In this document: positions 1 through 64,000 of the stretch, in pieces | How positions within the stretch are numbered: the stretch's first letter is position 1 | Layout: each line of letters opens with the position of its first letter | Assembly: GCA_043228905.1 (NCBI GenBank) | Contig: JBHGNT010000013.1 | Coordinates: 16,926,001 to 16,990,000, forward strand | DNA length: 64,000 nucleotides | Reading direction: 5' to 3' | Source of the DNA: Azolla caroliniana | Lineage: Eukaryota > Plantae > Polypodiophyta | The notes under the pieces: model-generated | Told to the model about the DNA's origin: nothing | Seen by the model: only the letters and a program-made list of their open reading frames with translations | Databases searched by the model: none | Program-made: the position numbers and the translations under genes

Positions 1-437
1 ATTTTTACATGCATGTTTCCCATGACTAACACTTTCCTTCATTAGCAATCTTACTAACATGTAGCCATAAATCTCCAAGGGATCCTTGTATGGCCCAAAG
101 CATGATACCATGATAATTCCCTATTTGGTAATCTCTAGGCATAAATCCCCAAAGGGATCATTCTTGTGTGACCCAAAGCACCAATTTATTAATAAGTTCC
201 TATCATAAATTTAAAGCATGTCTCTTTACAAATAGTGATTATTTCTTTTAACAATTCTTTATACAGACTTATTATTTGGGAGATAACATGCATCATATTC
301 TCATGTTTATCGAAGCAAGTGATGTAGCCCATATGGAAGTAGGTAATGTCTAAAGTTGTGTATTGTATGTCATTTTAACTAATGGACTATATTCTTCTTT
401 GGAAAAGAAAAAGAGGGTAAGAATGTCATATTCTAGG

Positions 438-862
438 TGTCATGATATGACAAGACTCGAACCCATGACCTTATGGTATATGGGTCAAGCTCTTAACCAT
501 CACACCATCTATTATAATTCATAAGATATTATTTTCATTTATGTTTTATTATAAGAAAGTAATGTATATTCCAGATTTCTCTGGAACATTCTAGAAGTTT
601 CAAGATTACTCCTGACAACACTATAAAAGAAGGCACTAGGCATTATGTTGAACCAAATTGGTTCAACGCCAGTCTTAAGCCTCTCAGCCGCTTTGTACTT
701 ATCTTTTCACATAATATATTAGCTGTTGTCATCATCTTTCTCTCTCTCTCTCCTCTTCTCACTTCCTCTCTCGGGAATCTTACGCAGTTCCGTCCTCTTA
801 GTACTAATAGTACTGCTCTTCTTAGTACTAATTCCATCTCTGCTTTAGTACTATTCCTGACA
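438..862 (+). repeat. 5' LTR of copy A
   Basis: Direct repeat of 5656-6080 with about 13 substitutions; TATAAAAG at 622-629. Confidence 0.97.
584..601 (+). promoter_or_regulatory. Perfect 4-unit heat-shock element in LTR U3
   Basis: GAAcaTTCtaGAAgtTTC (alternating nGAAn) 20 nt upstream of the TATA; also at 5802-5819, 35968-35985, 41183-41200. Confidence 0.8.
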
Positions 863-932
863 GTTTGAACCAATTTCTCCTTTCCTCCAGCCTACTTGTC
901 ATTCTCCCTCCTCCTACCCTTTTCCCTATACT

Positions 933-2090
933 ATGGCTACTGTTAGCGCCCAAGAATATCAATCTGTTTTCTCCGAGTTACAGTGCCTAAAAGAAAAGTT
1001 TGTTGCCCTGGAACAAGAAAACCAACGGTTTGTAGGGGATCTCCAACAAATCTCTCTCGAAAAACAACAAAGGCAACAACAACATGGGGAGTTAGCATTA
1101 CGGGTACAACAACTCGAAGCAGCGTTGCAACAACAAGGATCAAGTCCCCAAGGATTTCATAAAGAACCCAAGATTGGACTTCCTATGAAATTTGATGGAA
1201 CGCGATTGCAATTCCGGGGATTCCTTAATCAGGTACTCTTAGTCATCCAGATGCATCCTTCCCGATATCCCACTGATGCATCTCGAGTCGGCCTAATAGG
1301 CACGTTACTTAGCGGCTCAGCCTTGGCATGGTTCGCTCCGCTTCTAGAAAAACAATCACCCTTGCTCAATAACTTTGAAGATTTTATTGGTGAGTTTAAA
1401 GCCTGCTTTGGAGATACCGACGGCATCAGGACGACGATCAACAAGATCCGAAGATTGCGTCAAGGCGATTGTCCAGCCTCTGCCTACGCGGCGGATTTCC
1501 GTCTACTCGCCTAAGATATTCCCTGGGATGATCAGGCCCTCATGGAGCAGTTTCGCTACGGCTTGCGCAATGATGTCAAAGATCTGCTTTTAACCTTCCC
1601 CGAAGAACCAAAGTCTCTTACAGAGGCAATCAGTCGAGCGGTCCAATGCGACAACCGCCTTTTCGAACGGCGTTCGGAGCGTCAGTTACAAATAACACGC
1701 TCTCGGCCGGAACCCACATACGCCTCAGTCACGGCTAAACCGTTTGCACACGATGTACCTCAAGCCAATATTCTGACACCGATGGAGATCGACACCATGC
1801 GTCGACGCGGCCCGTTATCGGAAGAAGAAAAGCAACGACGACGTGTCAATCGATTATGCCTTTATTGCGGTGGATTAGGGCATATCGCCATCAATTGTCC
1901 CCATAGGCCAAGAAGATAGGTAAATCAAATCGTCGCCTGTACTAAACCCGAGTCAATTCTTCCCTTCGGAGTGTCTGATAGTATTAATAGTACTAATAGA
2001 GTGTCAGATAGTATTCATAGTACTAATAGCCCAAGTATCTCAAACAAATTTGAAATCCTTAGTCAATTAGATGAAGAGTTAAACGATTGA
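933..2090 (+). pseudogene. gag: gag of copy A (retrotransposon capsid + CCHC zinc knuckle), 2 premature stops
   Basis: PMKFDG..FRGF, CLYCGGLGHIAINC; colinear with the intact gag at 36327; stops at 1512-1514 and 1917-1919; natural stop TGA 2088-2090. Confidence 0.93.
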
Positions 2091-5000
2091 GTCCAGCCAA
2101 AATAGGAGCCGTTTGGTTGGACAACAACCCTAGATCTGTACAGCCCATTAGTGGTTCCATTCCTTCCAAGCAAGTTAGCAATGTGTTCCTAGCCCAAGTC
2201 ATTGTTAGTACTAAAAGTACTCCCCCAGTACCCATCCTAACACTCTTAGATTCCGCAGCTAATTCCTATTTCATGGATCGAAATTTTGCCCAAGCTTCTC
2301 AGATATCCCTAAGAAAACTTCCTTGTCCCGCATCTGTAGTAGTCATTGATGGTCGTCCCATTGCTTCTGGGAATATTGTAGAAGAATCAGAACCCATTCA
2401 AGTTGTCCTAGGTAGTTTTGTGTGTGTAATATCATTTAATATAATTAGTAGTCCAGAGCATCCCATTGTCCTAGGATTACCTTGGTTTGAATTACATAAT
2501 CCAGCCATAGATTGGAGAACAAGAGAAGTCCGATATCAACCACCCCAAGAATCTACTCACCGAGTTTTGACCATTTCACTCCATCAATTACGCGAAGAAG
2601 GACACAAGGAGCCAATGTCAGTACATCCTTCCAGCACTATTAAGAAGGACTCCTCAGTACAACTTCCGGCAAAATATCATCCTTATGCCGATGTATTTGA
2701 CAAGGTAAAAGCCGGTACCCTTCCTCATCACCGTCCCTATGACTGTCCCATCGATTTACAACCAGGAACCAAGCCACCATGGGGACCAATTTACAACTTG
2801 TCACCCACCGAGTTAGAAGTCCTTCGAGCCTACATAGAGGAGAACTTGGCAAGCGGGTTCATCCGTCATTCAAAATCTCCGGCCAGTGCACCCATCTTCT
2901 TTGTCAAGAAGAAAGATGGTTCACTTCGTCTCGTCGTTGATTACCGCGGATTGAATAAGGTCACCATCCGGAATAGGTATGCACTTCCTCTTATATCAAG
3001 TCTTTTAGAGCGAGTTAATGGTACCAAGTTTTTTACCAAAATCGATCTACGAGGAGCGTATAACCTCGTGCGGATCCGACCGGGAGATGAATGGAAGACC
3101 GTCTTTCGCACGCGGTATGGGCATTTCGAGTATATTGTTATGCCGTTCGGCCTAACCAATGCACCCGCAGTCTTCCAACACATGGCAAATGATATATTCA
3201 GAGACCTCTTGGATATTTGTTTGATCATCTATCTTGATGATCTATTGATTTATTCGAAGACCCAGCAAGAGCACGATTCTCGTGTACTATTAGTACTAAA
3301 GCGACTCCGCGAGAATGGTCTTTATGCCAAGCTAGAAAAATGTAGCTTTGACTGCAAGCAAGTGGAATTTCTAGGCTACATCATCTCCTTAAAGGGCATC
3401 GCCATGGATCCAACTAAAGTCCAAACTGTACTAGAGTGGCAAATTCCACGGTCGGTACGAGATGTACAATGTTTTCTAGGTTTTGCTAACTTCTACCGTA
3501 AGTTTATACAGGATTACTCGAAGATTATCTTACCCCTCACACAACTTACGAAGAAGGGCCAAGCATTTCTTTGGTCCATTGAAGCAGATATGGCTTTTCG
3601 GCATCTTAAGAAAGCCTTTACATCAGCACCGATTCTAGCTCATGTGGATACTAGCAAACCATTCATCATGGAGGCCGATGCTTCAGATTTCGCCCTTGGT
3701 AGCATCCTTTCTCAACAAGGAGATAAAGAAGAGTTGCATCCGGTGGCTTTCCATTCGCGCAAATTCGATGTTGCGGAAATCAACTACGAAATACATGACA
3801 AGGAGTTATTAGCCATCGTGGATTCATTTGTGCAATGGCGGCATTTCTTAGAGGGCTCTCCATATCAGGTTGTTGTCTTTAGTGATCATAAAAATCTTGC
3901 TTATTTCTAGAACGCTCGCGTACTAAATCGACGGCAGCCTCGGTGGGCGCAATTCCTCACGCGTTTCGACTTCAAAATCACATATCGACCGGGGAAGCAG
4001 CAAGGAAAAGCAGATGCACTATCACAGCGTTCATATCTTGCACCTCGTCCTGGTGATCCAACATTTGATAATCAAAAGCAAGTAATCTTGGGACCAACAC
4101 GATTGCACACGACGCGGATTTTTCACACCCCGATGGATTCACGAATTACCGATGACATACGTGCAAACTTGAAGACGGATAATTTTGCTCAAGACATCCA
4201 GGCGCACATTGATACTTCTCGAGCATCCTGTTCTTAGTCTCAAAAACCAGGTATTGACTACCGACAATTCGAATATCATGATGGTTTGTTATTCTTTAAA
4301 AAGCGCGTATATGTCCCCGATTGCTCCTGTCGCCTTCAAATCGTCCAGCATTGTCACGACACCCATACGGCGGGACATTTCGGTAGTACTAAGACGTTGG
4401 AGCTAGTGCAACGATCTTTTTGGTGGCCCCACATGCATCGTTTTGTCGACGACTACGTTCGGACCTGTGATGCTTGCTGCCGAGCAAAGATGCCACGACA
4501 CCATCCATATGGCTTGTTGGAACCCTTACCGATTCCAAGTAAGCCGTGGCAGTCTATTTGTCTTGATTTTATCACAGATCTGCCGGTCTCGCAGGGGTTC
4601 GATGCTATCTTAACCGTCGTCGATCGATATACGAAGATGGCACATTTTGTTCCGTGTACTAAGGCCATCACTAGCGAGGAAACCGCCGCCCTAGTCATGC
4701 ATGAGGTATTTCGGCATCATGGCCTCCCAGACAGTATCATCAGTGACCGAGGACCGCAATTTGTCTCCAAATTTTGGCAGCATCTCTTCAAGATGCTCAA
4801 GGTCTCTTGCAACCTCTCCTCCGGCTACCATCCTCTGACCAATGGGCAGGCAGAACGAACAAACCAAACACTGGAGCAATATCTCTGGTGTTTCCTGAGT
4901 TATCTACAAGACGATTGGGTCGAGATTCTCCACTTTGCGGAGTTTGCGTATAATAATGTTGTTCACTCCTCGACTCGAGTCTCCCCATTCTACGCTTATA

Positions 5001-5644
5001 CCGGTTCTCATCCTCGCTGATCGGTGATCGACACCCCGGAGCTACCTACCAATCCTCGTGTCGGGGATCATTTGGAGAGACTACGCAAGATTCAAATAGA
5101 TCTCTCGACTCATCTTCGTCATGCTCAACAGACACAGAAGACTTACGCGGATCGTCATTGACTTCCCTCGTCTTTTGCCATCGGAGATCGAGTATGGCTC
5201 TTACGTCGTCACATCAAGACTACTCGACCGTGTGACAAGTTGGATTATCGACGACTCGGTCCTTTCCGTATTTTGGGTAAAGTTAATGATGTCACATTCC
5301 GCCTTGATCTCCCTCCACAGCTTCAGATACATCCGGTTTTCCATTGTTCTCTTCTTGAACCTTATAAAGCAAACACCATTCCCGATCGTGTTACACCACC
5401 GCCGCCCTCGCTAGAGTTGGACGCCGGCCCGGAGTATGAAGTTGCTGCCATCCTCGATTCCAAACTTATTCGCAACAAACTTTATTATTTGGTCGATTGG
5501 GTTGGTTATAGTCCGAGCGAACGCACTTGGGAACCCGTCGAGCATGTTGCCAATGCTCAGGATCTGCTTGCTGATTTCCACCGAAAGTATCCGGACAAAC
5601 CCGATCCGCAATCAGCGCCGACTCGTTCCACTCGTCGTCTTTAA
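2078..5644 (+). pseudogene. pol: pol of copy A (protease, RT, RNase H, integrase, chromodomain) in the -1 frame, with premature stops
   Basis: LLDSAA protease, YLDD RT, EADASD RNase H, HHCC and DDE integrase, YEVAAIL..YLVDWVGY..TWEP chromodomain; stops at about 3908, 4235, 5018 and 5159. Confidence 0.95.
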
Positions 5645-5655
5645 GGGGGAGATAG

Positions 5656-6080
5656 TGTCATGATATGGCAAGACTCGAACCCATGACCTTATGGTATATG
5701 GGTCGAGCTCTTAACCATCACACCATCTATTGTAATTCATAGAATATTATTTTCATTTATGTTTTATTATAAGAAAGTAATGTATATTCCAGATTTCTCT
5801 GGAACATTCTAGAAGTTTCAAGATTACTCCTGACAACACTATAAAAGAAGGCATTAGACATTATGTTGAACCAAATTGGTTCAACGCCAGTCTTAAGCCT
5901 CTCAGCTACTTTGTACTTATCTTTTCACATAATATATTAGTTGTTGTCATCATCTTTCTCTCTCTCTCTCCTCTTCTCACTTCCTCTCTCGGGAATCTTA
6001 CGCAGTCCTGTCCTCTTAGTACTAATAGTACTACTCTTCTTAGTACTAATTCCATCTCTGCTTTAGTACTATTCCTGACA
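5656..6080 (+). repeat. 3' LTR of copy A
   Basis: Direct repeat of 438-862, preceded by the PPT and followed by TSD CTAGG. Confidence 0.97.
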
Positions 6081-8230
6081 CTAGGATTGCCTCCTTTAGG
6101 GTATCTTCTTTCTTCTTTGGGAAACCTTTAGAGTCGAAGCGTTGTCATGATTGTCATTGATAAGACAATGTTTAGGGATCAAATACAAGGTAGACTACAT
6201 TTAGGTGTATAAGTGTCAATCCATATAATGGTGGTGGTCATCAATTGACAATCATCAAGATATAGAGGAACACATAGTTGACCCAATTGGTTTCATAACA
6301 ATCTCCTTTGGTCCTCCCTCATTCCTCCCTCATTGACATCAATATAGTTGTGCCACTAATCCTCCAATGTTAGTTGTAAGCATTATCGTGTCGTATTTCC
6401 AACTTATTAGTCAACATTTTTTTATTATTAGTCTTGACTCTACTTGAATATTTTGGCCCCTTTACTTGGTGCATTAATCATTTTTAAGTAAAATATATTA
6501 ATAGATATATATATATTTAACGAAGTTCAATTAGTATGTGTGGCAATTGTAGTTTGAACCACCTACCCATTGTTGTCAATCGTCAATTGGCAACCATGAT
6601 TGTTATATGAATTGAAGTCGCCATGTACACGTGGATTAATATGATCACATGGGCCACATATCTCTATGCTTGTATTTTGCTTTTATGTGTACTACAATCT
6701 TGTTGTCTTTTTATTCTTACTATAAAGAACTTTGTTTCCTAGAGGTAAAATTGAGTGTTTCCTACTCTTATGTACCCCACATATGACAATGCATGAGATC
6801 ACCAAGTTCTTCCCAAAAACTTTGTTACTTTAGTATTTAAAGTAAAAGTTACTTTTTGGTATTTTTATGGTATTCTACATATTACAAGGTGTGTACATTG
6901 TTTGAGCCTTTCTTGTGAGAGTGTGGGTGCAACGAGATAGCATATACTAAAGACACGTGAAAGTTAGGATTTGAACCAAAGACCTTTGATTGATAACCCC
7001 ATAACATCTATTAGAGGCCAAAATAGGGCTAGCTTTAGATTATCTATATAAAAAAAAGGAGTCATAAAATTTCACGATATTATTTTAACATATGAGGCAA
7101 CTTTTCAATTGTTAATGATGGATTCTTAGATGCTTTTTACAAGCATGAAGCTCATAATTGCTATGTGTGGGATGTGTGTTATTAAGGGAGGTCTTTGAGG
7201 TTGGTTGGTTTGGCGGAGCAAGTAAATGATGAAGCATGACAATTGCATCTTGGTCTTTGCTCTTGATATGAGGGGAATTAACAATGACACATAGTCGATC
7301 AATGGTAGGTACAACTAAATGCCTATGATCTAATAGTAACTCGATCTTGTATGGAGACATTCTCTTCCTGGCTAGATGGTTTCTTATGGTGTTTCACTTT
7401 AGGATATTTCATGCCCAATCACAGAGCACACACTTCTCCCCCATCCTCAACATAGATGGTGCTCTGATAGGGATGCTTGCTACACACAAAGTGACCACTC
7501 TCTCACTCACATAATGGACATTGAATTGACCTCACAATAGCACGAACTATTATAGTTGAAGATTACAATGGTTTATACATGGATCATGCTTTCCTTCACT
7601 ATCCTTTTAAAAGTCATGATATCCATCCCCTTATTTCAAGTCAAGATTAAACTTAATTTCTCTTATATTTCAACATATAACTAGAGATCCCCCCATCTTT
7701 TATGTGGTGTTTTTTGCAAATACTTTACAAGCTCCCAAAAACTTATGAATGTATTGGAAGACTTTTGTACACATAGTGAGCTAAGTGTCAACAACAATAA
7801 GTCATTGAAGAAGTTAAAATTGGGAATGTGGTTACCATGCTTTTGTTATATGCAAATATGTTAGAAGATGCCTAGAAACTTGGGAGTGTATTGGAAAACT
7901 TTTGTATACATACTAAGATAAATTTCAATGCCTCCAAAACAAAGGTTATGTTTGTGAGGTATCAAAATAATGATAAACCATGCATTGTGAACAATAATGA
8001 GTTATTTCAATTTGTAGAAAGCTTACAATATATTGGGCTTTGAGATTCCCTTTAATCATAGATCAAATGGATGTGCTACCCACCATTAGGATGCGGGAAA
8101 CATGACTTATTGTGCATTTGCGAACATATGCAATGATGGGAAAATCAACTTTTCGGTTCTCAAGAAATATCTCTTTTAACACATTGATAAGATTACTACT
8201 TCTTTATGGGATTGATATATGGGTGGTTGA

Positions 8231-10650
8231 TGTTAGAAATATTGAGAATCGATTAGATAGGTATATAGAATTACAACCATAGAGATGGATATATGAAATC
8301 AAAACTTCTATTACATATGAGAGTAGCTCACAATAGTAGTTCACCCATACGCTCACACCTTCGAGCTTAGATAGGTTCTGGACCAGCTCACTACAAAATT
8401 AGTGGGGACTGATAATCAATCCAACCATTGTGTAAGAAAGTGGATTATATTCTATGTTTGGTCTGAGCATGACATTAAATGTGCAAGTCAGTTGATAGTA
8501 GTGGAGATATTCCTTTTCTGTCAACTTGCTTGTCAAATGACAAGTCAGTTATCTTGAAGTCAATGGCACATACTTCAAGACTAAGTACATTGTAACTTGC
8601 CCATAAAATATTCTAGTTGACTTGATTAGCCTACATCGCTCTTTCCTAAATACATTGTGTCCTACGCATCTACGGTTTCCTAGATTACCCCTTATCGACC
8701 CATATGGTCGAGTTGCACACTAGTTGCTCCTCATTTGGGGCACTATCACAAAATGTGCACTCTAAGAGCACATCTTGTGCACATATGGGGATATATTTAC
8801 AACTTGGGGCGATCATTGATTATATCTAACACTCCCCCTCAATTGTCAACCCATTGAGTTCACTTGGAATTGGGCCAACTCCTAGTTGTCGAAGGTGTTG
8901 TTGTAGATGTTCTGCTCCAAGCGCCTTTGTGAAGATATCTACAACATTGTCTGATGTCGGACAATACTCAAGCTCCACAATCTCATCATTTATTAGCTCC
9001 CACACATAGTGATACTAAATCTCTATGTGTTTAGTACGTGCATGGAATACGAGGTTCTTGGCAATGGCCATGAAACTCTAATTGTCACACTTCAATACTG
9101 TTGTCATCCTTATTGGAACTACCACATCCATAAGGATTCTTCTTAGCCAAACTACCTCACATGTCGTTATGCATGTTGCTTTGTATTCTGCCTCCGTTGA
9201 AGATAGTGCCACTTTTGGTTGTTTTTTTACTGCTCCATGAAATAGCTCTAGAACCTATTGAAAAACAATATCCAAGAACTAAATTTTTGGAATCACTATC
9301 TCTAGCCCAGTCGGAGTCGCAATATCCACTAAGTTCGTCAGTTGTTGGCTTGTAGAAGATTCCATATTTTAAAGTACCCACAATGTACTTTAATACATGT
9401 AGTGCAGATTTCCAATGAGTCTCCTTCGGTTTGTTGCTGAATCAACTCACAACACCAAACTGCAAAACAAATATCTGTCCTAGTGTTGAATAGGAAAATT
9501 AGACTTCCTACTAGTTGTCTATACTTCCTTATGTCAACCATTGGTGACGAGTCTTCTTGGGATAGCTTTAGACCATACACCGCCTTCTTCAGCTTGCGGA
9601 CTTTGTTTTTTGAATTCAACATCTCAAACCCTTGTGGTTGTGTCACGTATACCTCCTCCTTGAGATGCCCATTCAGAAAGTGCCTATTTGACATCCATTT
9701 GATAAATCAGCCATCCTCTTGAAGCAGCCAACACTATGACAATTCGAATTGTTGACATGTGAGCTATCAGGGCAAATGTTTCTTGTACATTAAATCCTTC
9801 AATTTGGGAGTATCCTTGCGCTACCAACCTTTCCTTGAATTTCTCCAAAGAACCATAGACTTTATTCTTTACTTTCCACACCCACTTGGTGCCTATCACC
9901 TTCTTCTTTGTTGGCCTCTCTACCAACTCCCACGTGTCATTTTTCATGATGTTATCATATTTTGATATCATCGCTTCTTTCCACTTCGGGTCAGCCATGG
10001 CTTTGTCCACCGAGGTCGGCTCACTCACTGAGCCTTTGATGTCCACCATCAAAGTTGTTAAGAGTCTATTACTAATCAATAGACCAAACTAAAGTAAAAG
10101 AAGGAAAATAGAATGGATAGAAGAACCCGTTCCACCTGACCACCCTCGAGCTATGATCTAGACATAGCCAACCTACCATTGACATCTCATAATGTTGGAT
10201 ATTAGGACGACTAATACCTTGGAAGAGATAAATACGATCATCGAGACGAAAGCCTAGCCCGCACCACCAGTGTCTCAGACAGCAGCCTTCCGACGTAATG
10301 TCCTTATGAGGGTAGCTAAGCCTCGTATTTATACCTTTTCCTAGACCCCTTGAATAGATACGTGCCTTTCTAAAATGGTCTCCATTCATTGGTTGCCCAA
10401 ATCATGATAGTGCATGCACCTATCATTCCTTCTATCCAATCACATTAGCCCCTTTTTTGGCACTAGCATAGGCTGAATGAGCAAGCCATTACCATAAGAT
10501 GGTTTAGCTTCCTTTTTTGGATAGTGGGTCGGGATTGGGTGGAATACTTCTTTGGTTGATGAGATAAGTTGAGAATTGTTTTTCTCAGCTAGATGTGGTC
10601 GTTCCTCATCGAACACCACATCACGACTTGTAAAAACTACATGTTTGTGG
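8231..10650 (-). mobile_element. 5'-truncated Ty1/copia retrotransposon (integrase end, RT, RNase H, 3' LTR)
   Basis: Minus-strand VFTSRDVVFDE, WKEAM..NDTWELV, KERLVAQGYSQ, YQMDVK, GYCDSDWA; PPT TTGAGGGGGAG next to LTR 8231-8831 with TGTTAGA/TCTAACA termini. Confidence 0.9.
10056..10499 (-). mobile_element. Solo-LTR-like insertion inside the copia, related to LTR 31052-31501
   Basis: Begins TGTTA; shares CCACCTGACCACCC and TGAGGGTAG..CCTC.TATTTATA with 31052-31501; right end approximate, TSD not found. Confidence 0.6.
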
Positions 10651-11418
10651 CCTCTTCATGTAGTTCCATGCATCGACCCACTTTCATGCAGAAGCTTCTA
10701 AAAACTCCTAGAACTTGGAATAGATAATCTACTAAGATATAGATAATATGACCATGTATTTGGACGTGTTTGTTAAAATATAAAACTCGACGATATATTA
10801 GAGGTGAAGAGTTTGAATCTTGACATGACTGTTGTCATGTTCGTAACATGAGAGAGCAATTGGGTTCATGTTTAAGCTTTTTGGGAAGCAAGTAAAAAAG
10901 ATTCAAAAGACACACAAAAACAAAAATGTGAGATTTAGATGGATAATATGGAGAAATGGCTTGGAAATTTAGGTGCATCACATTGCTTCATTATGTGTTT
11001 TGCGAATGAGGTGTTTTAGCAACACCAATGTATTGTAGCTTGATGGAAGGATGGAGAGGTTCACGTTTGACACATTATATTACATTATATGTTCCACCAA
11101 ACCATGAAACTATATTCTTCTCAGAATAGGTAAACCACACCCATCGATACATGCTAGTCACCATCCATTTGTCCACCATCCACACCATTACTTCAATACA
11201 ACTTAGCTCACATTCTCTTCCATGTGAGATGGTTGGGCATTGGGGCACATGTGAGGAAACTCATTAACAATGCTTATTTTGCCTTGTCAAGTGCACTAGT
11301 CAAAGTATCACACTTTTGATACCACATTGTTTTTTACCTTATTTGAGTTTGCCTTCCATATATTGTTATTTGGTCCAATCCATACACATTGCTCTCACAA
11401 TCATAACGTGGAATCTTG

Positions 11419-12025
11419 TGACAGGAACACACGCTCCCAATGAACAACGCTCGGCCACAACCTAGCTTAGAATCATAAAACACAAAAAAAACGGGGAAAG
11501 AAGGCACGACACAGTGAGGAGAAGAGTACACAGGATGTTTACGTGGAAAACCCAAATACGGGAAAAACCACGGCAGCCCACAGACTGCAAACTATCATTA
11601 TGTCAGAATGTACAAAATGGTAAAGCACCGAGGCAACGACCTCGAGCTTTCTATCTTCGCCACAGGCGGCGGTTACAACAGAGGCAACGACCTCTTCCTC
11701 TCTCTCACTCTCTCTGTACACAGTTGCGCGCTCTAATCTTGCACCAACAATAACAACAACATCACAGACCTCAGCAACAGTTTGCCCTAAGTCATATTTA
11801 TACTAAAATGACTTTTCGGCTAATTACAAATATAGCCCCGATGGACTCTCAGAAATATATTTACGAATATGTCCCTTCATCCGGTGAGCACTCTTCACCG
11901 GGCCTGCATCATCCGGCACTTGCCAGGTACTCGTCATCCGGTTCTCACCGGGTCTTCATCATCCAGTTCTCACCGGGTCATCCGTAGCCGGGTACTCCTC
12001 ATCCGGAGGGACCTGTTTCCTAACA
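11419..12025 (-). mobile_element. Solo LTR (607 bp)
   Basis: TG...CA termini (TGACAGGAA / TTCCTAACA); perfect 5-bp TSD TCTTG at 11414-11418 and 12026-12030; minus-strand TATAAATA near 11800. Confidence 0.88.
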
Positions 12026-12895
12026 TCTTGATGGCAACATTTATCAGTACAAATTGTTAACATCGTGAGTCACCTATCAATACTACAATTGCTATATGAA
12101 AGTTATTTAGTTTTGGTCGCATGGGCCATCTTTAACTTTCGAGGATGATAACAAAATCTATCAATCTTTTTATTTCCCGTAATTAGCTTACCCTAATGGT
12201 AAGTTGTTTACACTACATCTCTCTCTCTCCTCTTTTTTACTCATATTTCTATAGGATTATCTCCTTCTTTCTTTTTTCTTCCTGTTTTTTTTTTAATAAT
12301 ATACCAAAACGTTGTGTTAGAATTTCTAACCTTTTTCGTTCTTGTATTTTTATTTTTGGTTTATTGTGATATAAGCTTTTGTTCCCATTTGTCACCCAAA
12401 TATAAGCCTTTGCTACCATTCATCAATTGAATAAATATTAAAATAAAAGTGCAAAAAATATGAGAAAAAAAATCTACATGACCAAAAAAAGGAATAAATT
12501 TATTTATGACCCGAGAAAGAGATACATTTTATTCACTGAAAATTCTTATAAGGATTTTTGTAGAGGCATTTGGATGTGCTTGACATGGGTGTTTTTTTAT
12601 ATATAGACCCCCCCCCCCCCCCCCCCTTCCCCCATATGTTCATGGAGGTGTAGTGTCAAGAAGTCAAGAAACCATCCAAGCACAAATACAACTAAAAATA
12701 CAAATACTAATATAGATACATCTATAGACAAATAGGGATACACATACAGATACAGATACATCTATAGACATATAGAGATACAAATACGTATACGTATACA
12801 GATACAAATATAGATACCAATAGCAATACCAATGGTAATTGTGAATACGAATGCGAATACGAATACGAATGCAAATAGAAATGAAAATCAAAATA

Positions 12896-13009
12896 CACCC
12901 CTGATCAATCGAGAGCTAATTGCAAGTGTAATGTTAGGTTCAGTCATCAATCCACCCCTGATCAATCGAGAGCAAATTGCGAGCGTAATGTTAGGTTCGG
13001 TCATCAATC
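12896..13009. repeat. 57-bp tandem duplication upstream of TMEM230
   Basis: CACCCCTGATCAATCGAGAGC...CATCAATC at 12896 and 12953. Confidence 0.9.
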
Positions 13010-13207
13010 ACAGACCAAAGCATGATGAGAAAAGCGTATGGGAGAACCGATTCATGTGATTTTCCTTGTTATTATGTTCATGAATGATGAACATCGGGTA
13101 GCGATGGAGCGAGGAGGGCATCGTGAGGGAAATACCTGAAACCTCTTTGTGGATTGATTTGGGGGGGGTATCCCGTGGAAATATCGTAAACCTAAACAGA
13201 GCCAAAG

Positions 13208-13238
<31 letters not shown>

Positions 13239-13459
13239 CTCCGACAAATTCAGAAGAAGACGCGAAAACGACGCCACCGACATCGCCCCGCAGAACACAA
13301 AGAAGACGCAGAGACCTCGACACTGCAGAGCGACAGTCGCAGATAGATAGACAGATAGATAGACAGAGAAGAGAGACAGAGAGACAGAGACAGAGAAGAG
13401 ACAGAGAAGAGAGAGAGAGAGAGACAGAGAGAGAAGAGAGAGGAATCAGGGCCCCGTCC

Positions 13460-13938
13460 ATGGCCTACGTAGACCACACCTTCTCCATCACCGACGAAGG
13501 AGACGATGACGAGGATGAAGAATTCGAAGGGACTTTTGTCTCCCACAACAGATTCCCCCTCAAAGATATCGTCTTTGCCTCCATGCTCCTCCTCTCTGGC
13601 GCGCTCTGCATCCTCCTTGGGCTCTTCCTCGTCTTCCTTCGCAAGGACACACCACCTCATAGAGCTCCGGGTAAATCAAAGTAGCCTCTCGTGAATCTTT
13701 TCATGTTATCTCCTCTTTTCGTGGTGCTTGATGTAATATACATGTTATATATTATATTGTATACTATAGATAGGTAAATAGATGTATGGAAATAGACGTA
13801 TGGTAGATAGAGATCCATCCCGTTTGTTGTGTATATATCCAAGAACAAGGTATAGTTACCTGTGCTGTGTGTTTCCTATCCTTGGCTTGGATTTCCAAGT
13901 TCCTAGGGATGAATAGCTGCTCTTTAGATGCAATGATG

Positions 13939-13985
<47 letters not shown>

Positions 13986-16900
13986 TGATGATGATATTCT
14001 AATTTCCTCAGGAAGGCCAGAAACATGATTGACGAGATCCAAAAAGCAAGCCATAATAGAATTTTCTGCCAGGGAAAGGGTGTGAGATGCTTCTTGTCCT
14101 CGATCTCATGATTAGGATAATGCGTGCAAATGTCGTTTGCCCTAGTGAGCCCTCTCCAAGGTCATGTATACGAATGTAGAGGATGAGGGTATCTCTGCTT
14201 ATGTTAAATGGCATGGGGTTGAAAATATGTGGTTAGATGCATACAGTCATTCCTTGTGGATGTCTGAACATGTTGGGTTACAAGTCTTGCAATTTGGTAC
14301 TCTTGGCATCCTTGTCTAATTTGACCGTGTTTGCATCAGTAAGACATGATTTGATGGTCTGCCATGAGCATATTATCTGGTGTGTCGCTCAAGTAGTGTT
14401 GACATATTCTCTCTCTCAAACCATTTGCGTGTGTCCTTTGACCAACCAGAAGAGAGAATTTTGATTTTATTTGTCTTTTGTGTTTTTCTGGTAGATCTCA
14501 AGGTTGGATTGGTAGGCAATGCATCCCCCTTCCGTACTTTAGCTACATACTTGTGGATTATCCTAAGGTCCTCTAGTTTGATATGTGTGGCAGTGAAGAT
14601 GCTGTAGTAGAAACATCTTTTGTACCATTCATTTAATGTTGCTCCACCTCAATATGTTCACACCATATAGCAAGACTTGGATTACCAATACATTGAAATG
14701 GTTGGTCTTTTCTGCCATCTTGGAGGGTTGTGAAAATTGCATTTGGATACAAATTTATGACAGCATGCCCAAATGGATTTCAATTTACCTTCTATGCATA
14801 TGCCCCAATTGTAGCTGGCAGGGATGTTAATATGTACATATTTGAGCAATATAAAATATTCAATAGCTTTGCCCTTGTCAGGCATGGGTAAATATCTCTC
14901 TGGTTGATGTTGATTATAATGTACATGTGTTTTTCCTGCGTTCAGTGGTAGGATACTCTCCCTACAAAAATCTTCAAAGATGTGAAGTAATTCTTGAAGG
15001 ATGTTGACATCCCATGAGAAGAGCACCACATTGTCTAAATAGAGAAGTAGCATCACTAAATATTTGTGAAAGGCGTGTTCTAAAAGTTGCTCATTCTGTT
15101 GTAGCTGCATAAATAAATATTTTTCTGATCAAATAGTGGGCAACAGGAGGCAATCTTCCTTTACCCCAAGATTGATTCCAATCCCACCCACATTGCATTT
15201 TTAACAGTATTTTATATGCTCATAATGCCATGCTACTGTATTTTGGTATTCGCTTGATATACTAAGATTTGCCTTACATTATTCATGTTCCTTTCATCAT
15301 ACCACACCCAAAAAACAATTAAATCCACAAAACAATAAGAAGAAACCTTTGCAAGGATCTTTCAGAGGGCTGTAAAACTCCAATTGATCCACTTTTGCTG
15401 AATTTCACCACTGGAGAAGTTTTATATAAAAGAAGAGATATCTTCTTAAGATTTTGATCTAATTATGACTTAATTTTGTATCCAATAGCTAGATTGTTTT
15501 GGAACGAAGAAATTGACATTTTGCTGACTCAAAGACAGGCATCTCATTTGGGATTTTTTTATTATTGGAGACAATTCATTAGATAATTTCTCATTTGATG
15601 TGAAGTGTATCTGCCACTGTCCCTCTAGCTAGAGAGCATAAGACTTTCTCTACTTTCAAGGCTACAGTGTAGGTTAGCCATAGATCAACATGCATTTGGT
15701 CCACATTTAAGTGGCTATAAAATGATTGAGCATATCTCCAAAATCTGCATTTAGTTGCTGTTGTAGATTGTAGAACGTGTGATATAAAGGTCTTAGTGTT
15801 GGTTTTCATTTATATCCCAATATGCCGCATAAGGGATTCTTCTTTGTGAATGGTTTTTCTTTTTTATAGCTCTTCGATGTATTCCCTTGCAGAGTAGCCA
15901 TAGGCAATGAGTGACATGACTATCATTCGATGATAATCTGCAATTATCATGTTCCCATGTCTCTGCAAGGAAGATGGTGTCCAGCTCTTTGTGTATATCA
16001 CTTAGTCCAGTGCGTGCTTTGGCATGGGTGTCTAGATGTGAGCTTGGGCAGCATCCAGTCTCTCTAGGTAATTTTCCCAATATTGAATGTTAATTCGGTT
16101 ACATTAGTTCTCAACTTAAAGATCGATGTTAGGCTGTTTACTATTTCGTATGAATGACATCTAATGTGGCCAAGTAAAAGATTGACTCATGTGCTCCTGT
16201 CCCTTTCTTTGCTCTATGTGCACAACCAAATAAGCTAGTTAGGAGGGAATCTAGGGGTTTTAGTGACCTCTGAGATCAATCCATTTTGTAGAAAATCTGT
16301 GCATATGTTGGGATAAAGGCCTCAAGGACTCTCTTGGTTTAGTATATTTTGACCATTCCATGTGAAAGCTCTTTTTGAGAGCTTTCTAGACATACTTTTA
16401 CTATATCTTTGGCCCCAATTTGAGGGTTTATAGGCATTTACATTATTTTTATAACTTTTGGTTATTGGCGGTGTGTGAACATGCCAAAATGACCTAAAAG
16501 TTACTTACCAATAATAATTGGTTCCAAACCTCCTCTCATAATGAGACGTGGACTTTTAGCGGCTAGGGTTTCCTCTTCATTTTTTTGCATGGTTTTTCTA
16601 CTTTCTCTCTCCTCAAGGCAGCCCACTCCCGTAGTGTTTTGGATCTAACCATGCCATCACATCATCAGATCTTAATATAGCATAATGGCATATCTAAGTG
16701 CAAGCTATACACAACATTCAAGATCAGAACTTTCGATATCATGCAGATAGAATCAGAGTTAATGTAATTTCCTATGTACGAATTCCCTCTCTTTGTATTT
16801 TCCTTGAACAATGTTCATTGGTAGAAATTTGATGGATGTTTATAGTTAAATGAGGTTTAATTCGAAGTGTGAAACTTTTCAAGGTGTGTAATGAAAAGAA

Positions 16901-17291
16901 GTGTTGCATTTTCATTATTCAATCTGGTATGTGATACTGAAGCAAGCTATCTTACAATTTACGAGGATTCTATGATACTTATCTGACAAGACAAGATATT
17001 ATGTGCATAGCACAATGTGGTGCAACTATATTCTATAACAACTTTTAAAATGCTTCTCAAAATATTAGATTGCATCTTTAGGCGGGAAATGTTAAATAAA
17101 CTAGTCTTTGCTTTTAATCTGGTTTAACAGATGGCATGAAACATTTTCTCCCTCTGTTCTTTTTTGCAGGGTTATTCTTCACTATATTTGGGGGTTTGCT
17201 GTTCTTACCAGGATTTTATTACACAAGAATTGCATACTACGCATATAAAGGATACAAGGGCTTCACTTTTACTGATATGCCCTCTGTCTAG
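13460..17291 (+). CDS. TMEM230: Transmembrane protein 230-like (110 aa), join(13460..13670,17170..17291)
   Basis: [14 protein letters not shown]-terminus; GT-AG phase-1 intron; exon 2 gives [40 protein letters not shown], the hallmark TMEM230 C-terminus. Confidence 0.93.
14600..16080 (-). mobile_element. Degraded RTE-like LINE in the TMEM230 intron
   Basis: Minus-strand [10 protein letters not shown] (endonuclease), [11 protein letters not shown] (GVKQGCPLSP-like) and [10 protein letters not shown] (YADD-like). Confidence 0.7.
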
Positions 17292-18875
17292 AGAAGAAAA
17301 TGTGCCAGACCAGAAGCATGAGCAGCTAATAGTTGTTTGTGCTACAGCCACACAGTTGTGATCATATAACGAAGGCATGCCTCACCCTCTTGTAAACCCA
17401 CAAATTGTTTGTTCTTTCTTGATGTGTCTGAAGTGAGCCAAAAAGAGGTATTTGTTGATATATATCTTATTGTCGTCGTCCATCACAGTATCATGAACAT
17501 ATTCGTTGTCTGAAGTCCACATTATTATCTCAGGATATTTTTTATTTCCATCATCTGTAAAGTAGATTCTCAATAACTTGCCTCTGGAATAGCCAACTAC
17601 AGAAGATCAAACTCTGGTAAAGTGAAATCTAATTCAAAAGAAACTGGAATGATTTCCTGTCAGTATGTGGATGCTATACTTTATTATGCCCTTATGCTCT
17701 TATTTTTGCCTTTGTATCCTAAGCTACAATGGGAGCCATGAATATATAGTGTTTGGAATATAGTGGTAAATTAAATATATTCATATGTGAAAAAGTGTAT
17801 CCGAGGTTTAATTTGGTGAAATATTTCTTTTTACATTTTAATTATGTTCCATCTTTGGGATATGTTGAGAGAAGATGGTTCTGAATTTGTTTATGCACGC
17901 CCCAAAAGGAATTATTTAATAAAATTAAATGTTGGAATAATGGAGCATTTATTTAACCTTGAAAGGACTCGAGGACAAAGCCAATAACTACAATTGGGGG
18001 AATTTTGTTTGATTTGATGGAAGGCTACACTTCCAGAAAGGGTACTGAGAAATTATAATGATGACAATGATCGCATGCTTGCAATGATTACGATTGTAAC
18101 ATGAATTATGGAATGACTTGAAGATAGCACGTTTTCCATAAACTAATATCCAATTTCAAAAGAAGGCTTTTTTTCATCTAAATCATCTCTGTATGTATAG
18201 TTTTTTCAGAAAAGTGCCATCTCTATACATGGTTTCAATATTTTATCGATTAAAATAAGATTTCCAAACTTCTAACGTTGTGTCTATGTCATTTGAGTGT
18301 ATTCATCCATATAGATGTACCACGAGAACTGAATGAAATGCCAGTCTTTGTGATGAGACATTTAATTCATGCTCACATGCAAAGCAAGAAATTAGCAAAA
18401 GTCAAAATGAATAAATGGGAAAAAACCATTAAGCTTCAGACATGACTAATTTACATCATCAAACAGTTACCGTTCTCAAATCTTTGATCAGATTTGAATG
18501 ACAGAATTTGGTCTGTACTACACCTTCCATAAATGTTATTATACCAGACAAGTATCTCACACAACATTATGGCACATTTCCAGATTTTGTAGACCCCTTT
18601 GAACACCACAATCTTGCAGTGTGACAAAATGCTTTGAATGATTACCTCACACAACGTTACAAACATTTCCAAATTTTGTAGATGGTCCCATAGGTGTACA
18701 CTCCTTGGTTAACATAACATCTTCTAAAAGTCTGATCACATACCAGGATGATCAAAAGGTACTTTTGAATAAGAGGATCAATATAAAAGCCTATCGAATG
18801 AGGTTGATCCATTGACTAGGCCAGATTTACATGTCATCAAGTGAACCTCATTTGCTCAGGCATGGAATAATAAAA

Positions 18876-19075
18876 GGGTACAAAACTGGCCTCTAAATTT
18901 ATTTGATGAGAGTTTTCATTGCCAGCATGTTTGCCTTCTTGATAGCTGGTTTAATCAGATTTAAGGGCTTCCTAAAGGGTAAAAAACTGGCCTCTAAATT
19001 TATTTGATGAGAGTTTTCATTGCCAGCATGTTGCCTTCATGATAGCTGGTTTGTTCAGATTTAAGGCCTTCCTAT
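18876..19075. repeat. ~101-bp tandem duplication
   Basis: GGGTA.AAAACTGGCCTCTAAATTTATTTGATGAG... at 18876 and 18977. Confidence 0.9.
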
Positions 19076-19833
19076 AAGGACATTAAAATCTCACAAAACT
19101 TCTCGTTGGCTATTCCTTTGCTTAAACCCTTTCCATCATTGTAGCAAAACTTAGCTTGTAATCTTATTTAGCTGTGGGCGAATCCAATCAGAGGTAGATA
19201 CACAACAAAAGCAATGATTAATATGAACATCATGGTCAATATGATAGGAATTAATTTGACCTGCCATCAGATTATTTGAGAAAACATTTGCATAGCATTT
19301 ATGATAAAAAACAAAAGGCTCCTAAATTAGGAACTCATATGCATTCCTTACAAAATGATGAGCTTAGTAAACAGTATCTGGAAAAACAGTTCCCAGACAT
19401 CTGAGCTAGTGATAAGACTTACTTGGTTTTTTGGGGTCAAATGTCATAATATTACATAGAAAAAGAGAAATATGGAGTGCTCATACCATATACAAAGATC
19501 AATGGCTTCAGATAATGATATGATGGCTGAAAAAATTTGCATTGAAGAGGTACTCTCTATCTTACTTAGGCTTGTCCAACACACCCCAATATAACTTTCT
19601 GTTTCAGAAGTTGGTGTCAATGTTTCCACCCATATGATAATCATACCTAATAACAGATAGAACCCTCGCAGTAAGGTCTCACAAGCACTGCAATACAACA
19701 AATGATTTAATATCAAGTTATGTATCTTGCAAGAATGTTCTGAAATTTAAGAGTTTGGAAACATCAACTTGCCTTTATTTTCATTGCTTATTCGAATATA
19801 CCTTTGCTTGGACACAAAAACGACAAAACAAGC

Positions 19834-22800
19834 CTAGTCTGAACAAAATATTCCATTGCAATACCTGCAATGAATTAATTAAGCTACTAAGCTCACAGAA
19901 TTATCCAGAATATAAATGTTCAGTGAAAATCTGCTTCCATTTGGCTACAAAAACCTCGAAAACTTACTGCAAACCGAAATTAAAATGTATGTTTCCCTCT
20001 GGAACATTCTCAGAAATATATCCGGACTCATGATTCTTTTACCTAAATAAAAGTAGCTAGACTTATGCTCATAAAATATAGATGCCACTCGGGACAATTA
20101 ATTTCTTTCACACTACGCTCCATGCCATGCAAGCTATAAATCAGAGCATCTCTGTACTAAATGTCATAAAAAACACTCACATACACAGTGACACACTGAC
20201 AGCCGAGATAAGTTCTCATCATGTTTTATAATGGTTCATTTACGGAAAGGTTGTTTAAATATTTCGCTCTCTACCCTGGTTTCTCAGTTAATTGCTTTGA
20301 TTAGTTAATATAAGCAGCTACAATCTCCGTCACATTGTCTGATAGGACATTCATGATTATTGGCTTCTACAGATGTTAATATTGTATCTGGTTACAGGAA
20401 AGATGAATTAAACATCTGTTTTTTCAATTTGAAATAGGTATCTTCCATCTGGTTCAGTCACAATCCTTAATGAATGGTTCCCACTCAAATCCTCCCTAAT
20501 TAGACACCTTAATTCTTAAGTTTGGAGTGTGTCTTATTGTTTCTTGCCTAACAAATCTATTTCACAAAGAGAGAAAGTTACCTGCGACTAAATTTTTCAG
20601 TAGATTCTGCAGTAAGCAGCAAGGTTTCACTTCCTCGTTCTAATACTAAATAAAGCTCATTGCTCCCTCGGACCCTCACCACCACCCAGGCATTGCTCCG
20701 TGTCCTGACACATGTTTCAATATCATAGGGTTGTGGTGAGGTCTTCCTCTCAGATCTTGCTTTCGCAGCATCTATCTCAGCCCTTACTTTGTTGATCGAC
20801 AATAAAGAATCCTAAAACAATAAAGAGCCTTAAAATTAGCTTGACAAAAAGAACTACTATCACTATGTCAAGCGTTCCAAGAGATTCTAATAAAGTTACC
20901 TTAGTTAAGGTGGCCACCTTATTGTTAGGTGACGCTTTGCAAATCTTGCTATCATGATCAACGCAAATATAGCGATATCCTGGCACATGATTAGCATTGA
21001 TCCCTCCCCATTCCCTTGAAATTTTTTCCTCAAGAGAACCCAGCTTCCCAGATATCTGCACAATAATAAGAATAGAATCAGGATATTAATTATTAGAAAA
21101 GACTATACATGTCATTGTGCCAATGGCAAAAAGGGTGATAAACCACCCAAGTCAATGTTGAAACATACATGGATGTTTTGATGGGATCAAAATTCTTATT
21201 TTTTATGAAGAGCGGAAATAGTTCGCAGAGCACCAAAGCTATTATTATGCATGAGTCATGACTAAACCTGGAAGTACCTGGTTTAAGTCACTAGGATTTT
21301 AGTTTGCCATCCTCCTATCTTTTACACAGTTTAACCTAGTCCAAGTCCAAATCAATCACACCTTTTCGCGTCTTTTAAAGCCCAAACATATTCATATTCC
21401 TAAATATCACTACCTTGTATGTGTACACACACACAATTTAATCTACAGATACAAGTATTTGGTTATTGGCCGTAAATGCTAACCATATCATCTAGTCTCT
21501 ATCCTTTACAGAGTACCTTGATAGATCTCTAAGACTTCCTTATGCAGTCAAAGCTGTATGAACTATTTCTGTCAAAATATCTAGTGGTAGAATGAACAAG
21601 TACGTGTCATGGTGCTTACTTGCAAACATTTTATAAATAGCACATAATATATGAAAAGCTAAATGCCACATAACTATTATTTCTTGCAGGAGTTCGGTCA
21701 TGTAATTATTTCTCCGATTAAGGTGAGTGTTTAGAGTTTTAGTGTATACTGCTGTAATTCCCATAAGTGAGCAAGTTCTAGCAAGTTTGGCATGCAAGCA
21801 TGGCAATTGGATCTAAGGCCCATGTACAACATGCATGTTTATTTGTACAAATGTCATGACTGATGGTGTGTAAAGCTAGGATAATATGGTTAAAATTTGA
21901 AGAGAATGGGTGTGAATTTGAGTAATAAATTTTAGTATGGGCATTAATATCATGGGTGTTCACATTAATAATTAGGAGGTGTGTCAAAGGAAGCAAAACT
22001 TTGACCCATCGGGTTTGAAGAGAATGGGTGTTAATTTGAGTAATAAATTTTAGTATGGGCATTAATATCATGGGTGTTCACATTAATAATTAGGAGGTGT
22101 GTCAAAGGAAGCAAAACTTTGACCCATCGGGCTGCTCTTTATTTTTGCTGCTTTGTGAGTTTCGGCAAGTAAATAGGCTTATGATAAATTTGAAGTTCAA
22201 AGGAGAAATATAAAGAGAACACCAACCTCTATCATGATTTAATTTAATTATTTGGGTGCAAGCTAGTTGTAGATAAAGATGTTAAAACACCACCCTTGAA
22301 ATTTCACTAAAGCATTAGAAGATGATGATTGGTCACCCTGTTAGATGTAAGCCTTCCAAAATTAATTTTCCTAACAGTTCATTCAACTTGTGTGACAACT
22401 TCGTTGTTCTCACCCATTGATCTCATACAAGGGAGTGGTAAATGAATGGTGGGTATTTACATACCAAAGAAAATTGAAAATAATAGAATATTATTCACCT
22501 CTTACCAAAGAATCAGCAATTCATACAACGGAATCCATTTCCAGCATAAAAATATTAGAAAAAAGAATGCTATGCTAGGCCTGGTCTGTCTGCTAATATA
22601 AAAAGAAGAAGACGATGAAATCAACAAATTAAGTAATTACTAGCTAAAATATAGTGAGAGATTATCCTAGTCTAGATACACAATGTATGATTCTGCTATA
22701 ATCTATATGCAGCATATAACAAGCAGGACAACCAGAGGATTATAACTACAATTACATAGTTATAGAAATTAAAGCAGAATCAAACCTGTTCCAGAATTTG

Positions 22801-25800
22801 AGTTTGGATGTGTACCCCTTCAAGTGCAGCATGTGATACAGGGATTAATAAGATGAAAGTAAGCTGCTTAGTTTGATAAATGTACATCTGCAATTTTCCA
22901 TCTTGAAACCAGACAGTTGGTACAATGGCATTTGACCCCTCAGATGGTAGTCCCCAAGCATTTGTTAGAAGGAAGCCATCTTGTCCTCGCCACCATTTTT
23001 CACGTCCCATAGGCCTCGGTGGTGGAATAGATCCCCCTGAAGGGTTCTGAATACCATCAAGGTTACTACTAAAATTGGCAGTGGATGAGTTTGTATGAGA
23101 CAGAACCTTCTTGGAGGTACGGCCAGTAGTGGCTGAAATAATTGCAGGTGTCAGACGCATCTTTGCATAGGTATAGACATGAGCTGCATCCACCTAGTTC
23201 AATATCATAAACATAATAAACATCAAAAATGTTGAAAGAAAGGATGCAGGAAAAGTGGGGGGGCAGCTTCTCCTGCTTACTTGAAAAACAAATGAACAAT
23301 ACTCACTGGAGGAAGAGTTGTTGAAACTAAGAGATCCTGGAAGAGTAGCATAGTGTGCCAACTTCTCCCATTCCCAAGCAATGGTAGCAGCAGATCAACT
23401 GTTGACTGTAAATAACTAGGAAATGTGATTAAAATATGTCGTTTCATCTGTCTTTTCTTCTTGAATTTTCCTCTCATATTAATATTAGCATGGAATTCAT
23501 GTGATTCTGCTTTCACAGAAATTTTTCTTAGTAGAGAAGACTACTAAATGCTTAAACTAAGTGCAATATATGGCTTTTGAAAAACGTAAAAGTGCTAGTT
23601 CTACATTCAGTATGATAAGCGCATCAACAAGCTCTTCTATCCAACAAACAAAATAGTAAAATTATTAGATCTTGACATTCTACTTACTGCCACTCTGTTC
23701 TATAATATTTAATATCAACTCAAACAATTCATGATTGATAGTAATTCCGCTTAAATGAAGAATAAATAGGAGAGACAGAGATCTAGTGAAACAATAACAT
23801 TTGAATTTAAGAATTTTTTACTTCTCACCTGCACCTCAAGTGCAGTGTTACGATCTAAGGCTATTGTTTGAATTGTTCCTCTTTCCTGAAGGCTTTCATG
23901 AATAGAAGGCAGCATTTTCTTCCCAATCACCACATCTGTGATTGATACAATAACCTTCATTATAAATAAGAGAAATTACAGCAAATAGAAACCAAAGTAG
24001 TCACACCTGATAGATAATCTGGAAAAAATGCACGCAGACAGCTTCTGGCAAAGTCTCCATTCAGATCTTTTGCCAGCAGAGTTTTGATGGAACCATAAAA
24101 CAGTGCAAATAGTCCATATGCCTCTTCTAAGATAGATCGCACTGCACTGATTCTCCCAACCTCATTTTCTTTCTTTTTCTCTAAGACCTGTTCGAGAAAT
24201 CATCATCATCATCATGCATCTCCTTAGTTGTATTATAAATCAGCTCAAGATAAGTAGTATAAATCATTTATTCTTTACTGAGGTACTAAAACATGCCACA
24301 ACAAACAGCCTTATCAGATGGGAAGTTCATAACTCATACCCATCCTTGCACTGAAATAGAGGTTCATCAGGCGTTAAACTTTTAAAACTATATTAACAAT
24401 CACTACACCATGACTTTCAACTACCTTGAAACCTCTCCCGTTCTATTTCTACCTGTTTTCTGTTGCAATTGGTGTCCAGTAGTTGATATATTTATACCCA
24501 TTTGGGTGAGTTGAACTTGAAACTTAGTATAAAGATGAAGTCCATTTAGTGTTAATTGTGTACATAGCATACAACAATCCATGATATATATGGTCCTTAA
24601 AATCATGGTGTGTGTGCTCAGTCAGGAAGATTAAAAAAATAGAAGAAAGAGATTCCAACAATCCTTAGGTATAAATGCATCTTATGATGATGCATGGTCG
24701 CCAAACAGAGACAAAGAAGCAGAGAATCCTGTTAAAAGAAAACTCTGATGTGTACATCAATCAAGCTTTAAAACAATCTTACATTGAGAACCCACAATGA
24801 CCCTTGCTTGTGTGAAGCGTGTGGTGATTCTTTGATTAAAACTGTTCTAAACTTATATCACCTTGCATCCATATCATGTGAGTGTATAGAAGCTGGCCAT
24901 GATTATTTTTTTTAAAATAGAGTACCAAAATGGTACAATCCTATTGTAGACCTGCGGTGTACAGTGATAATGCTATGTTGATAACTGGCATAAAGAACCA
25001 TAATATAAAGAAAGTGAATCAATGGAACATTCTATTGACAAGAAAACTTTTCTTCTTCGTCGTCTTAGATAAAAGAGTTCTAATGGGTACACATTCTAAT
25101 GGGATGTGTACCCAATCATCAAAAATAAAAATAAAATAAAACTTAGATAAAAGAGTTCTAGTATTGGACAAAAGATGTTATGGTGTAACATATTCTATAT
25201 TTGGCTATCTGCTAGGCCTAGTTTCATTTCCATCCAAGTGTGCACGACACAAAATACACAGAAAATGTTCAAAGACCAAGTTGACAACAGAATCAACAAA
25301 TTTATTATAGAAGGGTGGATAACAATGGCCTCAAGCATAAGAAGTGCTACCAAAATTTTGCCAATGGCTACTGCTCAGATGGGCTTACTTTAATTGTGCA
25401 GTTCCAAGGCCTCTTCTAGTAACCTGCAGCAGCTCACAAAAATATTCTTACCCTATTAGTCTGCTAAGGTGACACCACTTTTTGAGTGTGGCACCTTCCT
25501 TACTGTAATACCAACCTGGCCATTGTTCTTCAATATCCTTGAAGCTAGAGTTTATTCCCATGCCCAACACCTTAAATAGCATTCTCTTGTAGAAGTTTGC
25601 AAGGATCTCTTATTAAAATACAAAATAACTAGAATGCAACAATTCCTAAGAAAATTACGCAGCTTATAATCATGTATAAGGTAGAGTAATGCTAAGCCAG
25701 TAGCAGGTTAAAGAAAAGCTGAATACATCATTGCTATAGGGACTTCATATTTATCTGTGATTTGTCAAGAATCAAACATCAGGTGATAGCAATCAGTTGC

Positions 25801-28800
25801 CATCAAACAGGCATTTGCAATACATTAAACAAGAAGGAACTTCTATTTTCTATTCTAGAACCATTGGAATAAAGAACCATCCTATTTACTTTAAGAACGT
25901 AAATAAATGAGCATATATGGCCAATGGCCATGTGGTGGTTATTCTTGCAATATCAAATAAGGATAGGCATCTATATTCACTCTAGTTTCACTAGAACTTC
26001 ATTATGTGTTGTTTCACCATCTATAGCAGAGAAAGTGAAGAACCGTTGAGTCGATATTTGTAGCATTATGCATTCATTATGTACAGACCCTTCAAAACTA
26101 CTGGTCAGACTCGAGTAGGCTTATATGTTTAATTGATTCCTAAAGTATGTCTCCTACACAGAGGACATTATTCTGTGTGTAGAAATTTAAGTTGAACTGT
26201 CCGTTAATTTGACAATTTGCATTTGCAATATTACTCAGGCCTGAGGTTACACATCCACATCTAAAAATGCAGACAGTAATTAAGAGATGTTCTAAAAAAG
26301 TAGATTCGAAAGTCTGATTAAACCTTTAGAGCTCACAAACAATAATCATGTTAGCTAATTTTAAGATTGAGAATTTTGATCTTGCATAAGTCATTACAAT
26401 GTTCTAGAAAAAACAGCAGAGAAAAATAAGAAGTAAATATGATGCTATAAAGGAAAAGAACCAAATAAAACTAATAAGCTGAGGTCTCCCCACTAAGTAA
26501 CCTGACTTACCATCAGCATCCATATATCCCCCTCAGGCTGGAAGAAAATATGTGTTTTTTTATCAGATTCAATTTCTTCACAAGGAGAATCTGGTGAAAA
26601 TATCCTGCAAACACCAATACACCTGATAAGCCATTTTTTTTGGGCCTTATAAGCCATTTTTTCTCTTGAAATACATTAAGATCCTCTCATGCTCCCTCTC
26701 AAAAATAAATCATAGATGTATTCAGCATGCAACTCTGTATGTGCCTTGGATATTTGAAACTATATCAAGCCCCTTTAGCAGGATAGTAAGGAAGGTAAGT
26801 CGTGACTCACAGACGTGCATTGTAATATCAGAACATAGAACCTCCATCATAGAAGAAGTAAACTCCCACATTCTGTCAAAGAATATGTTTATCTTTTGCC
26901 ACACTTGAGGATTATGAGAAGAATCCCATCAACTGTGGTATGGATTAACTCAATATTGATAACCGTTAAGTATCTTCTGTGGATGGACATTTGTTTGATG
27001 AATCAGTCACACCTCAAGCGCGTTTTGTTGGATATTGGCATAGAAGAACAAATCAAGAATATTCTAAACAAAATCCATCCACGATACAGGGGGCTTATTT
27101 CTCTTGAATAATACAGGGGGCTTACTTCGCAATGCCATATTTATTAGAGGGTTCAGATCATTGGTGCCAGGTTTCAACTGACAAATTAGGAAAGATCTGA
27201 CATAGCTATATCAAATACATGACAACTGGTTGGAGATATGTGAGCAGTGATACCACGTTTTATATTTTGTATATAGAAGCCACATATTCAACATACAAAA
27301 TATCTGTTAACTTTTAAGAAACCCAGCAGTATCAATCTCTTAAATCTTAAAATATTTCACGATTTAAGTATCTAGATGATATATATATATGTGGTGACCC
27401 ATCAAGACAAAATAAGATAGAGTGCAAGCCCTTGATCAATAGATGGCATTTGATCACAAGAAGAGTCAATGAGTAGCATCATCCAGATATGTTCCCTTCT
27501 CCAGAAAAGTCTTTCTGCAGTGACAACCATCTCATTCAACTCACGGACAACCAATTGCAGGTTCACGCTTATTGGTTGTGACCTATTACCCAACCAGCCA
27601 GCAGCCTTCAATGGATACCTAAACCCCCTGTGGTGTCATGCTGATTTAGCTAGCATATTGTCAGCTCCATTAATGGGGGTCAGATACATTCATGCCAATT
27701 ACATTCATTTGTACCTTGTCTGCACTGTGTGTTTCTATGCCAACACTCACCTCCATTCAATCTAGATTTTAACCTTTAATTCTGGGACTCGCCACTTTCA
27801 TGAGTTATCATGAATCCCTCTGTTTGAATATCCCCTTGACCATTCAGCCCTCCTTAGAAATTTGTCTTTCTGAAAGATCTTAAAGTTCAGATCAAAAGCC
27901 TGACATCTTTTGTAGGCCTGTGTTTTTTCAACAATCATCAAGCTCTGGTCAACCTCCTTCATAGTTCCCTGATTTGGTATGCAGAAAATTCCTGCATTGA
28001 ATCTCGCTTGACCAGTGAGACTTCTTCAGACTGTTTACCCACTTCATTACCCTAACCAAAACAGCATCAGGTAGCCCTGTCCAATACTTCATTGATTTGA
28101 TTCCTTGAAGCTTCTGCACCTTTTCAACATCCAGAATATAATCATCTGGTACCATGGCCTCGCTGACTATACTTTTCTTATGTTATATCCCTTCCCGATC
28201 ATTCAGTGAGATTCCGCCTCACAAAGCACATTGAAACTCTCTTGCATTTAAACTCTCAATCTTCCAAGTCAATACTGACTCTTCAGGGATGTTAGTAATA
28301 TCCTGATCACTTCAGTCATGGTCACATACTTTATTGCACTATCACATTGTAGCTGGCCTTCCTCCAGAACAATCCTTGGGTCTGCTCTTTATACACAGCA
28401 CCTGATGATCTTCTCCTTATTGTACTCACCTGCAAGCATCTTCAATGCATACACTTCCTCTACTTTTCTAGCATCAATGCACCTTTCAACGTCCAACAAT
28501 CGAGTGGTTGACCACTTCTACACACCCATACCTATCCTGAACCATGTCGTCCGCTGTTGATTTGCATCAGAACTCAAAAAACAATGGGTCTTCAAGCAAT
28601 GTTTCTTCTGTGATGAACTTATCACCTAGCAGTGACACACTAACTCCTCTGTCTTTCACAAAAGAAACCAACACATGAAATGAAGGCATGTCCACATTTC
28701 ATGGTGGTATTATATATGCAAATCAGCCACTCTACTCTCAATGAACACTTGACCTCCATTGGGGCTTCCCAGCCATTCTGCTAGCATGTTTTGAGTGTGC

Positions 28801-29744
28801 TCCAACATGTCATCAACTCCTAGAACATAGATCGCATTGAATTCCATACTATAATTATAGTGGTACATCTTGTCTGTGGAGCTTGTTCATATACCAACCA
28901 CATCTATTGCGAACATTGGTCTATTCAAGCCATTTGCAAATTGCCTTACATTATCATTTTAATTATTATTCTTTCATGAAAGACTCTACCCCATGACATC
29001 ATTTGGAAGTCAAAAATGAAGAAAATTTGACTAGAAATTGTGCTTTACTGCGTTGAACTTTTGGATGAACTGTATGATGTAATAAAGAGATGACACACCC
29101 ATTTTCACTAATTAGCCTTGAAATTTAGAACTTTGGTGGTCGGACTATGATGACAGCATGTTATGATTTTTAACATTTCATTGACTTTGAGATGATCATA
29201 TAGTTGAAATAAGTATGAAATTGATTAGGATGCCTAATTAGAAATTGAGCATGGATTTCATAAATCTGGTAGTCAAACTATGACTAATGTGTGTTATGAT
29301 ATTTAACATTTCATCAATGTCTGAGAGCCACATTTGATGTAATACATTTCTACCCTCTCAAAGCAGCGTTCAAGCAAAAGGTGCACTCGTTCATTAAAAC
29401 ACCAACTGGATTTTTTGACTTGCAGGTGAAAATATTTGTGAAGTGGACAAAGTCATGCAGAAAACCATTTTTTGATCAATTTCCATACTTCCCTATGAAA
29501 CCATGCATGAAGAGGAAATGCAACCAGTTATTAAAGGAAATTTTGATGAACAAAAAAATTACTGGGCAACCTACTTGGTAAACGTGATAAGACCTTCACC
29601 AAGCCCAATCAAAGAAAGCTGTAATGTCAAAGGGCATGCTTTTGGATAGAAGAAGAGTATCTTGTCGACCTCATCGCCATCACTCTGACCTCTACTCATG
29701 TCAAAGACACAGAACTGAATAGATCTATCCCATTCCAGTGACAT
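19834..29744 (-). CDS. CCZ1: Vacuolar fusion protein CCZ1 homolog (~491 aa), complement(join(19834..19864,20582..20811,20900..21055,22786..23193,23307..23405,23829..23935,24007..24187,26511..26604,29575..29744))
   Basis: FCVFDMSRGQSDGDEVDKILFFYP..LSLIGLGEGLITFT, IFSPDSPCE..QPEGDIWM, LFQDLLVSTTLPP, WGGINANHVPGYRY, C-terminal RYCNGIFCSD*; all introns GT-AG with consistent phases; probable 5'UTR exon ending 29894. Confidence 0.93.
21896..22131. repeat. 118-bp near-perfect tandem duplication in a CCZ1 intron
   Basis: Units 21896-22013 and 22014-22131. Confidence 0.92.
26630..28900 (-). mobile_element. Probable degraded LINE ORF2 relic in CCZ1 intron 1
   Basis: Coding-like broken minus-strand ORFs with Trp/Cys-His-rich C-terminal-like segments; T-tract at 26633-26641; no clean RT motif seen. 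Confidence 0.35.
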
Positions 29745-30090
29745 CTTTGAATCTGTCGGGGATGAAAATAAGACAAGAATTCAAATATGATGAAGGGAAT
29801 TCAAAAATAAGCAACAATATTTACGCCAAAATAATAGGCAGAAAATTCAAATGGAAGGAAGTGAACAACTCAAAGATATGCAAACAGTTTTACCACGACT
29901 GAAGAGGAAGCAACACAACAGGATCAGGGTATACGGAAAGTAAGGTTTAAGAGTCTTCTTCTCTTGCCCGATACGGTCAGAGTCAGGTAGCTCGCGATCA
30001 GCAGTGCGATGGTAAAGACGGAGGCTTCAGAAATCTTGCGCCATGTCTGAGGGATCCAAAATCTCATCAGAAGAGATGACTGAAAAGAAA

Positions 30091-30128
<38 letters not shown>

Positions 30129-31892
30129 TTCATTCATTCATTCATTTATTTGAAATTAAATAAATAAGCAATAAAACACACGAGTATGTGTCTCGTGATC
30201 TATCTCTAGTGTGCACAATCAAGAGGTTACGGATGGGCGGCGGGCGGCCATACGAGAAGACCGACCGGCAGGCGGATGTGCGAGCTTAGAGACAAATGGA
30301 TGAGTGGGGTTGATGGTTGGCCGGATAGATGGGTAGACGGATGGACAAACGCATTAATGGAGGGATGGGCGGGTAAATAGATGGGTGGGCATGTGGCCAG
30401 AAGATCATATGGGCAGACGAACAGGCGAACATATGGGCAAGATGCACAAACATACAATATATTATTCATTGACACATCATGTCGGCTCGGTAGATTGCAA
30501 AACTATGAACCTTCCACCATCCCTGAAGGAAAGCCATTCACTCCCACCCACCCCCATCTCGTTAGATCAAGTTGCTTTACTTCTTCTCATCGTTAAATGT
30601 CCCAAGTATGTATTTGATTGTCGGTCCTGGACAGATTTGTTGGGTCATGGGTCCTAGTGAGATTTGCATTGCCTATCCCTATCCCACACTCTTTTCTCCC
30701 ATCTATGTGATGGTTTCAAAAATCGTAAACCTAAGTTTTTGTCATTTGATGCCCCATGAATCCATCATCCTCTAGGTCGTTCGCCTTCCACTCATAATCA
30801 AATGTCAATTGTTTGATTGATGCTTCATATGAGATTTGTATCTCAGTATATTGATAGCACGTAGTCTATCTCTAACTTCTCTCCCATCTATGTGATGATC
30901 GTCAACTACCACATATCACAGGTTCGTATGGGTTTATTTTAGTTCCTAGGATAACTAATTTCCCAACTATCTTGCCATGTAACCCATTTAGGGGAGGAGG
31001 GGGCGCTAGCAATTAACACATTCTATTTAAGGTTGCCATTTAGAGGCTTGATGTTAGAGCTTAATCCTAATGTAAGGATATGTTAAGGAAATAATAGATA
31101 GATAGTAAAGGAGAGAGAAAGAAGGGTGTCGATCCACCTGACCACCCCTGAGCGAAGGGTTTGAGATAGACTTGAGCCTCAATCGACATCCTATACCATC
31201 ATTGTGGCATGAAGTCATACCTGGTGAAGGTGCGCTTGCTACAAGAGTTGATAACCACAAGATTAGAGTCTCGACGTAGTCGATAATATCCCAAATGAGG
31301 GTAGTTAGCCCTCATATTTATAGCCAGACCTACGCCCCCCAAGTAAGTTCACACTTGGCCTTAATGGGTTGTCTCAATCCCTAGGATTAAAAGGAATCCT
31401 CCCTTCTTTCCACTTTTGGTTAATCCTCACACTTTATCCATGTGTATAGAATACTATGGTACAATCTTAGCACGAGATAAATTATGGTCATGCTCTTAAC
31501 ATACTCCCCTCTCTAAAACATTGCACTCTTGCAATTAAAAGTTAGGGAAGTTGGTTTTAAGAGGATGTTCTCGTTCCCTTATAGCATCTTTGATAGACTT
31601 ATCCATCCATAAATTCTCGGAATATTTTAGAACGCAAATGTTTCCTTTTAACATCGAGAATTATCTTTGGTACATGTGGTTTAGAAATTAAATCTTTAGA
31701 AGTAACCAGAGTTTCAATTTTAACTTTATTGTCCCCAAAACCAAGTAGTTCTTTTAGACGACTTACATGAAAAACTAGATAGATTTCGACAACATTAAGA
31801 AGAGCAAGACGATAAGCTAATGAACCAATGCGTTTGAGGATTGTAAAAGGTCTACAAAACTGTAGAGCTAACATAGCACACTTACTCGTAGG

Positions 31893-32728
31893 CATAGATT
31901 GACATATTCGTAGTCATGGGGTTTCCCATTCAAATGCAAACGAATACGTATACGAATGCATGGTCAAGTATTCGTTTAAAAATAATAAAAAACAAAAAGA
32001 GTACATGAACTCTCTCCTCCTTTTTAATTTCCTAAATATGATAGTGGACACTAATAAACTTTTATAATAAATATAAAATTATTCGTTTTATTTTTAATAA
32101 ATAAATAAAGTCTCATTAATTTCTCACTTTTTTATTCTCTCAAAATTTATGGATATTTTTATCTGACATTAAAAATGCATTAATCATATTTCTATAATGA
32201 ATATAAAAATATTCGTTTTTGAAATAAATAAAATAAAGGTTCATAAACTCCCCCCTTTTTTATATGAAACTATAAAGGAGAGTTAATACTAATCATATTT
32301 TTATAATCTATTAATAAATGATTGTTCTTTTTTTAGTGAACTATTTTTTTTTAAAAGTAATTAATTAATTTTTTGTATATTTATTTTGCAAAACGAATGG
32401 TTTTATAACACAGTATAAACCATACATGTCATACGTGCAATCGAGTATGGTAAACACCCTCAAAGAATGGTAAATACCATTATTTTGGATTAACTATTTA
32501 TTATGAGGTAAATAAACCTAAAAAAAGGGAGAAAAACAAAAAAAACACACCAATGTTTGAATAACATTCGCATTCGTTTTCCAATGTAGGAAAACGAATG
32601 TTATGCTAGATGAACACAAATTTTACGTACTATATTTTATAATATTCTTGGGGCCATTTCGTATTCTCGAATATTGCGAATGTCACACATGGAGAATGTC
32701 GCGAATATCACGCATGTGACAATCGATG
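31893..32728. mobile_element. Non-autonomous hAT-type DNA transposon (836 bp)
   Basis: TIRs CATAGATTGACA / TGACAATCGATG; 8-bp TSD CTCGTAGG (31885-31892) / CCCGTAGG (32729-32736); subterminal CGAAT/ATTCG motifs; interrupts gypsy coding sequence. Confidence 0.85.
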
Positions 32729-35700
32729 CCCGTAGGCAATGTCTTAGATTTGTGAGGCACACATAGGAATAACTTTTGTCTAGGGTTCAATACACGAGGT
32801 TGCTTTTATGATTGGCATTTAGACACACTCTATCTTGAGTTGTTTTTATATTATCTTGTGCAATATGCAACATATCTTGCATATCCCTTAGAAAGTTTTG
32901 TGTACATCACAATTCATCATGATGTATATTAACATTGATTGGGGCTCATGGCTAAAAAACATACATCAACATAAAAGGACTATATCTCGTCAATGTATGC
33001 TTGGAGTTGTGTTATAAGCTAACTCTAAATTTGAGAGATAATGTTCCTATTTTGTTGGCTTTGCATCAACGTGTGGTCGAAACATGTCCTCAATAATTTG
33101 ATTTACCTGTTCTGTATGTCCATCGAATTGAGGATGATTCGTGGAGCTCATGCTCAATGTAGTTTCTAAGTTCTTAAAGACTTGCGTCCAAAAGTCGCTA
33201 GTAACTTTGGATCTCAATCACTCACGATATCCATCGATAACCCATAAAAACAAAATAACTTATCAACGAATTGGTAATCCAATTTAGGAGTTGTTACCGT
33301 GGTTTTAATAGGAATAAATCTGGCCATTTTAGTTAGTCTATCAACCACAACAAAGATGGCATCATGGCCTTTTTGGGTGCGAGGAAGGCTAACAATAAAA
33401 TCTATCGATATACTTTCCGACTTATTGTCGGGAATTTCCAAGGGATGTAAAATTCTAACAACTTTAAGTCGCCTAGCTTTGTTAACCTAAAAATTAGTCA
33501 CATAACTATGTATGTCATGACGCATCTTAGGCCAATAGAATTGAGTGGAGATGAGAACGAGTGTGCAATGTATTCCAGGGTGCCCTGTTGAGGATGCATC
33601 ATGGCATTAAAAAAGATTTCTCTTTTTTACCTCAGGGCAATTTTAGAACACAAACCTTCCCATTACGGTAGAGCAAACTGTTAACAATGTGGAAGGATTC
33701 CTTCGAGGGTGTGGTGATGTTTGTTCTAGATTGAACTCTTGCCCAATATTTTGCAAAATAATTGGCATCAGGATACTTCCCTCAAAGGTGATCATAAAGA
33801 TCTGATGTTATTTCAATGAAGCTAAGCATGTTAACTTCACGAATGAGACTTAGTGCATAAGCGACAGTGGTAATGGAACCTTTACGATATCGTATGGAAA
33901 AATCAAAGTCCTAGATGAGATCTGCCCATCGTGCCTTACGACCCTTGAGATATTGTTGGTCACAAAAATATTTCAAGGACTCGCGGTTCATAGTTTAACC
34001 ACAAAATGATTTCAAAAAAAATAATGACGCCATGAATTTAGCGAATGGAGAACTACAAATTATTCATTTTCTTGAACGGTATATCAACATTGAGCAAAAT
34101 CAAGTTTCTTACTCCCAAATGTTGATATAGGTCAACATCGATAGCATAATCACTTGCGTTGGTTTCAACCTGAAAAAGTTTTGAAGGATTTGGTAAAAGA
34201 AGAAAAGGAGCCTTGCACACCAGGTCCTTGAGTTCCTTGAAGGTGAGGTTTAGTGTAGCATTCCATATGATAGGTTTTGTAGACTTCCGTGTTTGACCTT
34301 TAAGAAGCTTAGTAAACGACGTCGTCAATTGTGAGTAATTGCGAAGAGATTTTCGCAAAAACCCGACAAAACCAAGGAATGATTGAACATCTTGAATATT
34401 CCGAAGAGTGGGCCAAAGTTTGACTTTCTCAATGCAAGAAGGATCAATCAATTTCAACTCCTTGTTCGGTTATGAGATGTCCAAGATAAGTAATGCGAGA
34501 AGAACTCACATTTCGAGAACTTCGCGTAGAACGATTTGTAAAACAAACCAAGCATGTTAAATTACCATGTTCTTCTAATGTACATCTATAAACTAGAATA
34601 TCATCCAAGAAAATGACGACAAAATTTCTAAGTTGTTCTCGAAAGATGCATTCATTTCTTATTGAAATGTGGTCGGAGCATTGGTCAAACCGACCAAAGA
34701 CTCATAATGGGCATAGCGCGTACAAAATGTTGTTTTAGGAACATTGTCCTCACTTATACGAATTTGATGGTAGCTTGTACGGAGATAAAGTTTAGTAAAA
34801 TATCGAGCTCCCTAGAGACGATCAATCAGATCATCAGTCTGGGGCAATGGATATGAATTCTTGATTGTCACTTTATTCAAGCATCGGTAATTAATACACA
34901 TACGCCATGTGGCCTCTTTCTATTTTACCAAGAGAACATGTGCACCACATGGAAAATTACTATAATGTATATAACACATTTGTAAATATTCCTGGAGTTG
35001 CTTAGATACCTCATCCTCTTCGGATCGATTTAAATGATATGGAGGTATACTTATTGGTGCAATCCCAGAAAAAAATTCTATACGATGGTCTATATTTACG
35101 TTTAGGTGGTAACCCATGTGGTAGTTCACTTGGAAAAACATCACAAAAATCATTTAAGATTTCATCGAGTTGTTTTTGTTCAAAATAACATAAATTATCC
35201 GAGACATTATTGATATTATAAACGTGAATGTATGGATCAAGTAAACCATAAAATAAAGAAGAACAAGACAACTAAGATATTGATAGAGAGGAAACAATTG
35301 AAAGAGATTGTTTTTTAACATATTGAATAAATGAGTACAATCGTTCAGTGTAAACGATATTGAATAGTGAACCCAATCAATAAATAAAGAAGAGTTTTTA
35401 TTAAAAACCAAGGATAACCCACTATTTATTTTTTTCAAAATGAAGCTACTTTCCCATTAATTAGGACAAATTATTATAAAGAGACTGTATAAGGAGGCTT
35501 ATACACAAATCGGGGAATCTCCCTCCGATCAAGTTCAAGAAAATGAGACTACTTACATAGCCTTTCAGACTAACTACTTAATGTAAGTAGATACCTATAG
35601 CTAAAAATGGCGCCCTTCAGTGTTGGCTAGTACAAGCCAACTCCTAGGGCCTACAACGAAGGGAGAGAGGTAGGTGAGTCGGAAACAACCAACGTTACAT

Positions 35701-35831
35701 CAATGGCACAAAGAGTCATTACATGGAAATCCACTCATTCTACATAAGTATCAATGTAAATAGGCAATGAATGAATCGCCCCATTGATATATTGAATTCT
35801 TCCATGGGCCAAGTGCACCTTATAGGTGTGA

Positions 35832-36253
35832 TGTCATGATATGGCAAGACTCGAACCCATGACCTTAGGTTATATGGGTCGAGCTCTTGACCATTAGACC
35901 ATCTATTGTAATATGTAGGATATTATTTTCATTTACATTTTATTAGTGTATATTCCAGATTTCTCTGGAACATTCTAGAAGCTTCAGGATTACTCCTGAA
36001 AACACTATAAAAGAGGGCACTAGGCATTATGTTGAACCAAATTGGTTCAACGCCAGTCTTAAGCCTTTTAGCCACCGTTGTATATTCTCTTCATATAATA
36101 AATATCTTTCTTATCATCACTCTCTCTCTCTCTCTCTCTCTTTCTCTCTGTCTCGCTCACTTCTTCCTTCTCTCGAAGAAGTTCCACACCTCTCATAGTA
36201 CTAATCCTTCGTTTAGTACTAATTCCTTCTCTGTCTCAGTACTGTTCATGACA
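35832..36253 (+). repeat. 5' LTR of copy B
   Basis: Direct repeat of 41047-41478 (about 9 substitutions plus a 10-nt CT-repeat length change). Confidence 0.97.
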
Positions 36254-36326
36254 GTTTGAACCAATTTCCCTACCTTCTGTCTCTCTCATTTCCTACTAAT
36301 CTTTTATTCCTCTTTTCTTTCATCCC

Positions 36327-37478
36327 ATGGCCACTGTTAGCGCTAAAGAATATCAATCTGTTTTCTCGGAATTCCAATGCTTGAAGGAGAAGTTCCATGC
36401 TTTGGAACAAGAAAACCAACGGTTGCTGGGGGATCTTCAGCAAATCTCCTTAGAAAAGCAGCAAACGCAACAACAACATGGGGAACTTGCGTTACGCGTG
36501 CAACAACTCGAAGCCACCATCGTAGCGATGCAACAACATGGGCCCGGAACACAAGGGATTCATAAAGAACCTAAGATTGGCCTTCCCACGAAGTTCGATG
36601 GAACGCGATCGCAGTTTAGAGGGTTCCTTAACCAGGTACGATTAGTTATTCAAATGCATCCTTCCCGATATCCCACCGATGCATCACGAGTGGGTTTAGT
36701 AGGCACTTTGTTAAGTGGCTCAGCGTTGTCATGGTTCGCTCCACTATTAGAAAAGGAATCTCCGTTACTCAACAATTTTGAAGAGTTTCTAGGTGAGTTT
36801 AAAGCATGTTTCGGAGATACTGACAGCATCAAGACCGCAATCAACAAAATCCGGCGATTACGCCAAGGTGACCGTCCAGCCTCCGCATACGCTGCAGATT
36901 TTCGCCTACTCGCCGCCGATATCCCTTGGGATGATCAAGCGTTGATGGAGCAATTCCGTTATGGTTTACGCAACGACGTCAAGGATTTACTCTTGACCTT
37001 CCCCGAAGAGCCAAAGTCCTTAACAGAAGCAATCAGTCGCGCGGTGAGATGTGACAACCGCCTCTTTGAGCGACGTTCGGAACGACAGCTACAGATGCCG
37101 AGGGCAAGATCAGAGCCCACCTACGCCTCAGTGGTAGCAAGACCTTTTCCGAGGGAGTCATATAATGCGTCTCCAGCGAATACTCCGACTCCGATGGAGA
37201 TTGACACTACACGTCGTCGAGGGCCATTATCCGAAGAAGAAAAGCAGCGACGCCGTACAAATCGACTATGTCTTTACTGCGGTGGACCAGGACATATCGC
37301 AATAAATTGCCCCCATAGGCCAAGAAGACAGGTAAACCAAATAGTCGCTAGTTCTAATTGTACTAAATCCGAACCTATTTCAGTAGGGATATCTGATAGT
37401 CCTAATAGTACTAATATCCCAGATCTAGCAAACAAATTTGATGTCCTTAGTCAGTTAGAAGAAGAGTTAAACGACTAA
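36327..37478 (+). CDS. gag: Intact gag of copy B (383 aa; capsid + CCHC knuckle)
   Basis: Uninterrupted ORF with PTKFDGTR, LRQGDRPASAYAADF, TPMEID and CLYCGGPGHIAINC. Confidence 0.93.
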   Translation: MATVSAKEYQSVFSEFQCLKEKFHALEQENQRLLGDLQQISLEKQQTQQQHGELALRVQQLEATIVAMQQHGPGTQGIHKEPKIGLPTKFDGTRSQFRGFLNQVRLVIQMHPSRYPTDASRVGLVGTLLSGSALSWFAPLLEKESPLLNNFEEFLGEFKACFGDTDSIKTAINKIRRLRQGDRPASAYAADFRLLAADIPWDDQALMEQFRYGLRNDVKDLLLTFPEEPKSLTEAISRAVRCDNRLFERRSERQLQMPRARSEPTYASVVARPFPRESYNASPANTPTPMEIDTTRRRGPLSEEEKQRRRTNRLCLYCGGPGHIAINCPHRPRRQVNQIVASSNCTKSEPISVGISDSPNSTNIPDLANKFDVLSQLEEELND

Positions 37479-40400
37479 GTCCAGCCAAAATAGGAGCCGT
37501 TTGGTTGGACAACCCTAGATCTGTGCAGCCCATTAGTGGTTCCATTCCCTCTAAGCAAGTTAGTGATGTGTTCGTAGCCCAAGTAATAGTTAGTACTAAA
37601 AGTACCCCTCCAGTACATGTCCTAGCACTCCTAGATTCCGGAGCTAACTCTTGCTTTATGGATAAGAAATTTGCTCAAGCTCATAAGATATCCCTAAGAA
37701 AACTCCAGTGTCCAGCCTCTGTAGTAGTCATTGATGGACGTCCCATTGCTTCCGGAAATATCCTGGAAGAGTCAGAGCCCATTAATATTGTCCTAGATAA
37801 CTTAGTATGTGTAGTATCATTTAATATTATTAGTATCCCAGAACATCCTATAGTTTTAGGACTACCGTGGTTCGAGTTACATAACCCTGACATAGATTGG
37901 AGAACAAGAGAAATCCGGTGTCGACAAACCCAAGGGTCAACTCAGAAGATGGCAACCATTTCGCTACGTCAGTTGCGTAAAGAAGGGCACAAGGAGGAAA
38001 TGTTCCTCTTTGCAATATCAGTAAACCCCTCCAACACCACTAAAGAAGAATCCACCGTTCAACTTCCCGAGAAGTATCGCCATTACACCGATGTGTTCGA
38101 TAAAGTACAAGCCAACACACTTCCTCATCATCGACCGTACGATTGCCCCATCGATTTACAACCGGGAAAAGAGCCGCCATGGGGACCGATCTACAATTTG
38201 TCACCAACCGAGCTGGAAGTCCTTCGGGCCTATATAGAGGAGAATTTGGAAAATGGTTTCATTCGGCATTCGAAATCTCCAGCCGGTGCGCCCATTTTCT
38301 TCGTCAAGAAAAAAGATGGATCGCTTCGTCTCGTTGTATGGCTTGAATAAGGTTACAATCAGGAATAGGTATGCTCTTCCCCTTATCTCAAGTCTTTTAG
38401 AACGGATCAATGGTGCCAGGTTCTTCACGAAGATCGACTTACGGGGAGCATATAACCTCGTACGGATCCGACCAGGAGACGAATGGAAGACCGCGTTTCG
38501 CACCAGATATGGGCACTTCGAGTATACTGTCATGCCGTTCGGCCTCACTAATGCGCCGGCAGTCTTCCAGCACATGGCTAATGATATATTCCGAGATCTA
38601 TTGGATGATTGTTTGATCATCTATTTGGATGATCTACTGGTTTATTCAAAGACCCAAGAAGAACATGATTCTCATGTACTATTAGTACTAAAACGACTTC
38701 GAGAACATGGTCTGTATGCAAAGCTAGAAAAATGTAGTTTCGGGTGCAACCAAGTGGAATTTCTCGGCTACATCATTTCGTCAGAAGGCATCTCCATGGA
38801 CCCAGCTAAGGTCAAAACGGTGGTAGAATGGCATACTCCGCGTTCGGTACGGGATGTGCAATGCTTCTTAGGCTTTGCCAATTTTTACCGGAAGTTCATA
38901 CAGGATTACTCAAAGATCGTTCTACCTCTCACACAACTTACCAGGAAGGGACAACCGTTCATCTGGTCTGAAGAAACGGACATGGCTTTCGAGAGTCTTA
39001 AAAAAGCATTTACATCGGCTCCAATTCTAGCTCATGTCGATCCGGAGAAACCATTCATTATCGAAGCTGACGCATCGGATTTTGCATTGGGGAGCATTCT
39101 GTCACAACAGGGGAATGATGAAAAGCTACATCCTGTGGCTTTTCACTCACGCAAGTTTGATGCCGCTGAAATCAACTACGAAATCCATGATAAGGAGCTA
39201 TTGGCAATAGTGGATTCTTTTATGCAATGGAGGCATTTTCTGGAGGGATCCTCTCATCCAGTCACCGTATTTAGTGACCACAAGAATCTTGCCTACTTTC
39301 AGGATGCTCGTGTGTTGAATCGACGTCAAGCTCGGTGGGCCCACTTCCTCACGCGTTTCGACTTCAAAATTACATATCGTCCGGGGAGGCACCAAGGGAA
39401 GGCAGATGCATTATCACGGCGTTCGTATCTAGCACCCCGTCCCGGCGAGCCAGCTTTCGATAACCAAAAACAAGTCATCTTGGGACCGGCACGATTACAA
39501 GCAACACAAATCTTTGACATGCCTATGGATTCCCGCGTTATCGATACCATACGTGAAGACTTGAAGACAGATGCGTTCGCCCAAGCTATACTAGCACAAA
39601 TTGATCCCTCTCGAGCGTCGTGTTCACAGTCGCAACCACCAGGTACGAACTATCGGCAATTCAAATACCATGATGGATTACTCTTCTTTAAAGAACTTTT
39701 GTATGTTCCTAATGGTTCTTGCCGCCTTCGAGTAGTACAAAACTGTCATGACACATATACAGCTGGGCATTTTGGTAGTACTAAAACATTACATTTAGTA
39801 CAACGATCATTCTGGTGGCCCTGTATGCGACAATTTGTCGAGGATTTTGTTCGGACTTGTGATACATGTTGCAGAGCGAAAATGCCAAGGCATCATCCAT
39901 ATGGTTTATTAGAACCATTATCAATTCCAAGCAAGCCGTGGCAATCCATTGCTCTAGACTTCATCACAGATCTTCCAGTCTCTAAGGGGTTCAATGCGAT
40001 TCTAACGGTGGTCGATCGATATACGAAGATGGCTCATTTCTTGCCATGTACTAAGGAGATCTCCAGTGAAGACACTGCCGAAATTGTCATGCGTGAAGTA
40101 TGTCGGCATCATGGACTCCCCGATAGTATCATCAGCGACCGTGGACCCCAGTTCGTGTCAAAATTCTGGAAGCACCTTTTTAACATGCTCAAGGTCACTT
40201 GTAACCTCTCTTCCGGCTACCACCCACAAACTGACGGCCAAGCTGAACGAACAAATCAAACGTTGGAGCAGTATCTGCGGTGCTTTCTCAGCTATCATCA
40301 GGACGACTGGGCAGATATTCTCCACTTCGCCGAATTTGCCTATAACAACTCTATCCACGCATCCACTAAAGTTACGCCATTTTATGCTTATACGGGATGT

Positions 40401-41054
40401 CACCCCCGGTGGAGTGTACTTGAAACCCCAGAGGTGTCCACAAATCCGTGCGCGGAGGATCGTTTGGAGCGGTTACGCAAGATACAAGCGGATTTATCTA
40501 CTCATCTCCAGCAAGCTCAACAAACACACAAGGTCTACGCGGATCGTCATCGACTTCCATCTAGTTTTAATATTGGAGATCGGGTGTGGTTGCTACGACG
40601 ACACATCAAGACTACTCGCCCATGTGAGAAGTTGGATTATCGGCGATTAGGTCCTTTCCGTATTATTGGAAAGATTAATGATGTTGCTTTTCGTCTCGAT
40701 CTACCTCCTCAACTTCAGATACATCCAGTGTTTCATAGTTCTCTCTTCGAACCCTACCACGAGAGCACCATCCCAGAACGTCTTATCCAACCTCCACCCC
40801 CGATCGAGCTTGAAGATGGGCCGGAGTACGAGGTTGCCGCCATTCTTGATTCCAAGATTGTTCGCAACAAGCTCTACTATCTAGTCGATTGGCTAGGCTA
40901 TAGTCCCAGCGAACGTACTTGGGAACCGATCGAGAATGTAACCAATGCTCGTGCTCTTCTTGAAGACTTCCATCGTTAATATCCACACAAACCGGGTCCT
41001 CAATCCAAGACGACTCGTGACACTCGTCGTTTTAAAGGGGGGATAGTGTCATGA
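37466..41054 (+). pseudogene. pol: pol of copy B (PR-RT-RH-IN-chromodomain) in the -1 frame; 8-nt deletion near 38338 and a late stop at 40977
   Basis: LLDSGANSCF, YLDD, EADASD, HHCC/DDE and chromodomain; RLVV-DYR-GLN codons lost relative to copy A, causing a frameshift. Confidence 0.93.
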
Positions 41055-41331
41055 TATGGCAAGACTTGAACCCATGACCTTAGGTTATATGGGTTGAGCT
41101 CTTGACCATTAGACCATCTATTGTGATACATAGGATATTATTTTCATTTACATTTTATTAGTATATATTCCAGATTTTTCTGGAACATTCTAGAAGCTTC
41201 AGGATTACTCCTGAAAACACTATAAAAGAGGGCACTAGGCATTATGTTGAACCAAATTGGTTCAACGCCAGTCTTAAGCCTTTTAGCCACCGTTGTATAT
41301 TCTCTTCATATAATAAATATATTTCTTATCA

Positions 41332-41374
<43 letters not shown>

Positions 41375-41478
41375 GTCTCGCTCACTTCTTCCTTCTCTCG
41401 AAGAAGTTCCACACCTCTCATAGTACTAATCCTTCGTTTAGTACTAATTCCTTCTCTGTCTCAGTATTGTTCATGACA
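41047..41478 (+). repeat. 3' LTR of copy B
   Basis: Direct repeat of 35832-36253, followed by TSD TGTGA. Confidence 0.97.
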
Positions 41479-42970
41479 TGTGATAACTTACAGTGGGTTG
41501 GATTCCCCATATTTGAACCAAACGATCATTCACAAAGTTATGTGAGCTTCATGAATCAAATAAGAACAAATATGGTCATGCCCGTAACACTCGAGTTCCT
41601 TCCTCTTTTGTTGCAAGTATCATTTCTCAAAGTACACGTAAGATATATGTTGCAATTTGTTATGATATAACGTGAGGATACTTATTCATCACATATGCTA
41701 TCCTCGTTTATCTAAATATTGTAGGCCTTCCCCCGACATGAGACTCGTTTTGTATATCTCCTCCTTGGGAGAAGGAGAACCAAGTGCTTTTTTTTAGAGG
41801 AATCTCATTGACCAAGGTAACAAGTGACATTATTTGCGCTATTACTAGACGCTTCGCCTCTAGATCATGAAGAGGGCTCCTATTTATAGTACATGTTACC
41901 AAGGATGAGTCTGGTCTCCATTTTTTTATTTTTGTTTCCAAAACAAAATATCCTTCCATTAGTTTTAAAAAACCTATCAAGTACAAACTACAAAAGAGAT
42001 GAAAAAGAAGAGGAAAAAGGACTATCCCAATGACTAGCCATGGATCCTGCCGCTTACTTTCATCATACCAGAAAATGACATCATAATAATTAGACACCTT
42101 ACACATGCCAGATACATATCCTTAATAATGTGAGCACAATATCAAGATTATGAGCACATGTTTACCACAAAAAAAAATGGGGAATCCTCTTTGAGATAGT
42201 ATGTGTTCTGTTTGGAACTATGTTCTTGACCATATGAACGAGTCACAAGATGACAAAACTAAGTTTTACCACTACATTGTAAAGAATAGGGTGAGCACTA
42301 TGTTGACATCCCTCTATATAGGATAAATAATACATGATGATTCAACAAGCAAGTTTTGATGAAACTTACGATAATTTTCGGATACTTTCATTTCATATGA
42401 TTTAAATAATTGCATCTCATGCCTTTCTCTTTTCATAGTAGTATCAATTTCTATACTCTTCCCTCATATGTAGGAATTTATATGCACATTGCACACAATT
42501 CCCGCATTCTAACAAGATAAAATCACCTTGTGGTTTTAGGATAGTTCATCTACAAATTTCATTGTTGTCCTTAGGTTAAGCGGTTTGCCACACCATCTTC
42601 TACCATTCTTTCATTTTTTTAACAATCTTTGGAGAAAAAAACAAAACATCTATTTAATTCAAGTATATGCTAATGTTACGGCACATGCCACTATGCTTTA
42701 AAGTTCAGTATGGTATTAAATTGTAGTGGGTTGATATGATATTAAAATCTTAGTGGGGTGATACGTTGGAAGAATGCTACCCTTTCCACCTTAACCATTG
42801 AGTTCTCTATAAAAGCAAATAATTGTCAAGTATCCGTCCTCGTAATATCCTTTGCTCAATTATTTGTTCGTCATTTCATTTGTTCATTTAGCAGTGAACT
42901 CATTGTGTGGCTATGGCAACCATTGATGAGCAACCTCCTCAAATAGTGGTTGTGAAGACTAACAATGAGG

Positions 42971-43011
<41 letters not shown>

Positions 43012-43571
43012 CCACTAAAGCACACCATGATGATTTCATTGGATAAAATATTTGGAGGAATTTCCTTGGAGCTCCCATGCTCTTATGGATATTGATGTTT
43101 AAAAGATAGTGTTTTTCTTTAAACTATATCTTTCAAATTCTTTATGTAAATCTAGATAACGATCAAGTAACTACTCATACCATTCAATTAATTTCTTGTT
43201 CCACCATTTCATACATTGGTTTATTCATTTATTGGAGAGCATTCTTCTCAGATAGTGGATACAAGTGGCATTTGTGAGCAACCTCCTCATGTCGTGGTTA
43301 CAGAGATCGCAAGCCAGGTGATTTTTTTTTTATTCACTCACTCAAACACTGATTCTCTCTCTTTTTTTGGTAAAAGTACTCAATTCTAATAATTTTATGT
43401 AAAATCCATCTGTAACTTCTACATACCTATGTAGGGAGAGGGACACCCTATAAAGCCATTAGAAAACTTGAATACACACGGGAGGAAATGATCTGACATG
43501 CTCTAACATCCATAAATTCCTTTTTTAAGAATGCCTTCCAATTTCTTCATATAGGTTTTCACCCTATGTCT

Positions 43572-43573
<2 letters not shown>

Positions 43574-43645
<72 letters not shown>
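43574..43645. repeat. Compound (CT)n(CA)n microsatellite
   Basis: Direct reading. Confidence 0.95.
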
Positions 43646-43646
<1 letters not shown>

Positions 43647-44331
43647 GTCTCTATTAGCCACCTTTACACACAAGAAACAAAAATTCTTGAATAGACACGA
43701 TAGGAGTTCCCATCCGCTTACAGATATTGTATGCGTCTTTATCTACCACAACTTATGTTGTACCGTCTGTTGCGCGATCGATTCTTCGGCTTATGTAATC
43801 CGAAACACTGCTACTACATGCGTCTCGAGCGCTAACCGCAACATCTACTGAGCAACAATCAAAACAAAACAAAAAAAAACCCCAGAAACAAAAAGGGTTA
43901 ATTGAGCGATCGTAAGCAACAATGCGATGTAGGAATCGCGAGGTTAGGGGGCGGCGAGTACAGATGGAGCTAACCGCAGCAGCGTGTGTGTGCTGTGTGA
44001 TTAGCGCATTGCGGATCGAATGATCGATCGATCATCATGTGGAGGAGGAGGAGGAGGAGGAGGGCCAATAGCGACTTGGGTCGGAGATGGGCGGGCCAAC
44101 GAAGCGGACAAACCATATGAATTGAATGAAGGAGGAGGTGCTAATGCTTGTGTGTAATTTGTGTTATCGATATCTAGAAGAATGAAAAAGAATGAAGAAT
44201 GAAGAATGAAAAAGAATGAAAAAGAATGAAGAAGGGGGTAGAATAAAGAGAAAGTAAAGAAAATCGTCTTTCGAACTTCCTTGCCTTTCCTCAGTCTGAG
44301 TCAGAGACTTGTGAAGTATTCTTGTGTGGCT

Positions 44332-46093
44332 ATGGCGACCACTAGCCAGGTAAGATCTTGCCCCGCCTGCACCTTCCCCCTTCCCCTTCCTCTGATGGTT
44401 TTCCTGAAAACGCCCCCCCCGTATATCTGATGATTTTCCTGAAAACACCCCCGTCTAATATCCTTTCCTGTTTGACTTAGATTAGATCTACATACGTTTG
44501 ATCCTGGCTCTGATCTGTTCTCTGTCTACGTTTGCAACCCCGTTTTTTCTTTCTCTCTTTTTGTTCTTTCTTGTTTTTTAGGGCATCCAATACCTGGATG
44601 GATGCGCGTGCTTTTGACCCCCTTTCTTCTACCTGCTGTTTTTGGATAAATTCACAATTGCTGACGTTTTTTTCTTCCTCTTTTTTTTTTGGCATCATCG
44701 ATCCTGCCTTTGCCATTCCTAATGCGCATGAGTAATGTTGTTTTTAGCCTCTTTCTCCTGTTAAATTGTGTCCTTTGATTTCCTTCTATATCTGATTCTC
44801 TGTTCTTGGATGCGCTTAGGTTTTTAACGTTCTGTAGTTCTTTCGTGTATTTCGGTTTTTCTGGAAAAACAGACACATACATCGATGTCTTTTCCGAGAA
44901 GGCCTTCTTTCTGTTCACGAAAATGATCAATATATTCGTGTATGTGGTGTGAAGAGAAATTCCTCTCTCGTCTGACAAACGCCTTTGGTTGGCTGGAGTC
45001 TCAATTTTCAAAAACTGTTAGTTGAGAGGTCTGAATTGATCTATAACCTCACAAGTCAGTGGGATGTCTCCACACAGGCTCCTGGAGGCCTGCCAAGGAA
45101 AGATGGCCCAGGTCTTCCTCTCAGGTTGGGGTCATTCTCGCATTTTTCTTGGTTTCATTGCTGATTATCTTGTATGTCGGTATATGCTCCCTCATTTTTC
45201 TGGATTTCCAGGGCCTCTTGAGCTTAGAATGTTTGTAAATACCATTACTTTATATTTGCACTTCCCTCAGAATTAGGCCAGACTGGAAATTCTGAAATAA
45301 GTTTTCTACAAGTGATATAAACCCCTGTTTTTGAGCGATGAAGAGAGAGAGAGGGAGAGAGGCTTTAAATGATGGATTTCCCAAACTTATCCTGTATTAC
45401 TTGATTGGTCGTACTGGAGAAAATCCAAAACTTTTAACCCGTGGATTTCTATTTCCCAGCCTTGGAGAGAAAAGAAAATCTGTGTCGAGATGTCTTTTTG
45501 CATATATTTATGTCTAGAATTATCCCTAAAGCCCACTGGACTTTTCTTCAGGCTTGCTCTTTTACTTGTGGATTTGTTAAAACTTAATCGTTAACCTGTG
45601 TGGAATGGAATATGTTCTAAGAAGTAGGATCCAGAGTTATAAAAGGGTATCAGTTCAGACAAGCATCCAGATGTTTTAAGTCGCGGCCATTATTGCTAAA
45701 CTTATCACTCTTGATCTATTGACTTCTATCAGACTGTAGAGCTGAAAGTGGCCATGAGCTGCAATGGTTGTGTTGGAGCTGTGAAGAGAGTCCTGGGGAA
45801 ATTGGAAGGTACTCATTTTTGTGCATTTACATAGGCAATTGCATAGTTTGTCTATATAAGTTGAGAGACTTTGGAAGGAATGATGAAGCTTTTTAACCGA
45901 GTGTCTTATGGTGTTTGTTTGCCTTCTACTAGGTGTGGAAACTTATGACATTGATTTGAATGCGCAAAAAGTTACCGTGAAAGGGACTCTAACTCCTGAA
46001 GAAGTTTTATCGTCTGTCTCTAAGACAGGTAAAGCCACTTCATATTGGCCAGCCGAGGACAAGGCCGAGAAAGAGGATAAGGTTGAGAAATGA
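44332..46093 (+). CDS. ATX1: Copper chaperone ATX1/CCH-like HMA protein, join(44332..44349,45733..45808,45933..46093); first exon uncertain
   Basis: [26 protein letters not shown]|[28 protein letters not shown] with the MxCxxC motif; best first exon ATGGCGACCACTAGCCAG|GTAAGA; alternatives listed in findings. Confidence 0.9.
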
Positions 46094-48619
46094 AGATGTT
46101 GATGGTTTTAAGCATTCCCGATGTAACCCTATCCTGTCATACAAACTACTGGCATTGTCCAGAATAATGCATTCTTTGTACGTTGTAAAAGTACACATGT
46201 CATGGTTTTTTAAGTTTCTTTCTGCTTGGTAACAGGTTCACATGAAAAAAATACATGAAAAAAATATTTGATGAAAGTACAATGTTTCCTGCTCTTTGTG
46301 TATTTCCGACTTCATATGAATAAAAATAACATGTTTCGTGCTTTAACTACATGCATAAATATGTGTTGGTATCACATGTATATCTATATAATAATCTCTC
46401 TAATGTTTTTTTAGCTTGAAGTTTAGATGTAGATGAGTTTTTACCCGAAAATTGGTATGCACATGTCATAATCTTTATGGTTTTTTTTTGTTCGTCGAGG
46501 ATAAATCATACATTTATAACATATCTAGAATGATACTTTGGCTGGGTGGGTTAATCAGGCTGATTCAAAATCATTGCCCTAACGAAATGTGGCTTCTTGT
46601 TGTCTAGCTATTCGTGTTAATGAAAACCTTTGGAAGCAGATACTATGTGATCAGTTGAATTAGTTTTTCTTCTGCTTTTTTGGAACTGAAAAGCTCTCTA
46701 ACAAATTGTATGTGTGGTGTACCTGTTTAAAATGTTTAGATGCATGGTTTTTTTGAGGCACCATTATGTCTAAAGATTCAAGGCATCGTTTATGTCTAAA
46801 GATTCAAGGTAAGTAGTGCATTTTTCTGATCTGAAGGTTTTTGGAAGGTTTATGCATCAAATATTTCTTGATCTCAAGTGGATTGTTGTGTTGGAGCATG
46901 TTCTATGGCTCGTATTGTAAGTATGAACTTGCGTAGATTTGGTGATATGTAAGGAGTTCAGAGAGAGAATTGATGATTGCACTTAACAAATGGTAATATG
47001 GCGGTGTGCGATGATAGTGCTATATAGAAAGTTCAGACAAAAGCTAATTGCTTTGATATTTAATATGGCTAAGCTTATGACGGTGGTATACATCATGTAT
47101 CATGTGGTTCTTCGGATTTGACACTTATAATGTGAAATGATTGCACAGTACATTCAGGCATGGTATATGTTCTTGATGTTGGAGTATCATGTTTGTGGAA
47201 TATGTATTCATGCTATGCACTCGTGTTTCTAATGATCCTTATTAAAGCCCCAATACATAAGTATATATGCAAATACAATAATTTATTCTTGTGGCCATGG
47301 AAATAGAAATTTATTACCCTCGTATGTAATAGTCGAGAATCTATTGTATTGAAAAAAGTATGCTTTCCTTTCCTCTTAACTAAATGATTGATCAAAAAGC
47401 GCATTCCTAACATCATGAAAAAGTGGAAGACAATTGCGCTCATGCATTGTTAGTGTGATTAGTATTTTTATATATCTCATGCACTTTTTATTGGTTAGCC
47501 ACTTGATGGTGTGTTGATTGATGTTATCTCCTCAAAGCTATTGATAGTGAGCAGTAAGGGTATGATGTATCCGCACTTAGGCTTAGAGCTCATCACTTTG
47601 GCATTCATTATTTGTCTTGAATAAATGGCGTGACTATTTCAAAACAAATAATGTGGCATTATCTCGTAGAGAGTTTACGATAATACTAAAATCTGCCTAA
47701 AATGGGGAAAAAGAGTAATATTAAACTAGAACTAGTAGTATATATGAAAAATTGACCAAGAGCAGTATGTCTAACTAGCTTCCCTTACGAAATAACACAA
47801 GAAATAAATTGAATCGAATATGTAACTAATGCAAGGAGGTTTTTGTTTTGGAAAAAAAAATTAAAAAAATCTTGCCATTGCACAACTTGCATATGCTTGC
47901 TTAGTTATCTTATCCCTACCCTACACTTCTTAACTTTCTTAAGGGAAAAGCAAACAAATCCCAACATGTGCACTCCACACAAAGAGTGTGCCCCCCTCCC
48001 CCAACACACACAATCTCTATGTTCTGACAAAATATTTCAATTTGACTTGCGACAACCTACAAAAACCAAATAACCTCCTTCCCTCTTTATATACTTGAAA
48101 CACATAACAATTTTGCATCATGATAATAAGGCATAACAATTTTGCGTCATGTTTTTTCTTGCTTTTAGATTCACATGGTTAAAGGCTATATATATGCCAT
48201 ATACCACATGGTCTTCTCCATATACCATATGTTTTGAAGATTTACTATGAGTGGCAAGAGAAGGGAAGGAATTCCCACGTGACCAAGAAATAGAGGAGTT
48301 GGTAAAATAATGTCAAGATGCCCATGTTTCTCACAACTCTTGACGTCAATGATGTTCCTTACCTTTATAAAAGGTTCTAACGAATGATAACGTTGATATT
48401 TCAATAAACATATTAATCACAAAGAGACATTTTCCTTTGACAAATATTTACTTTTTAAGTATCAATGGTACATTTCATTTCCCATGCCATTCCAATGACG
48501 TTGACAATGGCATTAGTACCAAAATGACAAGTCGAGAGCAAGGAAAAAGGGGCAGGACGAGATAAAAAGGAAGAGACAAAGACCCTTGTTGTCACTACTA
48601 TAAAAGGTTATATACAAGC

Positions 48620-48796
48620 CACTTTGATGGGTTTCTTCACTTCTCCATTGAGCTTGAGTCATAACCCCCCTCTCTCTCTTTGTGAAAACACACAATCATA
48701 TTAATAAGTGTGAGTGAAAAACATTACAATGGTCCCATCAAAGGAGCTTGGGTGCTCCTTTGATGGGTTTCTTGACTTCTCCATTGAGCTTGAGTC

Positions 48797-48858
<62 letters not shown>

Positions 48859-49280
48859 TGAAAACACACAATCATATTAATAAGTGCGAGTGAAAAGCAC
48901 TACAATGGTTCCACAACTAAGTGGTGTCACCGTTGCATGGTACGGACATGCTAAACAACTGATAGGCAATATGAAGAACACTCCACTAAGTAAAGAATTT
49001 TGACTTGCACCAATAAACAAAATTGCAACATCAATCCTCCAACTTTCGTTGATATGCTCTCTCTCTCTCTCTCTCTCATGGAAACACATAATATTATATT
49101 TATAGAATGTATGTGAAAAGCACTACAATGGTACCAAGTGGCAAGAATGATTAATGTCACCACTACTTGGGTAGTGGGACATGTTGAAACGCTAACATGC
49201 AAGAAGAACACTCCACATAGGAAAGAATTTTGAATTGCTCCAATAAGCAAAAGTGCTACATCAATACTCCCTTCAACTTT
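48620..49280. repeat. Compound degenerate tandem repeat with embedded (CT)n tracts
   Basis: TTTGATGGGTTTCTT.ACTTCTCCATTGAGCTTGAGTCATAA twice; GTGAAAA.CA.TACAATGGT three times; AAGAACACTCCAC...AAAGAATTTTGA twice. Confidence 0.8.
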
Positions 49281-50213
49281 TGTAGATATGTCCTAATTCT
49301 AAGCGCAACATTCAAAGGTATGAGTTGTGTTGGCCCCTTTGAGAAAACTCGATCTAGGAACGAACACAACTTATACCTTGGCGTGTTCCATTTCGAAGGA
49401 TTGCTACCGAGTCTTCACAATCACATTCCTCACAATGAGCTAACTAAGGGATTGGGGGATGCCACTCCCCAATGGCAAAGATTAAGTTAAACTAGAATTA
49501 ACACATCAAAAGCAAGTTTTAACCCGTTGGTATTTGAGTCCTGAACAATGGGTTTTTTATAAGTATGTTCAAAATGGTTCAAATGATGACATGGAGATAT
49601 TGTTCCAATTTTTACGTTATTGGGGATTACAACACAATTGGAATATGGGTAATGCTTTCATGTTTGATAATAAACATGGGGTGAAAGCTTATATGAAGAA
49701 GTTGAAAGGTATTCTTATGTGGAATTTCTAGATGTTAGAGCATGTGGGGATCATCTCCTCAAATGCATATGCAGGTTTTCTAATGGCATACAAGACGTCC
49801 CTCTACCTACATAGGATAGGTAGGTAGAAGAGACTAAGAAGTGTTGTAATTGTGGATTTTACATACAATTAATATAATTGTGTGCTTTTACCAAAAAGAA
49901 AAGAAAAAGTAGGAATATAAAAAGATACAGATGTAGGAATTGCGGTTAGAGATTCAGAGGGATATCCTTGAGTTTTTGCTTAGATGGACCAATGAGACGA
50001 CTTCATTGCATCTTGTTTTCAATTCTTGATTCGCTAATCCAAGGTTGTTCAAGATTTTGGCACTGCATCCACCTTGATCCAAAATTCCTCTCAACAAGGA
50101 GTTCTCCTCTCCCTTTTATAGGTAGAGGAGAATTAAGATAACTAAGATAAGACTTTTTGTTATCCTTTTTATACTATCATGACTATCTTTTCATACTGCC
50201 TTGTCCTTCAATA

Positions 50214-50289
<76 letters not shown>

Positions 50290-51510
50290 CTTGTTTCCTC
50301 AAGTGCAAATGCTTTTGGTGATTTTCCTTATCATTGACTACATCTAAACACATAAGGCACTTCCAAGCTTCATGACATTCCTTATCAAACCATTGTTTCT
50401 TTCAACGACTTTTCTGGATGCCTTAGCAAGCTATGTGCTTTACTAAACAATACTTGTTTGTGCTAGAAAAATGACTTTCTTGAAAGCTTCCCATTTGCAT
50501 TCAAGTGGTGCATCATCCTTATCTCTGTCCTTTGTAACACATCCTTAAATATCTTGGAATATATGAGTGCTAGTTTAAAATTTATGCTCAAATATGGTTG
50601 TTTGAACTTTGATATACTCAATGACCTTCTTCTACTTAAACCTTTTCATAAATTTGAGGTTAATAAATAAAGTCCTATAATCGGCTCCCAAAATTATCGG
50701 AAAAAAAAATCTATAAAAGAGCGACTACACATTTGTATATGTTGTTGTATCCTTGAGATATGTGGCATGAAAGATTATTGTGTATCACATGTAAACTTCT
50801 TGTATGAGCATTCATGTCACCAAAGACAATAACTTACCCCTTTGCTTTAAAATAAGTAATATCATAATCTAGATTGACAAAGGTTGATCTCCATCCAAAT
50901 AAGCATAAAAGCTAGAATCTTGATGAGGAATGTTGCATCCATCTACACAAGTGAGTACGTCATTTGGTGGTTTTCTATTTTAAACATAGGTAGTATTTAT
51001 GTTCGTCATTGTTTATCATCAACACATATTTTTCCAATTCCCTTTTAATCAAACATGAAGCGTGTAAATACAGCGAGAATATTCTCGGCTCCGTTACATG
51101 GAGTGATCAAGGGACCAAAGAAAGAAGAATAGGTAGATAGGAGTACATGTTGAGAAGAAAAAATCACGAATAGAGCTTCAAGGGGGAAATCCTTGAGTTT
51201 CGATGCAACATCTCAATGAACGACAACCATGTGGCATTTTGTTATTGTTGATTTTGCATGCTCTCTTGATTCGCAATCCCTGAGCTTTGAGCTTTCTTTG
51301 GATTCCGACAATGGTCCAACCCAAACAATAAGCTCTCTTCATCCTTTAATAGTATTCGAGAGAATCTCTCGTAGTGGATGCTTTTTTAGTTTAGCATGCA
51401 CCACACTCTTTTTTCCCACGCACGCTCTACTTTTTCTCTAACACATGAAGTTAGAGAAAACCTAATCATAATGTCCACCATACTAATAATTTGTTCACTT
51501 AATCTACCAA

Positions 51511-51575
51511 GGTTCAAGTGGGATTTGAATTAACCTCCCACTCATTGCACATGCTCTTACCAATTGATCCAAACC
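51511..51575 (-). mobile_element. tRNA-derived SINE-like head
   Basis: Minus strand GGTTTGGATCAATTGGTAAGAGC...TTCAAATCCCACTTGAACC: A-box-like and degenerate B-box-like motifs. Confidence 0.45.
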
Positions 51576-53252
51576 TTTTTTTATATTACTATTTAGGACT
51601 AGTTAGAGACCTTCCTTGGTTGTTTTTTCCGGAAGGTCTCTCAGTCTAACTAAACTTCATGTTCCTCAAAGGGTTCTTTGAGCTCTTCAAAGGCACACCC
51701 TAACTTTATCATTCAAATTTTTTGGTATTCCTAGTTTAACTTATTTCCTCCTATGTGCACCCCACATCACGACATCGTTAAAAAAGGATAAAAAGGAAGA
51801 GAGAAGGAGACACACAATACAATATTTCTATTAAGAAATAGCAATCAGCTTTTGAAGTTACAAACATTAGTCTTGTTATAGGTTTATGAGGTATAGTCAT
51901 CCAAATCATGATGGCATGGAAAAATTAGAACAACTCTTCACTATAAAGTCGTAAAGCCTAACCATAGATTCCCGAGACTTAATTATGTGACAAAGCAATC
52001 TTAGTTACATATGTCCAAATTCATTAGGTAGCCCAATTTGAGCATAATGAAGATGCAGTTGAAGCTCTAATTGGAGATTAGGAAGTTCCTAAGCCCAATT
52101 GTGCATTAAGGTTAACAAAATCATGCTAGAAAATAGTTGAAGGAATAAGGAGGATGTTCACCAAAGTAAAGTAATGGATTTGATAGGAAACATGTTGAAA
52201 TATAGTCCAATATTGAAGGATAATGAGTTGCCAATATAAAATAGAGTAACATCCATATGTTGAAACCAATTAGCACCTAGAACCTTTGATTGTTGCTTGT
52301 ATGAAGGATAATCCAATACAAGGTCAAGACATGTGTGATGGAGGTGATACTTTGTCACAAAATCAAACAAGAAAGAGCCTATGTATGGCATAGAGATTGC
52401 CAATGATGGAGAGTTTTGGTACACCTAAATTATTTCAATCCTTTACATTGAAGAAATAAACAAAACTTCATTTCAAAACAAGTCAAACCCAAGTATGAAG
52501 ACTTTGATTCAATAGTAATGAACTTAGGAATAGAATACCAAAAGAGTACAAACAAGATAGCAAGAATTCTTGAGAAAGAATTAACAAACTGTATTAAAGA
52601 TGTCATATGTATAATAACACAAAGAGCACAAACAAAACAAGGGAAACTTAGGAACACATTCATAACTTGCATTGAGGGGGAAGGTTGAACAAACAATAGA
52701 AGAGACCACCTTTTTCTTGCTTAATGCACGTGGAACAATTAGTCTAGTGCATCTTTCCTATCTAATCCAGGTGGAATAATCAATCAAAGGATTTTATTTG
52801 ACCATACGTATGATACCCACATGGTCATTACATTTAACCAATTTACTTTTATTGTAGCTATCAATGGACATATCATCCACAACCAATATGAGGATGACTA
52901 AACTTCCAACTTTTTTGCCTTCTCAATGTAGAGAGTTTGCTAACATTTCAAAGTGGCAAGATTGAAAATGAAAGTGAAAGGTGAGAACAATTTCCAACTA
53001 TGGACATGTTAGCCATTACTTGAACACCTACAATATCAACTCATATCATTGACCGAAAGCAATAAGCATTAAAGTGAAGCGGCTCATGTAGGCAATTGTA
53101 ACAACATACACATGGTACACAATCAACATAATCAAACAATAAAAGTTTATATGATATCCTTTATTAAAGCAATCTAAAGTATATCATAAAACTAACATGT
53201 AGTATAACTGAAGTAGATGGTTCGATATTATGACATTCTACACAGGGACATA

Positions 53253-53370
53253 ATGCATGTTTGGAATGTTGATTGGCCATTAATGACACAAATTTTTCTT
53301 TATTGATTGTACTTGCATGTTTGGAATGTTGGTTGGCCATTAATGACACAAAACTTTCTTTATTGATTGT
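53253..53370. repeat. 60-bp tandem duplication
   Basis: TGCATGTTTGGAATGTTG.TTGGCCATTAATGACACAAA..TTTCTTTATTGATTGT twice. Confidence 0.9.
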
Positions 53371-53371
53371 C

Positions 53372-54906
53372 GGTACACGATTGGGAGGTCTTCATCATGA
53401 AGAGGTGGGCGGGTTAGGCTGTTAGTTGTAGGATTACTGGAAGACTAGAGAAGGTGGTAACCCAACTGATACATGGGGTTGTTGCTGGATTAGGTAAGTT
53501 GATTGTGGAAGAGATAGTTTGTTCAGGCTGGTTTGTAGGTGAGGGTGATGCACAACTTATCCGTGGTAGGTGCTCCACTAGCGAGGATCGTTTGTGGGGT
53601 AATTGACAGATGATGGTAGGTGGTTGGCAGTGCGGGTGGCAGTGTTGGAGGGTAAGTGTTGGCAATTGAACCTAGACCCTAAGACACTGAATCATGATCG
53701 TAGAATATGGCTTTTCGATAACAAGCCCTTATATGAGTTGGAGTGGGATCCATTGGAGGTATGGTGGCAAGCACCAGGAACAAATATCTTGAAAAAGTTT
53801 TTTGAGTACAATACCAAGCTAGGAAGACGAATCATTGGCTCCAAAACCGTGGGTGTTGTAATGATTCGCAATAGTTGGAAGGATAAAGGCATTTCAGACA
53901 ATGATTTGAAGTCGTTTTGGAGGAAACTATGGGCATTGGATATGCCAGAAAAAATTAAGGCTTGGTTGTGGCTTCTTAGCCACAAGGCGGTACCTGTATG
54001 CGAGTGGTTGAGCTCCCGTGGTGGTGAGGCTGGTTGTAAGTTATGTGGACATGCTTTGGAATCAATCTCTCACTATTTCTGGAATTGTATAGAGGCGATT
54101 ACCATTTGGAGTAGAAGCCTTCGAATCGTGGCAGCCTATGGTGTGAAAGGGAACGTTGTGTGGGGCGCAATACAAGGGTTGTCCCTAAAAGGGGACAACT
54201 GAGGTGAACGGTTAAACCCACAAGGACATGGATTTATAGTGCAAGGTGGTAGTGTGTTCCAATGTGATGGGGTGAGACCACGTACAAATTCTAAAATTTT
54301 CGAGGAGATTTGGCTTATGGTGGCATGTTTAATGGCCTGGCACATCTGGATCAGGCGTTGTAAGTTTGTTTTTCAATAGCAAAAGCTCTCATGTGGGGAG
54401 ATGATGTTAAATATATGGTTTGATCTTGTGGCTTGGTTGCGCGGTCGGTATGATTCGATTCAAGGGGAATCGGAAGAAGCAGAAAGGGCAAGGTCAAAGT
54501 TCTTGCTGAAATGGAGCAGCTCTCCCATGCTAGTCAAATCTTCATCGAGGCCTAAGTGGAATTACCAGGCACCTAGGTGGTTGTTTCCACCAATGGCTCC
54601 CAATATTGTACATGGGTTGTAATTATGTATGTATAGCTGACACAAGCGTGCGTCAGTATAGTCATGTTACCTAGATAATGTTGTTAGAAAAGAGTTAATT
54701 GAGAGTTGTGGAGTCGGGGTAAATTAGGGTTTATTTCAGTTTTGTTTGAGTTAAGGATCGGTTGAGTTTTTTGTTGTTTTTGTTTGATAGTTTTGGAGTT
54801 GTTCCTCCAAGTTGTATATGTTGACCCCATTGTGGATTTGGGTAAACTCTATTGTATTCTATTTGCTAACTAATGCGAAGTAGTGTTTTTTTTGGGAAAA
54901 AAAAAA
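53372..54906 (+). mobile_element. 5'-truncated L1-type LINE (zf-RVT C-terminus, 3'UTR, poly(A))
   Basis: FWRKLWALDMPEKIKAWLWLLSHKAVPV..CKLCGHALESISHYFWNC; WHIW..RC; A-tail 54897-54906. Confidence 0.85.
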
Positions 54907-56823
54907 TACAACAAATTATCTCATAAAATCTCAAAAACAACGCCATTGGTTTGCCATTACTGCCCTTCCATTTAAAATGGAGGCATGGTGTTGTTACAAC
55001 CATTCAAATGCAACATATCTAATAGCTAGTGTCACTAAACTTATGCTCAATGCACATAAAGAACACAATGACCTTTGGAAATGATCATCTCTCTCCTATT
55101 TATCTTGGTTATTATTACACACATTTCTTTTATTATTCTCAACTGCATGAAATCGTGATTAGCATGATGAACAAAATACAAAATTCTAGGCATTTTACCT
55201 TGTTTGGCATGGTCATTGTTGCAATGATATAACGACTAATGTTTCATTATTTGTGTGTTCTCAAAGGAAATGTTGTATTTCATTCTAAAAGACATCATGC
55301 TAAATCTCCATGATCTAAAATCTAATCTTACTAAATCAAGGGTCCATGCCCTCAAAGAACATACAAATAACATATTATGGTTCTCTCATTGAGTTGTAAA
55401 AATAAGCGCCTCTTGTACTTTCTTTAGTCATTGTCACTTAGTCGTAACAAGAAGTGCGCATATCCACCTCCATCCCCCCCCTGTGCAACAAGGATTCATA
55501 AAATATAAACTTCAACTCTCTCAATATCAAGCATAAAAAATAACAAGAGTACATATTTTACTAAACGTTCATATTAAAAAAGAGCACATCTCATTTCCAT
55601 GCTTTGGAATATTGGTGATGGAGATTTGAGAAGGTACTGATAGATGTAAAATAAAAGAAAAACTTGTGGAAAATGGGTTGAGATATTTTTTAATGAAAGT
55701 CACAAACACAATCCACCATCACAATTCCTATGAAGGATAGCATATAAGATGATAAACACTTTACAAAAGTGAGGAGAATGCATAAAAATATGAATTAGTC
55801 TTTTAGCATATTAGAAATCTTGCAAAACAAAAATGTAATAAGTCATGTTCTAGAATATGTGTCAATAACAAATTAATAACTATACAATATTTTGTAAGGA
55901 TGCAATGCAACAATGCACAAATGAATGCCAATGCAATTGTGCGTGTTTTCAACTATTTGATTGTATATACTTTTAGAGTTCTTTTCACTCAATTTCGCAA
56001 TCGAATGAGTTACAATGAAAAGGATTTGGTTAGCAATTAGCTCGCAAGTTGGTTAATTTGCTCAATGCAATCAAGATATGTTGTCTCCAATTATCAAAAC
56101 TAAAAGTAAGCCAGAGTAGTTGGTTCATAAATACATGGTACCAAACCTACTAAACATTTCAATAAGTCTTTCACCCTAGTATCCGAGTCTAACATATGAT
56201 TTGCACATCACTATTGTTATGAGCCTTCACTATGCTTTCCTCTTGCTTCACCCTACTTAGGCATCATTCGCCATCTTTTGAATCCCATCAAATACATTCC
56301 CTATTAAACCATTCGTAGATTCATGGTTGGTTGATGGTGCAATCAGCAAGGGTTATCCAACATATGAGGTTACTTTCGCCTTAATCTTGTATATATGCTA
56401 GACTTTGGTTTGTATTTCAAAATGACTCATATGTAAAGCCTAGAGCACCAACATTCTGAGCATGAAAGTGCATGTGGCTCTCCTATCAACACTCACTTTG
56501 TACCTCTACAACCTTGATGACATCATGGATCAAGAGCTATAAATATTCTTATTGTATGAAATCCCTTCTTCGTGAATGACAAATTTATTTATAGAACTCA
56601 TGAAATTGAATCATTTTCTAAACTACAAACATTGCCGTTCTATTTAAAGTTTGAGACCTTTTGTTAAACAAAGGTTTTAACATCATTTGCATGAATAAGG
56701 CTTGGCAATGTCTATGTTGGTTAGTGTAAACTACAATCTAATACTTATTTTCTCTACTATGGCCTATATTGGTCTCACATTGTGCTTAACAAAATACTAT
56801 GAAGACAAAATTCAACCAATGTG

Positions 56824-57225
56824 TAGCCTTGTGGGTCAATGATGAAACGCGTCCAACGTGATATCTAGGCCATGCATTCCACTAGCTTAATCATAGGGTA
56901 TCATGAAGACATACACTTTGGCTTACAAGAATTCAAACCCACAACTTCTTGGTTTATGTGTTAACCTTTAACCATTATAATAACATATATGATGTATAAT
57001 CATCAAGATATTTAGAGTATTCTAGAACATTATAGAGTATTTATTCTGGAACATTCTAGATTATTCCATGATTATCATAAATATCTTAAATATTCTAGAA
57101 TACTCCTTAAGAACTTATCAATAGGTGACTATTCATTCATCACAAGTAATTCGGTTCAACACCAATCTTCACCCCTTAGTCTACTCTTTGTAACCGTTGT
57201 TCTCTTATAATATAAACTCCTTCTA

Positions 57226-57256
<31 letters not shown>

Positions 57257-59374
57257 CTGCTCTCAAGTCATGACATGGGGAGCCCATTGGTTACTTAGGT
57301 TGCATTGTTGGTATAGATTTACCATCTAAAGTGATGATATCACCATTGCATGTTATCAATAAAGTGTAAGCTATTATATTGGGAATCTCGGCACCTCTCC
57401 TTTGCAGGCCAAGTTGTGATTGCAAATTCAGTCTTGCTAGCCTCCGATGTGGTTTATCACATCCGTCTAGGTCGGCAATAATGAAAGTTCAAAGTCTCAT
57501 GCGTAACTTCCACTGGGGTGGAAAGAATGGGCCTCACGCAGTGGCCAAGGTGGCATGGAATGTCTTGATTATGCCTAAAAGCCAAGGAGTTATGGCTTTA
57601 ATAGATCCCTTGATGCAATCTCGAGATCTCTAACAAAGTTTGTAGGCAGAGGACTGTTGTCAAGAATAGAGGCCTAGAAGGGTATGCTGCTTAATCAACT
57701 AATGCAATTATCTTCCAAGACGGGAGGAAACTGGTTGCCATCTTTGAAATGGATGTTCTTGATAGATGTACAAACACCGAGACAAAATCTGTCATTAAAT
57801 AGATTTCTCCTAGGAATCGTCAGAGCATAGGATGTAATCAAAATTTTCTTACACAAACAGATGCCTGACACACAGGATGGCTGGATGAATCAACCTCTTC
57901 AAGCTATTCTCTCATCCAGGATTTTGTTGGAAAAGTATTGGGCCTTAGGACTCGTCTTGCTTGAGGAAAACTTGATAATGGGCTAACAACATCAGTGACA
58001 TCTTGGATTCATTTTCAACAAATGTCAAAAGCAGATAATCTTGAGTAGTTACGCTCGATACATGGTGTGAAGACAATAACAATGGATATTCCAGCAGCTT
58101 TCTCGCAACCTTAGGGCAATTTCAGCCAATGTAGGAGCATATTTGGTTTGGTTGCCTTACGAATGCTATGATGTTTTTTGTTAAAGGAATTTCTGCAAAT
58201 GAACGTATTTTTTATTTTCATATTAAACAGGATAATAAATTCTAGCCTAATATACCCTTGGGCAATTCACTACAAAACTTACTTGTTGTTCCAATTAGGG
58301 TGATGGCTAAATCCGGTAAGAAATGGCTACACTACATCCACAACCATCAATAGCTTATTTGTGGGATATGCTTTGGTTATATGCATGGCAGCCAGTTGGT
58401 AGGCTTATGTGGGACCTAAGGGATGGTTCTAGACCAATCCCATGATGGATCTATTGCAGAAAGTTCCATTCTTTCAGTACACTGTGAAATTTGGCAAAAC
58501 CTTACTCATGTCTAAGAATACTCTAATTCCTTCAGTGAGAAGCACTGGCATAACTGGGGTGTTTAAAGTATGATGCATTTGAAGGCTTATTGGAAATGGA
58601 TTTGGTCTTTTAGGGAACCAACCAAATATATTCTCTTCAAATGACTTTTACTACATGCATAACACTACCAGTAGGTCAGTCACCGAAAGGAGATGTGACA
58701 ACCATTCTTAGACAATGTTGTTATTGTTGTGACATGCAAGAAACTACCAAGCATGCTCTCTGGTCCTGTTCACTAGCTCATCAAGTATAGAATAACGTTC
58801 CTTCTTTATTCCCAACGACTAATGCAGGTTGCCTCTTCTCCTTGGGATCAACAATATGGGGGGTTCTCCATTCCAGTCTAGAGTCACTTGTTGTATGAGG
58901 CAAATGATGTTCCAGAGGCTATGATAGTCATCAAGAGGCACCTAATTTATGTCTCCCTCTTTCAGCAACCTCGCAAGCAAGTGCATGCAACCCATGTATG
59001 GAAAACAATGTCAACAATTACATTATAGATCTTATGGAAGTATCGTTGTAAAAGATGATATTGTTCCATAACTCCTCTTCTCTTAGATATATTGCCCAAC
59101 CTATGGGAGAGCTTGTTGGCGGTAGTGTGCAGGCAATATGACACTATGCATGGTTCTTTGGAGGTTCTTAAGAAAAGGAAAAAATTACTTCAGTTATGGA
59201 GGAAGTTGCCTCTATTCACAGTCTCCCCTCAAGGACCAATCTGGAATTACCATTTCCCCCGGTCCTTGCTCTGACCATCTCCTTTGTACATAACACTTTC
59301 TAACTATACATTTTGTAGCCTTCCGACGTTCTTTTAATACTAATGAAGAAAATCTTTTGAGAAAAAAAAAAAAA
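56824..59374 (+). mobile_element. 5'-truncated degraded L1-type LINE with TSD, interrupted by a solo LTR
   Basis: GYLG, NFHWGG..AKVAWNVLIMPKSQG; poly(A) 59362-59376; TSD AACCAATGTG at 56814-56823 and 59375-59384. Confidence 0.85.
56899..57275 (+). mobile_element. Solo LTR distantly related to the LTRs of copies A and B
   Basis: TATCATGA...TCATGACA termini; TSD TAGGG/TGGGG; shares CTGGAACATTCTAGA, GGTTCAAC.CCA.TCTT and a CT tract with the A/B LTRs. Confidence 0.8.
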
Positions 59375-60997
59375 AACCAATGTGGGAGGTTTTCGTGTGG
59401 CCAATCTATTTTACTACAATTGGACCCCAAGTTAACACCTTTTAAGGAGTCATACGTTTTTTTTTTTTCATTTCAAGATCCAACAAATTAGTTTGCATAA
59501 GGAACTTGCAACATTGTCCAAAGATTTGATAAAGTACTTGTGACACTTGATCTTTCCCATGGATCATTCCACCTACTTAGTGTTGGTGGGTTTTATCTAG
59601 CTTGCTAGTTTGATGTTATCTAGGTCAATTGTGAATCATTTTTTATATACCACATTAGCAAAAGCAAATTTCTACATTTATCTGTGAAGGCACACTTCTC
59701 TAGATCCAACTTCAACCTTGTATCTTGGCACTATTGCAAGTACAAAGTTATTACTTACGTTGAGGAAATTCACTCTTTACCCAACAATGTCATGCACAAA
59801 TACTTTTATTAATTTTATGAGGCAATCATGGAACACCCTTTCTAATATCACTCATGTATTTCAAAGTTCAATTATCATAATGGCAACCCTAGTCCCCCTC
59901 AAAACTCAATCAAAAAGGTTGTTTTGATCTTGTTTCTAACTACATTTTTGGCTTGGACATAACCAATGAACCCATCAAAGATACTTATCAGTTTTAGTGT
60001 TGGAGTTCTAGTAGTTAGTACATTCCCTTAATTTCTTGTTTTTTTGGAGGAACACTACCACATATAACTTCTAGGTTTATTTCCTACCAATTGTATGAAC
60101 TAAATCCTTTATGGCATATCAATTTCGTCCTTCAACATTTTCCCATAGTTGCGTTTCATACAATACCTTGATTGTTTGTTTGACACTACTCTCACCTAAT
60201 GTAGGTTTGTCTTACGCTCATAAAGTTTGTGGTTGTTGCTCTTCGTGTTTGTTTGTGCAGGTTCTATGATGCAATCAAGATTAGGACCATTTAAACCATT
60301 TTTAATTTTTACCATTTTAAGAGACGTGTTAGTTAATTAAGATCCAATAATTATTTCTATAGTTCCACCTTGCACTCCTCAAGTGTGCCCAACCTGGCAT
60401 TGCCCTTTGAATAATATTGTATGTATTGGCCATTCAACTTCCTAGCTGTAGCACCAAGTGAGTCTCTACTTTCGTTGTTTTCCTTCCCTATAGTGCGAAG
60501 AAGGATTAGAATATAAGAACTCTTCTTCTATGGTGGGGATGGTAAAGTAATGACACAACCATCCTCCTTGGCAACATACGAAAAAGATAAACAAGAGTGC
60601 CTAACTTTTGTAGAACACTTGGTCTTAAATAAGGGCGCACAATTCTTTTCCACTATTCGGATATTAGGTAAAGCGGTGTTTAACAACAACAACAATATTA
60701 GCAATAGGAGACGGAAGTAGCACTAGTAGTGGGAGTGCTCTAGCAATAGCGGTAGAAGGAATAGGAGTAGGAGCAGCAAGAAAACAAGGGGGAGGAAAAT
60801 AAAAACAAACAACTCGTGGGTCGAAAGATATTCGGTCGAACTCACAAAAAGCATGCAACTGCTCGGAAGCATGAATTGTAATATATATGCAAACATACAT
60901 ATAATGAAGCAGAAAAAAACAACACTAAAATCAATAGATAAATAAGAAAAATTCAAGTATGGATAGTATACAAATAAGTATTAAATATAATACTCAA

Positions 60998-61690
<693 letters not shown>

Positions 61691-63334
61691 CAAAGAAAGG
61701 TATATTATTAGGAATTAACAACCATCATCAATAACAAAACAAGAACCCAAAAAGAAAACAACAGACAAGAATTAAGTAATATACCCCCCCCCCCCCCCTT
61801 CTTCCCCCGAGGATATAGTTTACTCTGCTTTAATGGCTGCCCCATTCCCTTTCCCAATCTAAATCTCACAGTGTCCTCCTCATCCCCCCTTCACTTCTTC
61901 TGCATCAGCATCATCGGATTCGAAGGTGAGTTTGAACTTTTCTCACTGCTTCATGCTATGTGGAAGAGAACATTAACGAAAAAACAGGGATTATCATATC
62001 ATTCGCCTCTGTTTCTGCATTTCTCTTTTTCTTTTCTTTTCTTTTTTCTGTGAGATCTCAATCGTTCATCAGCTTTCTTTCTGCGTTTTTTTTGTTAGTT
62101 TCTTGATTTGGGTTCTTTTTTGTCACAAAAAACCTGCAATTGCTTAACTCTGGTTTTCAGCGATTCTGTTTATTTCTTGATTTTTGGGTTTTCTATTTTT
62201 TTATTTATTACTTTCTCCATATCTCAATCTACCATCGCTTTATTTCAGAGATTGATGTTGGTTTTTATTAGTTTCAATGGTGTTAGAGGCTTTTATTTAG
62301 CCAAAAGTATGCTTGATCATTCTCAAAAGCATATATTTATATGCTTGCTACTATATATTTGAATTTCTTATCTTGTAGCAACATCCTTGACCATATACCC
62401 CTTAATATAAAGTGGATGAGGATAGATGGGAATATTTTTTTGCTTGTTCATAGTTATTTTGCTCGTGCACAATAAATGGCAATGCACATTGCTTATATTT
62501 CTGCATGTAACATGTTCTGAAAATGGAATCGATTTAATTATGAACTTTAGGGCCTACTTGTCTCGATCTATGAGATCAATTGCTAATGGTGAGAAATAGC
62601 CAAACGTTTTTCTATGTAGCGGTGAAATCATTTCTCCACTACATTAATTTGAGTGCTACATAGAAATACGAAAAGGTTTACACAATTTTGCAGTTCTTAT
62701 ACACTGTCCGATATTCTTGCTTTGGTAGTTCTTGTGAACTGGTGATACACATGGTTTGTCGCAATGGAAAGATCGGATGCATCTGACATGTTGGAATCAG
62801 GCATGGAGAATATAGATCATCTTGTAAGGGATGGGATGCATTTGATATGATATAGGACACAATAACTTGGGATGCACTATGATTCATGTTATTCCTTATA
62901 GCACTATCTGTCTGGTTAGCCTGGTTCTTTATTTACATACTAGATTGCATTTTGGTTTTTGTTGATGATCAACTCAATTAGCTATTCTTTTTGTATGGAT
63001 GACATATCACTTATCACTATGGTTGTAACATTTTGTGGGTCTCAAAGGTCATTTTGGTTTCTATAGAAATGTAAATATCGTTTTTTCTCTTTGAAGTTTC
63101 AAAAGTTAATTACACAAATATCTTTCCCAAACTTTAATTATTTAGTTTGTGGCATTAACATTGATTTGTATTTGTGTGTAGCATGGATGCCGCATATTTT
63201 TGTATCTAACTGGATACAAAATCAGCTCAGCACACGTATACCCATCCGGTTGCAAATTTTGATTAACAAATGCTTTGAAGAACTAAATCCATTCAATTTA
63301 TATGAAATATCAAGCTTTCAATAAAAGATAAAGC

Positions 63335-64000
63335 ATGGCTGGCCCCAACACTCCAAGAAATATCACAGAAAATTCAAAGACTACAACCATATGTTCTGCA
63401 GAGGCTGTACATAAGGTATCCATTCATCTCAGTAGCACTCTAACCTTGGAAAGTATCAATGAGCCCACAATAGGTGGATTCCCTCCAAGCAGTCATGATA
63501 CCAGCAGCATCAATTCAAAGAAATTTGTTCATCCCAGTGCAGATGATGGAAAATATGGTACAAATGATGTGAAAACCAGCAATAAAGCTAATTTGGCAGC
63601 AGCAGACGGTACAAAAACTAGCTGTAGTCGGGTAAGTGTCAGTAGTTCAGCAAGCGATGGGAGTGTAAACAGCAGTATTGTGGGAGGCCCTAGTAAACCC
63701 CACAAGGCTAATGATGTCAGGTGGGATGCTATTCAAGCAATATGTTTACGTGATGGCAATCTTGGGTTGAGCCACTTTAGGCTACTCAAGAGGCTTGGAT
63801 GCGGTGATATTGGTAGTGTTTATCTTTCGGAGTTGAACACCACCAACTACCTCTTTGCCATGAAGGTCATGGATAAATGCTCCCTGGCAAATCGGAAAAA
63901 ACTTGTAAGAGCTCAAACAGAGAAGGAAATCTTGGCATGTTTAGATCATCCATTTTTACCGACTTTATATGCCCATTTTGAAACCGAGAAATTTTCTTGC
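63335..64000 (+). CDS. AGCVIII Ser/Thr kinase, D6PK/PVPK-1-like (partial, continues past the window)
   Basis: Open frame from ATG 63335: [72 protein letters not shown]; probable 5'UTR intron 61926-63181. Confidence 0.93.

Follow-up and report, generated by a model that had tools for sequence, protein, structure and literature searches.

Antisense tRNA-type promoter boxes in the LTRs of a lineage of autonomous self-priming chromoviruses

Introduction

The only Pol III promoters known in long terminal repeats (LTRs) are those of short passenger elements, which rely on them to produce their own RNA. In the portions of Kojima 2024 available to us, Helenus is described as a set of short non-autonomous elements with tRNA-like LTRs, and within the TRIMp3 group Helenus is tRNA-derived, while Cassandra and Ajax are 5S-derived (PMC10886601). 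The same portions state that autonomous partners of such elements are expected to use Pol II promoters, and that "not a few" LTRs in Repbase have tRNA-like parts, of which the short ones alone were pursued (PMC10886601). Since only short elements were followed up, autonomous cases may sit unremarked in Repbase.

Work from 2010 credited to Piekna-Przybylska is said to have reported a tRNA-Lys3-gene-like sequence in the U3-R region of HIV-1. In yeast Ty3, according to the excerpts at hand, the primer site is bipartite, and a part of U3 is complementary to the T and D arms of the primer tRNA-iMet (PMC5371799).

The Pol III factor TFIIIC recognizes tRNA genes through their internal A and B boxes. 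In the sections of the structural and binding studies that we draw on, base contacts fall on the B-box core in both human and yeast structures, mutations of C56 and G57 lower the affinity of yeast TFIIIC 370-fold and 56-fold, respectively, and tauA bound to the A box is required for TFIIIB recruitment (PMC11811891). Yeast tauB also touches a base upstream of the B box, and changes at +44 to +47 alter both binding and transcription; the A box itself contributes little to TFIIIC affinity, and the gap between the boxes in yeast is most often 32 bp (PMC11724288). In yeast and human, according to the part of the source used here, both tRNA genes and TFIIIC-only sites form barriers to heterochromatin (PMC12409998); the barrier evidence cited in this work comes from yeast and animals, not from plants.

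Self-priming combined with a chromodomain is the pattern of the Tcn1/Tf1-Sushi chromoviruses, known from non-seed plants and fungi (PMC6317226, in part). In the accessible text of PMC2864245, the LTR of Selaginella Tcn1 is described with TATA and CAAT boxes only, and a PCR survey of 26 ferns and horsetails did not find Tcn1.

In this study, we report a computational analysis of a 64,000-nucleotide stretch of DNA (the window) and of relatives of the retroelements it contains, following up a first-pass annotation that had noted an antisense A/B-box pair in the U3 of an LTR. The tRNA-type promoter signature is real, lineage-wide and antisense in the U3 of autonomous self-priming chromoviruses, and its pattern of conservation indicates that it is apparently under selection.

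Results

Two full-length chromoviruses and a solo LTR

The window holds two full Ty3/gypsy elements, at 438-6080 (element 1) and 35832-41478 (element 2), and a solo LTR, with duplicated target sites (TSDs) of 5 bp (Table 1). The full elements are 5.6 kb long and carry gag-pol domains, including a C-terminal chromodomain (PF00385, E 5e-14) that follows the integrase and SH3 domains and has aromatic residues, as read by eye, at cage-like places. The paired LTRs differ at 13 of 425 aligned bases in element 1 and at 9 of 422 in element 2, and the LTRs of the two elements are only ~80% identical to each other. The element was found in leaf and plant metagenomes, and four sequencing runs, each labelled with a different organism, contain its family in abundance. 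Together with the self-priming described below, this points to a host that is probably a non-seed plant.

Table 1. Coordinates of the LTR elements, the A/B modules and the putative promoter and priming features in the window
Feature	Positions	Strand	Remarks
Element 1, 5' LTR (TGTCA...TGACA)	438..862	+	TSD CTAGG at 433-437 and 6081-6085
B box, tRNA positions 52-62	453..463	-	core 53, 55, 56, 58 invariant in 17/17 cluster representatives
tRNA positions 44-48 (AGGTC), just upstream of B box	467..471	-	most conserved block, pairwise identity 0.87
Spacer, former anticodon arm	472..491	-	constant in length; no conserved sequence (identity 0.36) and stem pairing no better than in shuffles
A box, tRNA positions 8-20	495..507	-	3' half better preserved than 5' half
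AT-rich stretch, putative TFIIIB seat	517..547	.	82-84% AT, 10-40 nt upstream of position 8, 16 representatives
Four-unit nGAAn/nTTCn array	584..601	+	perfect units, before TATA box
TATA box, putative Pol II promoter of the element	622..628	+
Self-primer at the predicted RNA 5' end, PBS complement	655..666	+	3' arm of hairpin kept across families
Primer-binding site (PBS)	865..876	+	pairs with 655-666, not with a tRNA 3' end
Element 1 gag-pol	861..5020	+	several separate reading frames
Element 1, 3' LTR	5656..6080	+	immediately after polypurine tract
A/B module, element 1 3' LTR	5671..5725	-	28.6 bits
Element 2, 5' LTR	35832..36253	+	TSD TGTGA
A/B module, element 2 5' LTR	35847..35901	-	best copy; 35.1 bits; E 5.5e-4
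Element 2 gag, protease, RT, RNase H, integrase, SH3, chromodomain	36300..40979	+	three reading frames; Pfam
Element 2, 3' LTR	41047..41478	+
A/B module, element 2 3' LTR	41062..41116	-	33.6 bits; both CpGs gone
Solo LTR, another family of the same lineage	56899..57275	+	flanks TAGGG / TGGGG
Decayed A/B module, solo LTR	56929..56982	-	32-nt gap; C56 lost; 10.6 bits vs best of 40 shuffles 2.6

The predicted RNA start at 655 lies 33 nt after the start of the TATA box, and the 12-nt complement between RNA start and PBS indicates self-priming; in the relatives L022, L029 and L032 the two segments co-vary and still pair. The border between U3 and R forms a hairpin (647-667 and its equivalents in all four LTRs), the 5' arm of which repeats the PBS, and this hairpin is retained in most of the families that have the RNA-start motif. 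The RNA start itself fits a sense B-box pattern and is not accompanied by an A box. We also considered whether the complement of the B box could pair with the self-primer, and rejected this: only a GGTTC core is common to the two, and G57 dominates. Upstream of the TATA box, the GAA/TTC array of element 1 has a four-unit counterpart in element 2 at 35968-35985, and we take both to resemble heat-shock elements, an assessment made without a shuffle control. A three-unit array is present in 8 of the 18 LTR cluster representatives introduced below. The lineage may be heat-inducible, judging from these motifs.

The rest of the window is rich in repeats. Copia, gypsy and LINE-type remains were recognized at 9338-10088, 14682-15128, 31599-31913, 34053-34469 and 53603-54202, element 2 has an older, minus-strand remnant of chromovirus type close by, and a decayed 260-nt fragment of eukaryotic large-subunit rRNA lies at 56141-56401 (-) (89.8 bits). 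Arrays of a 12-nt ACATAC-type repeat at 60966-61706 and 12676-12813 give rise to long spurious ORFs. The 26 other ORFs of the window matched retroelement domains or nothing, with no host gene among them.

The A/B module of the window LTRs

In the 5' LTR of element 1, the A box reads TGGTGTGATGG at 507-497 and the B box GGTTCGAGTCT at 463-453, both on the minus strand and 33 nt apart; the A box of element 2, TGGTCTAATGG, is nearer to the consensus. In tRNA numbering, 45 nt span position 8 to G53. The boxes and their spacing thus stand as first annotated, and so does the presence of the module in all four LTRs of the two full elements. It does not form the very start of the LTR, as had been proposed, since 16 nt separate the B box from the LTR tip (11-65 nt in relatives).

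Against a weight matrix built from 44 tRNAs (phage, archaeal, bacterial and two host-type), the module scored 28.6 bits in the first LTR and 28.6-35.1 bits across the four, compared with a best score of 22.7 and a mean of 14.0 bits in 60 locally shuffled 64-kb windows and with 21 bits for the next-best site in the real one; a small circularity attaches to these scores, as two of the training tRNAs had been chosen via their match to the module. A sequence-only profile of 27 tRNAs ranked the four LTR modules 1, 2, 4 and 5 in the window (E 5.5e-4 to 3.7e-3). The A/B-box match in the four LTRs is not due to chance. The copy reported in the solo LTR is also there, with its 32-nt gap; this LTR belongs to a different family, clustering with L028, L030 and L031, and its B box has lost C56.

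The module in related elements

Relatives were selected by protein and not by motif, through alignment of the SH3-chromodomain end of pol against metagenome contigs, and the sample comprises 79 loci, taken from the best 80 of 536 matches, plus eight loci from a genome scan. Over their C-terminal proteins, identity to the query is 59-97%. The named homologues are fungal; no relative was found among the viral contigs searched. One ENA assembly series contributed 44 loci, of which 35 have at least 110 nt of 3' LTR. Within this series, as represented in the best 80 of 536 matches, the minus-strand module exceeded all 40 shuffles in 34 of the 35 usable LTR heads (14.1-37.0 bits), and the plus strand did so in none. 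Among the positives is one duplicated and decayed head (L020), and the sole miss (L033) is a copy without an A box, its protein being near-identical to that of the carrier L032. A-box scores are often weak, from -1.5 to 10.2 bits in the 34 positive heads.

These 35 heads and three window LTRs form 18 clusters at 75% identity, with a mean identity of 0.59 between representatives; the cluster counts overstate independence, as the families share ancestry. The full module is present in 16 of the 18 clusters and decayed at the same place in the other two. An exact GTTCRA B-box core occurs on the minus strand within the first 100 nt in 16 of 18 representatives, and on the plus strand in 0 of 18. The trait, first ascribed to a single family, is therefore present in that family and extends to the whole lineage.

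Outside the ENA series, the 36 usable loci, mostly near-copies of two families, gave at most 5.1 bits in the first 200 nt, and a search of 700 nt on both strands in 14 of them gave a maximum of 15.0 bits. At E<=2, the sequence-only model detected the LTR module 16 times in 86 loci, roughly half the matrix yield, and its blanks are therefore weak.

Conservation of boxes and spacing

Among the 16 module-bearing representatives, positions 44-48 had the highest pairwise identity (0.87), followed by the B box (0.78), the A box (0.62) and positions 49-52 (0.55); the spacer reached 0.36 and the flanks 0.28-0.38. The matrix had placed the rows in this comparison, which was repeated on a matrix-free MAFFT alignment of all 18 representatives, giving 0.84 for the B box, 0.90 for 44-48 and 0.68 for the A box against 0.52 in the spacer and 0.48-0.56 upstream. 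The boxes are far more conserved than the neighbouring U3, a comparison that the first-pass annotation had named among its refuting conditions and that did not refute its proposal. When the B box was fixed and the A box left free over 25-90 nt, the best A box fell at 44-45 nt in 14 of 16 representatives. Within the B box, positions 56-57 are CG in 11, CA in five and TG in none of the 16 representatives, and CG in 21, CA in 12 and TG in three of 36 copies; CA is tolerated in tRNA B boxes, and TG abolishes C56. In the middle of the spacer, 15 of 17 sequences have T at position 35, a conservation for which we have no explanation.

The same contrast appears within the family. Across 35832-35864, which covers the LTR tip, the B box and positions 44-50, two DNA runs gave no variant with a share of 2% of depth; variants are many in the spacer and the outer A box, and A14 varies in 12-23% of depth. 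This comparison covers contigs with a similarity of 80% or more, and the interval opens with 15 nt of integrase end, conserved regardless. Inserted copies have lost the CpG at three of eight module sites, compared with two of 20 in the remainder of the LTRs; this loss and the TG seen in three of 36 copies speak against strong shielding from methylation-type decay, any protection being partial or short-lived; on these small numbers, the earlier idea of a built-in insulator is weakened.

Fold and terminator

That the module is no functional tRNA, as had been noted, agrees with its stem pairing, which is at shuffle level in the acceptor (40/112 cells), anticodon (32/77) and T stems (50/80), compared with 552 of 567 cells paired in real tRNAs; the D stem, one of four stems tested, has 37 of 64 cells paired against an expected fraction of 0.51 (p 0.04). 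The Rfam tRNA model gave no gathering-level match in the window and none on two LTRs at E<=10. A home-made covariance model gave three LTR matches at E 0.15 to 8.1, the copy at 35847-35901 not being listed. The covariance check proposed with the annotation thus gave no significant match, and similarity to tRNAs came from the sequence-only profile. ARAGORN at default settings reported nothing in the window; relaxed settings listed the module only as one among 41 window hits and, with 41 to 355 hits, were uninformative. BLAST of the module against phages returned only matches at E 3-9, two of the six distinct ones on annotated tRNAs. If the module is regarded as a tRNA-derived SINE, the head alone is recognizable, and 11-65 nt of unconserved sequence come next.

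A search for a terminator found a four-T run after the module in nine of 16 representatives at 1-69 nt and a five-T run in one of 16, with no fixed place, which speaks against the earlier idea of an antisense Pol III promoter. No four-T run lies between the boxes in any of the 16 (four-A runs are also rare there), and the 16 share no TATA at a fixed position upstream of the A box.

Carriers, non-carriers and other tRNA-like units

A related group without the module is nested among the carriers, sister to L047/L051/L052 with support of 95-96, yet is repeated in its contigs; the module is therefore dispensable for transposition in general. A quick 21-row tree rejected a single carrier clade (p-AU 0.019), so that the carriers need two changes, and the history may have been one gain and one loss, two gains, or an LTR swap.

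Insertion targeted to tRNA genes was not supported: in ARAGORN searches of L004-L090, tRNA genes beside an element were found only in L019 (a further one lies in L089, a bacterial contig), and the window yielded none. The two in L019, at 552-627 (+) and 831-906 (-), are intact eukaryote-type genes (Asn and Thr) 115 nt from the 5'-truncated end of the element. At seven loci (L083-L088 and L090), chromovirus sequence of eukaryote type sits in contigs assigned to prokaryotic genome assemblies, which is probably due to binning contamination.

Further tRNA-like units lie outside the LTRs. One family has a second antisense A/B unit in the pol frame, in the protease-RT linker, at L009:2950-3005 (-), L012:1010-1069 and 6330-6386 (-), and L013:4960-5017 (-) (28, 21, 19 and 21 bits); it is absent from the same stretch of 13 other elements and looks like a separate in-frame capture. 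In a distant AT-rich relative, L046:4851-4912 (-) scores 34.8 bits between the pol end and the polypurine tract and is followed by a four-T run. SINE-like A/B units were also seen at L034:143-200 (+), L045:12432 (+) and L076:13950 (-), and the L034 unit, which has in common with the LTR module a block before the B box, is a candidate donor. Two lone tRNA-like fragments in the window, 6965-7000 (-) and 51515-51572 (-) (E 0.0023 and 0.21), are possibly old SINE heads; the former has no second copy among the loci.

Discussion

We put at about one in two the probability that the antisense A/B pair is a TFIIIC site on DNA that helps keep the element's own Pol II promoter open; that TFIIIC binding as such is the selected trait appears likely. 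The boxes and their spacing are kept and the spacer, flanks and cloverleaf are not, which fits a TFIIIC site on DNA and neither a tRNA-shaped RNA nor a primer-tRNA site. TFIIIC would dock on the backward boxes at the outer LTR edge and set TFIIIB into the AT-rich stretch between the LTR tip and the Pol II promoter, the putative seat lying between the module and the heat-shock-element-like array with its TATA box. The platform could then help the Pol II promoter 150-225 nt off, as a nucleosome-free anchor or as a barrier to flank chromatin; the distance from A box to RNA start is 152-224 nt in the nine of 18 representatives in which it is measurable. A backward orientation would be tolerable in an autonomous element because Pol III would then head outward and leave behind the Pol II start, the exact 5' end of which is the primer. 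The conservation of positions 44-48, otherwise odd, would be accounted for by the yeast tauB contact upstream of the B box together with the effects of +44 to +47. The tRNA-like origin proposed earlier is backed by these results, and we infer descent from a tRNA gene or a SINE head followed by purifying selection.

The strongest competitor is a working Pol III promoter whose RNA is selected, running antisense from the 3' LTR over the polypurine tract and into the pol end, where it might serve self-limitation or reverse-transcription control, and outward from the 5' LTR. We regard this as possible and rather doubtful: the retained A box, with its role in TFIIIB placement and hence initiation, the lack of four-T runs between the boxes (weak, given the rarity of four-A runs) and the antisense unit in the Gypsy 3' region of L046 speak for it, against which stand the variable terminator runs and a sequence past the B box at background identity (0.28-0.34), which means no conserved RNA body. 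Less probable still, and in our view unlikely, is a neutral remnant left by a SINE or tRNA that long ago inserted into an ancestral U3, or the site of another DNA-binding protein that resembles A/B boxes. Neutral decay would not spare the boxes and their distance while the spacer drops to flank level, among elements with a C-terminal protein identity to the query of 59-97%, and TG at 56-57 is absent from the 16 representatives; such a relic would nevertheless agree with the blank Rfam and structural-model searches, with the absence of the module from related elements and its decay in two of 18 clusters, and with the unexplained T at position 35.

Two further readings place the function in RNA. 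Pairing between the element RNA and the D and T arms of some host tRNA or tRNA fragment, as in yeast Ty3 and as reported for HIV-1 U3-R, would suit the contiguous block 44-61 and the strand and region, which match the Ty3 U3 site for the T and D arms of tRNA-iMet in the part of PMC5371799 consulted. The elements have no tRNA primer, their PBS pairing with their own 5' end and both co-changing between families, and positions 1-7 and 62-72, used by primers and end fragments, are at background; this reading therefore has low weight and is very unlikely, the more so as 49-52 differ between families and a spacer of fixed length is needless for such pairing. Production of a tRNA-shaped RNA has next to no probability and is largely refuted by the three stems at shuffle level, the slight excess of D-stem pairing being the one result in its favour.

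Genomes with such elements may hold many Pol III-factor sites missed by tRNA finders. A promoter that faces away from the genes of an autonomous lineage suggests a different use from that in passenger elements, in chromatin or antisense RNA. More tentatively, an autonomous plant chromovirus lineage may have domesticated a tRNA promoter as a standing LTR part, with every new insertion bringing an outward TFIIIC/TFIIIB platform beside a heat-shock-type Pol II promoter; this platform would shield or prime the element and spread Pol III sites in their thousands, along with possible chromatin boundaries, across the host genome. Repeated antisense captures, in U3, in the protease-RT linker of one family and in the 3' UTR of a distant element, would turn this into a general, overlooked Gypsy strategy. 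The lineage would offer a natural high-copy test of TFIIIC barriers in plants, with sister carrier and non-carrier lineages and decayed copies as controls.

Among described systems, the first-pass annotation drew its parallel with the 5S-derived Cassandra; tRNA-derived Helenus, which it missed, is closer, since both Helenus and the present elements have tRNA-like A/B boxes within the LTR, kept without a tRNA. Helenus elements, as far as the consulted text of PMC10886601 describes them, are 311-1263 bp long, non-coding and tRNA-primed, with boxes in sense orientation in the four LTRs shown and thought to drive their own RNA, whereas the elements here are 5.6 kb long, coding and self-primed, with a TATA promoter and with boxes facing outward on the minus strand in every case. 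The present elements are not Helenus, as three defining features fail: size together with coding, orientation, and the tRNA primer. Ty3 and HIV-1 likewise have tRNA-related sequence in U3; in the partial accounts used, their sites act on RNA with a primer tRNA, in contrast to elements without one.

The yeast and human barriers formed by tRNA genes and ETC (extra TFIIIC) sites similarly place a TFIIIC-type site between flank chromatin and a Pol II promoter. In the passages of PMC12409998 used here, these barriers are host loci or SINEs, and ETC sites are marked by an extended B box and lack both TFIIIB and Pol III; the putative site described here is part of an autonomous LTR and keeps its A box. 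By features, not by tree, the elements resemble the Tcn1 clade of Tf1/Sushi chromoviruses in Ty3/gypsy domain order, C-terminal chromodomain, self-priming, LTRs of 420-440 bp and a 5-bp TSD, and the portions of the Tcn1 descriptions available to us mention no Pol III boxes in the LTRs (PMC6317226, PMC2864245). Our literature search, which covered titles and abstracts with subscription papers mostly outside it, returned no autonomous or antisense case of a tRNA promoter in an LTR. The antisense tRNA-type promoter signature in autonomous elements thus appears to be new, the known counterpart being the short, sense-oriented boxes of Helenus.
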